DNA of 64,000 nucleotides from a virus. The notes below the pieces were generated by a model that did not search any database, was not told the DNA's origin, and saw only the letters and a list, made by a program, of their open reading frames with translations. Shown one piece after another: positions 1 to 64,000 of this stretch. The position numbers and the translations under genes are program-made. How positions within the stretch are numbered: position 1 is the stretch's first letter; every line of letters starts with the position of its first letter. The DNA lies in the IMG/VR virus record IMGVR_UViG_3300034102_002416; one strand, written 5' to 3'.

Positions 1-1357
1 TATCAATTTTACCAGCTGCTAATCTAGTTGACTTCAAACTCTTATCTGAGTTTCGGAGTTGCAACTTATTACCTAACTTCTTGCCTAACACAATGCCGGC
101 ATCGACTGCTTGTTGATGTTGGATAATCGTACGACTGCCCCAGTTACTTTCATTAAACACTCGCGTGCCCGAAACATACTCACTTGCATGTGATGCAAAC
201 AAACTAGGTAATGATTCTATGATTGCTGGAGTCAATTTTTTGACTACAATTGTTTCAACAGGACAACCAGTACCGCCAGCATCTGTATACACAACTCGCG
301 TCTCAGTACCAGATTCTTTAATCGCTTCTACGATGCCAGCATCCTTTTTAGTTAATCGACCTTTTTTAGCTACATCACCATCGAGAAAATCTTGTTGTGC
401 TTGTATTGCTTTTTGCAACTTGTCAAGTTCTTTTAATGTTAAAGAAGAACCTTTATCTGAATCATCATTATCTTCTGTTAAGTCTTGTTCATCATCACTG
501 ACATCCGCTTCCATTTGCATACTATCACCGCCTGGATCATTGCCTTTTTGAACATCATCAAACACATTATTGGTTTCTTGTTCTGCATTAGCAGTAGCAT
601 CTCGAAGAACACGATATACATCACACGCCAAATCTAGCGCATCCTCAGTCGATTTCAAACGATTAATATTTTTCAAATCAACAAGATTCCATATGCGTCG
701 CAGTTCCTTTAAGGCATCTAACTGACGATTTGGATTAGTAAAATTGATAATATGAAACATGTAACTATCCATATCCTCAGCAACCTTTTCTCCAGTTTGC
801 AATGCTTTATCAATAATCTTATCATTGAAATACTTGTTATACATTGCTTCATAATACATACGATATCCTGGAGCATTTGTATATACTTTGTAATCAATGC
901 GACGATCTTCAATCCAATTCAACAATGACTTGATATTAGAAAACTCGGCTTCGGTCATGTTCATATCCGGATCCAGGCCTTTAAGTCGAATTCGATTTGC
1001 AAATTTAGAATTGGATAAACGAGTAGCACCTTCAAACAATGAAAAGTTAGTAAATGCAATGTGACTGCCTTCATGCAATGCTAATCCAACTGCCGGATCA
1101 AAATTCTTATCCTCAAGTTTAGTGCCGATAACAACTCGCTTACCGTCTGTATAACTCTCTTCTCGGCTTTGAAATACAACTGGTATTTGCTGGCCAGTAA
1201 CAATATTAACAAAATTACCAATAGCTCTTTGAGCTGCAGCTAATTTAGTATAATCAACACGATTTTCTTCTCGGAAATTAACATCAAAGTCTGAGTCTAA
1301 CCAGAAACTTGATGCGGTGGAATTTGCATAACCTTTAAACCCAAAATCTTTTTTCAT
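1..1357 (-). CDS. CobT/VWA-like partner of MoxR AAA ATPase with N-terminal HExxH metallopeptidase-like domain (partial, runs off window start)
   Basis: Not in ORF track; partly translated by hand from ATG at 1357: MKKDFGFKGY...GLALHEGSH...NWIEDRRID..., an acidic linker, then KSTRLAAGKID at the window edge. Directly downstream of the AAA ATPase. Confidence 0.7.
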   Translation of the reverse strand, partial: MKKDFGFKGYANSTASSFWLDSDFDVNFREENRVDYTKLAAAQRAIGNFVNIVTGQQIPVVFQSREESYTDGKRVVIGTKLEDKNFDPAVGLALHEGSHIAFTNFSLFEGATRLSNSKFANRIRLKGLDPDMNMTEAEFSNIKSLLNWIEDRRIDYKVYTNAPGYRMYYEAMYNKYFNDKIIDKALQTGEKVAEDMDSYMFHIINFTNPNRQLDALKELRRIWNLVDLKNINRLKSTEDALDLACDVYRVLRDATANAEQETNNVFDDVQKGNDPGGDSMQMEADVSDDEQDLTEDNDDSDKGSSLTLKELDKLQKAIQAQQDFLDGDVAKKGRLTKKDAGIVEAIKESGTETRVVYTDAGGTGCPVETIVVKKLTPAIIESLPSLFASHASEYVSGTRVFNESNWGSRTIIQHQQAVDAGIVLGKKLGNKLQLRNSDKSLKSTRLAAGKID

Positions 1358-1417
1358 ATCTCAATTATTTTATACTATAAATATAAGAAATTATCCAGTA
1401 CGATCCAACCGTAAAGT

Positions 1418-1480
1418 TAAAAAAGAAACAGACTCCGCTGATTAACGAATGGGAGTTTTAGCCGTAACTGTTTCTTTTTC
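1418..1480 (-). terminator. Branched stem-loop / intrinsic terminator between AAA ATPase and CobT-like gene
   Basis: Outer inverted repeat AAAAAGAAACAG (~1420-1431) / CTGTTTCTTTTT (~1468-1479), inner ACTCC/GGAGT stem, U-tract on minus strand. Confidence 0.55.
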
Positions 1481-1497
1481 GAGCTATGAAAAAGATC

Positions 1498-2637
1498 TTA
1501 GAATGGTATGCTTTCAGACTCTCGATCTACCTCACCGGTGTTGAAAATGTCTTTCTCAGCAGTAGCCATATGTTTCTGTATAATCTGTTTAATAAATGTT
1601 CTTTCTGAATCGGTTCCACCAGATGCATCAAAGAATGGGAGTATTGAAACCTCTGCTGCTTCTGCTAACGTGAATCCATCTGCCAACAACTCACATACAC
1701 GAACTGTCATACGAGTAGAAACCATTGTGGTTAGCTTACCGGTTTCAGATCTCCATTCTTTACGAGTTGTGTCGGCAATATCTGCTACCGCATGAATCAA
1801 ATCAGCTGACACTACATTGCCGTAACGTTTCATTAGCAATGCTTCTTCGCGTTCTAATGTCAAGATATCAACCTCAATAATTTCAAATCGATCCATTAAT
1901 GCTCGGTCTAATACGCGTGTCGATGTATACTCCGTACCAATGTTTGCCGTTGCAATAAATGATACGCCTGGAGCTACCTGGATAGTTGGAGCATCGATAT
2001 CTTCATCAAGTCGAAGGTAACGTTGACCTTCATCTAGTACTGTCATTAAGATATTCCATGCTTCGGGATGAGCTCGTGACAACTCATCCATTAATATAAC
2101 TGCATTCTCAGTTTGAATTGCTTTCACAAATGCCGACTCATCAAATGTAGTTTGTCCATCTTTAAAGTGAGTGTTACCAATAAGAGTGGCACGAGGATCC
2201 TGCGTAGCTCCTAAATTGAAATAAAAGAAAGGTCGATCTGTTGCTTGAGGAAGAGCCTTTGCTGCCTGAGTCTTACCACATCCAGCTGGACCAACCATCA
2301 TTATGTTTTTGCCACGAACTGCTGACCTTACAAGATACTTCCATTTAATGTCAGACATTTCCAAATCAGCTGGTTTGATATCTGCCGCACGTGTAATTAA
2401 TGCCATGGCAGCATCCATTTCCGTTACCGGCTTAGGTTGTGGTGTTGCTGGCTCTGTTGGGATTTCAGATAAATCTACTTGCCGAGCTCGTGCAGTGTCC
2501 GGATCAAATGCTAATGCTTTGCCGTTCTGCGCTGCTGCTTTAATCATACTGTCTCGGAACAATGCTGTAATATCATTGCCACTGTTTACTTCAAATACCC
2601 GACCATCTCGGATAATACCAAATGTTTTGCTTTTCAT
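1498..2637 (-). CDS. MoxR/CobS-like AAA+ ATPase
   Basis: Walker A GPAGCGKT, Walker B ILMDELSR, ATAN sensor, LDRALMDRF arginine finger. Confidence 0.9.
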   Translation of the reverse strand: MKSKTFGIIRDGRVFEVNSGNDITALFRDSMIKAAAQNGKALAFDPDTARARQVDLSEIPTEPATPQPKPVTEMDAAMALITRAADIKPADLEMSDIKWKYLVRSAVRGKNIMMVGPAGCGKTQAAKALPQATDRPFFYFNLGATQDPRATLIGNTHFKDGQTTFDESAFVKAIQTENAVILMDELSRAHPEAWNILMTVLDEGQRYLRLDEDIDAPTIQVAPGVSFIATANIGTEYTSTRVLDRALMDRFEIIEVDILTLEREEALLMKRYGNVVSADLIHAVADIADTTRKEWRSETGKLTTMVSTRMTVRVCELLADGFTLAEAAEVSILPFFDASGGTDSERTFIKQIIQKHMATAEKDIFNTGEVDRESESIPF

Positions 2638-2654
2638 AACTCTTTATTTTTATA

Positions 2655-2700
2655 CTTTAAATATAAGAATAATCCGTTACAATTCCAAATTATCTGATAA
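2655..2700 (-). promoter_or_regulatory. Early/host-sigma-type promoter (Bacteroidota-like)
   Basis: Minus strand TTTGG-N~18-TTATATTTA upstream of ATG 2637; similar sites recur upstream of about 10 other genes. Confidence 0.5.
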
Positions 2701-2722
2701 CTTTTTTCATGCTACTAGTAAT

Positions 2723-2875
2723 TTATTCATATGATTTAATTTTATGTTTATTCTTACGTGTATATATTTTTTTAGATTGTTCAGACCGTTCAACAAACCG
2801 ACCATCAAAATAGCCTTGTTGTCGTTGGGATTCGCGCGATGCTCCTAAATTAATCTTCAGAATCTGTTTGTTCAT
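2723..2875 (-). CDS. Small basic hypothetical protein
   Basis: ORF 2723..2908; likely start MNKQILKINLG at 2875, overlapping the 3' end of the upstream gene. Confidence 0.55.
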   Translation of the reverse strand: MNKQILKINLGASRESQRQQGYFDGRFVERSEQSKKIYTRKNKHKIKSYE

Positions 2876-3026
2876 AACGTGACATGGTTTGTTGAAATGC
2901 AGTTTCATACAAAGCTACTCGATCATATGGAAATTCATGTTGTATTCGATCCACTGTTTCAAATACTTCTTCATGAATTCCATAAGCGTACGCTTCCATC
3001 AATATTTCTTCGATCTGATCTGCCAT
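2850..3026 (-). CDS. Small acidic hypothetical protein (58 aa)
   Basis: Below ORF-track cutoff; MADQIEEILMEAYAYGIHEEVFETV...YEQTDSED fills the gap between neighbours. Confidence 0.6.
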   Translation of the reverse strand: MADQIEEILMEAYAYGIHEEVFETVDRIQHEFPYDRVALYETAFQQTMSRYEQTDSED

Positions 3027-3058
3027 TGTTATATCTTATATAAAAAAATTATTTCAAA

Positions 3059-3823
3059 TTACCAAGCACGGCAAGACCAATATCTTGCTTTCCATCTAGG
3101 TCCTGGAGTTTCACAGTTATGTCTTGCCCGGAAGCTTTTACGACGAGCCGGATTAGATTTTTTTATGCGCATTGTTTTCTGGCCAGCTCTCTTTGCTGAG
3201 GTACCGCCATGGCCAAAGTTAACTTTAACTACATTGCCGTCTGCATTGCGAACATACACTTTAAACTTCTTAACATCGCCTCGCATTGGTTTACCCAATT
3301 TAACTGTGCGACCTTGATATTCTGCTTCGGTTAATACATTAAGTTTTCCGGATTTAATATCTTCTAACATTACAATTGCACATTCATTGCATACCGTCAT
3401 TTCTTCCATGGATTCCTTTGTTTTATTTCCCCAATTTTTTGCTCCGACATTGCGACACTTAGATAAAGCTAATGATCCATATGCCGATGGCCATGTGCCT
3501 CCGTTTCTAGTATATCTCGCTTTTACTTTGTGATAACAAGCATCTCGTTTTGCTTTCGTCTTTTCCTCTAAATTTATTTCTTCAGCTTTAGGAGTACGGT
3601 TACCCATACCTACCTGTCTCTTTTGTCGTACTAATGATTCTTTTTCTTTTTTATCAAATGAGCTCCATGTTTTAGGAGTATCGTCGGATACTTTTTTACT
3701 AGGACGACATTTTTTTACGCCTTTTGTTTTATCATTGCCACAAGGCCTACCGTGTTGATCAACCCATTTTTCTTTGACCCATCTACGCAAATCTTCATTT
3801 AGTAAATTAGTTAGTTTAATCAT
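3059..3823 (-). CDS. Multi-domain basic protein with N-terminal leader (putative head cargo; DUF5872-like and DUF6321-like segments)
   Basis: Leader MIKLTNLLNE; modules LRRWVKEKWVD, KRDACYHKVK...WPSAY, AEYQGRTVKL...SFRARHNC...YWSCRAW. Confidence 0.7.
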   Translation of the reverse strand: MIKLTNLLNEDLRRWVKEKWVDQHGRPCGNDKTKGVKKCRPSKKVSDDTPKTWSSFDKKEKESLVRQKRQVGMGNRTPKAEEINLEEKTKAKRDACYHKVKARYTRNGGTWPSAYGSLALSKCRNVGAKNWGNKTKESMEEMTVCNECAIVMLEDIKSGKLNVLTEAEYQGRTVKLGKPMRGDVKKFKVYVRNADGNVVKVNFGHGGTSAKRAGQKTMRIKKSNPARRKSFRARHNCETPGPRWKARYWSCRAW

Positions 3824-4572
3824 TACAACTCCTGTCGTATTCCTAATTTAGGGAGATATGTTCTCCAGGTATCTATTATTTGTTGTTTTTCTTGTGCAGT
3901 AATAGTTCCATTTGCAACCCATCGTCCCAAGTATTCATCAACTACTATTTTAAATGGTACTCGTTTCTTTTTAGCTTTGAGATACATTCCTTGTATCATT
4001 GCTGGGATTTCTTTTTTAAGTAAGAAATATTTCGCCGGGCGTTGATCACCAGTCTGTATTTTGGATCGTTGCGCCATGTCTGATGGCAAATATTTAGAAT
4101 CAATTGTGTTCCATCCGGATTGTGTAGTATGCTCAATTTCATGACGCAATGTGTCTCGCAGTTCAATTGCAACTTCACTTAATACTTGAGGATATTCCGC
4201 TGGATCTAGTTCAAAGCGAATTTCAACCAATGGCATTTCATCTGCATTTTTACCTGTTGCGTTGTAAGCATCACCACCGATTCGGAAATCATTTAAACCT
4301 TCAACCCATTGCACTTTAAGTGCTAGATAGAAATCTAATGGTATAGTAGCATTTTCTACTTCTTCAAAATAAATCTCTTTGAATACAGAATCATCATCGA
4401 TATTAGGAACTGATTCTCCGGATTTGAAGTATATCTTTTTTCCAGCAAACATACCTTTTGGATCTGTTACGGAAGAATAACTATCTTTTACTACCTTAAG
4501 CAATCTACGAGACAGTTCGGATACTATGCTATCGTAACGTCCTTCGATAATAAGAGCTTTCATTGATACCAT
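3823..4572 (-). CDS. Putative zinc metallopeptidase with N-terminal leader
   Basis: Leader MVSMKALIIE; HEIEH (HExxH) plus downstream EIPA as possible third ligand; late-type motif upstream. Confidence 0.6.
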   Translation of the reverse strand: MVSMKALIIEGRYDSIVSELSRRLLKVVKDSYSSVTDPKGMFAGKKIYFKSGESVPNIDDDSVFKEIYFEEVENATIPLDFYLALKVQWVEGLNDFRIGGDAYNATGKNADEMPLVEIRFELDPAEYPQVLSEVAIELRDTLRHEIEHTTQSGWNTIDSKYLPSDMAQRSKIQTGDQRPAKYFLLKKEIPAMIQGMYLKAKKKRVPFKIVVDEYLGRWVANGTITAQEKQQIIDTWRTYLPKLGIRQEL

Positions 4573-4576
4573 ATTA

Positions 4577-4584
4577 ATAAATAT
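4577..4584 (-). promoter_or_regulatory. Putative late promoter motif ATATTTAT
   Basis: GATATTTATTAATATG directly into the start codon; same ATATTTATTAATATG context at 7400-7407 and 51613-51620. Confidence 0.55.
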
Positions 4585-5135
4585 CAGCCTAGTGCATTAT
4601 AGTTCCAAAACATTTCCTTCTCTTTATTAAAAGGAGCACCTACCTGTTGATAATAACAATTCAAACAAAGCATTTGTAAATTTTCTATGCGATGATTGGT
4701 TTCATCACCATCAATATGATCTAATAGCAACGGTACCGTATCATCAGTAACTCTTCGTTCTGCATATCCACAGCACTGGCATTCTTCTGCCATTATGTTC
4801 AATGCCAACAACCGATTACGAAGCTTCCATGTTGGATAGTTTGGATACTTGCCTTCTAATATACCATCAATTGTATATCGACCTGCTGCTGCTCGTTGAC
4901 TGTCTTTAGTAATACCATGTCCAGCTTGGTTTGTATGCATATCATACAAAGTTTTACCGGTTTCAGAATCCACATACATTTTAGCATATTTTTTGTATGT
5001 AGTGAATGATATCTTTAAGAAACGAGCTGCTTCGGCATTTGATTTAGTATTAGCTATTGCATATCGAATATCAGACTCTGGCAAATCATATGCCGTACGT
5101 CCTTTTCCATACACATACTTATACTGCTGAGACAT
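4584..5135 (-). CDS. HNH-family protein with N-terminal HTH-like region
   Basis: CQCC...LLDHIDGDETNHRIENLQMLCLNC HNH/zinc motif. Confidence 0.75.
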   Translation of the reverse strand: MSQQYKYVYGKGRTAYDLPESDIRYAIANTKSNAEAARFLKISFTTYKKYAKMYVDSETGKTLYDMHTNQAGHGITKDSQRAAAGRYTIDGILEGKYPNYPTWKLRNRLLALNIMAEECQCCGYAERRVTDDTVPLLLDHIDGDETNHRIENLQMLCLNCYYQQVGAPFNKEKEMFWNYNALG

Positions 5136-5137
5136 AA

Positions 5138-5524
5138 TTAATATACTCCTTTTTTGCGGAGTTCGATAATAGCATGTTTAGGATGCATTTTACGTTCCCA
5201 CATTTCTCGCATCTCCGTTTTTAATTTGCTTGTAAAATCTAAGAATGTAGATGGATACACACCGCTTCTTTGTTTAAGATCATCATACCATGTAGAATAT
5301 GCTGAATATTGTTCGTCAAAACGATCTGCATCTGTGCGCGTTTCCCAGTATTCAATTTGATCTTTAAGTGGCCATAATTCTAATGCAATGTTAGGATCTT
5401 TACGGCGTGCTGGAAGGATTGGATGATTCTTTTCTCGATTTGCATTTTTTGTGATGAATTTATCCATCAAATTTATTGAACGGTCCTTCGCCGATTCACC
5501 TGAGTATACTGATCTTTTACCCAT
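5138..5524 (-). CDS. Hypothetical protein
   Basis: 128-aa ORF in tight co-directional gene run. Confidence 0.7.
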   Translation of the reverse strand: MGKRSVYSGESAKDRSINLMDKFITKNANREKNHPILPARRKDPNIALELWPLKDQIEYWETRTDADRFDEQYSAYSTWYDDLKQRSGVYPSTFLDFTSKLKTEMREMWERKMHPKHAIIELRKKGVY

Positions 5525-5527
5525 AAC

Positions 5528-5704
5528 TTATTTTGTTTTTTCTGTTAATATAACTATTTTACGCCAAGCATCTTCTGCCTGGTAAATATATTTTTTAAAT
5601 TCAATAATGTTTTGTTCTTTTCGGGCTGCTTCAGCTCGTTTCATATTTCTATGATATGTAGCATGCAGCATATTAATCCTAAATTTATACCACCATTTAA
5701 TCAT
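5528..5704 (-). CDS. Small hypothetical protein (58 aa)
   Basis: Hand-translated MIKWWYKFRINMLHATYHRNMKRAE...; ATGA overlap with the clpS stop. Confidence 0.6.
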   Translation of the reverse strand: MIKWWYKFRINMLHATYHRNMKRAEAARKEQNIIEFKKYIYQAEDAWRKIVILTEKTK

Positions 5705-5967
5705 CGTTGTTTGTATTTTTCTAATGTAACATTTAAACCTTGAGAATATAGTTCTTCGAATGCCATTTCACAATCATCATAATTACTAACATACACTGAA
5801 CATTGTTTTGTGTTATGCACTATATTCGCACATTGTACGGCTTGTAAATAATTATGGCTACATATATCCATTAAGCATCCGATCACATGTTCAAACGTGT
5901 TAATATCATCATTATGCAATATTACTTGCCACTGACCTCGTTTAGTTGTTGATTGTTTTTTGGACAT
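5701..5967 (-). CDS. clpS: ATP-dependent Clp protease adaptor ClpS
   Basis: WQVILHNDDINTFEHVIGCL...A..VH ClpS signature; start likely MSKKQ. Confidence 0.85.
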   Translation of the reverse strand: MSKKQSTTKRGQWQVILHNDDINTFEHVIGCLMDICSHNYLQAVQCANIVHNTKQCSVYVSNYDDCEMAFEELYSQGLNVTLEKYKQR

Positions 5968-6136
5968 CTCTGATAATTGCACATTGTTCATAGAACTCAT
6001 TTTTTGTTGCATAGTCTAAACATTGATTTAAAAATCGTTGCTTTCGATCTGTATCCCAGTGATCTGGCCATTCCCATGAATTAGTTTTCATATGGTTAAT
6101 GGATGTAATCAATAATTTATCTATAAAATTCTCCAT
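5942..6136 (-). CDS. Small protein with UVR (UvrB/UvrC)-like motif
   Basis: ATKNEFYEQCAIIRD resembles the UVR coiled-coil motif; next to clpS. Confidence 0.5.
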   Translation of the reverse strand: MENFIDKLLITSINHMKTNSWEWPDHWDTDRKQRFLNQCLDYATKNEFYEQCAIIRDVQKTINN

Positions 6137-6177
6137 AACATATAATAAGTAAAATCAAATAATTATCCAATTATATA

Positions 6178-7062
6178 TTAGATATATTTAGCATTCTTAT
6201 CAGTTGTTACATTGTCATACCGAACATATCCAACTCCGGTAGTGTTGCCTACACCTGGTTGTAATTTAACCATATACCATGTTTGACCTTGGTCATCTTT
6301 TGAGATTTTCATGATTTTACCAACTGGATCCGGCCATGTTATTTTGGTTTGAAAATTGTGAATTAATCCGGTATTTACTTCTGGGGACGTACGAACATTT
6401 ACATAGTCAGCTGATGTTCGTTTTCTAGGATATACCAGTTTACCTATCAATGATCCTGCCGCAGGATCTTTTGGCATACCTGAGCTCGTTGCAACAGATT
6501 TACTTTTACTACCAGTTCCTTTTAGTTCAGAAGCATATTTACGAAATGCATCTGCATTAGATTTCATTCGTTTAACTACACCTTTAAATCGGCCTGGATT
6601 TAGATAATTCGGATGATTAAGATATTCATCTGCAACTCTATCCCATTTGCCCTGATTAATCATTTTGCGAGTTACTGGTCCTAGGTCACCTCGATAGATT
6701 GCATTTAATATTGCCGTTCGTACATATTTAGGATATGACGCAAATTTAGGAATCAACCTAGCTGCTTTTGCTTCATTGTCTGCAATGCCTTTTGCTAACA
6801 ACTTTTCAGCTGCAGCTTTTGATATTTTCATCCCTGGTTTTAACGACGGATATACCGCTGCTGTTGTACCATATCCAATAGTTAGTGTACCAATTATCGT
6901 TGCCCCTGGTTTTGCTGGAACCCTAGGGTTAGCATCATCATATGCTAGATGGTTTCCATTAGCATCAGTTGGTCCAGGACCTTCCCATTGCTTAACCATT
7001 TCTTTGAACTCATTGTCAAATGCTAGAGATGCTTCTGACAGTATAGATTTTAGATGTATCAT
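6178..7062 (-). CDS. Phage lysozyme (GH24-like) with C-terminal SH3b-like domain and N-terminal leader
   Basis: WEG...AYDD...TLTIGYG catalytic region; VNVRTSP...WYMV...GYV SH3b-like tail; leader MIHLKSILSE. Confidence 0.75.
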   Translation of the reverse strand: MIHLKSILSEASLAFDNEFKEMVKQWEGPGPTDANGNHLAYDDANPRVPAKPGATIIGTLTIGYGTTAAVYPSLKPGMKISKAAAEKLLAKGIADNEAKAARLIPKFASYPKYVRTAILNAIYRGDLGPVTRKMINQGKWDRVADEYLNHPNYLNPGRFKGVVKRMKSNADAFRKYASELKGTGSKSKSVATSSGMPKDPAAGSLIGKLVYPRKRTSADYVNVRTSPEVNTGLIHNFQTKITWPDPVGKIMKISKDDQGQTWYMVKLQPGVGNTTGVGYVRYDNVTTDKNAKYI

Positions 7063-7395
7063 TTACTTGCCTCGTTCTTCACGTATAATCAATTCACCTA
7101 GTACTTCTAATCGACCTACTTCTCGTTGAAATTCAGTTTGAGTCATCGATGTAGATATTTTACTATAGGTTGCTTTAAATTCGCGTTTTGCAGCTTTTAA
7201 ATCAAATTTACCGGCCGCAGCTTTTTTATAATATGGAAGTTTAACTTTAAAGTGATGCCACGTTAATAATGCTAATCCGCCTTTGCTGTGAGCAGAATCC
7301 GCAATCTTTTTTGCTCCAGACTCTCTAGTGTCTGCGAAGTCTTCGAATGTATCTGGTTTAGATTTTTTTTCAAATAGTAAATTTATTAGTTTCAT
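7063..7395 (-). CDS. Hypothetical protein with N-terminal leader
   Basis: Leader MKLINLLFE; late motif at 7400-7407. Confidence 0.7.
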   Translation of the reverse strand: MKLINLLFEKKSKPDTFEDFADTRESGAKKIADSAHSKGGLALLTWHHFKVKLPYYKKAAAGKFDLKAAKREFKATYSKISTSMTQTEFQREVGRLEVLGELIIREERGK

Positions 7396-7406
7396 ATTAA
7401 TAAATA

Positions 7407-8075
7407 TTACAATGTAGGAATCAGTTTATATGATTTTCTGCCAAATAATAACATGGATCTAAAATCTGCTTGTTGAAATGCATCTAAATTATTTTTAGAC
7501 ATATAATTGAATCGCATTACAGTAGGAACAATATGATTCCAATCTATATTTTGCAATACGTGTTCTACATAATCGATATCTGGCAACATTTCGTTAACAT
7601 GTAAATAATCCCATTCAATATGCACTACCGGATAAACTCTATCCTCAGTTATATAATCGATACATAAATCTAAACCGCATTTAAATTCTGCACTTAATAC
7701 GCGTAATAATTCCGGCCGACGTTTTGCATAACGTTTAATTTGTTCAGCAGCATCACCAACAATTGGGTGTCTGAATACAAATTGACTATGATCGAGAATT
7801 AAAGAAGATTGTTCGGTTTGAGTGAACCATGGGAGTATTATTGCATGAGCTCCATTAGAAGCTTCTCCATCTTTATACCACGTGGTATCATGTTCTAACG
7901 AGACTCCATTATGCTTATAATATTCTTGTTCAATTTCATTTAAATCAAAACCTTCATGATCTACATGACATGTATAATTCATTAATACATGTTCTGCTAC
8001 ATCTTCTGGTAATGGTTTTGAAATTTGAATGTCTCGATATGTGGGTCGTATTAATTCAAATTTTAAATCGTACAT
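7407..8075 (-). CDS. Hypothetical protein
   Basis: 222-aa ORF overlapping the upstream stop. Confidence 0.7.
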   Translation of the reverse strand: MYDLKFELIRPTYRDIQISKPLPEDVAEHVLMNYTCHVDHEGFDLNEIEQEYYKHNGVSLEHDTTWYKDGEASNGAHAIILPWFTQTEQSSLILDHSQFVFRHPIVGDAAEQIKRYAKRRPELLRVLSAEFKCGLDLCIDYITEDRVYPVVHIEWDYLHVNEMLPDIDYVEHVLQNIDWNHIVPTVMRFNYMSKNNLDAFQQADFRSMLLFGRKSYKLIPTL

Positions 8076-8470
8076 TATAACTTTTTTATTATGTTTGAAA
8101 AATTGGTTTTTGAATTATTAAAATCTGAATCAGCATCATCAAACAATTTAGTATCGAATGAATTTTTTGTTTTTGTTATCAAACAAACTGTTGCGTCAAA
8201 CTGTTCTAATCCGTTTAGCAGATACACAATGCCAAAGTATGCATACGAATCGCAAACTTTTGCTACAAATTCTGCTTTTGAAAATATTAGTTTCAATGTT
8301 CCTAAATCATCTATAGGTGCACTGAAAATATGTTCTTTGTTTTTTAATCCTAAATATGAAAATTTAGCAGATGTTTTCATTTGTTTTGAAAACTCTTTAA
8401 AAAATGGTTTTGCAAGTTGCATTGGATCAACAACATTGCTTTCATTTAATATATTTTTTAATTTCATCAT
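8075..8470 (-). CDS. Hypothetical protein with N-terminal leader
   Basis: Leader MMKLKNILNE. Confidence 0.7.
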   Translation of the reverse strand: MMKLKNILNESNVVDPMQLAKPFFKEFSKQMKTSAKFSYLGLKNKEHIFSAPIDDLGTLKLIFSKAEFVAKVCDSYAYFGIVYLLNGLEQFDATVCLITKTKNSFDTKLFDDADSDFNNSKTNFSNIIKKL

Positions 8471-8886
8471 TTAGTTAGATCCTTATCATCTAATGCACCT
8501 CCTGTTACCCAAGCAGTACAAGATCTTGTACCGGCACATTTAAAATGTAAAAAGTTACAATAACCTAAGTCAGCTTTCTCAATTGTAGCCATTGCATCGA
8601 TATTTTTTTCTTTGCCTTCTATTCCTTTAGACATGCAATTCCACATTTTATCAGAAACATCAAATGCTGCACAATTTGCACATTTCATTGTTTTTGCAGT
8701 AGCTTCATCAATTTTCCAACGCTTTGCTGCATCTTTCCAATATGATCCAGGTTTATCTGGATTAGCAGGACCATAGTAATACTCATCTATTGCATGTTGA
8801 CGATTTTTTAAATTAACATGAATATCTTGTGTTGCAACCGGACACCCGGTTTTTGCTTCGATTAATATGTGTTTAAGCTTCTGCAT
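8467..8886 (-). CDS. Cys-rich hypothetical protein with N-terminal leader
   Basis: Leader MQKLKHILIE; CANCAAF...GYCNFLHFKCAGTRSCTAW, possibly metal-binding. Confidence 0.7.
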   Translation of the reverse strand: MQKLKHILIEAKTGCPVATQDIHVNLKNRQHAIDEYYYGPANPDKPGSYWKDAAKRWKIDEATAKTMKCANCAAFDVSDKMWNCMSKGIEGKEKNIDAMATIEKADLGYCNFLHFKCAGTRSCTAWVTGGALDDKDLTK

Positions 8887-9338
8887 TATTTTTTATGTTT
8901 TGAAATTTCAATTGCTGCCAATTGTTTTAATGCAGCTTTTTTTGTTGGATGTGTACCTAAACGTTTACCACCTTTGCTTGGATATACTGCCCATCCATCA
9001 TCTACACGTTGTATTTTTTCAGACATTACACTACGTAGATGATTTTTAAAATCTACTGGAACGAATTGTGGTTGTTGATTGTTATATGAATCGGATGTTG
9101 ACATATTATTCATCAAGAATCCTCCAACTTCTTCTACATCATCTTTAGATGTGGCAATATGATCTGCAGCCCAACCATGTCCATCTGATAGAATTTGGTC
9201 TACATGTGCCGGATCCAATTGTAACATCGAATCTACCATTTTTTTGATGGTTTTGAGATTTTGAAAAAACATGTAGTTGTCGATGTTGCTATGATCCATT
9301 TCAGAGTCACACCCACATTCTGTTAATTGTTGCTTCAT
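8886..9338 (-). CDS. Two-module hypothetical protein with short leader
   Basis: MKQQLTE; NYMFFQNL...GHGWAADHI module; C-terminal LGTHPTKKAALKQLAAIE module. Confidence 0.7.
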   Translation of the reverse strand: MKQQLTECGCDSEMDHSNIDNYMFFQNLKTIKKMVDSMLQLDPAHVDQILSDGHGWAADHIATSKDDVEEVGGFLMNNMSTSDSYNNQQPQFVPVDFKNHLRSVMSEKIQRVDDGWAVYPSKGGKRLGTHPTKKAALKQLAAIEISKHKK

Positions 9339-9357
9339 GATATCCTTTGTGTATTAC

Positions 9358-10224
9358 TTATAATGTAGCTTGTTCGAGGTTATCAGCAGAATCATATGGA
9401 ATACCTTCACCATCTTCTATAGTTACATCCGGATACATTTTACAAATAACATTGATCAATGTATTCATCGTATTTAATCTGTCGTACTCAGTTGTTAACT
9501 TTGCTGTCTTAGTATAGTCTAATGCTGGCTGTATTGTACCAACTTGAAATTCTAATAGTCTGGTTATAACTGTTTTAAAGTTTCTAGGTTCATATGTCTC
9601 AGCGGTATCAATTTCTAGATCAATTTCGCCAACTAATTGCGTTTCGAATTGATTTTTAATTAAAAGATATGCGTCTTCTATCGTTTTGTATGTTCGACGT
9701 AAAGTTGCAAATTCGGTAACTTGATCTGCTATTGGTTGCAGAATAATAGCATCGGCTTGGTCATAGTAATCATATGGATCAAACGTTAAACCGAGTTCAC
9801 CTTGTTTCCATTTCACCGGTAGTTTAAAATTTCTAGTTAAACTACCATAGTTAGTCGTTTTTGGTATGTTAATTGTAACGCTTAACACACTAGAGTCTTT
9901 ATATTTTGTTACGAATTTAAGTAATCTTGAATTAGACAACATACTAGTTAAATTAATAGTAATATATCCTGTTTCATCAATTAAAAATCTTGTAGTAAAT
10001 AAGTTATCTGTAGTATCATCAATAATGTACCGGGATGGAAACATACTAGTCTCTCGATCCGCTTGATTTAGATCGGTTATTCGCAAAGAATTATCTGCAG
10101 TGGCTGCTTGGTCCGTTGAATTAATTGAATTAAGAGCTACGTCAAGTTGACCGGTAATACCAGATACCGTTATATTTTCCGATACATCGGGATCTGATTC
10201 GAATTTAAAACTAATAGTATTCAC
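9358..10224 (-). CDS. Hypothetical protein (possibly structural)
   Basis: 288-aa ORF, GTG start directly after the upstream stop. Confidence 0.65.
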   Translation of the reverse strand: MNTISFKFESDPDVSENITVSGITGQLDVALNSINSTDQAATADNSLRITDLNQADRETSMFPSRYIIDDTTDNLFTTRFLIDETGYITINLTSMLSNSRLLKFVTKYKDSSVLSVTINIPKTTNYGSLTRNFKLPVKWKQGELGLTFDPYDYYDQADAIILQPIADQVTEFATLRRTYKTIEDAYLLIKNQFETQLVGEIDLEIDTAETYEPRNFKTVITRLLEFQVGTIQPALDYTKTAKLTTEYDRLNTMNTLINVICKMYPDVTIEDGEGIPYDSADNLEQATL

Positions 10225-10225
10225 A

Positions 10226-10393
10226 TTATCCTTTTGATACGATAGACCAAATCGTGCCAGTAAGTGTAATTACACCACCAACTATTTCTGTTACTACGGT
10301 TTCATCAACTAATCCACGCATAACAAAGATACCTCCAACAAATGTTAAAGCATGACGAATAATTCCTAAGATTTGTTCTTTTGTAAGTTTCAT
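10226..10393 (-). CDS. Small two-TM membrane protein, putative holin
   Basis: Not in track; MKLTKEQILGIIRHALTFVGGIFVMRGLVDETVVTEIVGGVITLTGTIWSIVSKG; AAAGGA RBS and late motif at 10408-10415. Confidence 0.65.
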   Translation of the reverse strand: MKLTKEQILGIIRHALTFVGGIFVMRGLVDETVVTEIVGGVITLTGTIWSIVSKG

Positions 10394-10419
10394 ATTTTCC
10401 TTTTTATATAAATATTTGA

Positions 10420-11229
10420 TTATGTGCTTTTAATCACAACTGTAACATTAACGCCCCAAACGGCACTACTTGCACCAGTTTCTGTTAGTCTAATTGTAAC
10501 TATTTCACCGCCATTAACTGCGGTACCTGGTTCAATTGCACCAGCCTCATATGCGTTACTTAAATCTAATTGTTTAATAGCAGTAATATTAGTACCATCG
10601 ATAAATAAATCAGTATCTACCGTAGCCGATCCGGTGGTTGATGCATAGGATGTGGCTGCAGCATATATAATATCACCGGCGAAAGGCGCTACTAATCCAA
10701 TTTGATTTGGACCTACTGTGTTCGGTAGAGCTGCGAAGCCTCCGATATATGTTTCTCGTCCATTTACTGTATTTGTTACTTGTGAATGAAAAAATGTTAA
10801 AGTTATGTATTCAGTACCAGATCCAATTGCATTTAATGCATAGGATGCTGTTGTAGCAAAAGATGCTGTCCCAGTAAGTGTACCCAAAAGCGATCCAGTA
10901 AATGAAGTTGCTCTTACAGGTGCATTAATTAATAACCCTAAATTCGAAAATGAAGAAGAAATAATCCCGTTCCGGTGGCGAATCTGAGTATCTAAACTAT
11001 TATTAGTAGCATTTAATAAAACGATACCCGATGTTTCGGAAATAAAATATCCGTTTGTTCCTATTTGTAAATTAGTTATTCCAGCACTTCCTGTAAATGA
11101 TCCAGTAAATGATCCAGAAGCTATAATGCTATCGGTACCAACTCCACTTAATGCATCTATAGCTCGGGTTATGTGTTCTGCTTGAATAGTACCACCATTA
11201 GTAATACCTGTTTTATTTATTATTGCCAT
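10420..11229 (-). CDS. Virion fibre/structural protein
   Basis: G/S/T-rich repeats GSFTGSFTGS and TASFATTASYA; beta-rich C-terminal domain. Confidence 0.6.
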   Translation of the reverse strand: MAIINKTGITNGGTIQAEHITRAIDALSGVGTDSIIASGSFTGSFTGSAGITNLQIGTNGYFISETSGIVLLNATNNSLDTQIRHRNGIISSSFSNLGLLINAPVRATSFTGSLLGTLTGTASFATTASYALNAIGSGTEYITLTFFHSQVTNTVNGRETYIGGFAALPNTVGPNQIGLVAPFAGDIIYAAATSYASTTGSATVDTDLFIDGTNITAIKQLDLSNAYEAGAIEPGTAVNGGEIVTIRLTETGASSAVWGVNVTVVIKST

Positions 11230-11425
11230 TTCCTATATTCCTTTTTTTATACATTGGCCAATTTTTTGTTCGTTCATTCAACCATTCTCGTCGATCATCA
11301 CACCCACAATCTTCATCTAATAACTCAGCAATTCGTTTTGCAAGTTGATCTAATCCTGTAGCTGATGTTATCCGTTTAATATCATCACCTAAACCTCTAC
11401 TACCATTTTGCATCGATTGCTCCAT
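11213..11425 (-). CDS. Small phage protein (GLGD...CGC motif)
   Basis: GLGDDIKRITSATG...DCGCDDRREWLN. Confidence 0.65.
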   Translation of the reverse strand: MEQSMQNGSRGLGDDIKRITSATGLDQLAKRIAELLDEDCGCDDRREWLNERTKNWPMYKKRNIGNGNNK

Positions 11426-12491
11426 TTTGAATTGAGTTTTGTAATTGCATGATCATAGTTTGCCATTGTGCCGTATTTGGTATTTCAAATACTTGTGTGC
11501 CCGGATATTGATATTGTTGTCCCGGTTTCATTAAAATCATATGACCCGTGTCATCGATTCCTAAAACATCATATTCAACATGTTCCATTGTGATGCCTCC
11601 ATATGGCGTAGGTATCATTGTGCATTTACCTGGATGTCTCCATTGCCCCATCGGATCGGTAACTGCTTGTGTCTGTGTTAACACAGAATCCCACCCGGTA
11701 GTGTCTAACTTCTTTTTACCAGTTACATGCATTATCAATGATTCAGTAACATCTGCATGTTTATTTTCTTGAATTATATCCATAACCTCTTGTTTAACAA
11801 TGTTTTCTATAGATAACCTACCTATAGATATCGTTTGCTCTAATCTGTTTAAACGTTCGATATATCCTTTATTACGTAGATGTTTAAATGCCATGTTTTC
11901 TACAGAATATTCACCATTAGCATCTAAACCAGACTGTCGTAATTTTCTTAATTTATTTTTAATTTTATTAATTTTCTTTATAGCAGTTGGATCTGTTTCT
12001 TTAATTGAATCGATTTCATATTCATATGGTTTTGCTTTTTGTTCAATAGCATCATCATCAATCGATATAGTATCAGCCGTTGGTTTATGCAGCCATTTAT
12101 TTTTTAACACAGAAAACACACCAACCGTTGAATGTAGGTTCTCATTCGAGTCTTGTGCATATAACTCAATATCCATTCCTTTATATTTTAACGGATATTT
12201 TAAATTCCATACACTCTTTTTTGCATGCATATAATTACTTACTAGATGCATGTTATCGTTAACCTGTAAATAATTTATAACAACATGTAAATCGATATCG
12301 CTAAATTTAGTCCAATTATAGTTTGCACTACTTCCAATTAATATAATATCTAATACCGGAGCATCTGTTTCTAGAAATTTATAGAATGATCTCGCAATTT
12401 TCAATAAACCTAATCGCAATTTAGGATGTAACTCGGTACCATTCCAAAGTTTTGGATTTAGTGTAGACTGAGTTTCATATTCATTAATCAT
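11400..12491 (-). CDS. Pol-beta-superfamily nucleotidyltransferase fused to a C-terminal domain
   Basis: IGSSANYNWTKFSDIDLH (GS...DxD) and IELYAQD third acidic residue. Confidence 0.75.
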   Translation of the reverse strand: MINEYETQSTLNPKLWNGTELHPKLRLGLLKIARSFYKFLETDAPVLDIILIGSSANYNWTKFSDIDLHVVINYLQVNDNMHLVSNYMHAKKSVWNLKYPLKYKGMDIELYAQDSNENLHSTVGVFSVLKNKWLHKPTADTISIDDDAIEQKAKPYEYEIDSIKETDPTAIKKINKIKNKLRKLRQSGLDANGEYSVENMAFKHLRNKGYIERLNRLEQTISIGRLSIENIVKQEVMDIIQENKHADVTESLIMHVTGKKKLDTTGWDSVLTQTQAVTDPMGQWRHPGKCTMIPTPYGGITMEHVEYDVLGIDDTGHMILMKPGQQYQYPGTQVFEIPNTAQWQTMIMQLQNSIQNGAIDAKW

Positions 12492-14266
12492 TCGATATCC
12501 AATTCGCGTTTTAATGTAAGTATCTCTTCTTCCGAATATCCCTTTTCACGCAGTGTTGCTAATCGATCAGTGGTTTGTCCAGATGCATTTTTAAAATCGA
12601 TTTTTATTTGAGATCCAACCGTACTAATAGTACTCGGTTCATCGACAGTCGCAGATTGGTCTGCATTACCAACTGATCCGATTCCTAACCCAGCTGCAAC
12701 TCCAGTTACAGCAGCTACTGGTTGCTCTACATATGTTTTTAAGTAGTTATTATATACCATATACAACGCCGGCATGATAACTCCTTGTGGATTATCTTCT
12801 GTGTCCCATCCAATTTTTTCTGCGAAATCTTCTAATTCATTGTATACAATATCAACGTTCTTTGGATTTGACAATCGATATGAATCTAATTTAATTATTT
12901 TAGAAAACATTTCAGGCATTCCCGCAGTAGCTACTGCCCCAGGTCGAAATATGTTAGATGCTTGTGAAAATGTATTTTCAACATATGTTTTATACAATTT
13001 ATTATCAGTGGATGTTCTGGCAATATAATCTGATATCTTTTTCCATTTTAATGGATCGGTCTGTTTAACATTATCCATCCAATCTCTAATTTGAGAAAAA
13101 GATTTTACTTGAAGCCACGGAGGTATTCCAAATGATGCCGCTTCCGCAGCTGAATACTTTTTATTGCTTTTAAATATAAGTGCAGTTTTATCTGGACTAT
13201 TTATTAGTTGCTTTGCCCATCGAACATCCATCGCATCCTTAAGCAATTTTAATTCTCTTGTACCTACTCCATATTTTTTTAAGATATTTTTAGCAGTGCT
13301 ATATACACCAACAGATCCAATAGTTAACACTTTATTTAAAACATTACCACCAGTTTTAGCAGCTTTTGATGCTTTAGCTGCCGCAACAACTTTTGATGCA
13401 AAAGATTGTCTAATAGGCCTAGTTACTGTGTTGTTTAATGAACCAATAACTCGATCTATTTGTCTGTCAACCCCAGGTCCGAAGTATTTCTTTCCCTTTA
13501 AAAGAATGTTAGCCACAGCATCGCCTTTATCAGCTACTAGTTTTAAATGAGACTTGCTAAGTTTACCAGACGCAACTGCTTCTTGATAAAATTTAGTTAA
13601 CTGTGTAATACTACTGCTAGATCCACCTGCAGCTTGTTTCCAAATTTTAGATGCCGAACTCATTCCGCCTAAAGTTTGTATAGCACCTTTAAAACCTAAT
13701 TTTATACCAGATCCTACAACTGGTATGATTGCAACTAAAGATAAAGTACCTTCTAAATATTTACCTCTAGAAAAATATATTATAGCATTAACAGCATCTA
13801 TTATATCACCATATCCTGGAATCAATCCAAGCCAATCCATTGCAGTTTGAATAGTATCAATGGTAGATGGAGCTTTGTCGCGAGCTTGTTTTGCTGTAAT
13901 TGCTTGTTGTTTTTGTTTGCTTTGTTTCTGTTTTCTTAACGACGAAACTTTAATTACTTCTAATTCGTTGCCATCAACTGATAATTTAGGTGTACCGCCG
14001 GTTTCTGAATAGTTCCACGTTGTTTCGGTGTTTGATGATTGAATATATGCAGTACCATCACTAAATAATTGTACCATGCCTATTTCAGGATCATCAAATG
14101 AATATGTTCTTAACCCAGAAAAGTTTCCTGGTGTTTCACCAGACGATCGAAATAGTTGATCAACTTTAGTCCATTTGGGTGAAGTTTGTTCTTGTATTAG
14201 TTGTTCCGTAAGAACAGATTCAACTTCTTCCTGTATAATTGTATTTATTACTTTAAATTTTGACAT
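12488..14266 (-). CDS. Large protein with pre-toxin TG (PT-TG)-like helical hairpin
   Basis: MDWLGLIPGYGDIIDAVNAIIYF...GTLSLVAIIPVVG; N-terminal IIQEE/VLTE/LIQE motifs; late motif at 14285-14292. Confidence 0.6.
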   Translation of the reverse strand: MSKFKVINTIIQEEVESVLTEQLIQEQTSPKWTKVDQLFRSSGETPGNFSGLRTYSFDDPEIGMVQLFSDGTAYIQSSNTETTWNYSETGGTPKLSVDGNELEVIKVSSLRKQKQSKQKQQAITAKQARDKAPSTIDTIQTAMDWLGLIPGYGDIIDAVNAIIYFSRGKYLEGTLSLVAIIPVVGSGIKLGFKGAIQTLGGMSSASKIWKQAAGGSSSSITQLTKFYQEAVASGKLSKSHLKLVADKGDAVANILLKGKKYFGPGVDRQIDRVIGSLNNTVTRPIRQSFASKVVAAAKASKAAKTGGNVLNKVLTIGSVGVYSTAKNILKKYGVGTRELKLLKDAMDVRWAKQLINSPDKTALIFKSNKKYSAAEAASFGIPPWLQVKSFSQIRDWMDNVKQTDPLKWKKISDYIARTSTDNKLYKTYVENTFSQASNIFRPGAVATAGMPEMFSKIIKLDSYRLSNPKNVDIVYNELEDFAEKIGWDTEDNPQGVIMPALYMVYNNYLKTYVEQPVAAVTGVAAGLGIGSVGNADQSATVDEPSTISTVGSQIKIDFKNASGQTTDRLATLREKGYSEEEILTLKRELDIE

Positions 14267-14291
14267 GATACATCGTATTTATTAATAAATA

Positions 14292-14642
14292 TCACGTTTT
14301 CCAAAAGAGCTGTACTAATATTAGTGCAAATGCTAATAATAAAGATATTGCAGTTTTTGCATTAATTGCCTCATCACGAAAAATATATGTCATTAGTGTG
14401 AATATGAATATACCAGCACAAAATGAAATAAAACGTCCGGGCCAAAATAACCCACCGAATCCATACACAACATAACTAGTTGCTTCCATAAACAACCACG
14501 TGATAGGAACTCCTAGTAACATTAAAGCCCATCGCCATTCTTTTGCCCATGGCCAAATTAATGGACCATTAACTTGTATCCAAACTATAATTTGACCTAA
14601 AATAAATAGTAAAAATGATAATAGTATGTAACGATAATTCAT
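14292..14642 (-). CDS. Four-TM small membrane protein (SMR/DMT-like size)
   Basis: 116 aa with four hydrophobic segments. Confidence 0.65.
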   Translation of the reverse strand: MNYRYILLSFLLFILGQIIVWIQVNGPLIWPWAKEWRWALMLLGVPITWLFMEATSYVVYGFGGLFWPGRFISFCAGIFIFTLMTYIFRDEAINAKTAISLLLAFALILVQLFWKT

Positions 14643-14694
14643 ATACTATAATATGAACTTATTACATGTATTCAAAATTATATTAATACGATTA

Positions 14695-15111
14695 TTATCG
14701 TTCGCCTTTATGTGTATCAAATTTATCTAGAATTTGATTCAAAAGGTTTGCTTGAATGAATCCAGCCATGGATGCATTTTTTAATGCACTTAATAATTCA
14801 AAAACAATAAATGGCACCAATATTGTTTCACTTAACCAACCGGTGCCAGGAAATCCTTTTTCCACTAGCAATAACACTGTTAAAATTACAATCCATGTTA
14901 CTGTGGTTCGCAATACTTTTAGTGCTTTAAATGTTTGGAAGCCTTCTCGTTTAACGCCAGCAACTATTCCAAAAAACCCGTCGAACAATACCACAGCAAT
15001 TAATGCCAAATATTGTTCGACGTGATCTAAGGTTAGATTGTAAAAATATGTACTAATAAATGTCATGGTTGTTGTTAGTACAAGTGATATTGCTAATGGG
15101 ATTGATTTCAT
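14695..15111 (-). CDS. Phage holin (holin family 4-like)
   Basis: Several TM segments, D.F.G and ELLSALKNA motifs; start overlaps the endolysin stop. Confidence 0.75.
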   Translation of the reverse strand: MKSIPLAISLVLTTTMTFISTYFYNLTLDHVEQYLALIAVVLFDGFFGIVAGVKREGFQTFKALKVLRTTVTWIVILTVLLLVEKGFPGTGWLSETILVPFIVFELLSALKNASMAGFIQANLLNQILDKFDTHKGER

Positions 15112-15929
15112 TATTTTATATCATTGGATTCAATTAATGTGTATGAAAATTTATTTCCGTTTGCTGCACGAGCTATACGACAAATTGCCATAAACTCTTC
15201 GAAGTCTTTAGAACGTTTAAATACTTGGCATCCTTCTGACCAATTCTCTACAAATGTTGAGTCTGCACCAGCTTTATGAATATTGATTCCAAATACACCT
15301 TCTTGAATTTTATTTTCATCATATGTCATATCCTTGTTCGGATCACGGAATACTTTAACTGCTTTATTTTGTCCTAAGGCTTCATATTTCCCAGCATGTA
15401 ATCGCATAATATGAGAATCAATATATTGTCCTTCTACTAATCGTGCTACACCCGCTTTGTTTCCATATTTCATAACGCCCTTTGTTCCAGGATCTGTTGT
15501 TGCTGGCCAGCAATGGAATTTTTCTTCACCACCAACTGTGTAAGATAATGTGATATGGTCGTCAAACAAATTTGTTACTTTGTGACCTGTGTCGGAATTT
15601 CGAGCTCCTACAATGTTTAATAGATAATCTTTACCTTCAAACCATTTGTATCCTTTTGCAATAACTGCATTCTTAACTTGCTCTAATGTATATTTAGGAG
15701 CAGCAGTTGTTTTAGAAGCTGGTTTTGCTGCAGTTTTTGATTCTACAACTATTCCCATTTTAGCTAATGTAGCAGGTCCTACTACTCCATCTGCTTTTAA
15801 ACCATTCTTAGTTTGCCAAGCTTTTACTGCTTCTTCTGTCTTAGGGCCAAAGTTTCCTACTGGATCTACACCTAATACTACTTGAATTTTCTTTACAACT
15901 TCGTTGTTGTCACCTCTTTTAAGTACCAT
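15111..15929 (-). CDS. Endolysin-like: peptidoglycan-binding domain plus YkuD/L,D-transpeptidase-like catalytic domain
   Basis: LKRGD...GNFGPKTEEAVKAWQ...GLKADGVVGPAT (PG_binding_1); GINIH...WSEGCQV His/Cys motif. Confidence 0.8.
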   Translation of the reverse strand: MVLKRGDNNEVVKKIQVVLGVDPVGNFGPKTEEAVKAWQTKNGLKADGVVGPATLAKMGIVVESKTAAKPASKTTAAPKYTLEQVKNAVIAKGYKWFEGKDYLLNIVGARNSDTGHKVTNLFDDHITLSYTVGGEEKFHCWPATTDPGTKGVMKYGNKAGVARLVEGQYIDSHIMRLHAGKYEALGQNKAVKVFRDPNKDMTYDENKIQEGVFGINIHKAGADSTFVENWSEGCQVFKRSKDFEEFMAICRIARAANGNKFSYTLIESNDIK

Positions 15930-15965
15930 AATTAACTCTTTTTTTTTTTGTTATTACTATGTTTT

Positions 15966-17081
15966 TTATTTTTTTTCTTTACTGCCTTCTTGTGTAGCAT
16001 ACTTGATACCCATGATTGTACCAACTATTGAAAAGGCATTTGTTAATAATACACTAAACATATTACTCCATGTAGAGCCTATTATTTGTGTGTCTTGGTT
16101 TGTTATAATAGCCATCCAGTATAATGTTGTTGTTACAACTCCTACTCCTACTATAACAGCTAATGCAACTTTAACAATTATTTTTATTAGCTCACTTTGG
16201 CTTTTTTTCATCATGACATCTAAGTCATTTAGTGCTGCATCTTTTTCTATCTCAATTGCATTCTTAAGCTTTTGTGAGTTATCAAGTTCTACCTGTAAAT
16301 TTGTTGTTAAGTCGTCGATTTTCTTCTTATTGTTTACAGCCTCAGTGACATCGGTTGCAATTTTAACTACATCAGTGATATTTCCTTTACTGTCTAAAAC
16401 AGGATTGTAAGATGCTTGTAAATAAACAGTAGATCCATCTACTTTTCTTCTTTCAAATATTCCATCAAAATACTTACCTTTTCTTAAACTATCCCAAAAC
16501 TTAGTATAGTCATCAGATTTAGAATACTCATAGCTAACAAAAATGCTGTGATGTTTTCCAATGACTTTAGCTTTTTCATTAGCTTTATAACCCATGGTTT
16601 CTAAGAATATAGAATTTGCATCTGTTATAAATCCATCAATGTTAAAACTAATAAGAGCTGTACTTCTGTTGATGGCATCTATCTGTTTCTTGCTATTGAC
16701 AATTGCACTAATGTCAGTAGCAACTTTCATTATCTTGGTAATCTTGTTGTCTTCATCAAAAATAGGGTTATAAGTTGCTTGAAGATTGATAAGACTTCCA
16801 TCTTTTCTTCGTCTTTCAAACTCACCTTGATAATACTTACCACTTCTTAAGATATCCCAAAACTTTTCATACTCATATGACTTTGCGTAATCTTCACATA
16901 CAAACATGCTATGGTGTTTACCGATAAGATCTTCGTGTTTACCTATACCATAACCCATTGCTTCCAAAAAAATGTCATTAACGCCTAATATGATACCATT
17001 AAGATCGAAATAAATAAGAGCATTACTCCTATTAATTGCTTCTATCCTGCTTAATAACTCTTCTTTTGATAGGTTTTTCAT
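15966..17081 (-). CDS. Tandem-PAS sensor protein with coiled coil and two C-terminal TM helices
   Basis: Two ~120-aa repeats AINRS.ALI.F...G.I...N.IFLE.MGY...IGKHHS.FV...FWD.LR.GKY..G.FERR..DGS...LQA.YNP, typical of BdlA-type chemoreceptor PAS domains; no MCP or kinase domain. Confidence 0.85.
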   Translation of the reverse strand: MKNLSKEELLSRIEAINRSNALIYFDLNGIILGVNDIFLEAMGYGIGKHEDLIGKHHSMFVCEDYAKSYEYEKFWDILRSGKYYQGEFERRRKDGSLINLQATYNPIFDEDNKITKIMKVATDISAIVNSKKQIDAINRSTALISFNIDGFITDANSIFLETMGYKANEKAKVIGKHHSIFVSYEYSKSDDYTKFWDSLRKGKYFDGIFERRKVDGSTVYLQASYNPVLDSKGNITDVVKIATDVTEAVNNKKKIDDLTTNLQVELDNSQKLKNAIEIEKDAALNDLDVMMKKSQSELIKIIVKVALAVIVGVGVVTTTLYWMAIITNQDTQIIGSTWSNMFSVLLTNAFSIVGTIMGIKYATQEGSKEKK

Positions 17082-17134
17082 TCGAATATTCTTTCAGTTT
17101 TACGTCAAAATTAAATTTGATAGTGACAACTAAA

Positions 17135-17395
17135 TTAACCTAGTTCTTCTTCGTTATTATTTTGATTGTTGTTATTTTTACCTGCAAATTTTTCTAAACC
17201 TGCAATACCCAAACTACCTAAAGTAACAATAACAAATGAATTGTAAATGTATTCGTTAAGTTTCAACTCATTACCAAAGTAACCAGTTACTAAATCAACT
17301 ATCATTGCCAATGTCATTACTGCGAAAGACATAAATCCAATGATTGTTTTTTCATTGTAATCGTTTGAGTTTTTAAAAATTTCATTAAACCTCAT
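17135..17395 (-). CDS. Two-TM membrane protein (holin-like)
   Basis: 86 aa, two hydrophobic helices, polar tail; late motif at 17457-17464. Confidence 0.6.
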   Translation of the reverse strand: MRFNEIFKNSNDYNEKTIIGFMSFAVMTLAMIVDLVTGYFGNELKLNEYIYNSFVIVTLGSLGIAGLEKFAGKNNNNQNNNEEELG

Positions 17396-17467
17396 AGCAT
17401 TTCCTTGTTTTTATTTGTTTAAAACAATAACCTATTCAATTTAAAGTAACTTTTTAATAAATATGTA

Positions 17468-18610
17468 TTAGATTATATTAATAAGATTTTTTTCGTATGT
17501 TTCTAATGAATATACAGATATTTTGAGATTGCCTAATTGAAAGTCACCAATTTCACCTGAATCCTGTATAATAGATGCTAATTGTTGAATATACATGAAA
17601 TCCTGGTTTGTTAATTGTAGTTTATCAAATTCTACTACAATATCATTTTCACCATGCGGATCATTGTAGCCGGTATGAAGTACTCGTTTTGTTAGATCGA
17701 ATTTAGTATTCGGTTGTTCTCGATCAATGTAATGAGTTGTTATAACCTGCATATTATCTTCAATATATATTCTATCACACCACGGTTCTAATAGTTCTAA
17801 TACATCTGATGTGCAATTTTTTACTATGAATGCAATGTTATATTTTGGAGCTTCGGATCTACTTCCCCATTTTCTAACGTAGTTTCGATTGGATGTCAAT
17901 TCTATTTGTTGAGTTCTGGTTTGATATTCTTCTGAAAATCTAGATGTCTTACTTACAAAATGATAACATATCGCATCCAATGCCGTAAAACATTTCATTC
18001 CTAACATTTTCCAACGACAAATTAAATCATCATCTTCACAAAACATTGGATTGAATAAATTATCCATACCTCCAATTTCTAACAACTTGATTCTAGGCAT
18101 ACACATAAAAAACGTAATACCAGATTCGGTTTTATCAGCATATTGTTTTTGTTTGATTTGTACAAACTCATATAAAGCATCTTTATCGAACGCCTCTATA
18201 GATGTACCTAAATCATATATCAATTTACCAGGACGTTCATGATCTGCGAATATAGGCGGCTCTATTGTGGTATATGACACTATATTTTCAGAGTTTACAT
18301 GTTTTTCTAAATTTTCAATGAATCCCGGGGCTAAAACGATATCGTTATGCAAATATGCTACATAATCTTTAGTTGCTAATTCAGCAGCTTTATTAAACGT
18401 ATCGGAAAATGTTTTAGATTCATCCGAATAAAAATACTTAACATTATTATCCGTTAATGTTTCTAACCATTCGTGAGTCCCATCTGTTGATCCGTAACTT
18501 ACAAAACATAATTCTGTATCTGGATAAAGTTCTCGAGTTGTTTCATAAAAATGTTTGTTGTAGTCTAAATTATTCTTTAATCCTACTAATAATGATATGT
18601 TATTTTTCAT
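17468..18610 (-). CDS. Glycosyltransferase family 2
   Basis: GSTDGT, YLHNDIV and EDDDL GT-A motifs. Confidence 0.85.
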   Translation of the reverse strand: MKNNISLLVGLKNNLDYNKHFYETTRELYPDTELCFVSYGSTDGTHEWLETLTDNNVKYFYSDESKTFSDTFNKAAELATKDYVAYLHNDIVLAPGFIENLEKHVNSENIVSYTTIEPPIFADHERPGKLIYDLGTSIEAFDKDALYEFVQIKQKQYADKTESGITFFMCMPRIKLLEIGGMDNLFNPMFCEDDDLICRWKMLGMKCFTALDAICYHFVSKTSRFSEEYQTRTQQIELTSNRNYVRKWGSRSEAPKYNIAFIVKNCTSDVLELLEPWCDRIYIEDNMQVITTHYIDREQPNTKFDLTKRVLHTGYNDPHGENDIVVEFDKLQLTNQDFMYIQQLASIIQDSGEIGDFQLGNLKISVYSLETYEKNLINII

Positions 18611-19506
18611 AATTCTTGTATTCTTTTTTGTATGTAAAAATCAATATTTTGATTAAAATTAGTTCGTTGTTCTGATACATCAGTCTTAACGATATTATTT
18701 CTATAATAACTAGAAAATTCTTTTCCAACTAACGGTCCGGTTCCATATTCAAATATAATTTGATTATCTAGTCGATATTGTTGAAAATCATATCCATGTT
18801 GTTTGGCAATTGTACTAACTACAAGTCCATAATAATCCCATCCTCCATACCCAACCCAATCTTCTTGAACTGGTGCTAATTTTTCGTAATATGATTTACT
18901 ATATAAATCGAACCATCCTGCCCATTTTTCTTGATTAATTGGTGTTAATTTAACCGGATCTGATGTTGTTTTAATAAAATAATCTACATCAAATATATCG
19001 GTGGTGTGTTCCCAACCATAATGCGGGCCAATTGCAAATTTGGGATGCGTTAATATTTCCCAACTTTCATCCCACATTCTACATATTTGCGGAGTAATTA
19101 CGAAATATTCATTTTTTATTGTAGTCGCCGCTTGTATGATATATTCTAATAAATGTTCATGAAAATACATATCTGGACAAATTGTTATATAATAATCTAC
19201 CGTTTCATGCATAGCAGATTTTTGTAAATCCAAATGTCCGTATAAAATATCTCCTTCAATAATTTTTGGATTATGAATATAATCATTCAATAAAATAGAA
19301 ATATTTTCATACTTTTGTATAAAAAAATCTTTTGGAAGTTTTGTTTGTTCCCAATCGATTAGTTTGTCAGATAAATTTAAAACGGAATCAATAATTATTG
19401 TATGTTCATTTGATAAAAAATACTTAGATTTTTTTAATTGTATAAATGAAAGTAATGCATAGTCAATTTCCCATGGCATTATATGATACATTATTTTTAT
19501 ATTCAT
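18607..19506 (-). CDS. Hypothetical protein, possible GT-A fold glycosyltransferase
   Basis: ICPDMYF and GYGGWD motifs; cluster context. Confidence 0.5.
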   Translation of the reverse strand: MNIKIMYHIMPWEIDYALLSFIQLKKSKYFLSNEHTIIIDSVLNLSDKLIDWEQTKLPKDFFIQKYENISILLNDYIHNPKIIEGDILYGHLDLQKSAMHETVDYYITICPDMYFHEHLLEYIIQAATTIKNEYFVITPQICRMWDESWEILTHPKFAIGPHYGWEHTTDIFDVDYFIKTTSDPVKLTPINQEKWAGWFDLYSKSYYEKLAPVQEDWVGYGGWDYYGLVVSTIAKQHGYDFQQYRLDNQIIFEYGTGPLVGKEFSSYYRNNIVKTDVSEQRTNFNQNIDFYIQKRIQEL

Positions 19507-20273
19507 AGCATTTCTTTTAACTTATTATACGTTTCTTCTATTCCGCGTTTTAATCCAATAAAATTTACATCTAAAGGATAATATTGACCTACATAGCCAG
19601 ATATATTATTTCCTACTGATATCGGAACTTCATATGTATCTAAAGTATTAATAATTTTAGCAATATTATAAAGATATAATTTCAGACCTGAATATATACA
19701 ATCTAAAGTTTTTGGTAAATTATTATTATTAATATAATATTCTATTAAAGTAACCAAATCTTTCATATAAATAAAATCCATTAATTTATTTTCGTATATT
19801 TGGATCGTTTCTTTGTTAATATAACGTTTAATATTTGATTTAATAAATCTGGTATCTAATTCATTTTCATCGAACACTCCAAATATTCTTAAATTATAAA
19901 AATTTGGTTTATCGTTAATCGATTGACTAATAATAAATTTGCTTAAACCGTACGGAGTCGAATGAGTTAGTTCAGCACCAGATCCTAAATTTATAAATTT
20001 ATTATAATTAGTTTGGTGATTTAAAAGATTATAGTATAATTTTATATTTTGATCTATAATTGAACTGTCTTCTAGTTTGTTTCTGTGACCGCCAACGATT
20101 GCAGTATGAATTACTACATCAAAATATTTTCCGGAAAACCAATTATTTGTAGCTATCGAATCGGTTAAATCGAAATCATCTCTTCCAATGCAAGTAACCT
20201 CATATTTAGAATGTAAATATGAATACAAACTTCGTCCTATGTAACCATTTTTACCTGTAATTAATATTTTCAT
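19503..20273 (-). CDS. NAD-dependent epimerase/reductase (extended SDR)
   Basis: ILITGKNGYIG and YGLSK catalytic motif. Confidence 0.85.
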   Translation of the reverse strand: MKILITGKNGYIGRSLYSYLHSKYEVTCIGRDDFDLTDSIATNNWFSGKYFDVVIHTAIVGGHRNKLEDSSIIDQNIKLYYNLLNHQTNYNKFINLGSGAELTHSTPYGLSKFIISQSINDKPNFYNLRIFGVFDENELDTRFIKSNIKRYINKETIQIYENKLMDFIYMKDLVTLIEYYINNNNLPKTLDCIYSGLKLYLYNIAKIINTLDTYEVPISVGNNISGYVGQYYPLDVNFIGLKRGIEETYNKLKEML

Positions 20274-21268
20274 TTATTCTTCAGCTTTTGTGCTACTTCT
20301 AAAATAAGATCTTCTTGTCCTGCAACTAATTTTCTATTTCCTAACTCAAAAATAAGAGATGAATATTCAATTCCATATAATTTAGATGCTTTAATTATCG
20401 GCTTCTCAAATCCGGAAAATAATTTTGTTAATCCAGTTAAAACATTAATGGGCGTGGATACGGGATGTGTTGGAACTAAATAATCCATTACACGATCTGC
20501 TTCTTTAATCGTTTCTTCAAAACTAATTCCGGTAGAAAAATTACTACGTTCAAACACAGGTAATAATAATTCTAAAGGTGCATTACCAGCTCCAGCCCCA
20601 AATCCTCGAATACACGCATCAATCAATTCAGCTCCATTTTCGGCAGCTACTAATGAATTAGCTACAGCACATCCTAAATTATTATGCGCATGAAACCCAA
20701 CTTTAATATTTAATTGTGATTTTAACAAACTAATACGTTCTTTTACGTCAGCAGGTAAATAAGTGCCTGTCGAATCCATAATGATAACAGCTTGGGCGCC
20801 ATATTCTTCCATGATCTTAGCTTGTTCTGCTAACTCAGCTGGTGTGATTAAAGCAGACATCATTAATACCCCATATACCGTTTTACCGGTCTTTGCTAAA
20901 TATTCTATGTGGGATTTTGATAAAGTTGCTTCAGTACAATGTGTTGCGACACGAAATACATCGACTCCATAATCGATAGCTAACATTGCGTCATCAATAG
21001 TAGATAAGCCTGGAATCGTATGAACTCCTAATTTTGATGATTTAAGATTTTTTCTAGCAATAGTTAACATTTCTTTGTCGGTATTAGGAGATTTTCCTAT
21101 CAATAACGACGATGCTGCTAAACCATTACCGTGCCCTACTTCTACAACAGGTATTCCAGCTTTATCCGCAAATTGACAATATCTTTCGATGCTGTCTAAA
21201 CTAATAGTATGCTTAACGCTATGATTTCCGTCTCTAAGACTAGAATCCGTAATGATTATATTTTTCAT
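20270..21268 (-). CDS. dmpG: 4-hydroxy-2-oxovalerate aldolase
   Basis: DSSLRDGNH, EVGHGNGL, ATHCTEA, GFHAHNNLG, GAGAGN, VAGQEDLI. Confidence 0.9.
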   Translation of the reverse strand: MKNIIITDSSLRDGNHSVKHTISLDSIERYCQFADKAGIPVVEVGHGNGLAASSLLIGKSPNTDKEMLTIARKNLKSSKLGVHTIPGLSTIDDAMLAIDYGVDVFRVATHCTEATLSKSHIEYLAKTGKTVYGVLMMSALITPAELAEQAKIMEEYGAQAVIIMDSTGTYLPADVKERISLLKSQLNIKVGFHAHNNLGCAVANSLVAAENGAELIDACIRGFGAGAGNAPLELLLPVFERSNFSTGISFEETIKEADRVMDYLVPTHPVSTPINVLTGLTKLFSGFEKPIIKASKLYGIEYSSLIFELGNRKLVAGQEDLILEVAQKLKNK

Positions 21269-21270
21269 AG

Positions 21271-22128
21271 TTAATGTTTTAATTTTTCTGTAATCTTAAT
21301 TGCCGCACAGTTAATAATATCTAAGTTACCGGCATATTCTGGCAGATACTCTCCAGTTCCCTTTACCCTAATACTTAATACAACTACTCCGTTTTCATTT
21401 AGTGTAGGCGGTAATACTAGTTCGTAATATGGTATATAAGTTTTTAATTCTTCTATTTTTTCTGCAATCTTTTCTGTTAAATTATTAAAATCAATTTCTT
21501 TAGTTTTAATAAAAATAGTAGTTTGCATATCAACGCATGGTTCTGCGGGATTCAAATTAAGAATAACTTTAGTTTTTCTACATCCGGTGAACTTAGTTAT
21601 TGCATTTTTTGTAGTTTTAATGTAATTGTCAACATTGATTCTCGTAGCCATTCCGGCACTTTTAGATGCAATTTGAGACACAATTTCTACGTATTCTAAT
21701 CCTTTACAATGTTTTGATATTAAATGTAACATTGGCATTGATGCTTGTCCCCCACACGTAATCATGTTAACATTATCATCCGTTAATATAATATCTCCAT
21801 TAACATCAGGTACGCACATATCCCCAACTTTTGCTGGAGTTAAATCAATTACTTTGATTCCTTGTTCTTTAAAGATTTTAGCATGTTCTTTAGCATCTGT
21901 AGCATTAGTACAATCATATACCACTTCGCAACAATTAGGATTATTTTTGAAATAATCAATTCCTTGATCTGATATTTTAATTCCTTTTGATTTAGCAATA
22001 CTCATCGTGCCAGAATCCAATCTTCTTCCTACGAATGCTACTACATCAATAAAGTCAGTTTTAATTGACTTTAACATGAGATCGGTACCGATATTACCTG
22101 TACCTAAAATTGCTACTTTTATTTTCAT
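21271..22128 (-). CDS. dmpF: Acetaldehyde dehydrogenase (acylating)
   Basis: ILGTGNIGTDL, IDLTPA, NMITCGGQ, SAGMATRIN, YAGNLDII. Confidence 0.9.
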   Translation of the reverse strand: MKIKVAILGTGNIGTDLMLKSIKTDFIDVVAFVGRRLDSGTMSIAKSKGIKISDQGIDYFKNNPNCCEVVYDCTNATDAKEHAKIFKEQGIKVIDLTPAKVGDMCVPDVNGDIILTDDNVNMITCGGQASMPMLHLISKHCKGLEYVEIVSQIASKSAGMATRINVDNYIKTTKNAITKFTGCRKTKVILNLNPAEPCVDMQTTIFIKTKEIDFNNLTEKIAEKIEELKTYIPYYELVLPPTLNENGVVVLSIRVKGTGEYLPEYAGNLDIINCAAIKITEKLKH

Positions 22129-23876
22129 CTCGTTATACTATTACTTCGTTCATTAATTCCGGAAACCATCGCCGCTTTAATATCTTCTAAAGGCAACAAT
22201 GGCGACATTTCTTCTAGTAATCCAGCTTGAATTGTATTGTCATTATTTTTGATACCTTTTACTTTAGGTATAAATTCTTGATTCGGATCCATAAATACTT
22301 CTAAAATACTTTGATTGGTAGCTGCTAAAAAATCATCAACATTATCTAATGTATAATAATCATATCCAAATGCATCTGCTACTTTTTTATATTCTGGAAG
22401 TTCTACGCCTGTTGATTTATCAACGCAAGTTTTCGTTCCACCAAATAACATGTTTTGCGTATGCTTGATCATTAAGTAGCCATCATTGTTAAAGATAACA
22501 ATTTTAACTGGCAAATTATGAGTTTTAATTGTTTGAAGTTCTTGTAAATTCATCATCATACCTCCATCACAATTCAAACATAATACTGACTTATTACCAA
22601 ATCCAGCGCCAACCGCCGCGGCAAGACCATATCCCATTTCGCCTAAACCTAATGATGTAAACATCTTTTGATTTGGTTTGATATTAAATCCATAAAAGCC
22701 ACTTAATAAAGCAGTTCCCATGTCCGTAACAATTGTATAGTTATCGGGTACTTTGTTTGAGAACCAATCTATAAATGTATATGAATTAGTAGGATCAACT
22801 AAATGTTCAGGCATTACTCTAGGATATTTGTTTCGAATGTTATCGCAATATAATTTCCAATCCGTAGTGTCTACTTTAATTAAATCAACTGAAATTAAAT
22901 CATATAAGATGTTTCCGATATCTTCATTAATTGGTAATCCATCAAATTTATTTGTTTCTGTTGAGTCTATATCAATATGAACTATTGTTGCATTAGGTGC
23001 AAAATCTTTTCTAGAATATCCTGTTTGTAATAGAGATAATCTACTTCCCATTACAATTAATAAATCGCAATTTTGTACTATAAAATTGGATGAACGTTGT
23101 CCTTGAACACCTGAACGACCGTAGTTATTTGAATGAGTTTCTTCAAGTAAATCTACTGCTGACCAAGTTAATATTGTGGGTAAATTATGTTGCTCAATAA
23201 ATTGTTTAAATAATTTTTCTGATTGAGATAATTTAACTCCATGTCCTCCAATTACAACTGGTCTTTTACTTTGGTTAAGTAAATCTATTAAGTCTAATGT
23301 TTTTGGACTTAACATTGGAGTGTTTAATTTTTTAAATGGGGTGATAGGTTGTTCTTCAACCATTTGTCCTTGAATATCAAATGGTATTTCTAAAAATACA
23401 GGACCTGGTCTATTGATTTGTGTTGTTTCAAATGCCTTTTCAAATGTTTCGTATACATTTTCTTTAGTGATTCGAACAGACATTTTTGTATGTTTTGAAA
23501 ATGTATCTACTGAATCATATCCTTGAATACCGTACATTCTCATATCTGAATATTCATTAATATAATATGATTGTTCTTGTCCCGATATAATAATTCCAGG
23601 AATTGAATCTGCCCAATTGGATAAAATACCAGTAAATGAATTCGAAGATCCTCCGCCGGCTGTAACTAGTGATGCAGCCAGTTTTCCAGTAGATCTATAA
23701 TATGCTCCCATTGCCATAACGGCAGCTTGTTCATGATGTACAGCGATTAATTTAATATTAGATTTGTTATTTATGGAATTGTATATATGAGAATTAGCAG
23801 ACCCGATAATACCAAATACAACTTCGATATTATTCTTTTCTAAAAATTCTGCTATAACATCACTAACTTTTACCAT
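22125..23876 (-). CDS. Thiamine-diphosphate-dependent enzyme (acetolactate synthase-like; YerE-type sugar-branching enzyme)
   Basis: HHEQAAVMA, GPVFLEIPFDIQ, GLGEMGYGL, DGGMMMNLQEL...NNDGY TPP motif; inside sugar cluster. Confidence 0.85.
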   Translation of the reverse strand: MVKVSDVIAEFLEKNNIEVVFGIIGSANSHIYNSINNKSNIKLIAVHHEQAAVMAMGAYYRSTGKLAASLVTAGGGSSNSFTGILSNWADSIPGIIISGQEQSYYINEYSDMRMYGIQGYDSVDTFSKHTKMSVRITKENVYETFEKAFETTQINRPGPVFLEIPFDIQGQMVEEQPITPFKKLNTPMLSPKTLDLIDLLNQSKRPVVIGGHGVKLSQSEKLFKQFIEQHNLPTILTWSAVDLLEETHSNNYGRSGVQGQRSSNFIVQNCDLLIVMGSRLSLLQTGYSRKDFAPNATIVHIDIDSTETNKFDGLPINEDIGNILYDLISVDLIKVDTTDWKLYCDNIRNKYPRVMPEHLVDPTNSYTFIDWFSNKVPDNYTIVTDMGTALLSGFYGFNIKPNQKMFTSLGLGEMGYGLAAAVGAGFGNKSVLCLNCDGGMMMNLQELQTIKTHNLPVKIVIFNNDGYLMIKHTQNMLFGGTKTCVDKSTGVELPEYKKVADAFGYDYYTLDNVDDFLAATNQSILEVFMDPNQEFIPKVKGIKNNDNTIQAGLLEEMSPLLPLEDIKAAMVSGINERSNSITR

Positions 23877-24820
23877 ATAAATTTATTTCTATAATATTTT
23901 ACAATTTCTTTTAACTCAACATCAAATTGTTTCCTCGGTTCCCAGCCTAGAGATCTTAGTTTAGAATCATTTAATGAATATCTAACATCCATACCTGGCC
24001 TATTATATGATAAATCAATATATTTTTCAATATCATTTATATCAATATTATTTATAATAAGAAGTTTTTTAACAGTTTCCAAGTTGCTTTGTTCAAACCC
24101 ACCACATATATTAAAAATTTCATTTTCGACGCCAGATTCTATGATTGTAATTATAGAATTTGCAGTATCTTGTGCATGTAGCCAATTTCTAACGGGAGTA
24201 CCACCATTATGTAATGGTATTTTTTTTCCCAATGTTAATAATTTGCACGCTTTAGGAATTAGTTTTTCTACATACTGACCAATGCCGTAATTATTTGTAG
24301 GACGAACAATTACATACGGTACATTATGAGTACGTTGCCAAGCTAATATTAACATATCGGCTGCAGCTTTTGTTGCTGAATAAGGATTAGAAGGTTTTAA
24401 TAGATGTTCTTCTGTATGTTCGCCAGATTCAATATCTCCATATACTTCGTCTGTACTAAAATGTAATAATATTGGTTTTTTAGAATGTTCCCCTCGATGA
24501 TTCTTTATAAGTTCTAATAAATTATGAACACCATCGATATTTGATTTAATGAATTCAGAACTGCTAACAATTGAATTTCCAACATGTGTTTCTGCTGCAG
24601 TATTAATCACATAATCACAATCATATAAAAATTTTAAATCATTGATATCGCAATGCACAAAAGAAAAATTTGGATATATTTTAAATTCATTTAATACATC
24701 TTTATTTGCAGCATATGTAATTTTATCAACGCCTTTAACATACCAACCTTTTTCTAAACACGTACGTGTCACATAGGATCCTATAAATCCTAAACATCCG
24801 GTCACATAAACTACTTTCAT
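23870..24820 (-). CDS. rfbB: dTDP-glucose 4,6-dehydratase-like
   Basis: TGCLGFIGS, DKITYA, AAETHV, STDEVYG, PYSATK, NNYG..Q..EKLIP. Confidence 0.85.
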   Translation of the reverse strand: MKVVYVTGCLGFIGSYVTRTCLEKGWYVKGVDKITYAANKDVLNEFKIYPNFSFVHCDINDLKFLYDCDYVINTAAETHVGNSIVSSSEFIKSNIDGVHNLLELIKNHRGEHSKKPILLHFSTDEVYGDIESGEHTEEHLLKPSNPYSATKAAADMLILAWQRTHNVPYVIVRPTNNYGIGQYVEKLIPKACKLLTLGKKIPLHNGGTPVRNWLHAQDTANSIITIIESGVENEIFNICGGFEQSNLETVKKLLIINNIDINDIEKYIDLSYNRPGMDVRYSLNDSKLRSLGWEPRKQFDVELKEIVKYYRNKFIW

Positions 24821-25650
24821 ACAAATCTTTCTTTACATCGTTCTACAAACTTATTAACTTGTTTAATCATATCTTCTTCAGCTATTTCAATTTCTTTATA
24901 TAACAATGGCAATGTTTCTATTGCTCTGTCGATATCGGTTTCGCCGAAAGCTACCCCATATGGATTAAACCTAGATCCCATTAACCATTCTTCTTTTGTT
25001 TTTGTTCCGTCTGGGATTACTATACTTATACAACCACACATTGCTGCTTGTATAGATAAAAAAGTATAATTATCATAACAATAAAATTTTTTAGTTGCAT
25101 TAAATATACTTGATATATTTGATAAATTTCCAGCATCATGAAATTTAATTTCAATCGAGTCAGCTGGGTGTACTAATGATTTTGGATTTCCTTTTCGTAT
25201 AGAATAGCAACTTCCGTTTCTAGATACATTTTTATTTTGAAATATATTCGAATGAAATTCTGTTATCATTAATTGATTTTCGCGCGATCCTAATTCGTCA
25301 GTATAATAATAATCCATATACCAATATATTAAATCCGTATCTGAATATGTATTATAATCTGTTTGATTTGCTGGGCCTAATATCCATCTTACCACATTTT
25401 TTGAATTCAATGGATTATAATGAATTCCTTCCGGATATATTACAATTGCATCAGAAATGTTATCAAATATTTCTTGAGTTATTAACGGCGTATTGTAATC
25501 GGAACATACATTAAATGTATCTCGTACATGGATTGGCATTAAATAACAAGGATAACCAATTTGGTTTAGTAAATGACATAATTTATGCATTACTTTGATT
25601 CCGCCAACACCCGGATCATAATCATATGTGTAAATTACAAAAGGTTTCAT
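24817..25650 (-). CDS. WavQ-like putative glycosyltransferase
   Basis: GGIKVMHKLCHLLN, IYPE...NPL...VVRWIL, AAMCGC. Confidence 0.55.
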   Translation of the reverse strand: MKPFVIYTYDYDPGVGGIKVMHKLCHLLNQIGYPCYLMPIHVRDTFNVCSDYNTPLITQEIFDNISDAIVIYPEGIHYNPLNSKNVVRWILGPANQTDYNTYSDTDLIYWYMDYYYTDELGSRENQLMITEFHSNIFQNKNVSRNGSCYSIRKGNPKSLVHPADSIEIKFHDAGNLSNISSIFNATKKFYCYDNYTFLSIQAAMCGCISIVIPDGTKTKEEWLMGSRFNPYGVAFGETDIDRAIETLPLLYKEIEIAEEDMIKQVNKFVERCKERFV

Positions 25651-26393
25651 ACTAAATTGTGCGTATTTTCATTTAAAAACCAATAAACATTATCAGAATA
25701 TCGTTCTTCTCCAATACAATGCATAAAATCTATTTGATTTGGTAATTCAATAATTCTTTTTTTGTCTAATGCATGTCCTATAGCGGCTGGGGCTGATAAA
25801 TTTGCGATTAACATGTTACATGAATTAATAGAAGTAAACCATTCATCTAAAGTTGTTACCTTGTAAAATTCAACTAAATGTTTATACGGAAATTCATTAT
25901 AATCATTAATGGTAGACGAAATAAATAATACGTTGTCTTTACCATAATGATCAATTAATCGTTCATATGGAAAATCTGGATTACGCATTACATTAGCTTT
26001 ACGTTGTATTAATATTTTGTTTTGTAAAATGGTATCGAGTTTATTATACGTTAACCATTTATAGTCGCCATTTATCGTAAATTTAAACATGTTTTGATAA
26101 ATATTTGACCAACACGTTTGATATAATAGTTCTGAGTCAATATATCGTCCTAAATCAATATATTCCGCCGGAACTTCATGTTTAACGTAATTATCATATA
26201 TTCCGAAACTTTTAATATATGGCTGTTGCATAATTATATCATACAACTCTTGATATGTATTTTCAATTCCAAATTCCCATCCTATGTCGTACATGTATAA
26301 ATCAGCCGGCTCATTATGAAGTTCGCATAAATTTTTTACAGCAAATAATGAATGAACAAAATCACCTAATTTGCCTCCCATTAAAAACTTCAT
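25647..26393 (-). CDS. GT9-like glycosyltransferase
   Basis: N-terminal GKLGD and C-terminal IANLSAPAAIGHAL. Confidence 0.5.
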   Translation of the reverse strand: MKFLMGGKLGDFVHSLFAVKNLCELHNEPADLYMYDIGWEFGIENTYQELYDIIMQQPYIKSFGIYDNYVKHEVPAEYIDLGRYIDSELLYQTCWSNIYQNMFKFTINGDYKWLTYNKLDTILQNKILIQRKANVMRNPDFPYERLIDHYGKDNVLFISSTINDYNEFPYKHLVEFYKVTTLDEWFTSINSCNMLIANLSAPAAIGHALDKKRIIELPNQIDFMHCIGEERYSDNVYWFLNENTHNLV

Positions 26394-26740
26394 AATTTTA
26401 TCTCAGTATATTCAGTTTCGAAAAATTTTTCTTGTATTGCTATTTTTTTTAAATACCGGTCGTAATTTGCTTTAGCAGTTATAGTAGATAATTCAGATTC
26501 ATGTGCTCTGTCGACTAATTCAAACACTAATGCATTGGTATTTCGTAACATTTCATATTCGATGCTAGTTTTTATTTGATTAAATTTATCGATTCCTATT
26601 TGATTTATTATTTCATCACTTAATAACTGATATGAAGTGTTTAATTTTTTATTGACAATGCCGGTACTGTTTTCTAATTTTACTTCATAAATTGATAGTA
26701 AATCAAATACATACGATTCATCTAAACTAATCTTTAACAT
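26390..26740 (-). CDS. Small hypothetical protein (DUF6165-like)
   Basis: FDLLSIYEVK...N.DR...K..I pattern; glycan-cluster context. Confidence 0.45.
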   Translation of the reverse strand: MLKISLDESYVFDLLSIYEVKLENSTGIVNKKLNTSYQLLSDEIINQIGIDKFNQIKTSIEYEMLRNTNALVFELVDRAHESELSTITAKANYDRYLKKIAIQEKFFETEYTEIKL

Positions 26741-26746
26741 ATAACG

Positions 26747-27367
26747 TTATTTATTTTTAATATTTTCTATAATATGAAGTCCAGTGCATTTTTCAAAGTA
26801 ATTATTCGATATAAATTCATTTGAAAAATATTTTGGATTAATCCACCAATCTTCGAAGTAATTAGTATCATCCCATAATCCTAAACTACCATTTGGTGCT
26901 TTAACATCGTCGCATAATCGAATATATCCTTTTGATGATAAAATATCATATGATTTTGTTTTAGACTCATTGCCGCCAGCATAAAAATCATGTTCAAATG
27001 TCATTATTTTAAATTCATACGAATCAAATGGAAAATTTTCTAATCCAACGATTGATGTTGGATCGATATCTAATGATATGTAATCAATTACGGTTGGCAC
27101 TTCATAAAAATTAAAAATATCTCGTAATTCCGTTTGAGGTATAAGAACAGTTAATACATCCGAATTTATACTTACATTACGACGATTTGTTGCTGATGCT
27201 GGGTCTCCGTCAATACATACGCCTTTCCAACCAGCTTCTTCTAGAAGCAATGTATTACTATTGATTCCAGTGTGATCAAATCCGGCGCCAATATCTACAA
27301 AAAACCCGGCGTTCCCAATAAGTTTTAGTGCAAATTGATCTTGGTATACTTGTGAATATGTTTTCAT
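26747..27367 (-). CDS. FkbM-like SAM-dependent methyltransferase
   Basis: YSQVYQD, FFVDIGA, SNTLLLE..GWKG, IDYISLDID. Confidence 0.8.
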   Translation of the reverse strand: MKTYSQVYQDQFALKLIGNAGFFVDIGAGFDHTGINSNTLLLEEAGWKGVCIDGDPASATNRRNVSINSDVLTVLIPQTELRDIFNFYEVPTVIDYISLDIDPTSIVGLENFPFDSYEFKIMTFEHDFYAGGNESKTKSYDILSSKGYIRLCDDVKAPNGSLGLWDDTNYFEDWWINPKYFSNEFISNNYFEKCTGLHIIENIKNK

Positions 27368-28284
27368 GCTGTTACGAATTCTATTAAACGTTTAAATGTA
27401 TCAATTAAATTTTCCTGAGACCATTCTTTCCGCAATTTTTCTACATAGTTAGTTGTTTTATTAAATTCTAATATTTCTGGTAATGTATGTAATGCCATAT
27501 CTATATTAGGATCGTACACCGGATTAAACATACCTACATTGGTAATTGCTAATGGCGTATTAGTAGATATTACATAATCAGGAACTCCAGAAATGTCGCG
27601 GCCATATCGATATGCAAATGCCATTAAATCATTGTTATAACAAAAATCTAAAATTTCTTCATTTGAAAGAAACTCAGTAGTAATATTTAATTTAATTCCA
27701 GGTTTTAACAGTACCGATCTCATTCTTTCAATATCTGCATTTTGACCGATACCGTCATTATCGCCATAATATGCTCTAGTAATATGAATATTAATTTGTG
27801 CATTTTCAAATTGATCGTTTACTAATTTTACTAAGTCATCAAAACCTTTACGTTCTCCAGCAAACCCAAATGAGCCAATATGTACAACATCGTGTTTTGG
27901 TTTAGGTTTACTAAGATCGTATTTATATAATGGTCTCGTAAAACCATTTTTTAATGGATCTTGATCAATATAATAATCAAACGTAGCAGTATGAAAATCT
28001 GGCGTATGCATTATTGTTACTGTATTTAAATCCGGAAAATTATTTTTTACATGTTGAAGAAGTCCATGATTTAACCAACCATATGGCCCAGTAGGACCAC
28101 CTTCAATCCAATTAAACAACAATACGTTAACTTGAGATAAATTTAACTGATTAAAATCTTGCAACGTTTCTATTTCAAAATACTCAATATCCAAATCGCA
28201 ATGTTGCAGGGTATCCCAGATACGTAACCCGTATTGATACACCCCGCAATTTTTTTGTTTACTATTTATGTAGTATATTTTCAT
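27364..28284 (-). CDS. GT-B fold glycosyltransferase
   Basis: CGVYQY, IGSFGF...KGF, SGVPDY. Confidence 0.65.
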   Translation of the reverse strand: MKIYYINSKQKNCGVYQYGLRIWDTLQHCDLDIEYFEIETLQDFNQLNLSQVNVLLFNWIEGGPTGPYGWLNHGLLQHVKNNFPDLNTVTIMHTPDFHTATFDYYIDQDPLKNGFTRPLYKYDLSKPKPKHDVVHIGSFGFAGERKGFDDLVKLVNDQFENAQINIHITRAYYGDNDGIGQNADIERMRSVLLKPGIKLNITTEFLSNEEILDFCYNNDLMAFAYRYGRDISGVPDYVISTNTPLAITNVGMFNPVYDPNIDMALHTLPEILEFNKTTNYVEKLRKEWSQENLIDTFKRLIEFVTA

Positions 28285-29516
28285 TATTTTCCAATTATCT
28301 CAAACTTAGGACATGGAACGATAAATTTACCACCATTTGACAAATATTCATCTTCTCTTTGTACAAATTCAGATATAAAATGCCACGGAAGTACTAACAT
28401 ATAATCTGGCTTCATTGCTCTAACTTCTTCTTCCGATAAAATAGGAATATTAGTTCCAATTGTTTTTAATCCAAATTTATATGGGGAACGTTCTGCAATT
28501 GCATCTATCATTGTATGATCCAATCCAAACCATTGTAATAATGTATTTCCTTTTGTCGATGCGCCATATCCGCAAATTACTTTACCTTTAGCTTTTTCTT
28601 GTTTAATAAAGTTTACGGTTTGTTCTTTAAGTTCTTCAATATCCGACTGAAACTTTTTCCATATATTTAAATCATTCATATTATAGAATGTAGTTTCATA
28701 TTCTAGTAACGAATCTACTCTAAATTTACATACATCTCTTAATGGACTAGTACCAAATGATGTAACGTCAGCTGTTTCTTTTTGTACATAAACTCGGAAA
28801 CTACCTCCATTAACATCATTTAAACTGCAGTCGACTATTTTTAATCCGTGACTCTCAAATAATTTTTTAAATGAACCAATTGAATGATAATATGCGTGTT
28901 CGTGACAAATATTATCAAATGCCAATTGTTTAATCATTAATGGAGTATATGACAATTGTAATACCCATATTCCATTATCATCTAATATTTTACAAACATC
29001 ATTAATAAAAGGATGCGGATCTAATAGATCGTAAAACATAGCAATCGTCGTTATAACTTTGACTTTTTTATCGCCATACCCCGTACGTTGATATGCGTCG
29101 TAACTAAAATAATCTTGTACAATCGTAGCTACTTTAGATGATTCGTTAACAAAAGTATCATCTGCAGGATCGATACCTATTTTACTATAAGTATCAGGTA
29201 CTTGCTTTAATAAAGTTCCATCATTACATGCAATATCTAACCATATGTCACCTGATTGATGTTTTACTCGAGATGTTATTTCATCTACAATGTTTCCTAA
29301 TTCTTTAGTCATAGTAGCATTAATTCCGGAACGATACCAATACTTACCCCACATCGTTTCATTTGGTGGCATTCCCGTTAATCTAGCAGCGCCAATTTCA
29401 GTGTTTAATACTAAATCTAAACTATATTTTTCTCGGCCGGTATAGTCGGATTCTGATTTAATAAAATCCGAAACATAATGTTCGCCTAAATTTACAACTT
29501 TGATGTTATTTTCCAT
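28284..29516 (-). CDS. NDP-hexose C-methyltransferase (C3-methyltransferase family)
   Basis: YWYRSG, LDIACNDG, FDNICHEH, NGGSFR, GYGASTKGNTLL, LPWHF, GGKFIVP. Confidence 0.85.
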   Translation of the reverse strand: MENNIKVVNLGEHYVSDFIKSESDYTGREKYSLDLVLNTEIGAARLTGMPPNETMWGKYWYRSGINATMTKELGNIVDEITSRVKHQSGDIWLDIACNDGTLLKQVPDTYSKIGIDPADDTFVNESSKVATIVQDYFSYDAYQRTGYGDKKVKVITTIAMFYDLLDPHPFINDVCKILDDNGIWVLQLSYTPLMIKQLAFDNICHEHAYYHSIGSFKKLFESHGLKIVDCSLNDVNGGSFRVYVQKETADVTSFGTSPLRDVCKFRVDSLLEYETTFYNMNDLNIWKKFQSDIEELKEQTVNFIKQEKAKGKVICGYGASTKGNTLLQWFGLDHTMIDAIAERSPYKFGLKTIGTNIPILSEEEVRAMKPDYMLVLPWHFISEFVQREDEYLSNGGKFIVPCPKFEIIGK

Positions 29517-29520
29517 ATAT

Positions 29521-30498
29521 TTACTTTATATTATTTTTTAATAAATTAATATCATTAGTTACCATTATATTAACCATTTGTTCCAAACTGGTTTTAGGTT
29601 CCCATCCTAATTTTTCTTTTGCTTTTGATGCATCGCCTAATAAACACATCGGATCTACTGGACGTAATAATTTACTGTCAAATTTAACAAATTTACTCCA
29701 ATTATCAATTCCAATACACGCAAATGAATAATCTAAAAATTCTTTAATTGAATATGTTTTACCAGTTGCTAAAACAAAATCTTCCGGAGTATCTTGTTGA
29801 AGCATCATCCACATTCCTTCTACGTAATCAGGCGCATATCCCCAATCTCTTTTAGATTCGATATTTCCTAATGTTATATGATCTGCTAATCCTAAATGTA
29901 TACGAGCAACTCCATCAGTAATTTTTCGTGTTACAAATTCTACACCCCTACGTTCTGATTCATGATTGAATAAAATTCCATTTACTGCAAACATACCATA
30001 ACTTTCTCGATAGTTTTTAGTAATCCAATACGCATATAATTTTGCTACACCGTATGGCGAACATGGATGAAAATCTGTTAATTCATTAGCAGTTCCACCT
30101 TTTTTACCAAACATTTCAGATGACGATGCTTGATAAAATTTAGTGTTTTTATTTCCATATTCGCGAATAGCTTCTAAAACGCGTAATGCACCTAAACCGG
30201 TTATATCTGAAGTTTGTTCCGGTGTTCCCCAACTTTCTCCAGCAAAGGATTGTGCTCCTAAATTATAAACTTCATGCGGTTCGCTATCTTTAACTGCGCG
30301 AACTAATGAATTTTGATCCGATAAATCTCCTTTCAACATATGAATTTGATCGGATACTTTGAATAAATTCGGAGTATATGGTGTACTTTTTCTTCGTTCT
30401 AATCCAAATACTTCATAATCTTTTGATAATAAAAATTCGGCTAAATGAGATCCATCCATCCCGCCGATACCTGTAATTAATGCTCGTTTCTTTTTCAT
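29521..30498 (-). CDS. gmd: GDP-mannose 4,6-dehydratase
   Basis: ALITGIGGMDGS, YNLGAQS, FYQASSSEMFG, SPYGVAK, LFNHES, FVTRKI, RDWG. Confidence 0.9.
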   Translation of the reverse strand: MKKKRALITGIGGMDGSHLAEFLLSKDYEVFGLERRKSTPYTPNLFKVSDQIHMLKGDLSDQNSLVRAVKDSEPHEVYNLGAQSFAGESWGTPEQTSDITGLGALRVLEAIREYGNKNTKFYQASSSEMFGKKGGTANELTDFHPCSPYGVAKLYAYWITKNYRESYGMFAVNGILFNHESERRGVEFVTRKITDGVARIHLGLADHITLGNIESKRDWGYAPDYVEGMWMMLQQDTPEDFVLATGKTYSIKEFLDYSFACIGIDNWSKFVKFDSKLLRPVDPMCLLGDASKAKEKLGWEPKTSLEQMVNIMVTNDINLLKNNIK

Positions 30499-31883
30499 TA
30501 TTTATTCTTAAAATTAAAATTAAAAAATTTATCTACAATTGTTTTAATATATGCAATTTGTTCTTCTGTAATAACTGGACTACAACCTAAAAAGAATGTA
30601 TCGGTTGTAACTTTTCTGGCTATTGGAAAATCATTGATTACTTGTTCAGGATCCATTAATCCTTGATATGCTGGCTGTAACATAATATTACCAGCAAAAT
30701 ATGGCCGTGTTTGTATTTTGTGTGATTCTAAAAATTGACAAAATTCGGCTCTCGTAAATCCAGCACCATCTTTTACCGTTAATGCTACAGCAAACCAATC
30801 TGGATCTGCGTGTTCTGTTGCTTTTGGTAAATAAAAGAATTGTTCATATGATTTAAAAATATCAACAATTAATGCGTGATTTTTTCTTCGAATTTGACCT
30901 ATTTCTTCTAATTTTTGCATTTGCACAAATGCCATAGCAGCTTGCATTTCTATTGGTTTTAAATTATAACCAATTTCTTCGTAAACATATTTATGGTCAA
31001 ATACGTCATTTGGCAGAGCTGGTAACCAATTATTAAATCGTTGATTACACATTCCGCATTCTAACTGATTTTGTTTTCCTACACAATAACAGCCTCGACC
31101 CCAATCTCTAAAACTTCTTAAAATTCGCTCCGTTTCTAAATCATTACATGCAACAAAACCGCCTTCACCCATAGTAATATGATGTGCTGGATAAAATGAA
31201 CAACTGGCCATTTTGCCATATGTTCCTAATGGCTGATCTTTGTATTTTGAACCTAATGCATCGCAGCAATCTTCTAATAAAATTAAATTGTATTTTTCAA
31301 CCAATTCCATTAAACGATCCATATTAGGAGGATTTCCTAAAACATGTGCAAATGTTATAACTTTAATATCCGGATCTTCTTTTAATTTTTGTTCTACTTG
31401 ATCTAAATTTAAATTTAAAGATTCTAATTCAATATCCACAAATACCGGAGTAAATCCTAACTGCAAAATAGGATTAATTGTTGTAGGAAATCCAGCAATT
31501 GGAGTTAATACTTTAGTTCCTTTTGGCAAATTCATACCTCGTTTTGAGGTTAATGCTGCTAACATTAATAAATTTGCACTAGATCCACTGTTCGTTAAAA
31601 TTCCTAATTTTTTACCTAACCGTTTAGGAAATCTGGATTCGAAACGTATACCTTCTTGTCCTAAAACTAACCATCCTCCTAGTAATGTTTTAACTGCTGC
31701 TATATATTCTTTTTCATCAAAATAATTTCCAGCATATTGAACTAAATCTTTACCAGCTTCCCATGTTTTAGATGATTCTTTATGTTTGATGAACTTTTCT
31801 ACTAGATTTAAAATATCTTCTACTTTTAAATCTTTAGAATCTATGAATTCTCGTTCTAAATCAGTGTACGTTTTATTAATCAT
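30498..31883 (-). CDS. rfbH: NDP-4-keto-6-deoxyglucose 3-dehydrase (RfbH/DdhC, E1)
   Basis: NSGSSANL, EDCCDALG, SFYPAHHITMGEGG (His in place of the PLP Lys), RDWGRGCYC...C Fe-S motif, DHKYVY..IGYNLK. Confidence 0.9.
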   Translation of the reverse strand: MINKTYTDLEREFIDSKDLKVEDILNLVEKFIKHKESSKTWEAGKDLVQYAGNYFDEKEYIAAVKTLLGGWLVLGQEGIRFESRFPKRLGKKLGILTNSGSSANLLMLAALTSKRGMNLPKGTKVLTPIAGFPTTINPILQLGFTPVFVDIELESLNLNLDQVEQKLKEDPDIKVITFAHVLGNPPNMDRLMELVEKYNLILLEDCCDALGSKYKDQPLGTYGKMASCSFYPAHHITMGEGGFVACNDLETERILRSFRDWGRGCYCVGKQNQLECGMCNQRFNNWLPALPNDVFDHKYVYEEIGYNLKPIEMQAAMAFVQMQKLEEIGQIRRKNHALIVDIFKSYEQFFYLPKATEHADPDWFAVALTVKDGAGFTRAEFCQFLESHKIQTRPYFAGNIMLQPAYQGLMDPEQVINDFPIARKVTTDTFFLGCSPVITEEQIAYIKTIVDKFFNFNFKNK

Positions 31884-32527
31884 AATGTATTGTAAAAATT
31901 ATTTTGTTTTTCTTGTCGGTCAATTGTTTTTGGGTGATATAAAGCAAAATATTCTACATCTGGTAGAATAGTATATGTTTTGAACCCATCCAACCGCTCA
32001 TGTACTTTATTTATCCATTTAATTTCAGGTACATTTCTCCAAATACGCCATTGAAAATCAGGCCAATTAACCCAACCTTTTTCGTTTACTTTCCAGCCCC
32101 ATTGTTGAATATGTTCAGGTGTTAAACCCTCAACTGTGTTTACTCGTGGTACTAAGAAAATATCCATTTCAGGATTTAATTCTAAAAGCTCATGTAAATG
32201 TTTAATTAAATCCTCTGATGGGTATTCATCAGCATCAATTTGGAAGATATAATCTCCGGTACATTGTTGGGTTAAATGATTTTTAAATGCTGAGAAATCG
32301 CTATTTAATGGGTTAAATATAACTCGGCAATGCCCTTGTTCATTATGTTTCATGATATACTGCCAAACTAATTTTTTAGCTTCTGACATACTATTAAGAT
32401 CAGCTACAGACAAATCCATTTGAATAACGATTTCGTCATGAGGTTGTTTATGTTCTAACAAAAACGCTAACAATCGTTGAATTTCTATAAATTCATCACA
32501 AACGGTTACAGCATAACTTATTTTCAT
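31880..32527 (-). CDS. Glycosyltransferase family 2
   Basis: FQIDADE DxD motif, WPDFQWRI, VHE. Confidence 0.8.
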   Translation of the reverse strand: MKISYAVTVCDEFIEIQRLLAFLLEHKQPHDEIVIQMDLSVADLNSMSEAKKLVWQYIMKHNEQGHCRVIFNPLNSDFSAFKNHLTQQCTGDYIFQIDADEYPSEDLIKHLHELLELNPEMDIFLVPRVNTVEGLTPEHIQQWGWKVNEKGWVNWPDFQWRIWRNVPEIKWINKVHERLDGFKTYTILPDVEYFALYHPKTIDRQEKQNNFYNTL

Positions 32528-32550
32528 AATATATAATACGTTATTTTAAA

Positions 32551-33816
32551 TTATTCTCCAACCTTTTGTAACTTAGGCAATTCTATCTTTTTTAGCTGCG
32601 GTAACTTAAGTTCTACTGGCTTTGGTATCTTTGCTACCATTTCTTCTATGTGCTGTAATACGTTCTTATAGATATCTGATACAGCAGTTTTAGTAAATGT
32701 GCTATTAACAAAGTATCTTTGTCGTTTTGCTAAATCACACCATTTCTTGTAGTTTTTACGAACATCCTGCAACATCTTGCCGGCGTATGTATAATCAGGA
32801 GTAAACCATTTTGCATCTCCAATTAAAAATGGATTTTGTGCAGATGCATGAATTGGTGTTAATCCGCCTGGCAATTCACATATAAAATCTTTTTTCAAGA
32901 AATCAGCTTGTCCAGAATAATGCGGTGCTATAATAGGTTTACCGGTTGTAGAAAATTCTAATAATGGTCGACCAAATCCTTCAGATTTAGTAAATGTTAC
33001 CATTGCTTTTACTTTGCTATGATTATACAATGCATTCATTTCAGCATCTGTCAACTCACCATGCAATACATATACATTTGGAAGTTTTGCGTTACCGAAC
33101 ATATCTCGTATCTGTAATACTTTGGATTCAATATCCATTCGATCCATTATACTATAAGTAGCCCCACTCGTTTTTAATATTAAGGCCGGCATATCTTTTG
33201 TATTTTTGAATGTATTGAAAAAACAATGCACAAGTCCAGAAATATTTTTTCGATCCTCACCGATTTGTCCTTGCAACCAATGACCAACTGATAAATACGC
33301 CCAAGACTCTTTAATGTCATCCAATGCAGGTACTGATGCTACAACATCTTTATTATTATAAACCGTCTCAACAAAATATTCTGGAATTACCTCTATTTTA
33401 ACAGTTAATGGTTTGTTATGCTTTTTAGAAGTTTCAATAAACACTGTTTTAGTAAATTCACTCGGAACAATAATTAATTGCATGGCATTTAATTTATCAA
33501 TCCAATCCTCCGGGCAAATATCTCCTTCGGTTCCTGCAGTTACTCCGATATTGTATTTACCTACTGGTTGTAATTCATTAGGAACAGAAATTTGAATCCA
33601 TATGTCAGGTTGCTGTGTTAGTGGCAACGGAATGATTCTTCGTTGCAAATCAGGTACCAATGGATATGACATTGGAGTCGCTCCCCATGGCAATGATACT
33701 AATTTTACATCCCATTCATCTGATTTTTGTTCTATAATATTCGTGATAATTTCACGTGCATGATGTCCATAACCACTTTGTGTTGCTACTGGTGATGCTA
33801 TAACTACGTTTCTCAT
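32551..33816 (-). CDS. Glycosyltransferase family 4
   Basis: SGYGHHAR, RKN, EGFGRPLLE. Confidence 0.85.
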   Translation of the reverse strand: MRNVVIASPVATQSGYGHHAREIITNIIEQKSDEWDVKLVSLPWGATPMSYPLVPDLQRRIIPLPLTQQPDIWIQISVPNELQPVGKYNIGVTAGTEGDICPEDWIDKLNAMQLIIVPSEFTKTVFIETSKKHNKPLTVKIEVIPEYFVETVYNNKDVVASVPALDDIKESWAYLSVGHWLQGQIGEDRKNISGLVHCFFNTFKNTKDMPALILKTSGATYSIMDRMDIESKVLQIRDMFGNAKLPNVYVLHGELTDAEMNALYNHSKVKAMVTFTKSEGFGRPLLEFSTTGKPIIAPHYSGQADFLKKDFICELPGGLTPIHASAQNPFLIGDAKWFTPDYTYAGKMLQDVRKNYKKWCDLAKRQRYFVNSTFTKTAVSDIYKNVLQHIEEMVAKIPKPVELKLPQLKKIELPKLQKVGE

Positions 33817-35306
33817 TATGCTACTATTCCTGTTTGTTTATATTCTGTTGGCTGTACTTGGTGTAATGTGTATGAAGGTCTTGGTTGTTTATATGCGGTA
33901 AACAAATAACGATACATATCAATCATTTTATTACCCATTTGCTCTGCCGTTAATCCGTTTTCTAAAGCCCATTGTCTTCCTGCTAATCCTCTCGTGTCTC
34001 TTTCTAATTTAGACATTTGATACCAATACATGATTGCGTCTGAAACATCTTCAAATTGAGCTCTATCATCAAAAATATATGGTGTTGCTGGTGATCCTTG
34101 CAATGAACGGTTGGTTGGAAATACTGGTTTTACCCAAGATCCATGTTTTTTATATTTACCGGTGTGATTTGTAGAAAACTCTCCGTTAAAACAAATCCAT
34201 TCGCCATTTTCATCTACGAACCCACATTGATCTTGCAATCCGCCAGTTACGTTGTTAATAATCGGGATTCCAGCTAATATTGCTTCGGTTGAACTTAGAC
34301 CCCAACCTTCATTAGAACCAATATTTACCACTACATCTGCAACATTATACATTGCGTTTAGATCCGTTCCAGATAATTTTTGTTCTGAAAAAATAATTTT
34401 ACATTGCGGGGCAAGTACTTTTGCTACTGCACGTAAATCGGTTCCATTTTCGTCGATTGGTTGCGTATGCATTAGTAATGCAACTTTAGATCGTTTATCT
34501 TCTGGTAGTTGATCTGTAAAGTGTTTGAATGCTAATATTACATCACCTGGCTGTTTTCTTCGGATGTTTCGGTTATTCCAAAATACTACAAAGTCTACAT
34601 CATTTTGTTTTTTAATTCTTTCAAACATTGTTGCGTATGCTGGATTTGTAGCTTCTAATGGTTTGAACGTGTTATGATTTAATCCGTGAGGCACGAAACC
34701 GGTGATTGCATCATTCCATTTAATATCTGCAGGTACTGAATCTCCGTTGTCGTAATCTACAACACCAAATCCGTTCTGTTTAAGCACTTCTTTATGGATA
34801 TTATCAGACTGTTTGCTAATTCCCATAATCATATCACAACTACCGTAATATGGGGCATTCCACATTGGATATGGTAAATCATCCCAAATTGAATAATAGG
34901 TAATAGGAATACCAAAGGTTGTTTTGATTTCATGTTCGATCGCATACAACCAAGTCCAATAACGAGGATCGGTGAAATGAAGAATAGCATCAGGCTTTTC
35001 TTGATTTAGTACCGCAAATAAAATATTTCGGTCGCCATATCCATTATATGGTATCAATTTAACTGATGCATCTTCTACCCCAGTTTCTTGGGCAATTTCT
35101 GCAGACAAATCAAATGCCTTGCCAGCATCCGGATGATTGATTGCAGCTCCAATTTGAACCCAATCAAATTCTTTAACTGTGCTGAAAATAATTTCTTTGC
35201 TAATTGTTCCAATACCGGATGGTAAACGAAAATCATCTGCTAACAATAAAATTTTCTTTTTTGCTGGCTTGTTTGGATCAATTTTTTTTAACTTTGGTAA
35301 CTCCAT
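33816..35306 (-). CDS. Glycosyltransferase family 4
   Basis: NRNIRRK, EGWGLSSTEA, TGGLQDQ; late motif at 35330-35337 upstream. Confidence 0.85.
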   Translation of the reverse strand: MELPKLKKIDPNKPAKKKILLLADDFRLPSGIGTISKEIIFSTVKEFDWVQIGAAINHPDAGKAFDLSAEIAQETGVEDASVKLIPYNGYGDRNILFAVLNQEKPDAILHFTDPRYWTWLYAIEHEIKTTFGIPITYYSIWDDLPYPMWNAPYYGSCDMIMGISKQSDNIHKEVLKQNGFGVVDYDNGDSVPADIKWNDAITGFVPHGLNHNTFKPLEATNPAYATMFERIKKQNDVDFVVFWNNRNIRRKQPGDVILAFKHFTDQLPEDKRSKVALLMHTQPIDENGTDLRAVAKVLAPQCKIIFSEQKLSGTDLNAMYNVADVVVNIGSNEGWGLSSTEAILAGIPIINNVTGGLQDQCGFVDENGEWICFNGEFSTNHTGKYKKHGSWVKPVFPTNRSLQGSPATPYIFDDRAQFEDVSDAIMYWYQMSKLERDTRGLAGRQWALENGLTAEQMGNKMIDMYRYLFTAYKQPRPSYTLHQVQPTEYKQTGIVA

Positions 35307-35339
35307 TTATTATTCCTTATAACTTTATTATAAATATTA

Positions 35340-35744
35340 CTAACCTAAAATAACCACTGGTTTATTCAACTTGTTCACATTAGTATATGCTGTTTGTAAT
35401 ACCGGGTCTAATTGTGATTCATTAGTCATAATCATCATGTAATCACATTGTTGTGCAATTAGTTTCATGCGATGATGTAATTGTGAAAAATGATATTTTT
35501 TACCATAATATGATTCTGGCATTGCTGAATATAAATTATATCCAGAAAATGATGGATTGAATTCCTGATAATTCATTCCGAATTCTAATGCAAATTTTCT
35601 TACAAAATAATTAGCACCTTCATTCCCACCAGCTCCAATAATAATCAGATCATCTGGAAATTTACGTTTTAACATTTGCAATGTTTCCTGAACTTTGCGT
35701 TTATTTTGCCAACCTGTATTTCCGATTAATGCTACTTTTGCCAT
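35340..35744 (-). CDS. SLOG/YspA-like small Rossmannoid protein
   Basis: KVALIG...IIGAGG.EGA...A pattern; start likely MAKVALIG. Confidence 0.5.
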   Translation of the reverse strand: MAKVALIGNTGWQNKRKVQETLQMLKRKFPDDLIIIGAGGNEGANYFVRKFALEFGMNYQEFNPSFSGYNLYSAMPESYYGKKYHFSQLHHRMKLIAQQCDYMMIMTNESQLDPVLQTAYTNVNKLNKPVVILG

Positions 35745-35745
35745 A

Positions 35746-35955
35746 TTATTTTTCATATGAAAATTTAACACTCTTTGGCATATGATTATATGCTATTCGT
35801 AATCCAGTTTCTAATAGTTGTCGGTTACTTTTACTATTAGGTCCAGTTTCATCAGTTAGTAAAACATATTCCATAACTTCCCATCCTACAAATGGGGCTC
35901 GCTTTTGTATTTCAAATCGATATACATATGCATGTTTATGTTTATATTGAATCAT
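35746..35955 (-). CDS. Hypothetical protein
   Basis: 69-aa ORF in gene run. Confidence 0.55.
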   Translation of the reverse strand: MIQYKHKHAYVYRFEIQKRAPFVGWEVMEYVLLTDETGPNSKSNRQLLETGLRIAYNHMPKSVKFSYEK

Positions 35956-35967
35956 ACTATATTATAG

Positions 35968-36924
35968 TTATTTTTCGGCACGAATCCTATTTTCTTTAGG
36001 ACAATTCATATAATCTGTTTTGAATGGACAATACTTGCAATTTTTATCACCCTTTCCAGAAATGGCCATATATGGTTTATCTGCAAGTTTATTTCCTTCA
36101 GAATCGAAACAATGTTCTACAAATGCATCAATTTGACGTTGAACTTTGCGTTGTGTTACCGTGCCGGAGCTAGGTTTAAATAATTGTATGCGTTTTTGTG
36201 GAAACATTGACTCTTCAATCATTTTGCGTTTCACAATAAAAAACTCAACTACAATATTTTCTTTCGGGACACCAAATTGCTCGGAAAATTTATTTTTATA
36301 TAATACGAGTTGGGCTGCTTTTAAAGGATCTGATTTTTGATATTTGTTCCAACCGCCACGACTTGTTTTAATATCATATACATGTATAGTATTAGTTGGA
36401 ATATGGCGTATAACCAAATCAATAAATCCAAATAAATAAACCGATGGATTACTAGGCGATGCCGGGGTACATAACTCTATTTCAATGCCTACCAATTCCC
36501 AATCTTTAGTAGAAAAATACTGTTTGCGTCGTTTCTTGAACCATTCCAAAATAGCAACACCATCTTCTAAATATTCTGCTAACTGCAATGGATTGGAAAA
36601 GTGTGATCCGGTATCAGTTACATTGCGTTGATATTCTTCTCGCAGTTTGTTAGTTAGTATACTTCGCAAATCTAACGCATCTGCTTGTTTAACCGATTTG
36701 GTATACATAACTTCAATATAATACTGCATTGTCTCGTGGAATGCCGTACCAAAACATGTATCGATTGAAGCCTGGAATGGAGCCAATCCATCTATATAAG
36801 CAAGTTTCCAGGATAACGGACACCGTTCATACATGTACCATTGTGAATATGATATTCTACGAGGAACTGTGTCAGCATCGCGTAATGATAGCTTATAGAC
36901 AGGATTAATATAACCATTTTTCAT
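35968..36924 (-). CDS. PD-(D/E)XK exonuclease (Cas4/RecB-like)
   Basis: SYSQ...CP, GTAFHE, GFIDL...DIKTS, QL.LY, CKYCPF...C. Confidence 0.85.
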   Translation of the reverse strand: MKNGYINPVYKLSLRDADTVPRRISYSQWYMYERCPLSWKLAYIDGLAPFQASIDTCFGTAFHETMQYYIEVMYTKSVKQADALDLRSILTNKLREEYQRNVTDTGSHFSNPLQLAEYLEDGVAILEWFKKRRKQYFSTKDWELVGIEIELCTPASPSNPSVYLFGFIDLVIRHIPTNTIHVYDIKTSRGGWNKYQKSDPLKAAQLVLYKNKFSEQFGVPKENIVVEFFIVKRKMIEESMFPQKRIQLFKPSSGTVTQRKVQRQIDAFVEHCFDSEGNKLADKPYMAISGKGDKNCKYCPFKTDYMNCPKENRIRAEK

Positions 36925-36968
36925 ACATTAAATATAAGAAAAAATATAATAGGAAACAACCGGACAGT

Positions 36969-36994
36969 AAAAAAGTGCAGCAATAATGCTGCAC
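36969..36994 (-). terminator. Rho-independent terminator
   Basis: Perfect stem GTGCAGCA/TGCTGCAC with 4-nt loop, followed by T6 on minus strand. Confidence 0.8.
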
Positions 36995-37087
36995 CACTTA
37001 TAAATAAAATACCATAAAATAAAAAAAACCCACTCTTTTTGTTGATTCTAATAATTGTCTAAATCTATTTAGTTCCATAGTTTTTAT

Positions 37088-37525
37088 TTAAAAAATAAAT
37101 GTACCAACCTCTTGTTCATTCTCGTCTTTAATTGAGATACCTGGTTTTTGTTGCCCTGGAGCGTTAACACCCGTTGAAACAGTTTCACCATAAACCCAAT
37201 TATATTTACCACCTTTAGTTCCTCTCCCACCAAAATTTTTTGTGGTGAAGTTTGGTTGCCACTGAGTTTCATAATCTGTTATTTGAACTCCATCAACATC
37301 TGTTGGGAACCCGTAATCGTCAAAAGTAATTTGACCTTGTTTTTTATTAGTAAAATAATTTTTATCAAAATTAATGGTCTCTTGCTCCATTAAATAATGA
37401 TTTGCAATTTTATTGAGTCGTATAGCATCTTGTTGTGCATTATATGCTTTATCTTCATCTTCGTTTAAATTCTTAGTTTTAAAACGACGCATATTTTCTG
37501 CTAGAATATTTTTTAGTTTTATCAT
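37088..37525 (-). CDS. Leader-cassette protein (ENMRRF family)
   Basis: MIKLKNILAENMRRFKTKNLNE plus unique C-terminus; late motif at 37544-37551. Confidence 0.75.
   Translation of the reverse strand: MIKLKNILAENMRRFKTKNLNEDEDKAYNAQQDAIRLNKIANHYLMEQETINFDKNYFTNKKQGQITFDDYGFPTDVDGVQITDYETQWQPNFTTKNFGGRGTKGGKYNWVYGETVSTGVNAPGQQKPGISIKDENEQEVGTFIF
37485..37504. repeat. 20-bp identical dispersed repeat CGACGCATATTTTCTGCTAG, copy 1
   Basis: Identical copies at 44834-44853 and 58557-58576; encodes LAENMRR. Confidence 0.9.
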
Positions 37526-37568
37526 ATATTTCCTAATTTTAATATAAATATAATCAAAAAAAAAAATA

Positions 37569-37814
37569 CTATTTTGTTAAATCCAAAGAACATCCAATAA
37601 CATTTATTTTTGGAGTATGTGTATGTTGTTGTTCTGTTAAATAGATATCAATTAAATCTTTAGTCTTATTTAAATCTTCGGTAAATGATCCTTTGTAACG
37701 ACAACGTACGATTCGTTTAATAATATCAAATTCATAGCTATTAAGTTCCCAATCTTCTGCGAATTTATACAGGCTATCTTTACCTCGGTAATGTGATTGC
37801 GTGTTTACACTCAT
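37569..37814 (-). CDS. DUF3310-like protein
   Basis: SHY...IIKRIVRCRYKG...EDLNK pattern. Confidence 0.55.
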   Translation of the reverse strand: MSVNTQSHYRGKDSLYKFAEDWELNSYEFDIIKRIVRCRYKGSFTEDLNKTKDLIDIYLTEQQHTHTPKINVIGCSLDLTK

Positions 37815-38263
37815 TTTCTAACTCCTTTCATCATGTTTTTTACTTCTTTCTCCGAATATCCATATAAATTTAGCAGACGAGTGCAACTAGTTTGATCCAT
37901 CAAATCCACGTAATCAGTTGCTTCAGAACGACTTACTTTGTAGTGCTCTGCAACTTGAGAGATTAGTTTATCGGAAAATTTATCTTCTTTTTTACCTTTA
38001 ATGTATTTAGCAAATGCCTTGTTATGCGGTAATAGTTCGTAATAAAGACGATATGTTTCTTGTGGCCGTAATAACCCTATTGTGTATGTCTGTAACTCAT
38101 TAATAACCTCAACTAAATCTTGTCGCATAGAAAGCCAACGATTAACAATATATGGAGAAAATGCCTTTTGATCAGTTTCACTCCATTTATTCCATGCTTT
38201 CTTTTTGCTTGTTACGCCTTCGATAAAATCAAAGATAGTTGCACCCTTTTTTTCTTCTGCCAT
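37811..38263 (-). CDS. Clamp loader small subunit (T4 gp62-like)
   Basis: FSPYIVNRWLS...INELQ...KYIK...VAEHYKVSRSEA; near clamp-loader large subunit. Confidence 0.75.
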   Translation of the reverse strand: MAEEKKGATIFDFIEGVTSKKKAWNKWSETDQKAFSPYIVNRWLSMRQDLVEVINELQTYTIGLLRPQETYRLYYELLPHNKAFAKYIKGKKEDKFSDKLISQVAEHYKVSRSEATDYVDLMDQTSCTRLLNLYGYSEKEVKNMMKGVRK

Positions 38264-38476
38264 TTATAGTTTATATTTAGTTCGCCATTGTTTTTCGAAA
38301 TTTGGACCAATACCCATTTCTAGTATAACTGCTGTATCTGGTATTCCGGGAATTTTACGTTCTAACACATCATCAATACTTTTATTGCGCAATGTTTTCA
38401 TTTTGGTTTTAGCATTGCTCCGAGCTGATGTTTTAAAAACAATTGTTACATCGTCTTTATAGTATGGGCTAGACAT
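38264..38476 (-). CDS. Hypothetical protein
   Basis: 70-aa ORF abutting its neighbours. Confidence 0.6.
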   Translation of the reverse strand: MSSPYYKDDVTIVFKTSARSNAKTKMKTLRNKSIDDVLERKIPGIPDTAVILEMGIGPNFEKQWRTKYKL

Positions 38477-38694
38477 TATTTTTTCAGTTTAATGGGTTGA
38501 AACACTTCTGGAATAGACCCGCAATCATCACATCGAAACACAGGAACCGGAACCATTGTATCTTTATCCCCACCTGTTAGAAATTTTGATACTTTGTTAA
38601 TTGCCATTACTTGACGAAAATACATTCCATCACATTCTTTGCATTGAATTGGCTGCATATCGTTTGGGCCAATATTAACATTTAATTTACTCAT
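38476..38694 (-). CDS. Small zinc-ribbon protein
   Basis: Start MSKLNV; CKEC...CDDC. Confidence 0.65.
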   Translation of the reverse strand: MSKLNVNIGPNDMQPIQCKECDGMYFRQVMAINKVSKFLTGGDKDTMVPVPVFRCDDCGSIPEVFQPIKLKK

Positions 38695-39617
38695 ATTTCT
38701 CCTAATATATTTACAAACATGGACATTATGTTGATTTCTTTGTCTACAACAGATGCATCTTTGTATTGAGCTTCTGCAATAATTAAAATGCATGGAGCTA
38801 CATGTCCATGAGCGAATTCATCTAAATTGTCATATAGAAATGTGTATAGTGCCGTAAAATCTCTTACTTTGCTATCTGCAATAATTTGACGTATTTTAGT
38901 GAATGCACCTTTCTTGTCTGCAGAATTGCGTAATACATCTAATATTTCTGTCATGTAATTTGCTTGTATAGCACTTGCTTTATCTAGTTGCAATGTGTTA
39001 TTAACAACTGATGCTTGTGCTGCATTAATTGCACGACGAATATCTGGATATGATGCATTAATTATTGCAGCAACATCTTTAATATCAAACTCAATTTGCT
39101 TTTCTTCTAATACTTGCACAAGCCGCTTTGCTACATCTGTTTTATTCGGAGGAGTAATTGCAAATGTTTGACAACGAGATTGTATTGGATCAATAATCTT
39201 TTCTACATAATTACATGTAAGAATAAAACGGGTTGTTTTACTATATGTTTCCATTAAATTACGTAATGCTGCTTGAGCATTTGGTGTCAAATAATCAGCC
39301 TCATCCAATATAATGATTTTCCATCGTCGAAATCCTACTGTCGATGCATAACGTTTAATCTTATCCCGTACAGCATCTACTGAGTTTTCATCGGATGCAT
39401 TTATATACATAACATCGGCATCCACACTACCGGCAATGATTTTTGCCAACGTGGTCTTCCCAGTACCCGCGGTACCATAGAATAATAAGTGAGGAACATC
39501 ACCATTATTAATAAAGATGCGTACTTTTTCAATGATATGTTCATTACCTATATATCCTTCTAATGTGTCGGGACGAAATGATTCGACCCAAAGTGTATTT
39601 TCTTGTGTATTAAACAT
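38691..39617 (-). CDS. Clamp loader large subunit (RFC / T4 gp44-like)
   Basis: LWVESFRP, GTAGTGKTT, INASDE, LDEAD, SRC. Confidence 0.92.
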   Translation of the reverse strand: MFNTQENTLWVESFRPDTLEGYIGNEHIIEKVRIFINNGDVPHLLFYGTAGTGKTTLAKIIAGSVDADVMYINASDENSVDAVRDKIKRYASTVGFRRWKIIILDEADYLTPNAQAALRNLMETYSKTTRFILTCNYVEKIIDPIQSRCQTFAITPPNKTDVAKRLVQVLEEKQIEFDIKDVAAIINASYPDIRRAINAAQASVVNNTLQLDKASAIQANYMTEILDVLRNSADKKGAFTKIRQIIADSKVRDFTALYTFLYDNLDEFAHGHVAPCILIIAEAQYKDASVVDKEINIMSMFVNILGEI

Positions 39618-39624
39618 AATATAA

Positions 39625-40053
39625 TTATTTTCCTCCGGTAGAACCGAATCCTTTTTCTCCTCGTTTAGTTCCAGTTAATCCAGCTACCGGTAACCATTGT
39701 ATCTGTTCTACTTTGCATAAAACCATTTGTGCTATTCGGTCGCCTGGATTGAATATAATAGAGTGCGGACCATGATTAATCAAAATAACTTTTATTTCTC
39801 CCCGATAATCTGAATCAATCGTGCCCGGTGAATTTAACACAGTAATTCCATGTTTTAGTGCCAATCCACTTCTTGGTCTTATTTGCAATTCATAACCTTG
39901 CGGAACTTCTACAAATAATCCAGTTTCAACTAAACATCTGCCGCCTGAGTCAATTGCGACTTCATTAATACATCGGATATCTAAACCAGCACTACCCGGA
40001 GTTTCGTATGCAGGTAGTGCATTATTTGACTGATTTACTACAGATACTATCAT
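39625..40053 (-). CDS. dut: dUTPase
   Basis: AGLD, RPRSGLA, GTIDSDYRGE, RIAQ, RGEKGFGSTG. Confidence 0.95.
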   Translation of the reverse strand: MIVSVVNQSNNALPAYETPGSAGLDIRCINEVAIDSGGRCLVETGLFVEVPQGYELQIRPRSGLALKHGITVLNSPGTIDSDYRGEIKVILINHGPHSIIFNPGDRIAQMVLCKVEQIQWLPVAGLTGTKRGEKGFGSTGGK

Positions 40054-40055
40054 AA

Positions 40056-40766
40056 TTAATTTTGCAATTGTACTAACCAATAAGATGATTCAAAATCAGT
40101 TCCGGTAAAATCAATTCTTGCTAATCCTTCTGGTGAAATATGAAGTTTACCAGAATCACCTTTATTTGCGATAAGAATTTCTTTTAATTTATCTGCTGAA
40201 AAACAGATAGGTTCCATATTAGTAATATTAGTAGGACCAACTTCAAATGAAATGTTATCTGCATTAATAGTGGTATAGTTAATAATAAATTTTATACTAC
40301 CATTTACAACTTGTACTGCAAAATTCTTAGCATCTGGCAATGCATTTTTTGCTTTAATAAATTTACTAATAAATTCATCATCAACATCGATTGAAACCTG
40401 ATAATCTGGTTCTGCATTAATTGTTGGTACTGCTGGAATTACAGTGGTATCTGCTAACATGAAGGTTAACTTTGTGGTACCTTCTGAAATTTTCATTGCA
40501 TAGTTTTTACCTGCAGATTCTTGCACGTCAATATTAATTTTTTCTCCTACGGCACTAAGCATTTTTGTCAATGCACCGGTATGATTAATACCTAACGATC
40601 CATTCATAAATGGTGTAGTTTTCCATTGAATTTTACCTACTACGGTTTGATCTTGATCGATTAGATTACAACCTACACCGGTAGAATTTTCATTAAGAAT
40701 AACCGCTTCACAATTTCCTGCTAAATAGTAGCGATTAATAAATGATTGTAATTTACTTTTTTCCAT
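40056..40766 (-). CDS. DNA sliding clamp (gp45/PCNA-like)
   Basis: 236-aa two-domain beta/alpha protein beside the clamp loaders; C-terminal SSYWLV pattern. Confidence 0.7.
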   Translation of the reverse strand: MEKSKLQSFINRYYLAGNCEAVILNENSTGVGCNLIDQDQTVVGKIQWKTTPFMNGSLGINHTGALTKMLSAVGEKINIDVQESAGKNYAMKISEGTTKLTFMLADTTVIPAVPTINAEPDYQVSIDVDDEFISKFIKAKNALPDAKNFAVQVVNGSIKFIINYTTINADNISFEVGPTNITNMEPICFSADKLKEILIANKGDSGKLHISPEGLARIDFTGTDFESSYWLVQLQN

Positions 40767-40775
40767 GTTTACCTT

Positions 40776-42026
40776 TTAAAATTTAAAGAATTCTGCGAAC
40801 TTATTTGCATCGGTAGTTGATATAGAATCCCCTCCGAATTTTTTATATGTTTTTTTGTATTTTGCATATACATGCATTGCATTTTCTGGATCTGCAAACA
40901 TATCATGTAATGATAATATCACATTAAACAAATCCGTTGGAATAGCTGTTTCTAACAATTCAACATGACTATCAACCATTTTGTCAATATCCTTTGCAAT
41001 ATTCACATACAAATGTGTATTATGCACAACCATTCTTGGCATACCTTCTTGTGAATATCGATCCAATCCATCTGTAGTCAGCCCGCCTAAATATTCATAC
41101 GTAAAATCTTTACATGCTGGACAATCCATACTACACGGTACATGTTTTGTCTTATCGATATCTACCGAATCTTTACCTTGCTTAATATGTGTCTTTCTAC
41201 GATATTCAGCATTCTTAGGGAAATACAATTCTGTAAATGTCTGTGTCTTATAATTACCTGAGTGAAGATATGTTCCATATACTGGATACTGACCCGGTGA
41301 CGATGAATCTGTCGATAATTGCACACGACCATTAGTTAAGTCATTAAGTAACTTTTGTAATGTGGATAGAATAAAGAAATCTGATATTTTTGAAATACCT
41401 AACAAGTGAATATATTGAACATGAGGCTTTTCAAATTCTCTTTCTTGCAACATTAATGCAATAACATACATAAAATCAACTAATCGCTTTGGACCTCCAA
41501 TACACCATCCGTTAAAGTCAAAGTCTTTAAATTTATGATACCATGTGTTATATTCTTCGTTATATGTACCCTGAATTACATTTAAGAATTTTGTCTTGCC
41601 TGATTGATGTTTTTCAAACCATTTAAAGTTATCAAAAGAAATATCCATCGAATCTTGAAAACGATTTTCAAATGTAACTCGAGGTGGAATATCTAAGTTA
41701 GCTGCTACATCGCTGTTAGCTTCTAACCAATGAAATATTTTTTCTCGAAGTGTGCTATCCCATTTCAATGCACCAGTAGCAATCTGGAATCCTCCTGAAT
41801 CTCCAAATACTAATACATCATCATCTAGACCAATCTGTTGACGAAAATCCATTTTCTTGTAATGGTGACCTGCTGTAATCAAAAAATATGGATGCCTCCA
41901 TTCTTCTGGATAATCTTTCCCGAAAAATCGCATAGTGGTACCATCTTCAAACTTAGCATCCTTTTTGAATGCTGATACCATTGATCCTGCTGATAATGAA
42001 GGATAGTAAATAAACTTTTTACTCAT
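40776..42026 (-). CDS. dpdA: TGT-family base-exchange transglycosylase, probable DNA 7-deazaguanine insertase (DpdA-like)
   Basis: FGDSGGFQ, LDIPP, VIQG, HLLG, TDSSS, C..C..C...H zinc site; FolE, QueD and QueE nearby. Confidence 0.75.
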   Translation of the reverse strand: MSKKFIYYPSLSAGSMVSAFKKDAKFEDGTTMRFFGKDYPEEWRHPYFLITAGHHYKKMDFRQQIGLDDDVLVFGDSGGFQIATGALKWDSTLREKIFHWLEANSDVAANLDIPPRVTFENRFQDSMDISFDNFKWFEKHQSGKTKFLNVIQGTYNEEYNTWYHKFKDFDFNGWCIGGPKRLVDFMYVIALMLQEREFEKPHVQYIHLLGISKISDFFILSTLQKLLNDLTNGRVQLSTDSSSPGQYPVYGTYLHSGNYKTQTFTELYFPKNAEYRRKTHIKQGKDSVDIDKTKHVPCSMDCPACKDFTYEYLGGLTTDGLDRYSQEGMPRMVVHNTHLYVNIAKDIDKMVDSHVELLETAIPTDLFNVILSLHDMFADPENAMHVYAKYKKTYKKFGGDSISTTDANKFAEFFKF

Positions 42027-43186
42027 TATTTTCCTTGTATTAAATGTTTACAATATGCTGTTTCATGCCATATATTATGTTCTTGAGTTATATCATTAAC
42101 CATAATATAAGCTTCTAACTGCCGACCTAAGTCAGAAATATCAACTATATTGTAATGTGTTCTTTGTGTTTCAATTGTATGCTGTAATAATCGTAATGCA
42201 CTCGTAACATCAAATGCTTTGTATAAACGATCATAATCTATAAATTCAGGGAAAGATCTGAAATTAGGATATACAATATCAGCACCAAATGCCGTTGCTT
42301 CAATAACTGTCCAAGACACGTAATCTTGTAATGCTGAATTGAACTGAATTTTACATGTAGCTAATTCAGTGTAATATTCTTCTTTTGACAATCCACTTAA
42401 CAATTTAAAACGAGGTTGACGTTTAGCTAATGCTTTCATTGCATCAATTACATCAGGAAGCATCGATCTAAATTCTTTACCAGATGTAGTTACATGCCAT
42501 TCCCATATAGTATGTTGTTCTAAAAACTGTTCTGCAACATCTAACATGAAAAACGGATTCTTTTCTTTGTCTAAACGAGATGAATATACTACTACATTTT
42601 TCTTTCGTTCAGATATATTTGGTAATTTTGCTAATGTAGCTTGTTTATGAATTGGTAATGAAACTACATGAATTGGTGCAGTGAATCCAGCTGCTCGAAG
42701 TTGTTCTCTATGAATAGTGCTACCGACAAAGATGCCAGACATTCGTTTATCTAATCCTAATTCATAATTACGCATCCACTTTGCCATTGGATATGTAAAA
42801 TCATATTCATCAACAGATTGTGCATGAAGCATTGCATACACTTTAACTTCAATGCCATATAAATCCAATGCATACCAAATTGCATCTAAACCAGGAGTCC
42901 AATAATCTTGCAAAAAGATAATATCTCCAGATTTAACTTCATCATTATAAATTCGTTGAAGAAAATTTTGACATTGTGTCAAACTAAATTTACCTCTACC
43001 AATAGCATCTAATACTGCACCAACTTTAATTTGCTGATCAGGATCAAATTCGCCTTCAATATCTATAAAGTTTAATTTTCCAGCTTTTACATATGGTTCG
43101 AATGTGGCTGGCATCCATTCTTTTGAAAGCTGATATGTGTATCGAGCTTTAAGTGGTTCTAAACCGAAATAAAATAAATTCCTCAT
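42026..43186 (-). CDS. GT-B (family 4-like) glycosyltransferase linked to dpdA
   Basis: SSRLDKEKNP, LSKEEYY, QDYVSWTVIEA; stop overlaps the dpdA start. Confidence 0.75.
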   Translation of the reverse strand: MRNLFYFGLEPLKARYTYQLSKEWMPATFEPYVKAGKLNFIDIEGEFDPDQQIKVGAVLDAIGRGKFSLTQCQNFLQRIYNDEVKSGDIIFLQDYWTPGLDAIWYALDLYGIEVKVYAMLHAQSVDEYDFTYPMAKWMRNYELGLDKRMSGIFVGSTIHREQLRAAGFTAPIHVVSLPIHKQATLAKLPNISERKKNVVVYSSRLDKEKNPFFMLDVAEQFLEQHTIWEWHVTTSGKEFRSMLPDVIDAMKALAKRQPRFKLLSGLSKEEYYTELATCKIQFNSALQDYVSWTVIEATAFGADIVYPNFRSFPEFIDYDRLYKAFDVTSALRLLQHTIETQRTHYNIVDISDLGRQLEAYIMVNDITQEHNIWHETAYCKHLIQGK

Positions 43187-43224
43187 TATAACTTATAATA
43201 ATAAATTTTTTAAAACTATCCAAG

Positions 43225-43578
43225 TTAATCACGCTCAATTATAGCGCCGTTTTCCCAATCTTCCCAAACTTCTACTTTGTATAGTTCTGGAAATTGATCT
43301 AATAACCATTCGCCAATTGCTTCACATGACATTGGTCCGAATTCTAACACATTGGCAAAGCCTTTTTCGAAGCTCAATTGTAATGTTCTTTTTATTTCAC
43401 GATTCAATAAAATAAATTCTTTGTCGCGATCTGTATGTGTTACTGTTGCATAACAACGAAACCCGAACATATGACGATGTCTATCTGATAAAAATGCTAC
43501 TGGTGGAAATATGTCTTTTGCTGCAGGCCAACAATGAAACCCTTCCATACTAAATGTTACTACTACGCTGTACTTCAT
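43225..43578 (-). CDS. QueD-paralog T-fold protein, DpdL-like (7-carboxy-7-deazaguanine decarboxylase candidate)
   Basis: EGFHCWP, LSDRHRHMF (LxxxHRHxF), SCEAI, VEVWEDWENGA. Confidence 0.6.
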   Translation of the reverse strand: MKYSVVVTFSMEGFHCWPAAKDIFPPVAFLSDRHRHMFGFRCYATVTHTDRDKEFILLNREIKRTLQLSFEKGFANVLEFGPMSCEAIGEWLLDQFPELYKVEVWEDWENGAIIERD

Positions 43579-43966
43579 CTGCTATTTGTTTTTTAAATTT
43601 AGTGGTTGACCATCCATGGTCTCTGTTTATGTAATGAATATCGATACCTAATTCCTTACCAGTAAAATCTTTTCCAATATAATCATCGCCTAAAAACCGT
43701 ACATCTGGATCGATTCCTTTAAGGAATTCATATAGTATTTCTTCGGTAGAATATGCTATAACTTCATCAATCATTTCTAATGAATACAACATTTCTTTTC
43801 GGTCATCTAAAGATAATATTGGTTTCATTTTCTCTGGGCGTTCTAAACTAGGATCTTCATGTAATAATACTATTAACCAAGTACAATGTTTTTTACATTC
43901 TTTAAACATTTTAATGTAACCTGGATGCATTACATCAAAATTACCTGCTATAACTCCTAATTTCAT
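43550..43966 (-). CDS. Cytidylyltransferase (TagD/RfaE-like, HxGH family)
   Basis: AGNFDVMHPGY, GDDY, STT. Confidence 0.85.
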   Translation of the reverse strand: MKLGVIAGNFDVMHPGYIKMFKECKKHCTWLIVLLHEDPSLERPEKMKPILSLDDRKEMLYSLEMIDEVIAYSTEEILYEFLKGIDPDVRFLGDDYIGKDFTGKELGIDIHYINRDHGWSTTKFKKQIADEVQRSSNI

Positions 43967-44400
43967 AGTTCTTCATCAAATTTATAGTTATCAGGCTGAA
44001 TTTCCATCATATTGCACTTAGTAATCTGGTGCACACGATACCAACCAGCATCAATACTCAATGTATCGGTGTCTTTTAGCAGTTGTACTGCATCATCTTG
44101 TATACGATAAATAATGTGGCATCGATTAACAAGATCCACAGGAATGTTCTTTAAAGTGTCTTTAGCAGCTTCAATGGTTATAGCACAATTAGTTGTATCT
44201 AAAATATGCCGGATAATTGAAAGATATTGTGCATTATCTTCAATTTGTCGCATATATTCTATAGTAAAATAATAATGTGGATATTCTGTATATGATTTTA
44301 CTTCTAGTTTATTGTTAACTAACTCTCTAACAAAGAATGTCATAATATCCGAATACCGACCTTCTACTTCGCGGCCGCGCCATTGCTTTTTTCCGTACAT
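43963..44400 (-). CDS. Hypothetical protein
   Basis: 145-aa ORF heading the dpd-associated operon; early-type promoter upstream. Confidence 0.65.
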   Translation of the reverse strand: MYGKKQWRGREVEGRYSDIMTFFVRELVNNKLEVKSYTEYPHYYFTIEYMRQIEDNAQYLSIIRHILDTTNCAITIEAAKDTLKNIPVDLVNRCHIIYRIQDDAVQLLKDTDTLSIDAGWYRVHQITKCNMMEIQPDNYKFDEEL

Positions 44401-44453
44401 ATTTTTCTTTTATTATATGTAATAATATTAAAATAACCAAATGTTTTAACAGT

Positions 44454-44481
44454 AAAAAAGTGCAACGTTTAAATTGCACTT
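44454..44481 (-). terminator. Rho-independent terminator
   Basis: AAGTGCAA/TTGCACTT stem plus T-tract; shares CAGTAAAAAAGTGCA with the 36965 terminator. Confidence 0.7.
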
Positions 44482-44493
44482 AAAATATTTAGT

Positions 44494-44880
44494 TTAACTT
44501 AACGGAGTAGAATCGTCTTCATTTTCTGGATCTACATACAATCCTAATTGTCGACCTAATGCTTTCATAATTTCAATTCCAGTTGCATCATCTATAGTAG
44601 AATCTATCGATTTCATATATTTAAGAATTTCATCTGGATCTGTATCTTTTATAATCATGCTTTGTATGTTTAATACCATACGAGCTTGTTCTCGCTCTTT
44701 TGCACTTTTTCCAGAAAATACTTTTGCATATGTTGCAACTGCAGCTGCCAAAAGTCCTCCAGCTCCTATTGCCATTTTAGAAGCTGGAAATAAAATCCCA
44801 GGATGTTCTTCATTTAAATTTTTAGTTTTAAACCGACGCATATTTTCTGCTAGCAAATCTGTTAGTTTAATATTTGACAT
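44494..44880 (-). CDS. Leader-cassette protein (ENMRRF family) with hydrophobic helix
   Basis: MSNIKLTDLLAENMRRFKTKNLNE; late motif at 44906-44913. Confidence 0.75.
   Translation of the reverse strand: MSNIKLTDLLAENMRRFKTKNLNEEHPGILFPASKMAIGAGGLLAAAVATYAKVFSGKSAKEREQARMVLNIQSMIIKDTDPDEILKYMKSIDSTIDDATGIEIMKALGRQLGLYVDPENEDDSTPLS
44834..44853. repeat. 20-bp dispersed repeat, copy 2
   Basis: CGACGCATATTTTCTGCTAG. Confidence 0.9.
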
Positions 44881-44928
44881 TAGTATCCTTTAACATAATT
44901 TTAATATAAATATATGCAAAAAAAAAAA

Positions 44929-47439
44929 TCATTTACCAAAGCTAAAAAACTTTGCCGCATTATTATTTTCTGGCAATACGCCCCACGTCATTGCTGCATA
45001 GAAATCATCTAGTTTGCCTTTTAATTCGCGTTCAAACTGCTTGTTACGATCAATGTACATTGCAACAAAATCTACAATCTCCGTAGGATCCTGGTAACCT
45101 TTAAGTGCCATGGTATCAAATCCATATGGATTATTTCGAAGATATGCCCATTTCACTTTATCACCATCTTTGATAGAAACTACATCAGTTGTTAATGTTG
45201 TTAACATGTCATTGTAATTAATTGCTGATTTAACATGAGCTGGCGAACCAGATAAATATCCACTAAAAGGTTTACGTTTCTTAGTATATTTAGATATTTC
45301 TTTAACACCTGAATTCTTCATTACACTTGTTAATTCTGCATTATTCAATGAATCTTTGAATTTTAAAATCATTTCAGATGTAGCTTGTTTGCTGTTTTGT
45401 TTCAAAATATACCATAATGTTTCTTTCATTATAGTTTTAAACTCATCTGGGAATGATGATCTAACTACATCTAATCCTTTAATATCCATTTTGTTAGTAG
45501 GTTTACCTTCTTTAAAGATAACCCACTGTGCATATCTTTTCTTAGCAATCCATAAACCAGATTTTGCAACATATTCTTGTTTAATTGTGAACCGATGCGA
45601 ATCTGTATTTAAAAATACTTTTGCATACTGGTTGTACATTGTGTTTACTTTAAGTTGTACTTCAGATGCAATTTCATTGGTTTTTTCAATCATGAATTGT
45701 TCGTCTGTTTCATCGAATCCAGGATAACGATGCTGTATGAGCGGTAAACTAGAAACAAATGTTGAATCTGTGTCAGTATAAAATGCAAACTCAGCTTGTT
45801 GACCGGATGCATTAATAAAGTTTGAATGTCCAATTTCTTTTTGGTAATGATTATTAATAACTTTTGCTGAAAATTTAATAATACTTTGTCCAGTTGCTGT
45901 AATAGCACCAGCATTATCTAAATCGTGGAATCGAAACGTTTTAAGTCCTAATACTCCATAAAATGAATTAAGCAATACTTTTTGTGTTAACTGCATTGCA
46001 TCATAAAACTTATAATCATCACTACCTACTTCATATTCATCACGCTTATCTTTAAATTCTACCCGCTCATCAAACCATTTTGCTAGAATTGTTGGTAAAA
46101 ATCCTTTTATATCGGTTCGATACACCGTTCCATTGCTAGCAACTGTATATTTATTATCGGTTAACCATTGTTTAACATCTGTAATCGTTTTGTTTCCAAT
46201 TTGTACCGATACCGGATCAGTTTTTAATAAACATGTTTCATCCCAATTAGCAATAACTCCGATCTTTGTTTCTGGAGATATGTTTAAACTCATAATGATA
46301 CTCGGATACAGAGATGTTAAATCCAAGTCATATATCCATTTATACAATCCAGGCACCGGTGCCATTACATATGCACCTGCCAACACATCAGCTGCAGTTT
46401 CTTCTTCAATAAAACGGAATTGTTTATTTGGAGCTACATATCCATTACGTTTTAAATCTACTATAGCAGCACCATCTAGATATTTAGATGCATAATAAAC
46501 ATCTTCATATGGTACATGTCCTTTATGACATATAGTCCGTGCTAAGTTTATGAACTGTAACTTTTCATCTAATTCATAAACCAAATCGGTATCTGTCATG
46601 TTGTAAAAAGCAAACTTGTGAATATCTTGTGTAAAAAGAACATCTAAATCACCTTCATATTCAACTTTACCTCGACCCAATTCTAGTTTTGCAACAGTAT
46701 CTAATCGATAATTTGGTAATTCGCTGTATGTAAAGTTTTTATATAGTTTCAAATAATCTAAACTAGAAACACCAAATATTTTCCATTTTTCCTTTTTTGG
46801 ATTATAATCTACAATTCCAGCCGGACTTAATTTTTTGATGGCATTTACACCTAATACCTTTTTAGCACGACCCAATAAATATGGAATATCATATCCATCA
46901 GTGTTCCATCCTGTAATTACAGTTGGTTGTACAGCCGCAAATATGTTTATAAATCTGGTTAAAAGATCTCTTTCGTCTCGAAATATTTCTAAAACATAAC
47001 CATCGCCTTGTATTTCACGTTCTTTTATGCGATTCAGTTCGTCTAATATAAGTACTCGTCTATCATTACCAATTTTATCATAATATGCAATTGATGTTAT
47101 AGCCGTGCGCGTATCATGTATAGTACTATATCCATTTTCATCTTTTGCTGTTTCAATATCAAAGAAAAAATCGCGATGTCCTTTTGATACTAAATCTGAT
47201 TCATAGTATAAATCTATCAGGGTTCGGACTTCTTCATTTAGATCAGATTCGTATGAAGCAGGATTATCTTTATGATTTCCTGGTATCTGTTTTAATGTAG
47301 TGCCGTCTAATGATACATATGTTCCTGCAGAGTCTGGTAAATATGCATATGGTTTAAATGGAAATTTTTGATGTCCTAATTCATCATCCCACACGTGCAT
47401 AGTACCGGATTTTCTGTCATATGAAATATTTTGATACAT
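44929..47439 (-). CDS. Family B DNA polymerase
   Basis: Exo FDIET, GWN...YDIPY, YNMTD; Pol DLTSLYPS, KVLLNSFYG, YTDTDS, KKRY. Confidence 0.97.
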   Translation of the reverse strand: MYQNISYDRKSGTMHVWDDELGHQKFPFKPYAYLPDSAGTYVSLDGTTLKQIPGNHKDNPASYESDLNEEVRTLIDLYYESDLVSKGHRDFFFDIETAKDENGYSTIHDTRTAITSIAYYDKIGNDRRVLILDELNRIKEREIQGDGYVLEIFRDERDLLTRFINIFAAVQPTVITGWNTDGYDIPYLLGRAKKVLGVNAIKKLSPAGIVDYNPKKEKWKIFGVSSLDYLKLYKNFTYSELPNYRLDTVAKLELGRGKVEYEGDLDVLFTQDIHKFAFYNMTDTDLVYELDEKLQFINLARTICHKGHVPYEDVYYASKYLDGAAIVDLKRNGYVAPNKQFRFIEEETAADVLAGAYVMAPVPGLYKWIYDLDLTSLYPSIIMSLNISPETKIGVIANWDETCLLKTDPVSVQIGNKTITDVKQWLTDNKYTVASNGTVYRTDIKGFLPTILAKWFDERVEFKDKRDEYEVGSDDYKFYDAMQLTQKVLLNSFYGVLGLKTFRFHDLDNAGAITATGQSIIKFSAKVINNHYQKEIGHSNFINASGQQAEFAFYTDTDSTFVSSLPLIQHRYPGFDETDEQFMIEKTNEIASEVQLKVNTMYNQYAKVFLNTDSHRFTIKQEYVAKSGLWIAKKRYAQWVIFKEGKPTNKMDIKGLDVVRSSFPDEFKTIMKETLWYILKQNSKQATSEMILKFKDSLNNAELTSVMKNSGVKEISKYTKKRKPFSGYLSGSPAHVKSAINYNDMLTTLTTDVVSIKDGDKVKWAYLRNNPYGFDTMALKGYQDPTEIVDFVAMYIDRNKQFERELKGKLDDFYAAMTWGVLPENNNAAKFFSFGK

Positions 47440-47673
47440 TTACTTTGTAATTTCTTTATTGTGTAATATACGAATAATTCCGTATAAATTAATTGATATG
47501 ATGACAAAACTTAATACTAGGTGACTTATATTGTTTATATATAAATCATATGATACCCAACCAATATCACCAATTATCCAAGCAATCATCGCAAACATTG
47601 GATAGCCTTTGGCATTGGAAATGTATCCTAACAAAACCAATGCCGTGCTTACCCATCCTATGAATTCAATCAT
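47440..47673 (-). CDS. Small three-TM membrane protein
   Basis: 77 aa, hydrophobic, IGW...GY pattern. Confidence 0.6.
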   Translation of the reverse strand: MIEFIGWVSTALVLLGYISNAKGYPMFAMIAWIIGDIGWVSYDLYINNISHLVLSFVIISINLYGIIRILHNKEITK

Positions 47674-47969
47674 ACATTGGTATTTATCATAGCAATTTCT
47701 GATTCACGAATAAGTACATATTCATCGCCATCAATTGTAACTTTTTTCTGGGATCCGATATTCCCATTGTAAATTTTAACTTGCATGCCGGGTTTTGTTG
47801 TCATTGGAATTCGATCACCAGTATGCGTAAACAAACCATCGCCAATTGCAATGACATCACACGTTACATAATCATCCATACCAGCCATAACAATAATACC
47901 ACTCGCTGTTTTTTCTTGTTTTTCTTGCTGTTTAACAAGAACTTGATCTCCAATTGGTTTCCAATTCAT
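47670..47969 (-). CDS. groES: Co-chaperonin GroES
   Basis: KPIGDQVLV...EKTASGII...VIAIGDG...IRESEI. Confidence 0.9.
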   Translation of the reverse strand: MNWKPIGDQVLVKQQEKQEKTASGIIVMAGMDDYVTCDVIAIGDGLFTHTGDRIPMTTKPGMQVKIYNGNIGSQKKVTIDGDEYVLIRESEIAMINTNV

Positions 47970-47984
47970 AACTTATTCCTTTTT

Positions 47985-48233
47985 TTATTTATTATATAAA
48001 TTTATTACTGCATCTTTTGTTATAGCAGTTCCTAGTATTCGTCCTACTTCTATTCCATTTTTAATTATCAGCAATGTAGGCACAGTTCGTACGTTGTATT
48101 TACTGCATGTATCTGGGCTTGCATCTGCGTCAATAAATGTAATTGTCATTTGAGATTGTAATTGTTGAATTTGTGGTTTAATCATTTTGCATGGTCCACA
48201 CCATTCTGCTGAAAAATAAAGTACTTGTTTCAT
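47985..48233 (-). CDS. Thioredoxin
   Basis: WCGPC active site, cis-Pro VPT. Confidence 0.92.
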   Translation of the reverse strand: MKQVLYFSAEWCGPCKMIKPQIQQLQSQMTITFIDADASPDTCSKYNVRTVPTLLIIKNGIEVGRILGTAITKDAVINLYNK

Positions 48234-48290
48234 TTCTTTATAATATAATTAATTTCATAATTTCCAAATGTCGTTGTCGTTGTCCACATA

Positions 48291-49067
48291 TCAAACTCCC
48301 CTTTTAGTATCATATGCCACGATATGGTCTCTTCCTGTCATGTTATAACCATGGTTAGCACACATTTCAAATACCAACGGATACATTTTAATCAATTCGT
48401 CTCTAGTATCACCAGCAGGCATTATGTACGTTTTATCCTTTGGAATATTATGTTGAATCCTAAACAATTCAATTTCTTGTAGATTCTCTTCAGTACCATC
48501 CCAGACTGGTTTATAGTGATAATCTGCGTGATATGCAATCATTTTATCTATCGCTTCGCTATTGAGACGGAATTTATTATGTTGCTTAACCATCTTTTCA
48601 TCCGTAATCGTCCCTTGCGGTGTAGCAACGCCCACAACGGGTACGCTATTGGCAAACTTAGGACTAATAGAAAGGAGGCCAATAGGGTAATCAGTTTCAA
48701 TATAATGAGAACCTTCAGTTTCAATAGTAATAAGAATATCTCTTTCATGTGCAAAATGTGTCAATTCATTAACTAGTGCTGGATGCATTGTCGGGGATCC
48801 TCCAGTTAACATCATTTCTTTAATATGTGGATTTTCGTCGTAAATTTTAATAATATCATTGAATGTAAAAGTACCTTTTTCTGGATGAATTGAACTGTAC
48901 CAGCTATCGCACCAGCCACCTTCACCAAAATAGCATCGATGAGTGCATCCGGTAGTGCGTACTGCGATTGTTGGTCTACCAAATCGGCTTCCTTCTGATT
49001 GCACACAACGATATAATTCTATGATTGGCAATGTTTTATTGTAGTCTGTTATTCTTCCTGGCTTCAT
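48291..49067 (-). CDS. queE: 7-carboxy-7-deazaguanine synthase (radical SAM)
   Basis: VQSEG, RTTGCTHRC...WCDS, LTGG, IETEG, SISPK. Confidence 0.85.
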   Translation of the reverse strand: MKPGRITDYNKTLPIIELYRCVQSEGSRFGRPTIAVRTTGCTHRCYFGEGGWCDSWYSSIHPEKGTFTFNDIIKIYDENPHIKEMMLTGGSPTMHPALVNELTHFAHERDILITIETEGSHYIETDYPIGLLSISPKFANSVPVVGVATPQGTITDEKMVKQHNKFRLNSEAIDKMIAYHADYHYKPVWDGTEENLQEIELFRIQHNIPKDKTYIMPAGDTRDELIKMYPLVFEMCANHGYNMTGRDHIVAYDTKRGV

Positions 49068-49074
49068 AAATTCC

Positions 49075-49446
49075 TTAAAATGGTAGGTCGTCATCGATTG
49101 ACTCAACACTATTGGTAACATTGGTATCTAATTTTTTAATTAATTCATCAAACTTATTTTCTAATGAATATAAACGTTCAAGTAAATAACGCAAATCAGC
49201 CTGTGCTAATTCAGAAGCAAATGTATCACCGGGTGTAGTTTTGCCAAAGTATTCATCTAGAAATGATTTTGGATATGTTGCTACTCGATTATATTCTGGT
49301 CTAGATAAGTCTGGTGGTAGATCTTGATAAATAACATGAATATTTTTTGACTTTGCAGCTTCATACACTTTTTGACCTAGTCCACTTTCTCGAGATGCTT
49401 TACCACTGTAATCATACAGTGACATATATTGATCATTACTCTTCAT
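49075..49446 (-). CDS. Hypothetical protein with acidic DDDLPF tail
   Basis: 123-aa ORF; SSB-like C-terminus. Confidence 0.6.
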   Translation of the reverse strand: MKSNDQYMSLYDYSGKASRESGLGQKVYEAAKSKNIHVIYQDLPPDLSRPEYNRVATYPKSFLDEYFGKTTPGDTFASELAQADLRYLLERLYSLENKFDELIKKLDTNVTNSVESIDDDLPF

Positions 49447-49449
49447 GGT

Positions 49450-49665
49450 TTAGTTATTTGGTTTAACCGTTATTGTATATTTTCTAGTATAACTAGAATC
49501 CTCGTTTTTTACTAACACACCTAGTACTGGTATAAATTCGTTAGGATCAAACATAATTGGTGTAACAACAACACTTAGATTGGAGTTTTCTAAAGCAATT
49601 TTAATTTGTTGAGTTATTGCCATCTCATTAACTTCTACTTTCATTTGGTCTTTATTATTGTTCAT
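49450..49665 (-). CDS. Hypothetical protein
   Basis: 71-aa ORF in gene run. Confidence 0.5.
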   Translation of the reverse strand: MNNNKDQMKVEVNEMAITQQIKIALENSNLSVVVTPIMFDPNEFIPVLGVLVKNEDSSYTRKYTITVKPNN

Positions 49666-50119
49666 AACTTGCTGAATTTCGTTCGTGTTCGTATACTTCT
49701 ATTTTGATAGCTTTTACTCGGCCTTCTGTTTCTTCTTTTAAGAATGCATTTATTACATAATATAAATGTTCTGCAAATTTTTCACATCCAGTAGCTGGTA
49801 AAATTCTTAATTGAATAATACCATCTTCATCCATTTGTTTGAATTTATCTAAATATGGATCATCTAATGCAACGATTGTAGTATGATCTAATAAAAATGT
49901 AAAATAATCTTTTGGAGACATACCTGCAATTTGAGTTTTAGAACGCTTCATACCGCCAAAATCCCATACCCAATTACGATGATCTAATTCTCCTTCAAAC
50001 CATACTCTAAATGATACAGCATATCCATGTAAGAATTTACAATGAGTATCTTCTGCTTTCCATTGACGGAAACAAGTTGAGTAACCATCAAATAATTTTG
50101 TTGAAATGTAACGTGCCAT
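49655..50119 (-). CDS. queD: 6-carboxytetrahydropterin synthase
   Basis: HCKFLHGY, VWDFG, LDH, CEKFAE, EVYEH. Confidence 0.85.
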   Translation of the reverse strand: MARYISTKLFDGYSTCFRQWKAEDTHCKFLHGYAVSFRVWFEGELDHRNWVWDFGGMKRSKTQIAGMSPKDYFTFLLDHTTIVALDDPYLDKFKQMDEDGIIQLRILPATGCEKFAEHLYYVINAFLKEETEGRVKAIKIEVYEHERNSASYEQ

Positions 50120-50120
50120 A

Positions 50121-50825
50121 TTAATTATTATAACCTTTTACAAATTGATAAAATTCTGATCTTGCGTTGCCATCTTCTAAAAATGCACCAGATAATTTCG
50201 CAGTTTTCATTGAAGCACCACCATGCTTAACTCCTCGACATTGCACACAGTTATGAGTTGCTTCAATCATTACTGCTACACCTTTATTGTTTTCGATAAG
50301 TTCATCAATTGCGTGGTGGATAGCAACAGTTAATTGTTCTTGAATTGCACCTCGTCTGCCAAAGTGCTCAACTACTCGATTCAATTTACTTAAACCAATA
50401 ACGTTGCTATTTTCACCCGGAATATATGCAACGTGAACTAGACCCATAATAGTTTGATGATGATGGCTACACATTGATGTTAATGGAATACCTCCTTCAA
50501 ACACAATGCCATCGTATCCATCACTTGGAAATGCTGTAATATCTGACATTGGTTCATATCGACCGGCCCATAAGTCATTTACATATGCCTTTGCTACTCG
50601 CCGAGGTGTATCAGCCGAGTTTGGATCAGATTCCCATGTTACGCCTAATGCGGTTAAGAATTGACCATAATGATATGCAGCTTTATCGATAATAGCTTGT
50701 TTTTCTTCTGTAGTCAATCTAGCATCTGGACCTTCAATCGATTGTTTTGTTGCTAACTGAATAGAAACTCCATTTGCAAAGCCAGGATGCACTAATTCTA
50801 AATTTGTTCTTTGTTTCGTTGTCAT
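50121..50825 (-). CDS. folE: GTP cyclohydrolase I
   Basis: TPRRVAK, SMCSHH, GLSKLNR, QEQLT, HNCVQCRGV. Confidence 0.95.
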   Translation of the reverse strand: MTTKQRTNLELVHPGFANGVSIQLATKQSIEGPDARLTTEEKQAIIDKAAYHYGQFLTALGVTWESDPNSADTPRRVAKAYVNDLWAGRYEPMSDITAFPSDGYDGIVFEGGIPLTSMCSHHHQTIMGLVHVAYIPGENSNVIGLSKLNRVVEHFGRRGAIQEQLTVAIHHAIDELIENNKGVAVMIEATHNCVQCRGVKHGGASMKTAKLSGAFLEDGNARSEFYQFVKGYNN

Positions 50826-50857
50826 AACTTGTTTTATTAATTATAATATAGAATATT

Positions 50858-51608
<751 letters not shown>

Positions 51609-51627
51609 ATTAATAAATATCTAAATA

Positions 51628-53484
51628 TTATTTTATCTCACACGCTCCACCAGCACAAGCTAATTCGCCTGATAAGTCGGTATTATCATCTAATTCAATT
51701 ACTTGACTCAAATCAATATTATGAAGAGATTTCATCATGTTCTCATATGTTTCTTGAGTACAATCTTCAAATGGAGCTTGTGTATAAGTTCCGCCATCAT
51801 ATGGCAATACTGATAATCCGTTATAATGATCTCTATTCTCCCACATCCATTCGCCAGCTAATTCCCATTCATCTGCTTTAAGTGAAACGGTTGCAGAAAC
51901 ATTGTGAGTATTATTTCCTGATCGGTGTCCTGGTTTAACCCATTCTAGGTGTACCTTTTTAATACGATCTAATAATTGGAATGGGGATTCTGTTCTCATA
52001 ATAGCGCCTTCTGGTGCTTTTTGAGGAATTGAAATAACTGCAGTGTCATGTGGACGGAAATACTCATCTTCAATAAGTTCTGGATGATTGATTGCTAGGT
52101 ATGAATAAATTGCTTCATTTTTTCCTACACGAATGCGACGAATATAATAATCATTGTGCCAAGCGTGAATACCTGATGATGTTCCTAATGCTAATGATGT
52201 CGTCCCTGCAGGCTTAACTGTGGTAGTACGAGCTGATTTGTTGATTCCAATCAATTCAGCTACCCGTACATTTTCTTCTTTAACTGCCTTTGCGGCAGCT
52301 TTCATATCATAGCCTAACACTGTTCCAGAACCGATTCCTGTCATGGATACTCCGATAAGGGCATCTTTCTCAGTCGTACGTTTCCATACTGGACGAAGAT
52401 AATGAAAATCAGTGTAACCTGCTTGAAGTGTTCCAATAAATGCTGCTGCTCGTACTCTTGCTTCTAAATCTTCTTGTGATTCGATGTCAGACGCGTTAAC
52501 TTCACATAAATTACAGAACTGAAATGGTCGTAATGCAATTTCACAACATGGATTCGTTCCCCAATCTTTATCATTTGTTAAATAAATTCCTGGTTCACCT
52601 GCTCCTGACAATTCAACACGTTTCCATAAATCCATAAAGAATTCTTTTGTTAATTTATGACGCATTAATGTTGCTGAATTGTTTGCACGCCCTCGTTGTG
52701 GATTATGCTCCCACCAATTACCAGATTTGCATGAAATCATTTCTTCATCATCGGCACTAAAAAGACTAATAAGAGCTGCTCTACGAATACCCCCGGCTAA
52801 TACTGCATCTGCAATATGACAAACCATATCGTGTACTTCAATAGCAGTTAATTTATCGCCATCTTCTTTTGCATCTAAGATACCGGCTAATTTAATTAAA
52901 CATTCTTTAAGTGGTTGTGGGCCTGGTGCTTTTCCTCCGGATGTTACTAAACGAGCACCTTTGGCACGAATATCCGAAAAATCAAATGTAAACGTAGATC
53001 CACCTTCGAAATACGATTTAACTAATGCCTTTACTGCATCAGCCCATCCTTCGATCGAATCCGCGATAAGATATCTTCGTGTTTTCTTTGGATTAGGTTT
53101 ACGAATTTCAGGCAATTTTTCTACGTGATGTGTTTGAACTGAATATCCTACACCAGTACCGCCTAAAAGTAAAAACATTGCTTCGCCAAATGCTCGATAA
53201 TCATCAATTGGTAAATATGCACAGTTATAAATTCGGTTAGGGGAGATTTCAATTGGTTTTCCGCCGAATTGCAAACTACGCATCGATGGTAATACTTTTT
53301 TATCATAAACAAATTTATATGCAGCTTCAATTTCATCTCGCAAATGCGGATACTTCTTTTGATGCATTTCTTTGTTTCTCGTAACTAATTCTTCCCATGT
53401 TTCTCGACGATTGAGCTCGGGAACATACTTTGCATACTTCATGTATACTGTAATTTCACTTAAAATTTTGTTTGAAATCTCCAT
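51628..53484 (-). CDS. nrdJ: Class II (adenosylcobalamin-dependent) ribonucleotide reductase
   Basis: RRETWEE, LPSMR, YNCAY, NPCCEI, CNL.E, TVKPAGT, C-terminal CAGGAC; no NrdB in window. Confidence 0.88.
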   Translation of the reverse strand: MEISNKILSEITVYMKYAKYVPELNRRETWEELVTRNKEMHQKKYPHLRDEIEAAYKFVYDKKVLPSMRSLQFGGKPIEISPNRIYNCAYLPIDDYRAFGEAMFLLLGGTGVGYSVQTHHVEKLPEIRKPNPKKTRRYLIADSIEGWADAVKALVKSYFEGGSTFTFDFSDIRAKGARLVTSGGKAPGPQPLKECLIKLAGILDAKEDGDKLTAIEVHDMVCHIADAVLAGGIRRAALISLFSADDEEMISCKSGNWWEHNPQRGRANNSATLMRHKLTKEFFMDLWKRVELSGAGEPGIYLTNDKDWGTNPCCEIALRPFQFCNLCEVNASDIESQEDLEARVRAAAFIGTLQAGYTDFHYLRPVWKRTTEKDALIGVSMTGIGSGTVLGYDMKAAAKAVKEENVRVAELIGINKSARTTTVKPAGTTSLALGTSSGIHAWHNDYYIRRIRVGKNEAIYSYLAINHPELIEDEYFRPHDTAVISIPQKAPEGAIMRTESPFQLLDRIKKVHLEWVKPGHRSGNNTHNVSATVSLKADEWELAGEWMWENRDHYNGLSVLPYDGGTYTQAPFEDCTQETYENMMKSLHNIDLSQVIELDDNTDLSGELACAGGACEIK

Positions 53485-53528
53485 GTTGTAATCTCTTTAA
53501 TTTAAAAAATATAAATGTTTATTAGATA

Positions 53529-53557
53529 AAAAAAGGGCCGAATATTATCCGGACCTC
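53529..53557 (-). terminator. Intrinsic terminator after helicase
   Basis: AGGTCCGGATAATATTCGGCCC hairpin plus T6 on minus strand. Confidence 0.55.
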
Positions 53558-53576
53558 ATTTTATATAAATATGGTT

Positions 53577-54944
53577 TTATCCTAAAGTTCCACCCAAATC
53601 TTTGAATTTTTGTGCTAAATTTTTCTTCATAACATTTTCGCCTGTTTTCATAACTTGTGTGGTCTGTTTGCCTTGTGTTGTTTGTGGCTCAAAAAATTGA
53701 AATTGGCCGTTGTTTGTGTTAATTTTACTAGGCAAGGTAATGCCATCTGGGCCGAACCGATTCTTAATAACGTGACCTCTACCTGTACCTGACATTTTAT
53801 CTTCAACCTTACGAGACAATGACATCAAGAAGTCAGCTACCATCACTTTTCCATATGATGATGCAATTTTATCTGCTTCAATAATATCTTCTTCTAACGC
53901 ACTTCGACCTGCTTGTGATGCCGTCCAAACCGGAATATCATACTCACCTGCCATTCCTCGTAACTCCTCGTAAAGTTCTTCTAATGCCTCGTGTTTGTCC
54001 TTTTTTGTATTGATTTTTAACAAATCACCATAATCTACAATTACAACATCTGGCTTTTTACCTAGCATAATAGTTTTTTCTAAATGAGCTTTTAATCCCA
54101 TTACGCCAACTGATTTAGTTGGAAAATATTTTACAATCAAATCACCGCGTAAACTTTTCATTTTATCTTCAACTGTGTCTTGATGATTTTTTAAGCTCTG
54201 TGCATTAATACCAGTTAATACCGAATCATAACGTTGTCCTACATAATTTTCATTAAGTTCTAATGTGTAATGTATTACGGTATGACCTGCCTTTACTGCA
54301 TTAGCTCCAATGTTAATTAAGAGCCATGATTTACCAATACCAGCTGGTGCCATTACTACACCTAATTCACCTGGAGCTAATCCGCCGTCCATTAAATCAT
54401 CAATAACATCCCATCCGGTTGTAATTGTATGACGCGATGCTTCGGCGTATCGAGCTGATATATTAAGTTTATATTCTAACCCAATATTAGTATCAGCACC
54501 AGCTTTCATTGCTGTATCAATCTTTGACTTTATTTCATCATAATTTCCACGTTGCAACAAATTAACCGAATCCATAATTGCCCGTTTAATTTCCTGATTT
54601 TTACAGAAATTAAGTATTTCATCTTTGACAAAACTTAAATCATCTGATTCCATGTATCGGAACACATCTTTAAGTTGTTCTAGTATTGCAGTTTTAAGTA
54701 TAGATTCTGGACCAGATTCACTTAATGCAGTTAATCGAACTTTTAAAACATCTTTTGTTGGGGGTGTTTTATATTGTTGAAAATGATCTAAAACTGTTTC
54801 TAATACCCAATTATTTGCATCTGATTCGAAATACTCTGGGCGAATAATATCGGCAATTTGTTGTAAAAATATTCGGTCGGTAAACATTGCTGCTAAAACT
54901 TTTACTTGAAAGCTCCAGCCATATTCCGATAGTTTATCTGTCAT
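53577..54944 (-). CDS. Replicative DnaB-like helicase (gp41-like)
   Basis: APAGIGKS, TLEL, VDYGD, WTASQ, KNRFG. Confidence 0.93.
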   Translation of the reverse strand: MTDKLSEYGWSFQVKVLAAMFTDRIFLQQIADIIRPEYFESDANNWVLETVLDHFQQYKTPPTKDVLKVRLTALSESGPESILKTAILEQLKDVFRYMESDDLSFVKDEILNFCKNQEIKRAIMDSVNLLQRGNYDEIKSKIDTAMKAGADTNIGLEYKLNISARYAEASRHTITTGWDVIDDLMDGGLAPGELGVVMAPAGIGKSWLLINIGANAVKAGHTVIHYTLELNENYVGQRYDSVLTGINAQSLKNHQDTVEDKMKSLRGDLIVKYFPTKSVGVMGLKAHLEKTIMLGKKPDVVIVDYGDLLKINTKKDKHEALEELYEELRGMAGEYDIPVWTASQAGRSALEEDIIEADKIASSYGKVMVADFLMSLSRKVEDKMSGTGRGHVIKNRFGPDGITLPSKINTNNGQFQFFEPQTTQGKQTTQVMKTGENVMKKNLAQKFKDLGGTLG

Positions 54945-54980
54945 AAACTTATTATATAATAGTTATGTATAAATTCCAAG

Positions 54981-56039
54981 TTATTTTTTATGTGTTTGTT
55001 GTGCAAATGCATTTAGTGATAACCATGTATTATTTAACCAATCTGGTAAATTTTTCATAGTTGACCACATTTTGTCTTCCATGAATAATCTTTGAAATTC
55101 CATTTTGTTCATCATTGGAATCGGCTGATCTAATATACCTCGAATTACCGTAGCACTCTGAGCTGGAATATCTAATAATTTAATATTCATTAAACGATAA
55201 TTCTTATCAATAGTATCCTGATTTTCTAGTATTTTACCATATGTTTTTGATTCATTTAAATTATTAGTGCATTTATTAAATAATGCATCTAACGTAAACT
55301 CAGTAGTATCAGCAAGTTCGGGTAATGTTTTTATAATTGTCTTTGGACCTATTCCAGATACCCCGGGTATGTTGTCAGAGGTGTCGCCTGTAAATGTTCG
55401 ATAAATAACATAGTTATTTGGATGTACTCCAAATTCATCTAATAATGCTTGTTCGTCATACATTTTCTTTTTGATAGGCGACCATACTTGAATTGTAGGA
55501 CTTATTAACTGATAAAAATCTCTATCCGTTGAAACTATGGTAATTTTTTTAGAAATACCTTGATACATATCAGCAATATATGCAATCGTATCATCTGCTT
55601 CGATACCATCAATTGAAATAAATGTTACTGGTAAATTATCTAGATATGATACTAATCGAGAAAATTGCCAACGCATTGCTTCCTGTTCATCTTCAATTGT
55701 AGCAAATTGTTGATGATCGTGTCTACGTAAACGTGTTTTATTTGCTCGATTACCTTTATAATCGCCGTAAATCTTTCTGCGACGAGCAGATCCGCCTCTA
55801 CCATCAAACACGATAACTAACCGAGATGGTTTAAAATCTCGAACTACTTTACCTATTGAAAATAAAAATCCAGTAATTCCTCCGATATGATCACCATCTT
55901 CATTTGTAGATGGAGTTGCTCCAAACGCTCTAATAAAGGTGTTTAGCCCATCAAGCACCATAATATGATCATTGACACTTGATGGACTATTTTCCTTTTC
56001 TTGTTGTAACTGTTTGAATAGCTGTTGATACCTGTTCAT
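54981..56039 (-). CDS. 5'-3' exonuclease / RNase H (FEN family)
   Basis: DGLN, FDG, YKGNR, EADD, STDRD, GDTSDNIPGV.GIGPKT. Confidence 0.93.
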   Translation of the reverse strand: MNRYQQLFKQLQQEKENSPSSVNDHIMVLDGLNTFIRAFGATPSTNEDGDHIGGITGFLFSIGKVVRDFKPSRLVIVFDGRGGSARRRKIYGDYKGNRANKTRLRRHDHQQFATIEDEQEAMRWQFSRLVSYLDNLPVTFISIDGIEADDTIAYIADMYQGISKKITIVSTDRDFYQLISPTIQVWSPIKKKMYDEQALLDEFGVHPNNYVIYRTFTGDTSDNIPGVSGIGPKTIIKTLPELADTTEFTLDALFNKCTNNLNESKTYGKILENQDTIDKNYRLMNIKLLDIPAQSATVIRGILDQPIPMMNKMEFQRLFMEDKMWSTMKNLPDWLNNTWLSLNAFAQQTHKK

Positions 56040-57202
56040 TAAGCTTCTTCGTCTATAACCTCATCTGTAATAATTACGTCATCAATACCGCCATCGATAC
56101 CAGCTTGATACTTAAAGATATACGCATCGCATATTCTTTTATACAATCGATCTTTAATCTCTGGTTGATTGATTACCTTATCTACAAATGTTTTTGATTG
56201 AAATTTAATTTCTCCAAATACTTCTCCAGTTTCAATATCAGTGTCATCTAATGTATAATGAGCTCCTGATTGTTTTACTAGATTGTATTTTTTCATTGTT
56301 TCAAGCCATCCACCATAGTTATCAATACCACTATCATAATAGATGTCATAGTTGATTTTTCGATGCGGAGGACCCATTCTGTTTTTCACTACTTGTACTT
56401 CAGTCTTACTTCCTACCACTTGTTCAACGCCTTCAACTTTGGCTTTAATCATTCCAGTATTCTTAAGACGAAGACGTACAGATGCATGAAATGGAATCGC
56501 TTTACCACCCGATGTTGTCCACGCATCGCCGAATGATACCCCTAATTTAGTTCGTAACTGATTAGTCATAATCAAACAAATTCTTTCTCGTGCAATCCAG
56601 TTAGTTACCTTACGCATTGCTTTTGATAGAATAATTGATTTACTGGTAGCATATCCATCTTTGTCATATTCAGCAGCCATTTCTATTTTTGTAGATGCAC
56701 CCATAATAGAGTCAACAATAATAGTAACGAGACGATCTTTATCTGATTTACGTACCTGTTCAACAATAGTTTCAATTGTTTCAAAAATTTCTTCTACTGT
56801 TTCTAATGGAACATATAACATTGATTTCAAATCAATTCCAATAGCTGACATAAATTCAGCACTAGTTGCTGCTTCTGTATCAATATAAACTGCTAATCCA
56901 CCTTTTTTCTGTGTTTCTGCAGCTACATGAGATACTAATAAAGACTTACCTGATGCTTCTAATCCGGTAACTTCAGTTATCCGACCTACTGGGAATCCTC
57001 CGTTCGATCGGTTTGAAATCGCTAAATCGAGCATATCACAACCAGATGAAATCCATTCTGTTACATTGCTTGGTGAATCAGCATCTCCTTCTAAAAAGAA
57101 AGCTGTTTTAAGAGCTTGCCCTTTAAATTGCTTGTTAATGCTATCAGCTAATGTACTTGCTAATGAGTCTTCCAGTTCCAGTTTGCTTTTACTCTTTGCC
57201 AT
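56039..57202 (-). CDS. recA: RecA/UvsX recombinase
   Basis: GLEASGKS, YIDTE, VDSI, TNQLR, SGGKA..F.AS.R, KNRMGPP. Confidence 0.93.
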   Translation of the reverse strand: MAKSKSKLELEDSLASTLADSINKQFKGQALKTAFFLEGDADSPSNVTEWISSGCDMLDLAISNRSNGGFPVGRITEVTGLEASGKSLLVSHVAAETQKKGGLAVYIDTEAATSAEFMSAIGIDLKSMLYVPLETVEEIFETIETIVEQVRKSDKDRLVTIIVDSIMGASTKIEMAAEYDKDGYATSKSIILSKAMRKVTNWIARERICLIMTNQLRTKLGVSFGDAWTTSGGKAIPFHASVRLRLKNTGMIKAKVEGVEQVVGSKTEVQVVKNRMGPPHRKINYDIYYDSGIDNYGGWLETMKKYNLVKQSGAHYTLDDTDIETGEVFGEIKFQSKTFVDKVINQPEIKDRLYKRICDAYIFKYQAGIDGGIDDVIITDEVIDEEA

Positions 57203-57215
57203 TTATAACTCCTTC

Positions 57216-57992
57216 TTAATTAAAAAGATCATTGAATGCTGATGCTACGTCATCAACTTTACCTGCTACTGGCTTTGCAGCTTTTGCTGGTGTTGAAACG
57301 CCTTGTGCCTCTTCTTCTTCATCAGCTGCTACATCTGAATCTGCATTTTCAGGATTCATCCATTCTGTTAATGCAACTTCTAACTCTTCATAAGTTGGTT
57401 CAGGAAATATGTCAGTAATTACTGGTTGATTCATAATCTTTTCAGCAATTGCTTTATCTTCTGTTGCTGGCTGTGTGTTTGGTTTCACTCGAATTGCAGT
57501 TTTTGGAAATGCACCACCTTCTGCAGGAGTAAATTCTACATCAATATCACGACCATTCATTAAATCTGTAATGTCTCCATAGTCTGGATCAGAGATAATT
57601 GATAATAGTTCTGCGTAGATAGTTTTACCAAATCCCCAAAACTTTACACCTTCTGCTTCTTTACCGCGCACGATAACAGGTACATAAGTTCTCATTTTAG
57701 GCTCAATTTTACGACCCATCATCCATTCATCCTTATCGCCAGTTTTTTTTAGTTTGTCTGAAAACTCTACGATTGGATCTGCATTGCCGAATGAGATCGG
57801 TGATAACATTGATCTTTTGCCAATGTCGTAATGAAAATACAATTCTAAGAATGGATTGTCTTTTCTGTGCACATATGGCACGATACGGATTCTTGTTTTA
57901 CCTGCTTCAGGTTTCCACAAATTGTTTTTCTTTTCATCAGTTTTGTTCAACTGATTGAGTTTTGCCTTTATGGCATCTAAATTTAAGCCCAT
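57216..57992 (-). CDS. Single-stranded DNA-binding protein (gp32-like)
   Basis: WKP...RIRIVP, WGFGKT, DITD...GRD; acidic tail ending FNDLFN. Confidence 0.85.
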   Translation of the reverse strand: MGLNLDAIKAKLNQLNKTDEKKNNLWKPEAGKTRIRIVPYVHRKDNPFLELYFHYDIGKRSMLSPISFGNADPIVEFSDKLKKTGDKDEWMMGRKIEPKMRTYVPVIVRGKEAEGVKFWGFGKTIYAELLSIISDPDYGDITDLMNGRDIDVEFTPAEGGAFPKTAIRVKPNTQPATEDKAIAEKIMNQPVITDIFPEPTYEELEVALTEWMNPENADSDVAADEEEEAQGVSTPAKAAKPVAGKVDDVASAFNDLFN

Positions 57993-58096
57993 TGGTTAAA
58001 TCCTTTTTTAATTGGTTAATAAAATATAAAATATTAATTACATTATAAGTAATTAAATCGTTAAATCAAAGTAATTTGTTAAGTTTTTTTTTGTTT

Positions 58097-58597
58097 TTAA
58101 AATAAATAATCCATAATCGTAGAATCACTTATTCCATATTTTGTAGCAATATCTTCATCCTGTATTTCTACATTTTGAATATCACCATCTTCATCATATG
58201 TAACTGTCAAATCGATAGTATCGGTACCAACTTTAAGTTCACAGTCAAATGTAATGTCGGATACTAATCTGGTTTGATCATATGCACCAGTTGGATCATT
58301 TTTACTTTCAATATCTTGTTTGATGTCGTTCACAATATCTTGAAATGTATTTTTATCATCAATTCCAGATCCTTGAAAATACATAGATGTAATACCAGAA
58401 ATGTTGGTATCATAATCAACTCGGTTAATATGAAGTTTTAAATTCTTAGGATCAAACATTGGATTACCTGTTCGAGGATCTCGATTGGCACCATCGAATC
58501 CTAATTTATTTTCCAAATCACTTAAATCAGCTTCGTGTAGATTTTTTGTATTAAAACGACGCATATTTTCTGCTAGGATGTTTTCTAGTTTTTTCAT
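58097..58597 (-). CDS. Leader-cassette protein (ENMRRF family), acidic
   Basis: MKKLENILAENMRRFNTKNLHE. Confidence 0.75.
   Translation of the reverse strand: MKKLENILAENMRRFNTKNLHEADLSDLENKLGFDGANRDPRTGNPMFDPKNLKLHINRVDYDTNISGITSMYFQGSGIDDKNTFQDIVNDIKQDIESKNDPTGAYDQTRLVSDITFDCELKVGTDTIDLTVTYDEDGDIQNVEIQDEDIATKYGISDSTIMDYLF
58557..58576. repeat. 20-bp dispersed repeat, copy 3
   Basis: CGACGCATATTTTCTGCTAG. Confidence 0.9.
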
Positions 58598-58603
58598 AAT
58601 TAC

Positions 58604-59029
58604 TTATTTTGAAAATCGATATGCGTAACTGCTAGTATCGCCGGATTGGATTGCATATGCGTGTTGTAACATACGATTAAGATTATCTCTTACATCTCGG
58701 TAAGTTCCTTGCCATCCGCTATATGTTTTTGAATATGGATATAATTCTAAAAATGCATTTATAAAATCCATAGTAGTCGCACTGCCAGGCGTTTTATCTT
58801 TATAGATTGATAACAAATCCATCACATCATTTTTAAACTCAGCCATATCAATACGAGCTCGTTTTATTCTAGAATAGTTTTGTTCTAGTTTAGATAAAAA
58901 ACTATCCTGTATTCTTTGATCTGCTTCGGCATCTAATCCAGTCGTTTTACCTAATTGTGCTGGCGACTTATAATCAGCAGGATTCCATTTCTGCTCATCT
59001 TCTTTTAATAAATGTTTTAATTTTAGCAT
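58604..59029 (-). CDS. Hypothetical protein with N-terminal leader
   Basis: Leader MLKLKHLLKE; late motif at 59049-59056. Confidence 0.7.
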   Translation of the reverse strand: MLKLKHLLKEDEQKWNPADYKSPAQLGKTTGLDAEADQRIQDSFLSKLEQNYSRIKRARIDMAEFKNDVMDLLSIYKDKTPGSATTMDFINAFLELYPYSKTYSGWQGTYRDVRDNLNRMLQHAYAIQSGDTSSYAYRFSK

Positions 59030-59055
59030 AGTTATTCCTATTACTTATATAAATA

Positions 59056-59442
59056 TCAATTCCAAGTAATTTTCTTAAAAAATACCAATCCAACAACACG
59101 ATATCCAGCATCATCTGTTAATATAAATGAATTTTGATATTTACTCCAATCCAATTGATATGTTTTATCTAAAACTCCGTTATTAACCGTTCGTATAACT
59201 TCATTAAGTGCATTAACCGTATACAAGGTATTTGTTTCTTTTTTACGGTGTATGCTTATTGTGTTTTGTCCTCTGCGACCAGAATCGATAGCATTGTATG
59301 TGCAATACAAATTGTCTGCATGATCTTCGTTTGCAAATACAAATATTCGACGTTCTGGAATCTCGTAGTTATGTTGTATGTATTCGGATATAATGTTTAA
59401 ATCCGTTTTATGTGCAAATGTGCAAAGTAGTTGTGTTTTCAA
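59056..59442 (-). CDS. Hypothetical phage protein
   Basis: QLLCTF...HRKKETNTLYTVNALN; TTG start overlapping the upstream stop. Confidence 0.7.
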   Translation of the reverse strand: MKTQLLCTFAHKTDLNIISEYIQHNYEIPERRIFVFANEDHADNLYCTYNAIDSGRRGQNTISIHRKKETNTLYTVNALNEVIRTVNNGVLDKTYQLDWSKYQNSFILTDDAGYRVVGLVFFKKITWN

Positions 59443-60689
59443 AGTTCATATTCCTCAGTTATATCCGTATCGCTTAAATCAATTTTATCTGAACCAATTG
59501 CCGTTTCTATTATACGTATTTTTCCGGCATCTATAACTACATATCTAAATTCGTTTGTAACTCGTATACGATCTTTTCTAAAAACAATAAATTGTAAATC
59601 GTTACCTATAATTGAATCAACAGCTTCTTGTAAATCTACATCTAACATTTCTGGTTGTCGTACGTATTTTAATCGACGAAGTTCTGTGTTAATATATGTA
59701 ATGTCCTGACTACCATCATCGATAGGCTTAATAGTTACTGATCCATCAATTGTTTGTTTTAATGGCTCAATTGACATTTCTATAGGAGTAGCATTTGGTC
59801 CGCGTAAAATAACATTAGTATATCCTTGTATTTCAGAATTTAATAAGTTAGCTTCTCGATAAAATTGCATTAAAAATTGTTTATCTTTCATATTTAAATT
59901 TCCAGCTAAAATAAATGTGCGCCGATCATCTAAATATGCAATAGAATTTAACAACGATTCGTTAAAATATTTATGAAATTTAAATTTTGGGTTTTCAACA
60001 GTTCCTCGTAATTGATCTAGACGTTTCAAAGTTGTTACTATTTCATCCCAAAATTTAAATCTAGTAACACTAGCTTTAGTACCCAATCGAATCGATTTAG
60101 CATTTCCTTTCCCACCAGTATAATCTTTTATTTCATAGGATCGTCCATTTGCTGTCATATCAAATGATACTCCGCTGCCGTTTATTCGTGATCCTTTGAT
60201 TAAAGATGCTAATAAAATTTCACCTTTTCCTATACCCTTAGGTTCTAATTTGAATAAATCATGTCCAATGCCGGATTTGAAGTTTATAGTATTTAACTCA
60301 TCCTCTGTAACATCATTCAATGTATATAACAAAGAAGCAAACATTACAGATTGTTCCGAATTCAATTGATTTAAAAAATTTAAAGTTATAGCATCTGCTT
60401 CAGTTGGTAATAAATTTAAAAATTCTCGAAATTCATTGGTTTTATTTGCTTGTTGAATTGCATTAATTAATAATTGATTTTCGATAGAATCAAATTGTAT
60501 AGATTCAGTAACGAGTTGTTTAACGTTACCTCGAGCTCGTTCTACAATCAGTCGTGCTTCGTCTGGAGATATATTTACCACTTCTAATAAAACATCATAT
60601 AATGTCTCATAATCTTTAGATGCAGTAGGATATCCTTTTGGTAATCGATAACACCATTCTGTTAATATTAAATTAATGTCTATGTTCAT
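59439..60689 (-). CDS. Leader-bearing protein with PD-(D/E)XK nuclease-like motif
   Basis: MNIDINLILTE; GKGEILL...FDMTANGRSYEIK; late motif at 60713-60720. Confidence 0.5.
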   Translation of the reverse strand: MNIDINLILTEWCYRLPKGYPTASKDYETLYDVLLEVVNISPDEARLIVERARGNVKQLVTESIQFDSIENQLLINAIQQANKTNEFREFLNLLPTEADAITLNFLNQLNSEQSVMFASLLYTLNDVTEDELNTINFKSGIGHDLFKLEPKGIGKGEILLASLIKGSRINGSGVSFDMTANGRSYEIKDYTGGKGNAKSIRLGTKASVTRFKFWDEIVTTLKRLDQLRGTVENPKFKFHKYFNESLLNSIAYLDDRRTFILAGNLNMKDKQFLMQFYREANLLNSEIQGYTNVILRGPNATPIEMSIEPLKQTIDGSVTIKPIDDGSQDITYINTELRRLKYVRQPEMLDVDLQEAVDSIIGNDLQFIVFRKDRIRVTNEFRYVVIDAGKIRIIETAIGSDKIDLSDTDITEEYEL

Positions 60690-62008
60690 AACGAGATTGT
60701 TTTCATTTTACTATAAATATTAGCAACTTTCACTTTTACTGGAAAATTACCTTGTTCCAATGCCTGTTTTATCTGTGGTATGAGTTGTTGAGCTTCTTCA
60801 AATTTACTGTCTATCAAAATACTATCATACGTGTACAATATGAGTTTAGTTTCATAGTCGTGTAATATTTGTTGAACTGTTTGTAATTTTTGCACAGATA
60901 CCTCCGTTTCCATTGCTTGTAAATAATAGTTAAACACTTTGTTTGCGGTTGGATTTGAAATCATATCATGTGTAATTTGTCGTTTTAAAATCGGTGTTTC
61001 TATTCGCTTTTTTGTTTTCCAAGTATTCCATAATGAATAAATAAAATCATTTACCTTAGCAAAAAATGGAACGGATAAAAATTCTCGATCGATTCCACCA
61101 TATAACAAACGAAATGTTATTTGTTTGCTTTGTTCGTATTGTTCTTCTGTTAATTGTTCAGTGTCAAAATAGAACCGGCCAAAATATTCATGCACAGATC
61201 CAGCCGGTAACTCATATCCAATTATCCTAGCAATCAATCTAACATGATATGCATCAAAGTCCATTTCCACTAATGCTCCATTATCAAATCTGCTACAAAA
61301 TGCTGCACGTGTACCATCTTCTTTGTTCATTGCAGCAAAATTGAATCCTCGAGCTGCATTACTAGGTCGACCCGTAACCGTGTGATAGTTATAACTTGAA
61401 TACACTCGACCAGCATTAACTAAATCTGGCATACGGAATGTTTCATTAACAGCTAATCCCGTGCTTTCAATTTCAGCAAAAACTTTAGGATATATTTCAT
61501 TGAACCGTAAATATGAAGTTGACAGTTCGGCATTCATACACATCGGCCAAGCATATTTTCTAATTTTCTGACACATAGCTAAATGTTGTTGTAATGGCAC
61601 AATTGCATTAACATGTGCTAATGTTTGATGACGTCGCCAATAAAATGAATGAGCCGTTGTTGGATAATGTGATTCATCATATGCTTCATTGTATGTATAC
61701 CACCATAACGTCTTTATATCCAATACGGCATCATTTCCTCCGATTTGAAGCCAGGTTTTCTTGTCATGGACAAATATATTGCGTAATGCTAAAAAGTCTG
61801 GCAATCGTTTTGAAAACCCGGTTATCTGTTCTGTATGCCGGATTGGTATTAATCTTTCTACATCATCTTCAGTATAAATATAAATTGCAATAACTGGATT
61901 AATAACAGGATGTAATACTGGACTTGATAGTATTGGTATTAACAGAGTTCGCTTCTGTGCACAGTATTGCAATATTGCATCAATTTCATCTGCATGATCC
62001 GTTATCAT
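60686..62008 (-). CDS. Divergent family A DNA polymerase domain protein
   Basis: TVTGRPS, motif A EMDFDAYHVR, motif B SKQITFRLLYGG, NYYLQ, motif C YTYDSIL. Confidence 0.75.
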   Translation of the reverse strand: MITDHADEIDAILQYCAQKRTLLIPILSSPVLHPVINPVIAIYIYTEDDVERLIPIRHTEQITGFSKRLPDFLALRNIFVHDKKTWLQIGGNDAVLDIKTLWWYTYNEAYDESHYPTTAHSFYWRRHQTLAHVNAIVPLQQHLAMCQKIRKYAWPMCMNAELSTSYLRFNEIYPKVFAEIESTGLAVNETFRMPDLVNAGRVYSSYNYHTVTGRPSNAARGFNFAAMNKEDGTRAAFCSRFDNGALVEMDFDAYHVRLIARIIGYELPAGSVHEYFGRFYFDTEQLTEEQYEQSKQITFRLLYGGIDREFLSVPFFAKVNDFIYSLWNTWKTKKRIETPILKRQITHDMISNPTANKVFNYYLQAMETEVSVQKLQTVQQILHDYETKLILYTYDSILIDSKFEEAQQLIPQIKQALEQGNFPVKVKVANIYSKMKTISL

Positions 62009-62045
62009 ACATTAAATATAAGAAAAATATTTCAATAAAACAATG

Positions 62046-62654
62046 TTATTGATTAATATCTGCAGGTACCACGTAATCCGAGTCAGAATAATATTGTAAT
62101 AAATCAGTAAAGAATGTAAATATATCAGGAATCGATTCTTGTAACTTGGTTAGTGTTTCTAAGTTTTTAGTGTATACACCTGGTTTTAATACGCCACCTT
62201 CATATACATCGGTAGTTGGTCCGGAGATATACCATTTAAACTGAAATGCTTGGTATAAATTATTATCTATTTGCCGAGCAATCCATTTTGTATATTGACC
62301 TGAATCGATTTCGGTTATTAAATTTTTATTTAACTGATATAAAATATATCTAGTAATGAATCCAGCTGTACGATCTGCTTCTGTGATTGTTGGTATACTA
62401 GTTACCGGCGGATCAAATTTTGTTTGTACAGTTTTTATTCTTTTGTACTGTTTCGTTAACTCGGATTCAAATACTATAGCAAATAATTTGATTGATGTTT
62501 GTGGATTCCATGTTGCACCAGAAAATACTTCACCGGTAGTGTATGTATGATATGGACCTATATATTCTTTCTGAGCTGAATTCATTAACTCAGATCCAGT
62601 AGTATATAGATTTTTAGTAATCTGACTTGGGGTGTAATGTAAACGTTGTCTCAT
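62046..62654 (-). CDS. Hypothetical protein (probable tail/baseplate region)
   Basis: NLYTTGSE...YIGPYH...WYISG; follows a structural-like gene. Confidence 0.55.
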   Translation of the reverse strand: MRQRLHYTPSQITKNLYTTGSELMNSAQKEYIGPYHTYTTGEVFSGATWNPQTSIKLFAIVFESELTKQYKRIKTVQTKFDPPVTSIPTITEADRTAGFITRYILYQLNKNLITEIDSGQYTKWIARQIDNNLYQAFQFKWYISGPTTDVYEGGVLKPGVYTKNLETLTKLQESIPDIFTFFTDLLQYYSDSDYVVPADINQ

Positions 62655-64000
62655 TCTAATATCCGAACTCTAGGTACACATCTAATTTTAGTAGTCCAAT
62701 CGCCAGTGTTTGAAACTTCATGTGTAACTGCCATTATAGTAAATACAAATGCATCTGTATATCTTCTCGGTAACCCAGCAAATGTTAAAACATCTCCATA
62801 TTTAAATCCATTAATACCATCAATTGTAAACTCTAATTCCATTGGAAACACAGTTTTATTACGTTGTATCGATTTTTTAATATCAGGCGTAAAATATGAT
62901 ATATATTGTTCTAAAACTTTAGCAAATGTTTTTTTAAGTACCGGGTCATCTGGTCTTTTTGAAAAAGTATTTTTAACAGTAGCCAAATCTTTGAGTGATT
63001 GTTCGTGATTAGCTCGCCACTCTTTTTCTAATTCAATTCTTTGCGCTTCAGTTCCATATATATATCCGTTATATGCAACTTGTTTCTGTGTACCGGTTGC
63101 CCCAGATGTAATACCAAAAATCATATTTTTAATTGAATTCGGTACATTTGATGTTAGTGAAAAATCACGAACTACTGATTGGCCAGTTTTTGATGTAAAT
63201 ATTGGAATTTCAAATTCTGTTACAACTCTGTCTGAATCAACATAATTTACATCAGTATATAATAAAGCATCTGGAATTATAGGATCTTGCACTAACACCA
63301 TACGTATAGCATTGCCAGTAGAAGTATATATTATATTACTTAATTTATTTAAAAAATGTCTAATAGATAAATCTGGTTTTTCTTGTGCGGACATTTCATT
63401 AATAATGTTTTGTATAACATCAATGTTTATGTATATTCGAGATGGATATGATACCCCAGCTGACCCTGCTATTACAGAAAATCCTTCTGATTGTGGGTTA
63501 ACGTTTGGAAACATTTTTAATGGGGAATCGGGTGGCCCAGCTGGGGTAACTTCAGGAACATCAGCCGTAGTTCCGAATATCACAGCTTCGCCTAATGGAG
63601 GTTGTGTAGTTATATCATAATTATATACATCAGTCTTAATACCGTTGGTGCCAGACCATAACAATATATTTTCTGGATCTGCTGATACTATTTTTTCATA
63701 AAAATTACTTAAACATACCGAATCATTACATACTATTCGCGATCCGACACGTTCTAATGCAAATGTATTAATATAGTTAATTAAATATCCTAAAGTTATT
63801 AAACGATGTTGATGTGGCGAATTAGTATTTCCTATTTTATATGGCACTCCAACTAATAAACCTTGATCTTTAGTTCCGGATGTTATTTGCTCAAATTCTA
63901 TATTCTCTTTGCCAGTTTCTTTGTATGCTTGAATAATATCATCAATTTGTCTCGATAATCCGGCGTACAAATCGCTAACTTGATTTTCAACATCTTTACC
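62651..64000 (-). CDS. Putative baseplate hub / tail protein (partial, 5' end outside window)
   Basis: C-terminal FPMELEFTIDGINGFKYGD...FTIMAVTHEV...WTTKI resembles the end of gp27/hub-type folds. Confidence 0.5.
   Translation of the reverse strand, partial: GKDVENQVSDLYAGLSRQIDDIIQAYKETGKENIEFEQITSGTKDQGLLVGVPYKIGNTNSPHQHRLITLGYLINYINTFALERVGSRIVCNDSVCLSNFYEKIVSADPENILLWSGTNGIKTDVYNYDITTQPPLGEAVIFGTTADVPEVTPAGPPDSPLKMFPNVNPQSEGFSVIAGSAGVSYPSRIYINIDVIQNIINEMSAQEKPDLSIRHFLNKLSNIIYTSTGNAIRMVLVQDPIIPDALLYTDVNYVDSDRVVTEFEIPIFTSKTGQSVVRDFSLTSNVPNSIKNMIFGITSGATGTQKQVAYNGYIYGTEAQRIELEKEWRANHEQSLKDLATVKNTFSKRPDDPVLKKTFAKVLEQYISYFTPDIKKSIQRNKTVFPMELEFTIDGINGFKYGDVLTFAGLPRRYTDAFVFTIMAVTHEVSNTGDWTTKIRCVPRVRILE

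Follow-up and report, generated by a model that had tools for sequence, protein, structure and literature searches.

A tandem-PAS sensor joined to a membrane hairpin among phage lysis genes: a possible modulator of lysis timing

Introduction

What is a gene for two PAS sensor domains and a pair of membrane helices doing in the middle of a phage lysis cassette? In this article, I will discuss such a gene in a window of 64,000 nucleotides (the whole stretch of DNA that was analyzed), which belongs to a 159,977-base, 95% complete virus record of the T4-like, 160-kb class (IMGVR_UViG_3300034102_002416), and because the major capsid protein of this phage has its best isolate match, at 57.5% identity, in Flavobacterium phage immuto, the host is probably a freshwater member of the Bacteroidota. 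The holin allele is generally taken to determine lysis time, the known exception being lysis inhibition after superinfection; lysis time also sets burst size and therefore shapes phage-driven mortality and carbon turnover. On the minus strand, the order of the genes is the one read in the initial annotation, namely an upstream motif, a gene for an 86-residue membrane protein (here called c1), the sensor-hairpin gene, a probable endolysin gene and a holin gene (Table 1).

Table 1. Features of the lysis cassette and of the sensor-hairpin protein, with positions in the window
Feature	Position	Strand	Description
Upstream motif ATATTTATTA	17455..17464	-	strand-biased; probable phage promoter for the cassette
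c1, 86-residue membrane protein	17135..17395	-	regular lysis-cassette member; candidate holin, antiholin or partner
Sensor-hairpin gene	15966..17081	-	371 residues; PAS-PAS-coiled coil-two membrane helices; from ORF call, Pfam and AlphaFold model
PAS1	16707..17021	-	residues 21-125; chemoreceptor type; His57 and Trp75 invariant
PAS2	16341..16664	-	residues 140-247; internal duplicate of PAS1; His178 and Trp196 invariant
Coiled-coil/signaling helix	16191..16340	-	residues 248-297; runs unbroken into TM1 in the model
First membrane helix (TM1)	16104..16190	-	about residues 298-326; from hydropathy and model
Invariant 33-residue block	15993..16091	-	residues 331-363; second, amphipathic membrane helix (TM2) with a Ser/Thr/Asn/Gly face
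Probable endolysin	15111..15929	-	PG_binding_1 and a phrog_3000 domain with His and Cys residues
Holin	14695..15111	-	Phage_holin_4_1, E 4e-7

The lysis cassette

The c1 protein had been described as a two-helix, holin-like protein, and its hydropathy and position agree with that description, whereas neither Pfam nor PHROG returned a holin family match; it is a candidate for a new holin or antiholin family. Its homolog in immuto (gp192) directly precedes the endolysin and holin genes, and c1 appears on 496 IMG/VR stretches as a widespread, unannotated membrane protein heading lysis cassettes. The catalytic part of the probable endolysin (phrog_3000) has no Pfam match, and its His and Cys residues are, by eye, like those of the YkuD (L,D-transpeptidase) fold. 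In homologous cassettes GH19, GH24 or M15 enzymes stand in its place, and its homologs in crAss-like and Bacteroides phages are annotated as hypothetical; it probably represents an unannotated endolysin family. A second holin-family gene (Phage_holin_10, E 3e-16) lies 4 kb downstream at 10226-10393, and a nucleotidyltransferase gene (phrog_36119, 11400-12491) is kept beside the cassette in related phages. Positions 17468-35306 hold what by eye, from the translations, is a long sugar-modification cluster with glycosyltransferases, epimerases, an aldolase/aldehyde dehydrogenase pair and a thiamine-diphosphate enzyme.

The upstream motif noted at the outset is real, since ATATTTAT(A/T) occurs 52 times on the coding strand and only 4 times on the opposite one, with 37 copies lying within 75 nt of an ATG. 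Copies are found genome-wide, mostly just upstream of genes, including the one that heads this cassette and those at 14283-14292 and 10407-10415, and the motif probably serves the cassette as a phage promoter. Most of the T4 late promoter consensus is present in it as the reverse complement.

A PAS pair joined to a membrane hairpin

The proposed layout of two PAS domains, a coiled coil and two membrane helices was borne out by the open reading frame, by Pfam (PAS_3, E 3e-25, over two stretches of the protein) and by an AlphaFold model (pLDDT 85 overall and 71-77 in the hairpin region), in which PAS domains at residues 21-123 and 142-244 are followed by a single helix (246-326), a five-residue loop and a last helix (332-368). 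No kinase, MCP or cyclase domain was found in the 371 residues, and the label "methyl-accepting chemotaxis protein" carried by database homologs is a mis-transfer, as the protein has no Pfam match to the methyl-accepting signaling domain MCPsignal. The sensor is likely cytoplasmic and the hairpin N-in/C-in. A viral fold search returned a single match, an uncharacterized phage protein, and an Atlas feature search returned none.

The two PAS domains are 54% identical to each other and, as first suggested, form a BdlA-like pair of the chemoreceptor type, with the His and F-alpha Trp of flavin binders; they are 39-47% identical to PAS domains of bacterial chemoreceptors and cyclases, and among solved structures the FAD-binding PAS domains of MmoS, Aer and NifL come closest to them. 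The His/Trp pairs align with Aer and are invariant in both domains. FAD-binding PAS clusters are marked by the F-alpha Trp together with His and/or Asn (PMC10468136), and two of these three marker residues are present here, the third (Asn) being Arg. The AerC chemoreceptor cluster likewise retains Trp and His (PMC10468136), AerC binds FAD weakly in both of its PAS domains through such Trp residues (PMC13401364), and the PAS domains of BdlA and McpS are predicted FAD binders (PMC8694187). Of the two cofactors originally offered, flavin finds its residues in the protein and FAD is the one to favor on these alignments, whereas heme is less likely. Heme has reportedly been observed in BdlA.

Relatives of the protein are encoded on 203 IMG/VR stretches; the best 120 database matches are 86-92% identical over the full length, 80 IMG/VR loci carry a homolog at 81-98% identity, and the family also has one-PAS forms of 250 residues. 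One copy (L160:370-1475, seen in two samples) has a frameshift in PAS2 that splits the gene into frames of 227 and 140 residues. The poverty in CpG that had been seen by eye withstands counting: the observed/expected ratio of 0.34 is the lowest among 94 genes, and 9 CpG compare with 24.1 ± 4.2 expected from the codon use of the genome (second-lowest z of the 94). The gene is also CpG-poorer than its own flanks in 61 of 70 homologous loci, and the flanks in homolog-bearing phages have ratios as low as 0.12; arrival out of a CpG-avoiding phage is a plausible source of the depletion.

Selection on the hairpin

Hydropathy picks out TM1 clearly, with Kyte-Doolittle values that reach 2.4. For TM2 the value is a marginal 1.76; this helix is amphipathic, its helical wheel gathering Ser, Thr, Asn and Gly on a single face, and a basic tail follows it. 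The 33-residue block is invariant in 80 distinct genes, a set of close homologs (77-98%) found with the query's own words, and it is conserved, not invariant, in the wider family. Across these 80 genes, dN/dS is 0.08 for the whole gene, 0.10 for the PAS domains and 0.008 for the block (dS 1.15), such that the strongest purifying signal falls on the hairpin; a DNA- or RNA-level cause was ruled out because synonymous sites vary freely.

Set beside the usual holin build of a small membrane protein with one to four helices and a charged C-terminal tail, the protein has a hairpin and a basic tail, its TM2 is marginal, and its 371 residues are mostly soluble. Neither the protein nor its hairpin matches a holin or antiholin family in Pfam or PHROG; 4 of 65 family members match the phrog_689 "holin" weakly (best E 7e-4). 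The initial expectation that the C-terminal part would lead to stand-alone holin homologs found no support, as a search with it returned no holin family and no sensor-less hairpin was seen among the short matches examined, which were contig-end fragments, mis-called starts of the one-PAS forms or the PAS2 frameshift. Homology of the hairpin to c1 was likewise rejected (hhalign probability 6%).

Relation to a three-gene phage unit

A profile of the last 122 residues was used to search for the same hairpin with other N-termini, and 114 clusters with different N-terminal parts were found. In the commonest form, an unnamed helical domain of about 60 residues lies ahead of the hairpin; in 91 distinct genes this form stands directly behind a lone receiver, which is itself preceded by a histidine kinase. 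The H, N and G boxes of the kinases are intact and their inputs vary (PAS, GAF and membrane), and the receivers retain the acidic pair, Asp, Ser and Lys. In five loci (L175, L200, L220, L236 and L243), two kinases and a conserved exported 200-residue protein stand ahead of the receiver, and the second of these kinases lacks a PAS and carries a signal peptide, which suggests an extracytoplasmic input.

The coiled coil and hairpin of the window protein are homologous to those of this kinase-receiver-hairpin unit. Two further fusions place the hairpin behind a GAF domain (four distinct genes, the GAF being 64% identical to a phage kinase GAF) or behind a NifL/MmoS-type PAS (one contig only, 70% identical to a phage kinase domain), and each of 25 long records carries exactly one hairpin copy. 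No receiver was found in 16 PAS-fusion records (five of them at least 90% complete) or in two complete GAF-fusion genomes, by a search that recovered three of three positive controls, and the 95% complete genome discussed here yielded neither a histidine kinase nor a receiver. In the hairpin tree, the PAS fusions form one clade (100/100) among the three-gene forms and the GAF fusions form another, and in the PAS tree, the PAS domains of the fusions fall within those of the phage kinases and separately from 67 bacterial sequences (SH-aLRT 91-94, not starred), both trees being short (98-111 columns) and unrooted and the bacterial sample being drawn from long proteins only. Taken together, these comparisons show the sensor-hairpin protein to be, by homology, a fused form of the phage three-gene unit, and the idea of a host chemoreceptor with a swapped output gives way, as both halves trace to this unit. 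In the simplest history, the kinase core, the receiver and the receiver-linked domain were likely deleted at least twice, after which the PAS domain was duplicated; this direction is likely rather than proven because the trees are short and unrooted.

Within the genomes searched by sequence, the hairpin was found only in phages. A bacterial origin was considered and rejected, as 400 genomes of the host-like phylum gave no real match to the family and the only candidates were MAG contigs resembling binned phage. Atlas clusters of the sister, three-gene form are 100% viral, and no homolog of the hairpin or the receiver was found in cultured phages.

Linkage to the lysis genes and accessory status

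Linkage was assessed in 50 distinct PAS-fusion loci flanked on both sides by 2.5 kb or more, and a lysin lies no more than three genes away in 45 of them (directly adjacent in 23, with no recognized lysin near the other five loci), such that the synteny survey called for initially upholds the tie to lysis. The linked lysins come from four families (GH19, GH24, M15 and the window type), c1 is within three genes in 41 of the 50 loci, and a holin_4_1 gene is near in 12. When loci were grouped by their shared other genes, the lysin link was kept in 12 of 14 neighborhood groups and across 26 local gene orders, the background being 2.9% of genes in this genome. The carriers are many unrelated freshwater phages that have the gene among their lysis genes. 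For the kinase form the link to lysins is looser (within three genes in 19 of 36 loci, kept in 11 of 22 groups, with some on the opposite strand).

In the reverse test, 30 well-flanked c1 loci included 24 with a lysin, 22 with a holin and two with the sensor, and in immuto c1, the endolysin and the holin are all present, with nothing between c1 and the endolysin and no sensor-hairpin gene. The window gene therefore sits as an insertion in a cassette that is complete without it, and it is not the main holin there; absent from 28 of 30 related cassettes and from immuto, it is accessory and dispensable. This absence and the CpG depletion both support the earlier suggestion of recent acquisition, for this lineage. 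The gene is present in T4-like 160-kb phages, in jumbo phages and in complete 101-123-kb genomes that have no match to this T4-like capsid protein, and it therefore moves between phage groups. One of the last (G007, 101 kb, 100% complete, with the PAS fusion at L074:3296-4114 and no T4-like capsid match) encodes a P-loop ATPase with a weak terminase match and many short proteins with N-terminal membrane helices, and is possibly an unusual, perhaps tailless, large phage.

Proposed function and alternatives

The reading toward which these comparisons incline me, if by a small measure, is that the protein would be an accessory, horizontally exchanged, one-component modulator of lysis timing, placed in the membrane and gated by FAD or redox state, in phages of freshwater Bacteroidota; its cofactor, its partner and the direction of its effect I infer. 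The cytoplasmic PAS pair would bind FAD and report the redox or respiratory state of the host, and the signal would travel down the unbroken helix into the inner-membrane hairpin, where the invariant polar face of TM2 would pack on its own copies or on a conserved membrane partner, such that a small leak is opened or closed, or a lysis protein is held inactive. The block is invariant beside holins that vary, which argues against binding to a specific holin. Lysis time would then be shifted, possibly through the membrane potential, whichever holin the phage has, because holins in general are triggered when the membrane potential collapses. I lean toward hastened lysis on energy loss rather than delay in a healthy host. 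Counting against this reading are the looser lysin link of the kinase form, which calls for the most caution, the dispensability of the gene, the five fusion loci with no recognized lysin near them, the hairpin's want of homology to any known holin or antiholin, the Arg at the third FAD position, and the tendency of accessory membrane genes to gather in lysis regions, which is well known. A wider proposition, which I hold only tentatively and with somewhat less confidence, is that lytic phages of the Bacteroidota own a signaling pathway, two-component and repeatedly fused into one-component forms, that would read host redox and gate a new membrane device setting lysis time.

The strongest alternative, although an unlikely one, is a signal-gated membrane effector against competing phages or the host, acting through superinfection exclusion, through abortive depolarization or on a conserved membrane protein of the host that it controls (a transporter or respiratory complex, for example); its place among the lysis genes would reflect a shared need for late expression and membrane targeting. 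A sensor with two membrane helices is the design of membrane-depolarizing defense effectors, an invariant block beside variable holins fits a conserved host partner, and half of the kinase-form groups lie away from lysins. Detocs, moreover, ties a kinase and receivers to toxic effectors, some of them membrane-spanning (10.1101/2023.01.24.525353). Against this stand the lack of a match to the PADLOC defense models for any form of the family, its absence from the 400 genomes of the host-like phylum, where defense effectors would be expected, and a lysin adjacency that persists through 26 gene orders in unrelated phages.

Considerably less probable is a sensor-gated holin or pinholin whose hairpin oligomerizes into a lytic lesion, as a second, conditional route to lysis. 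The two helices, basic C-terminal tail and polar face do resemble class II holin topology, many fusion loci have no recognized holin nearby, and the weak phrog_689 matches point the same way; however, this cassette already has its Phage_holin_4_1 holin, near-identical cassettes work without the sensor-hairpin gene, the window protein matches no holin family, and its block is invariant, whereas holins diverge fast. Least probable of all is the decoy or sink raised in the initial annotation, in which anchored PAS domains titrate a cofactor or jam host signaling: the protein does lack an enzymatic output domain and its PAS domains do resemble those of bacterial chemoreceptors and cyclases, but this reading is weakened because selection is strongest on the hairpin, when a mere anchor would not be the most conserved part, and it is the sensor that is exchanged (PAS, other PAS, GAF or receiver-linked domain) while the hairpin is kept.

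If the lysis-timing reading is true, lytic phages would read host physiology directly at the membrane through a widespread sensor-gated modulator, providing a direct metabolic sensor for lysis timing that works without transcription. Of the forms, the one-piece protein lends itself most readily to testing, and immuto is a cultured relative with the site empty. The family would also offer a plain example from nature of a two-component unit that has collapsed, more than once, into one-component proteins.

Comparison with known systems

As judged by sequence and literature searches, the sensor-hairpin architecture is new: the hairpin has no holin, PADLOC or Pfam match, no isolate carries it, and a literature search that took in few subscription papers found no description of a phage PAS, kinase or receiver with lysis. 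The CBASS and Pycsar effectors Cap14 and PycTM also combine a cytoplasmic sensor with two membrane helices and are thought to act on membrane integrity, but their ligands are cyclic nucleotides, bound by SAVED or other domains, and they reside in bacterial defense loci; no homology to the window protein was detected. VqmA of vibriophage VP882 is a phage PAS sensor that governs entry into lysis through transcription, and LytSR is a two-component system that governs the antiholin-like LrgAB, again through transcription, whereas the window protein has no DNA-binding domain and its sensor is joined to the membrane part itself.

The tandem-PAS chemoreceptors AerC, BdlA and McpS and the FAD-PAS proteins Aer, NifL and MmoS (PMC10468136, PMC8694187, PMC13401364) are alike in the two N-terminal PAS domains and the His and F-alpha Trp; in contrast, a methyl-accepting or kinase domain is lacking in the window protein, its output is a C-terminal membrane hairpin, and the nearest relatives of its PAS domains are in phage kinases. 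Detocs resembles the three-gene parent unit in wiring a kinase and a lone receiver to a non-transcriptional effector, but it is bacterial and anti-phage and has its effector fused to a receiver (10.1101/2023.01.24.525353), whereas the window protein has no kinase, receiver or PADLOC match. Lysis inhibition in T4, with its holin T and antiholin RI, is similar in that an accessory protein of a lytic phage tunes lysis time to a signal; RI, however, is a periplasmic protein that reacts to superinfection and has its own holin as binding partner (PMC11413866), whereas the window protein, which has no sequence likeness to RI, carries a cytoplasmic PAS pair as its sensor and belongs to a family whose neighboring holins vary.
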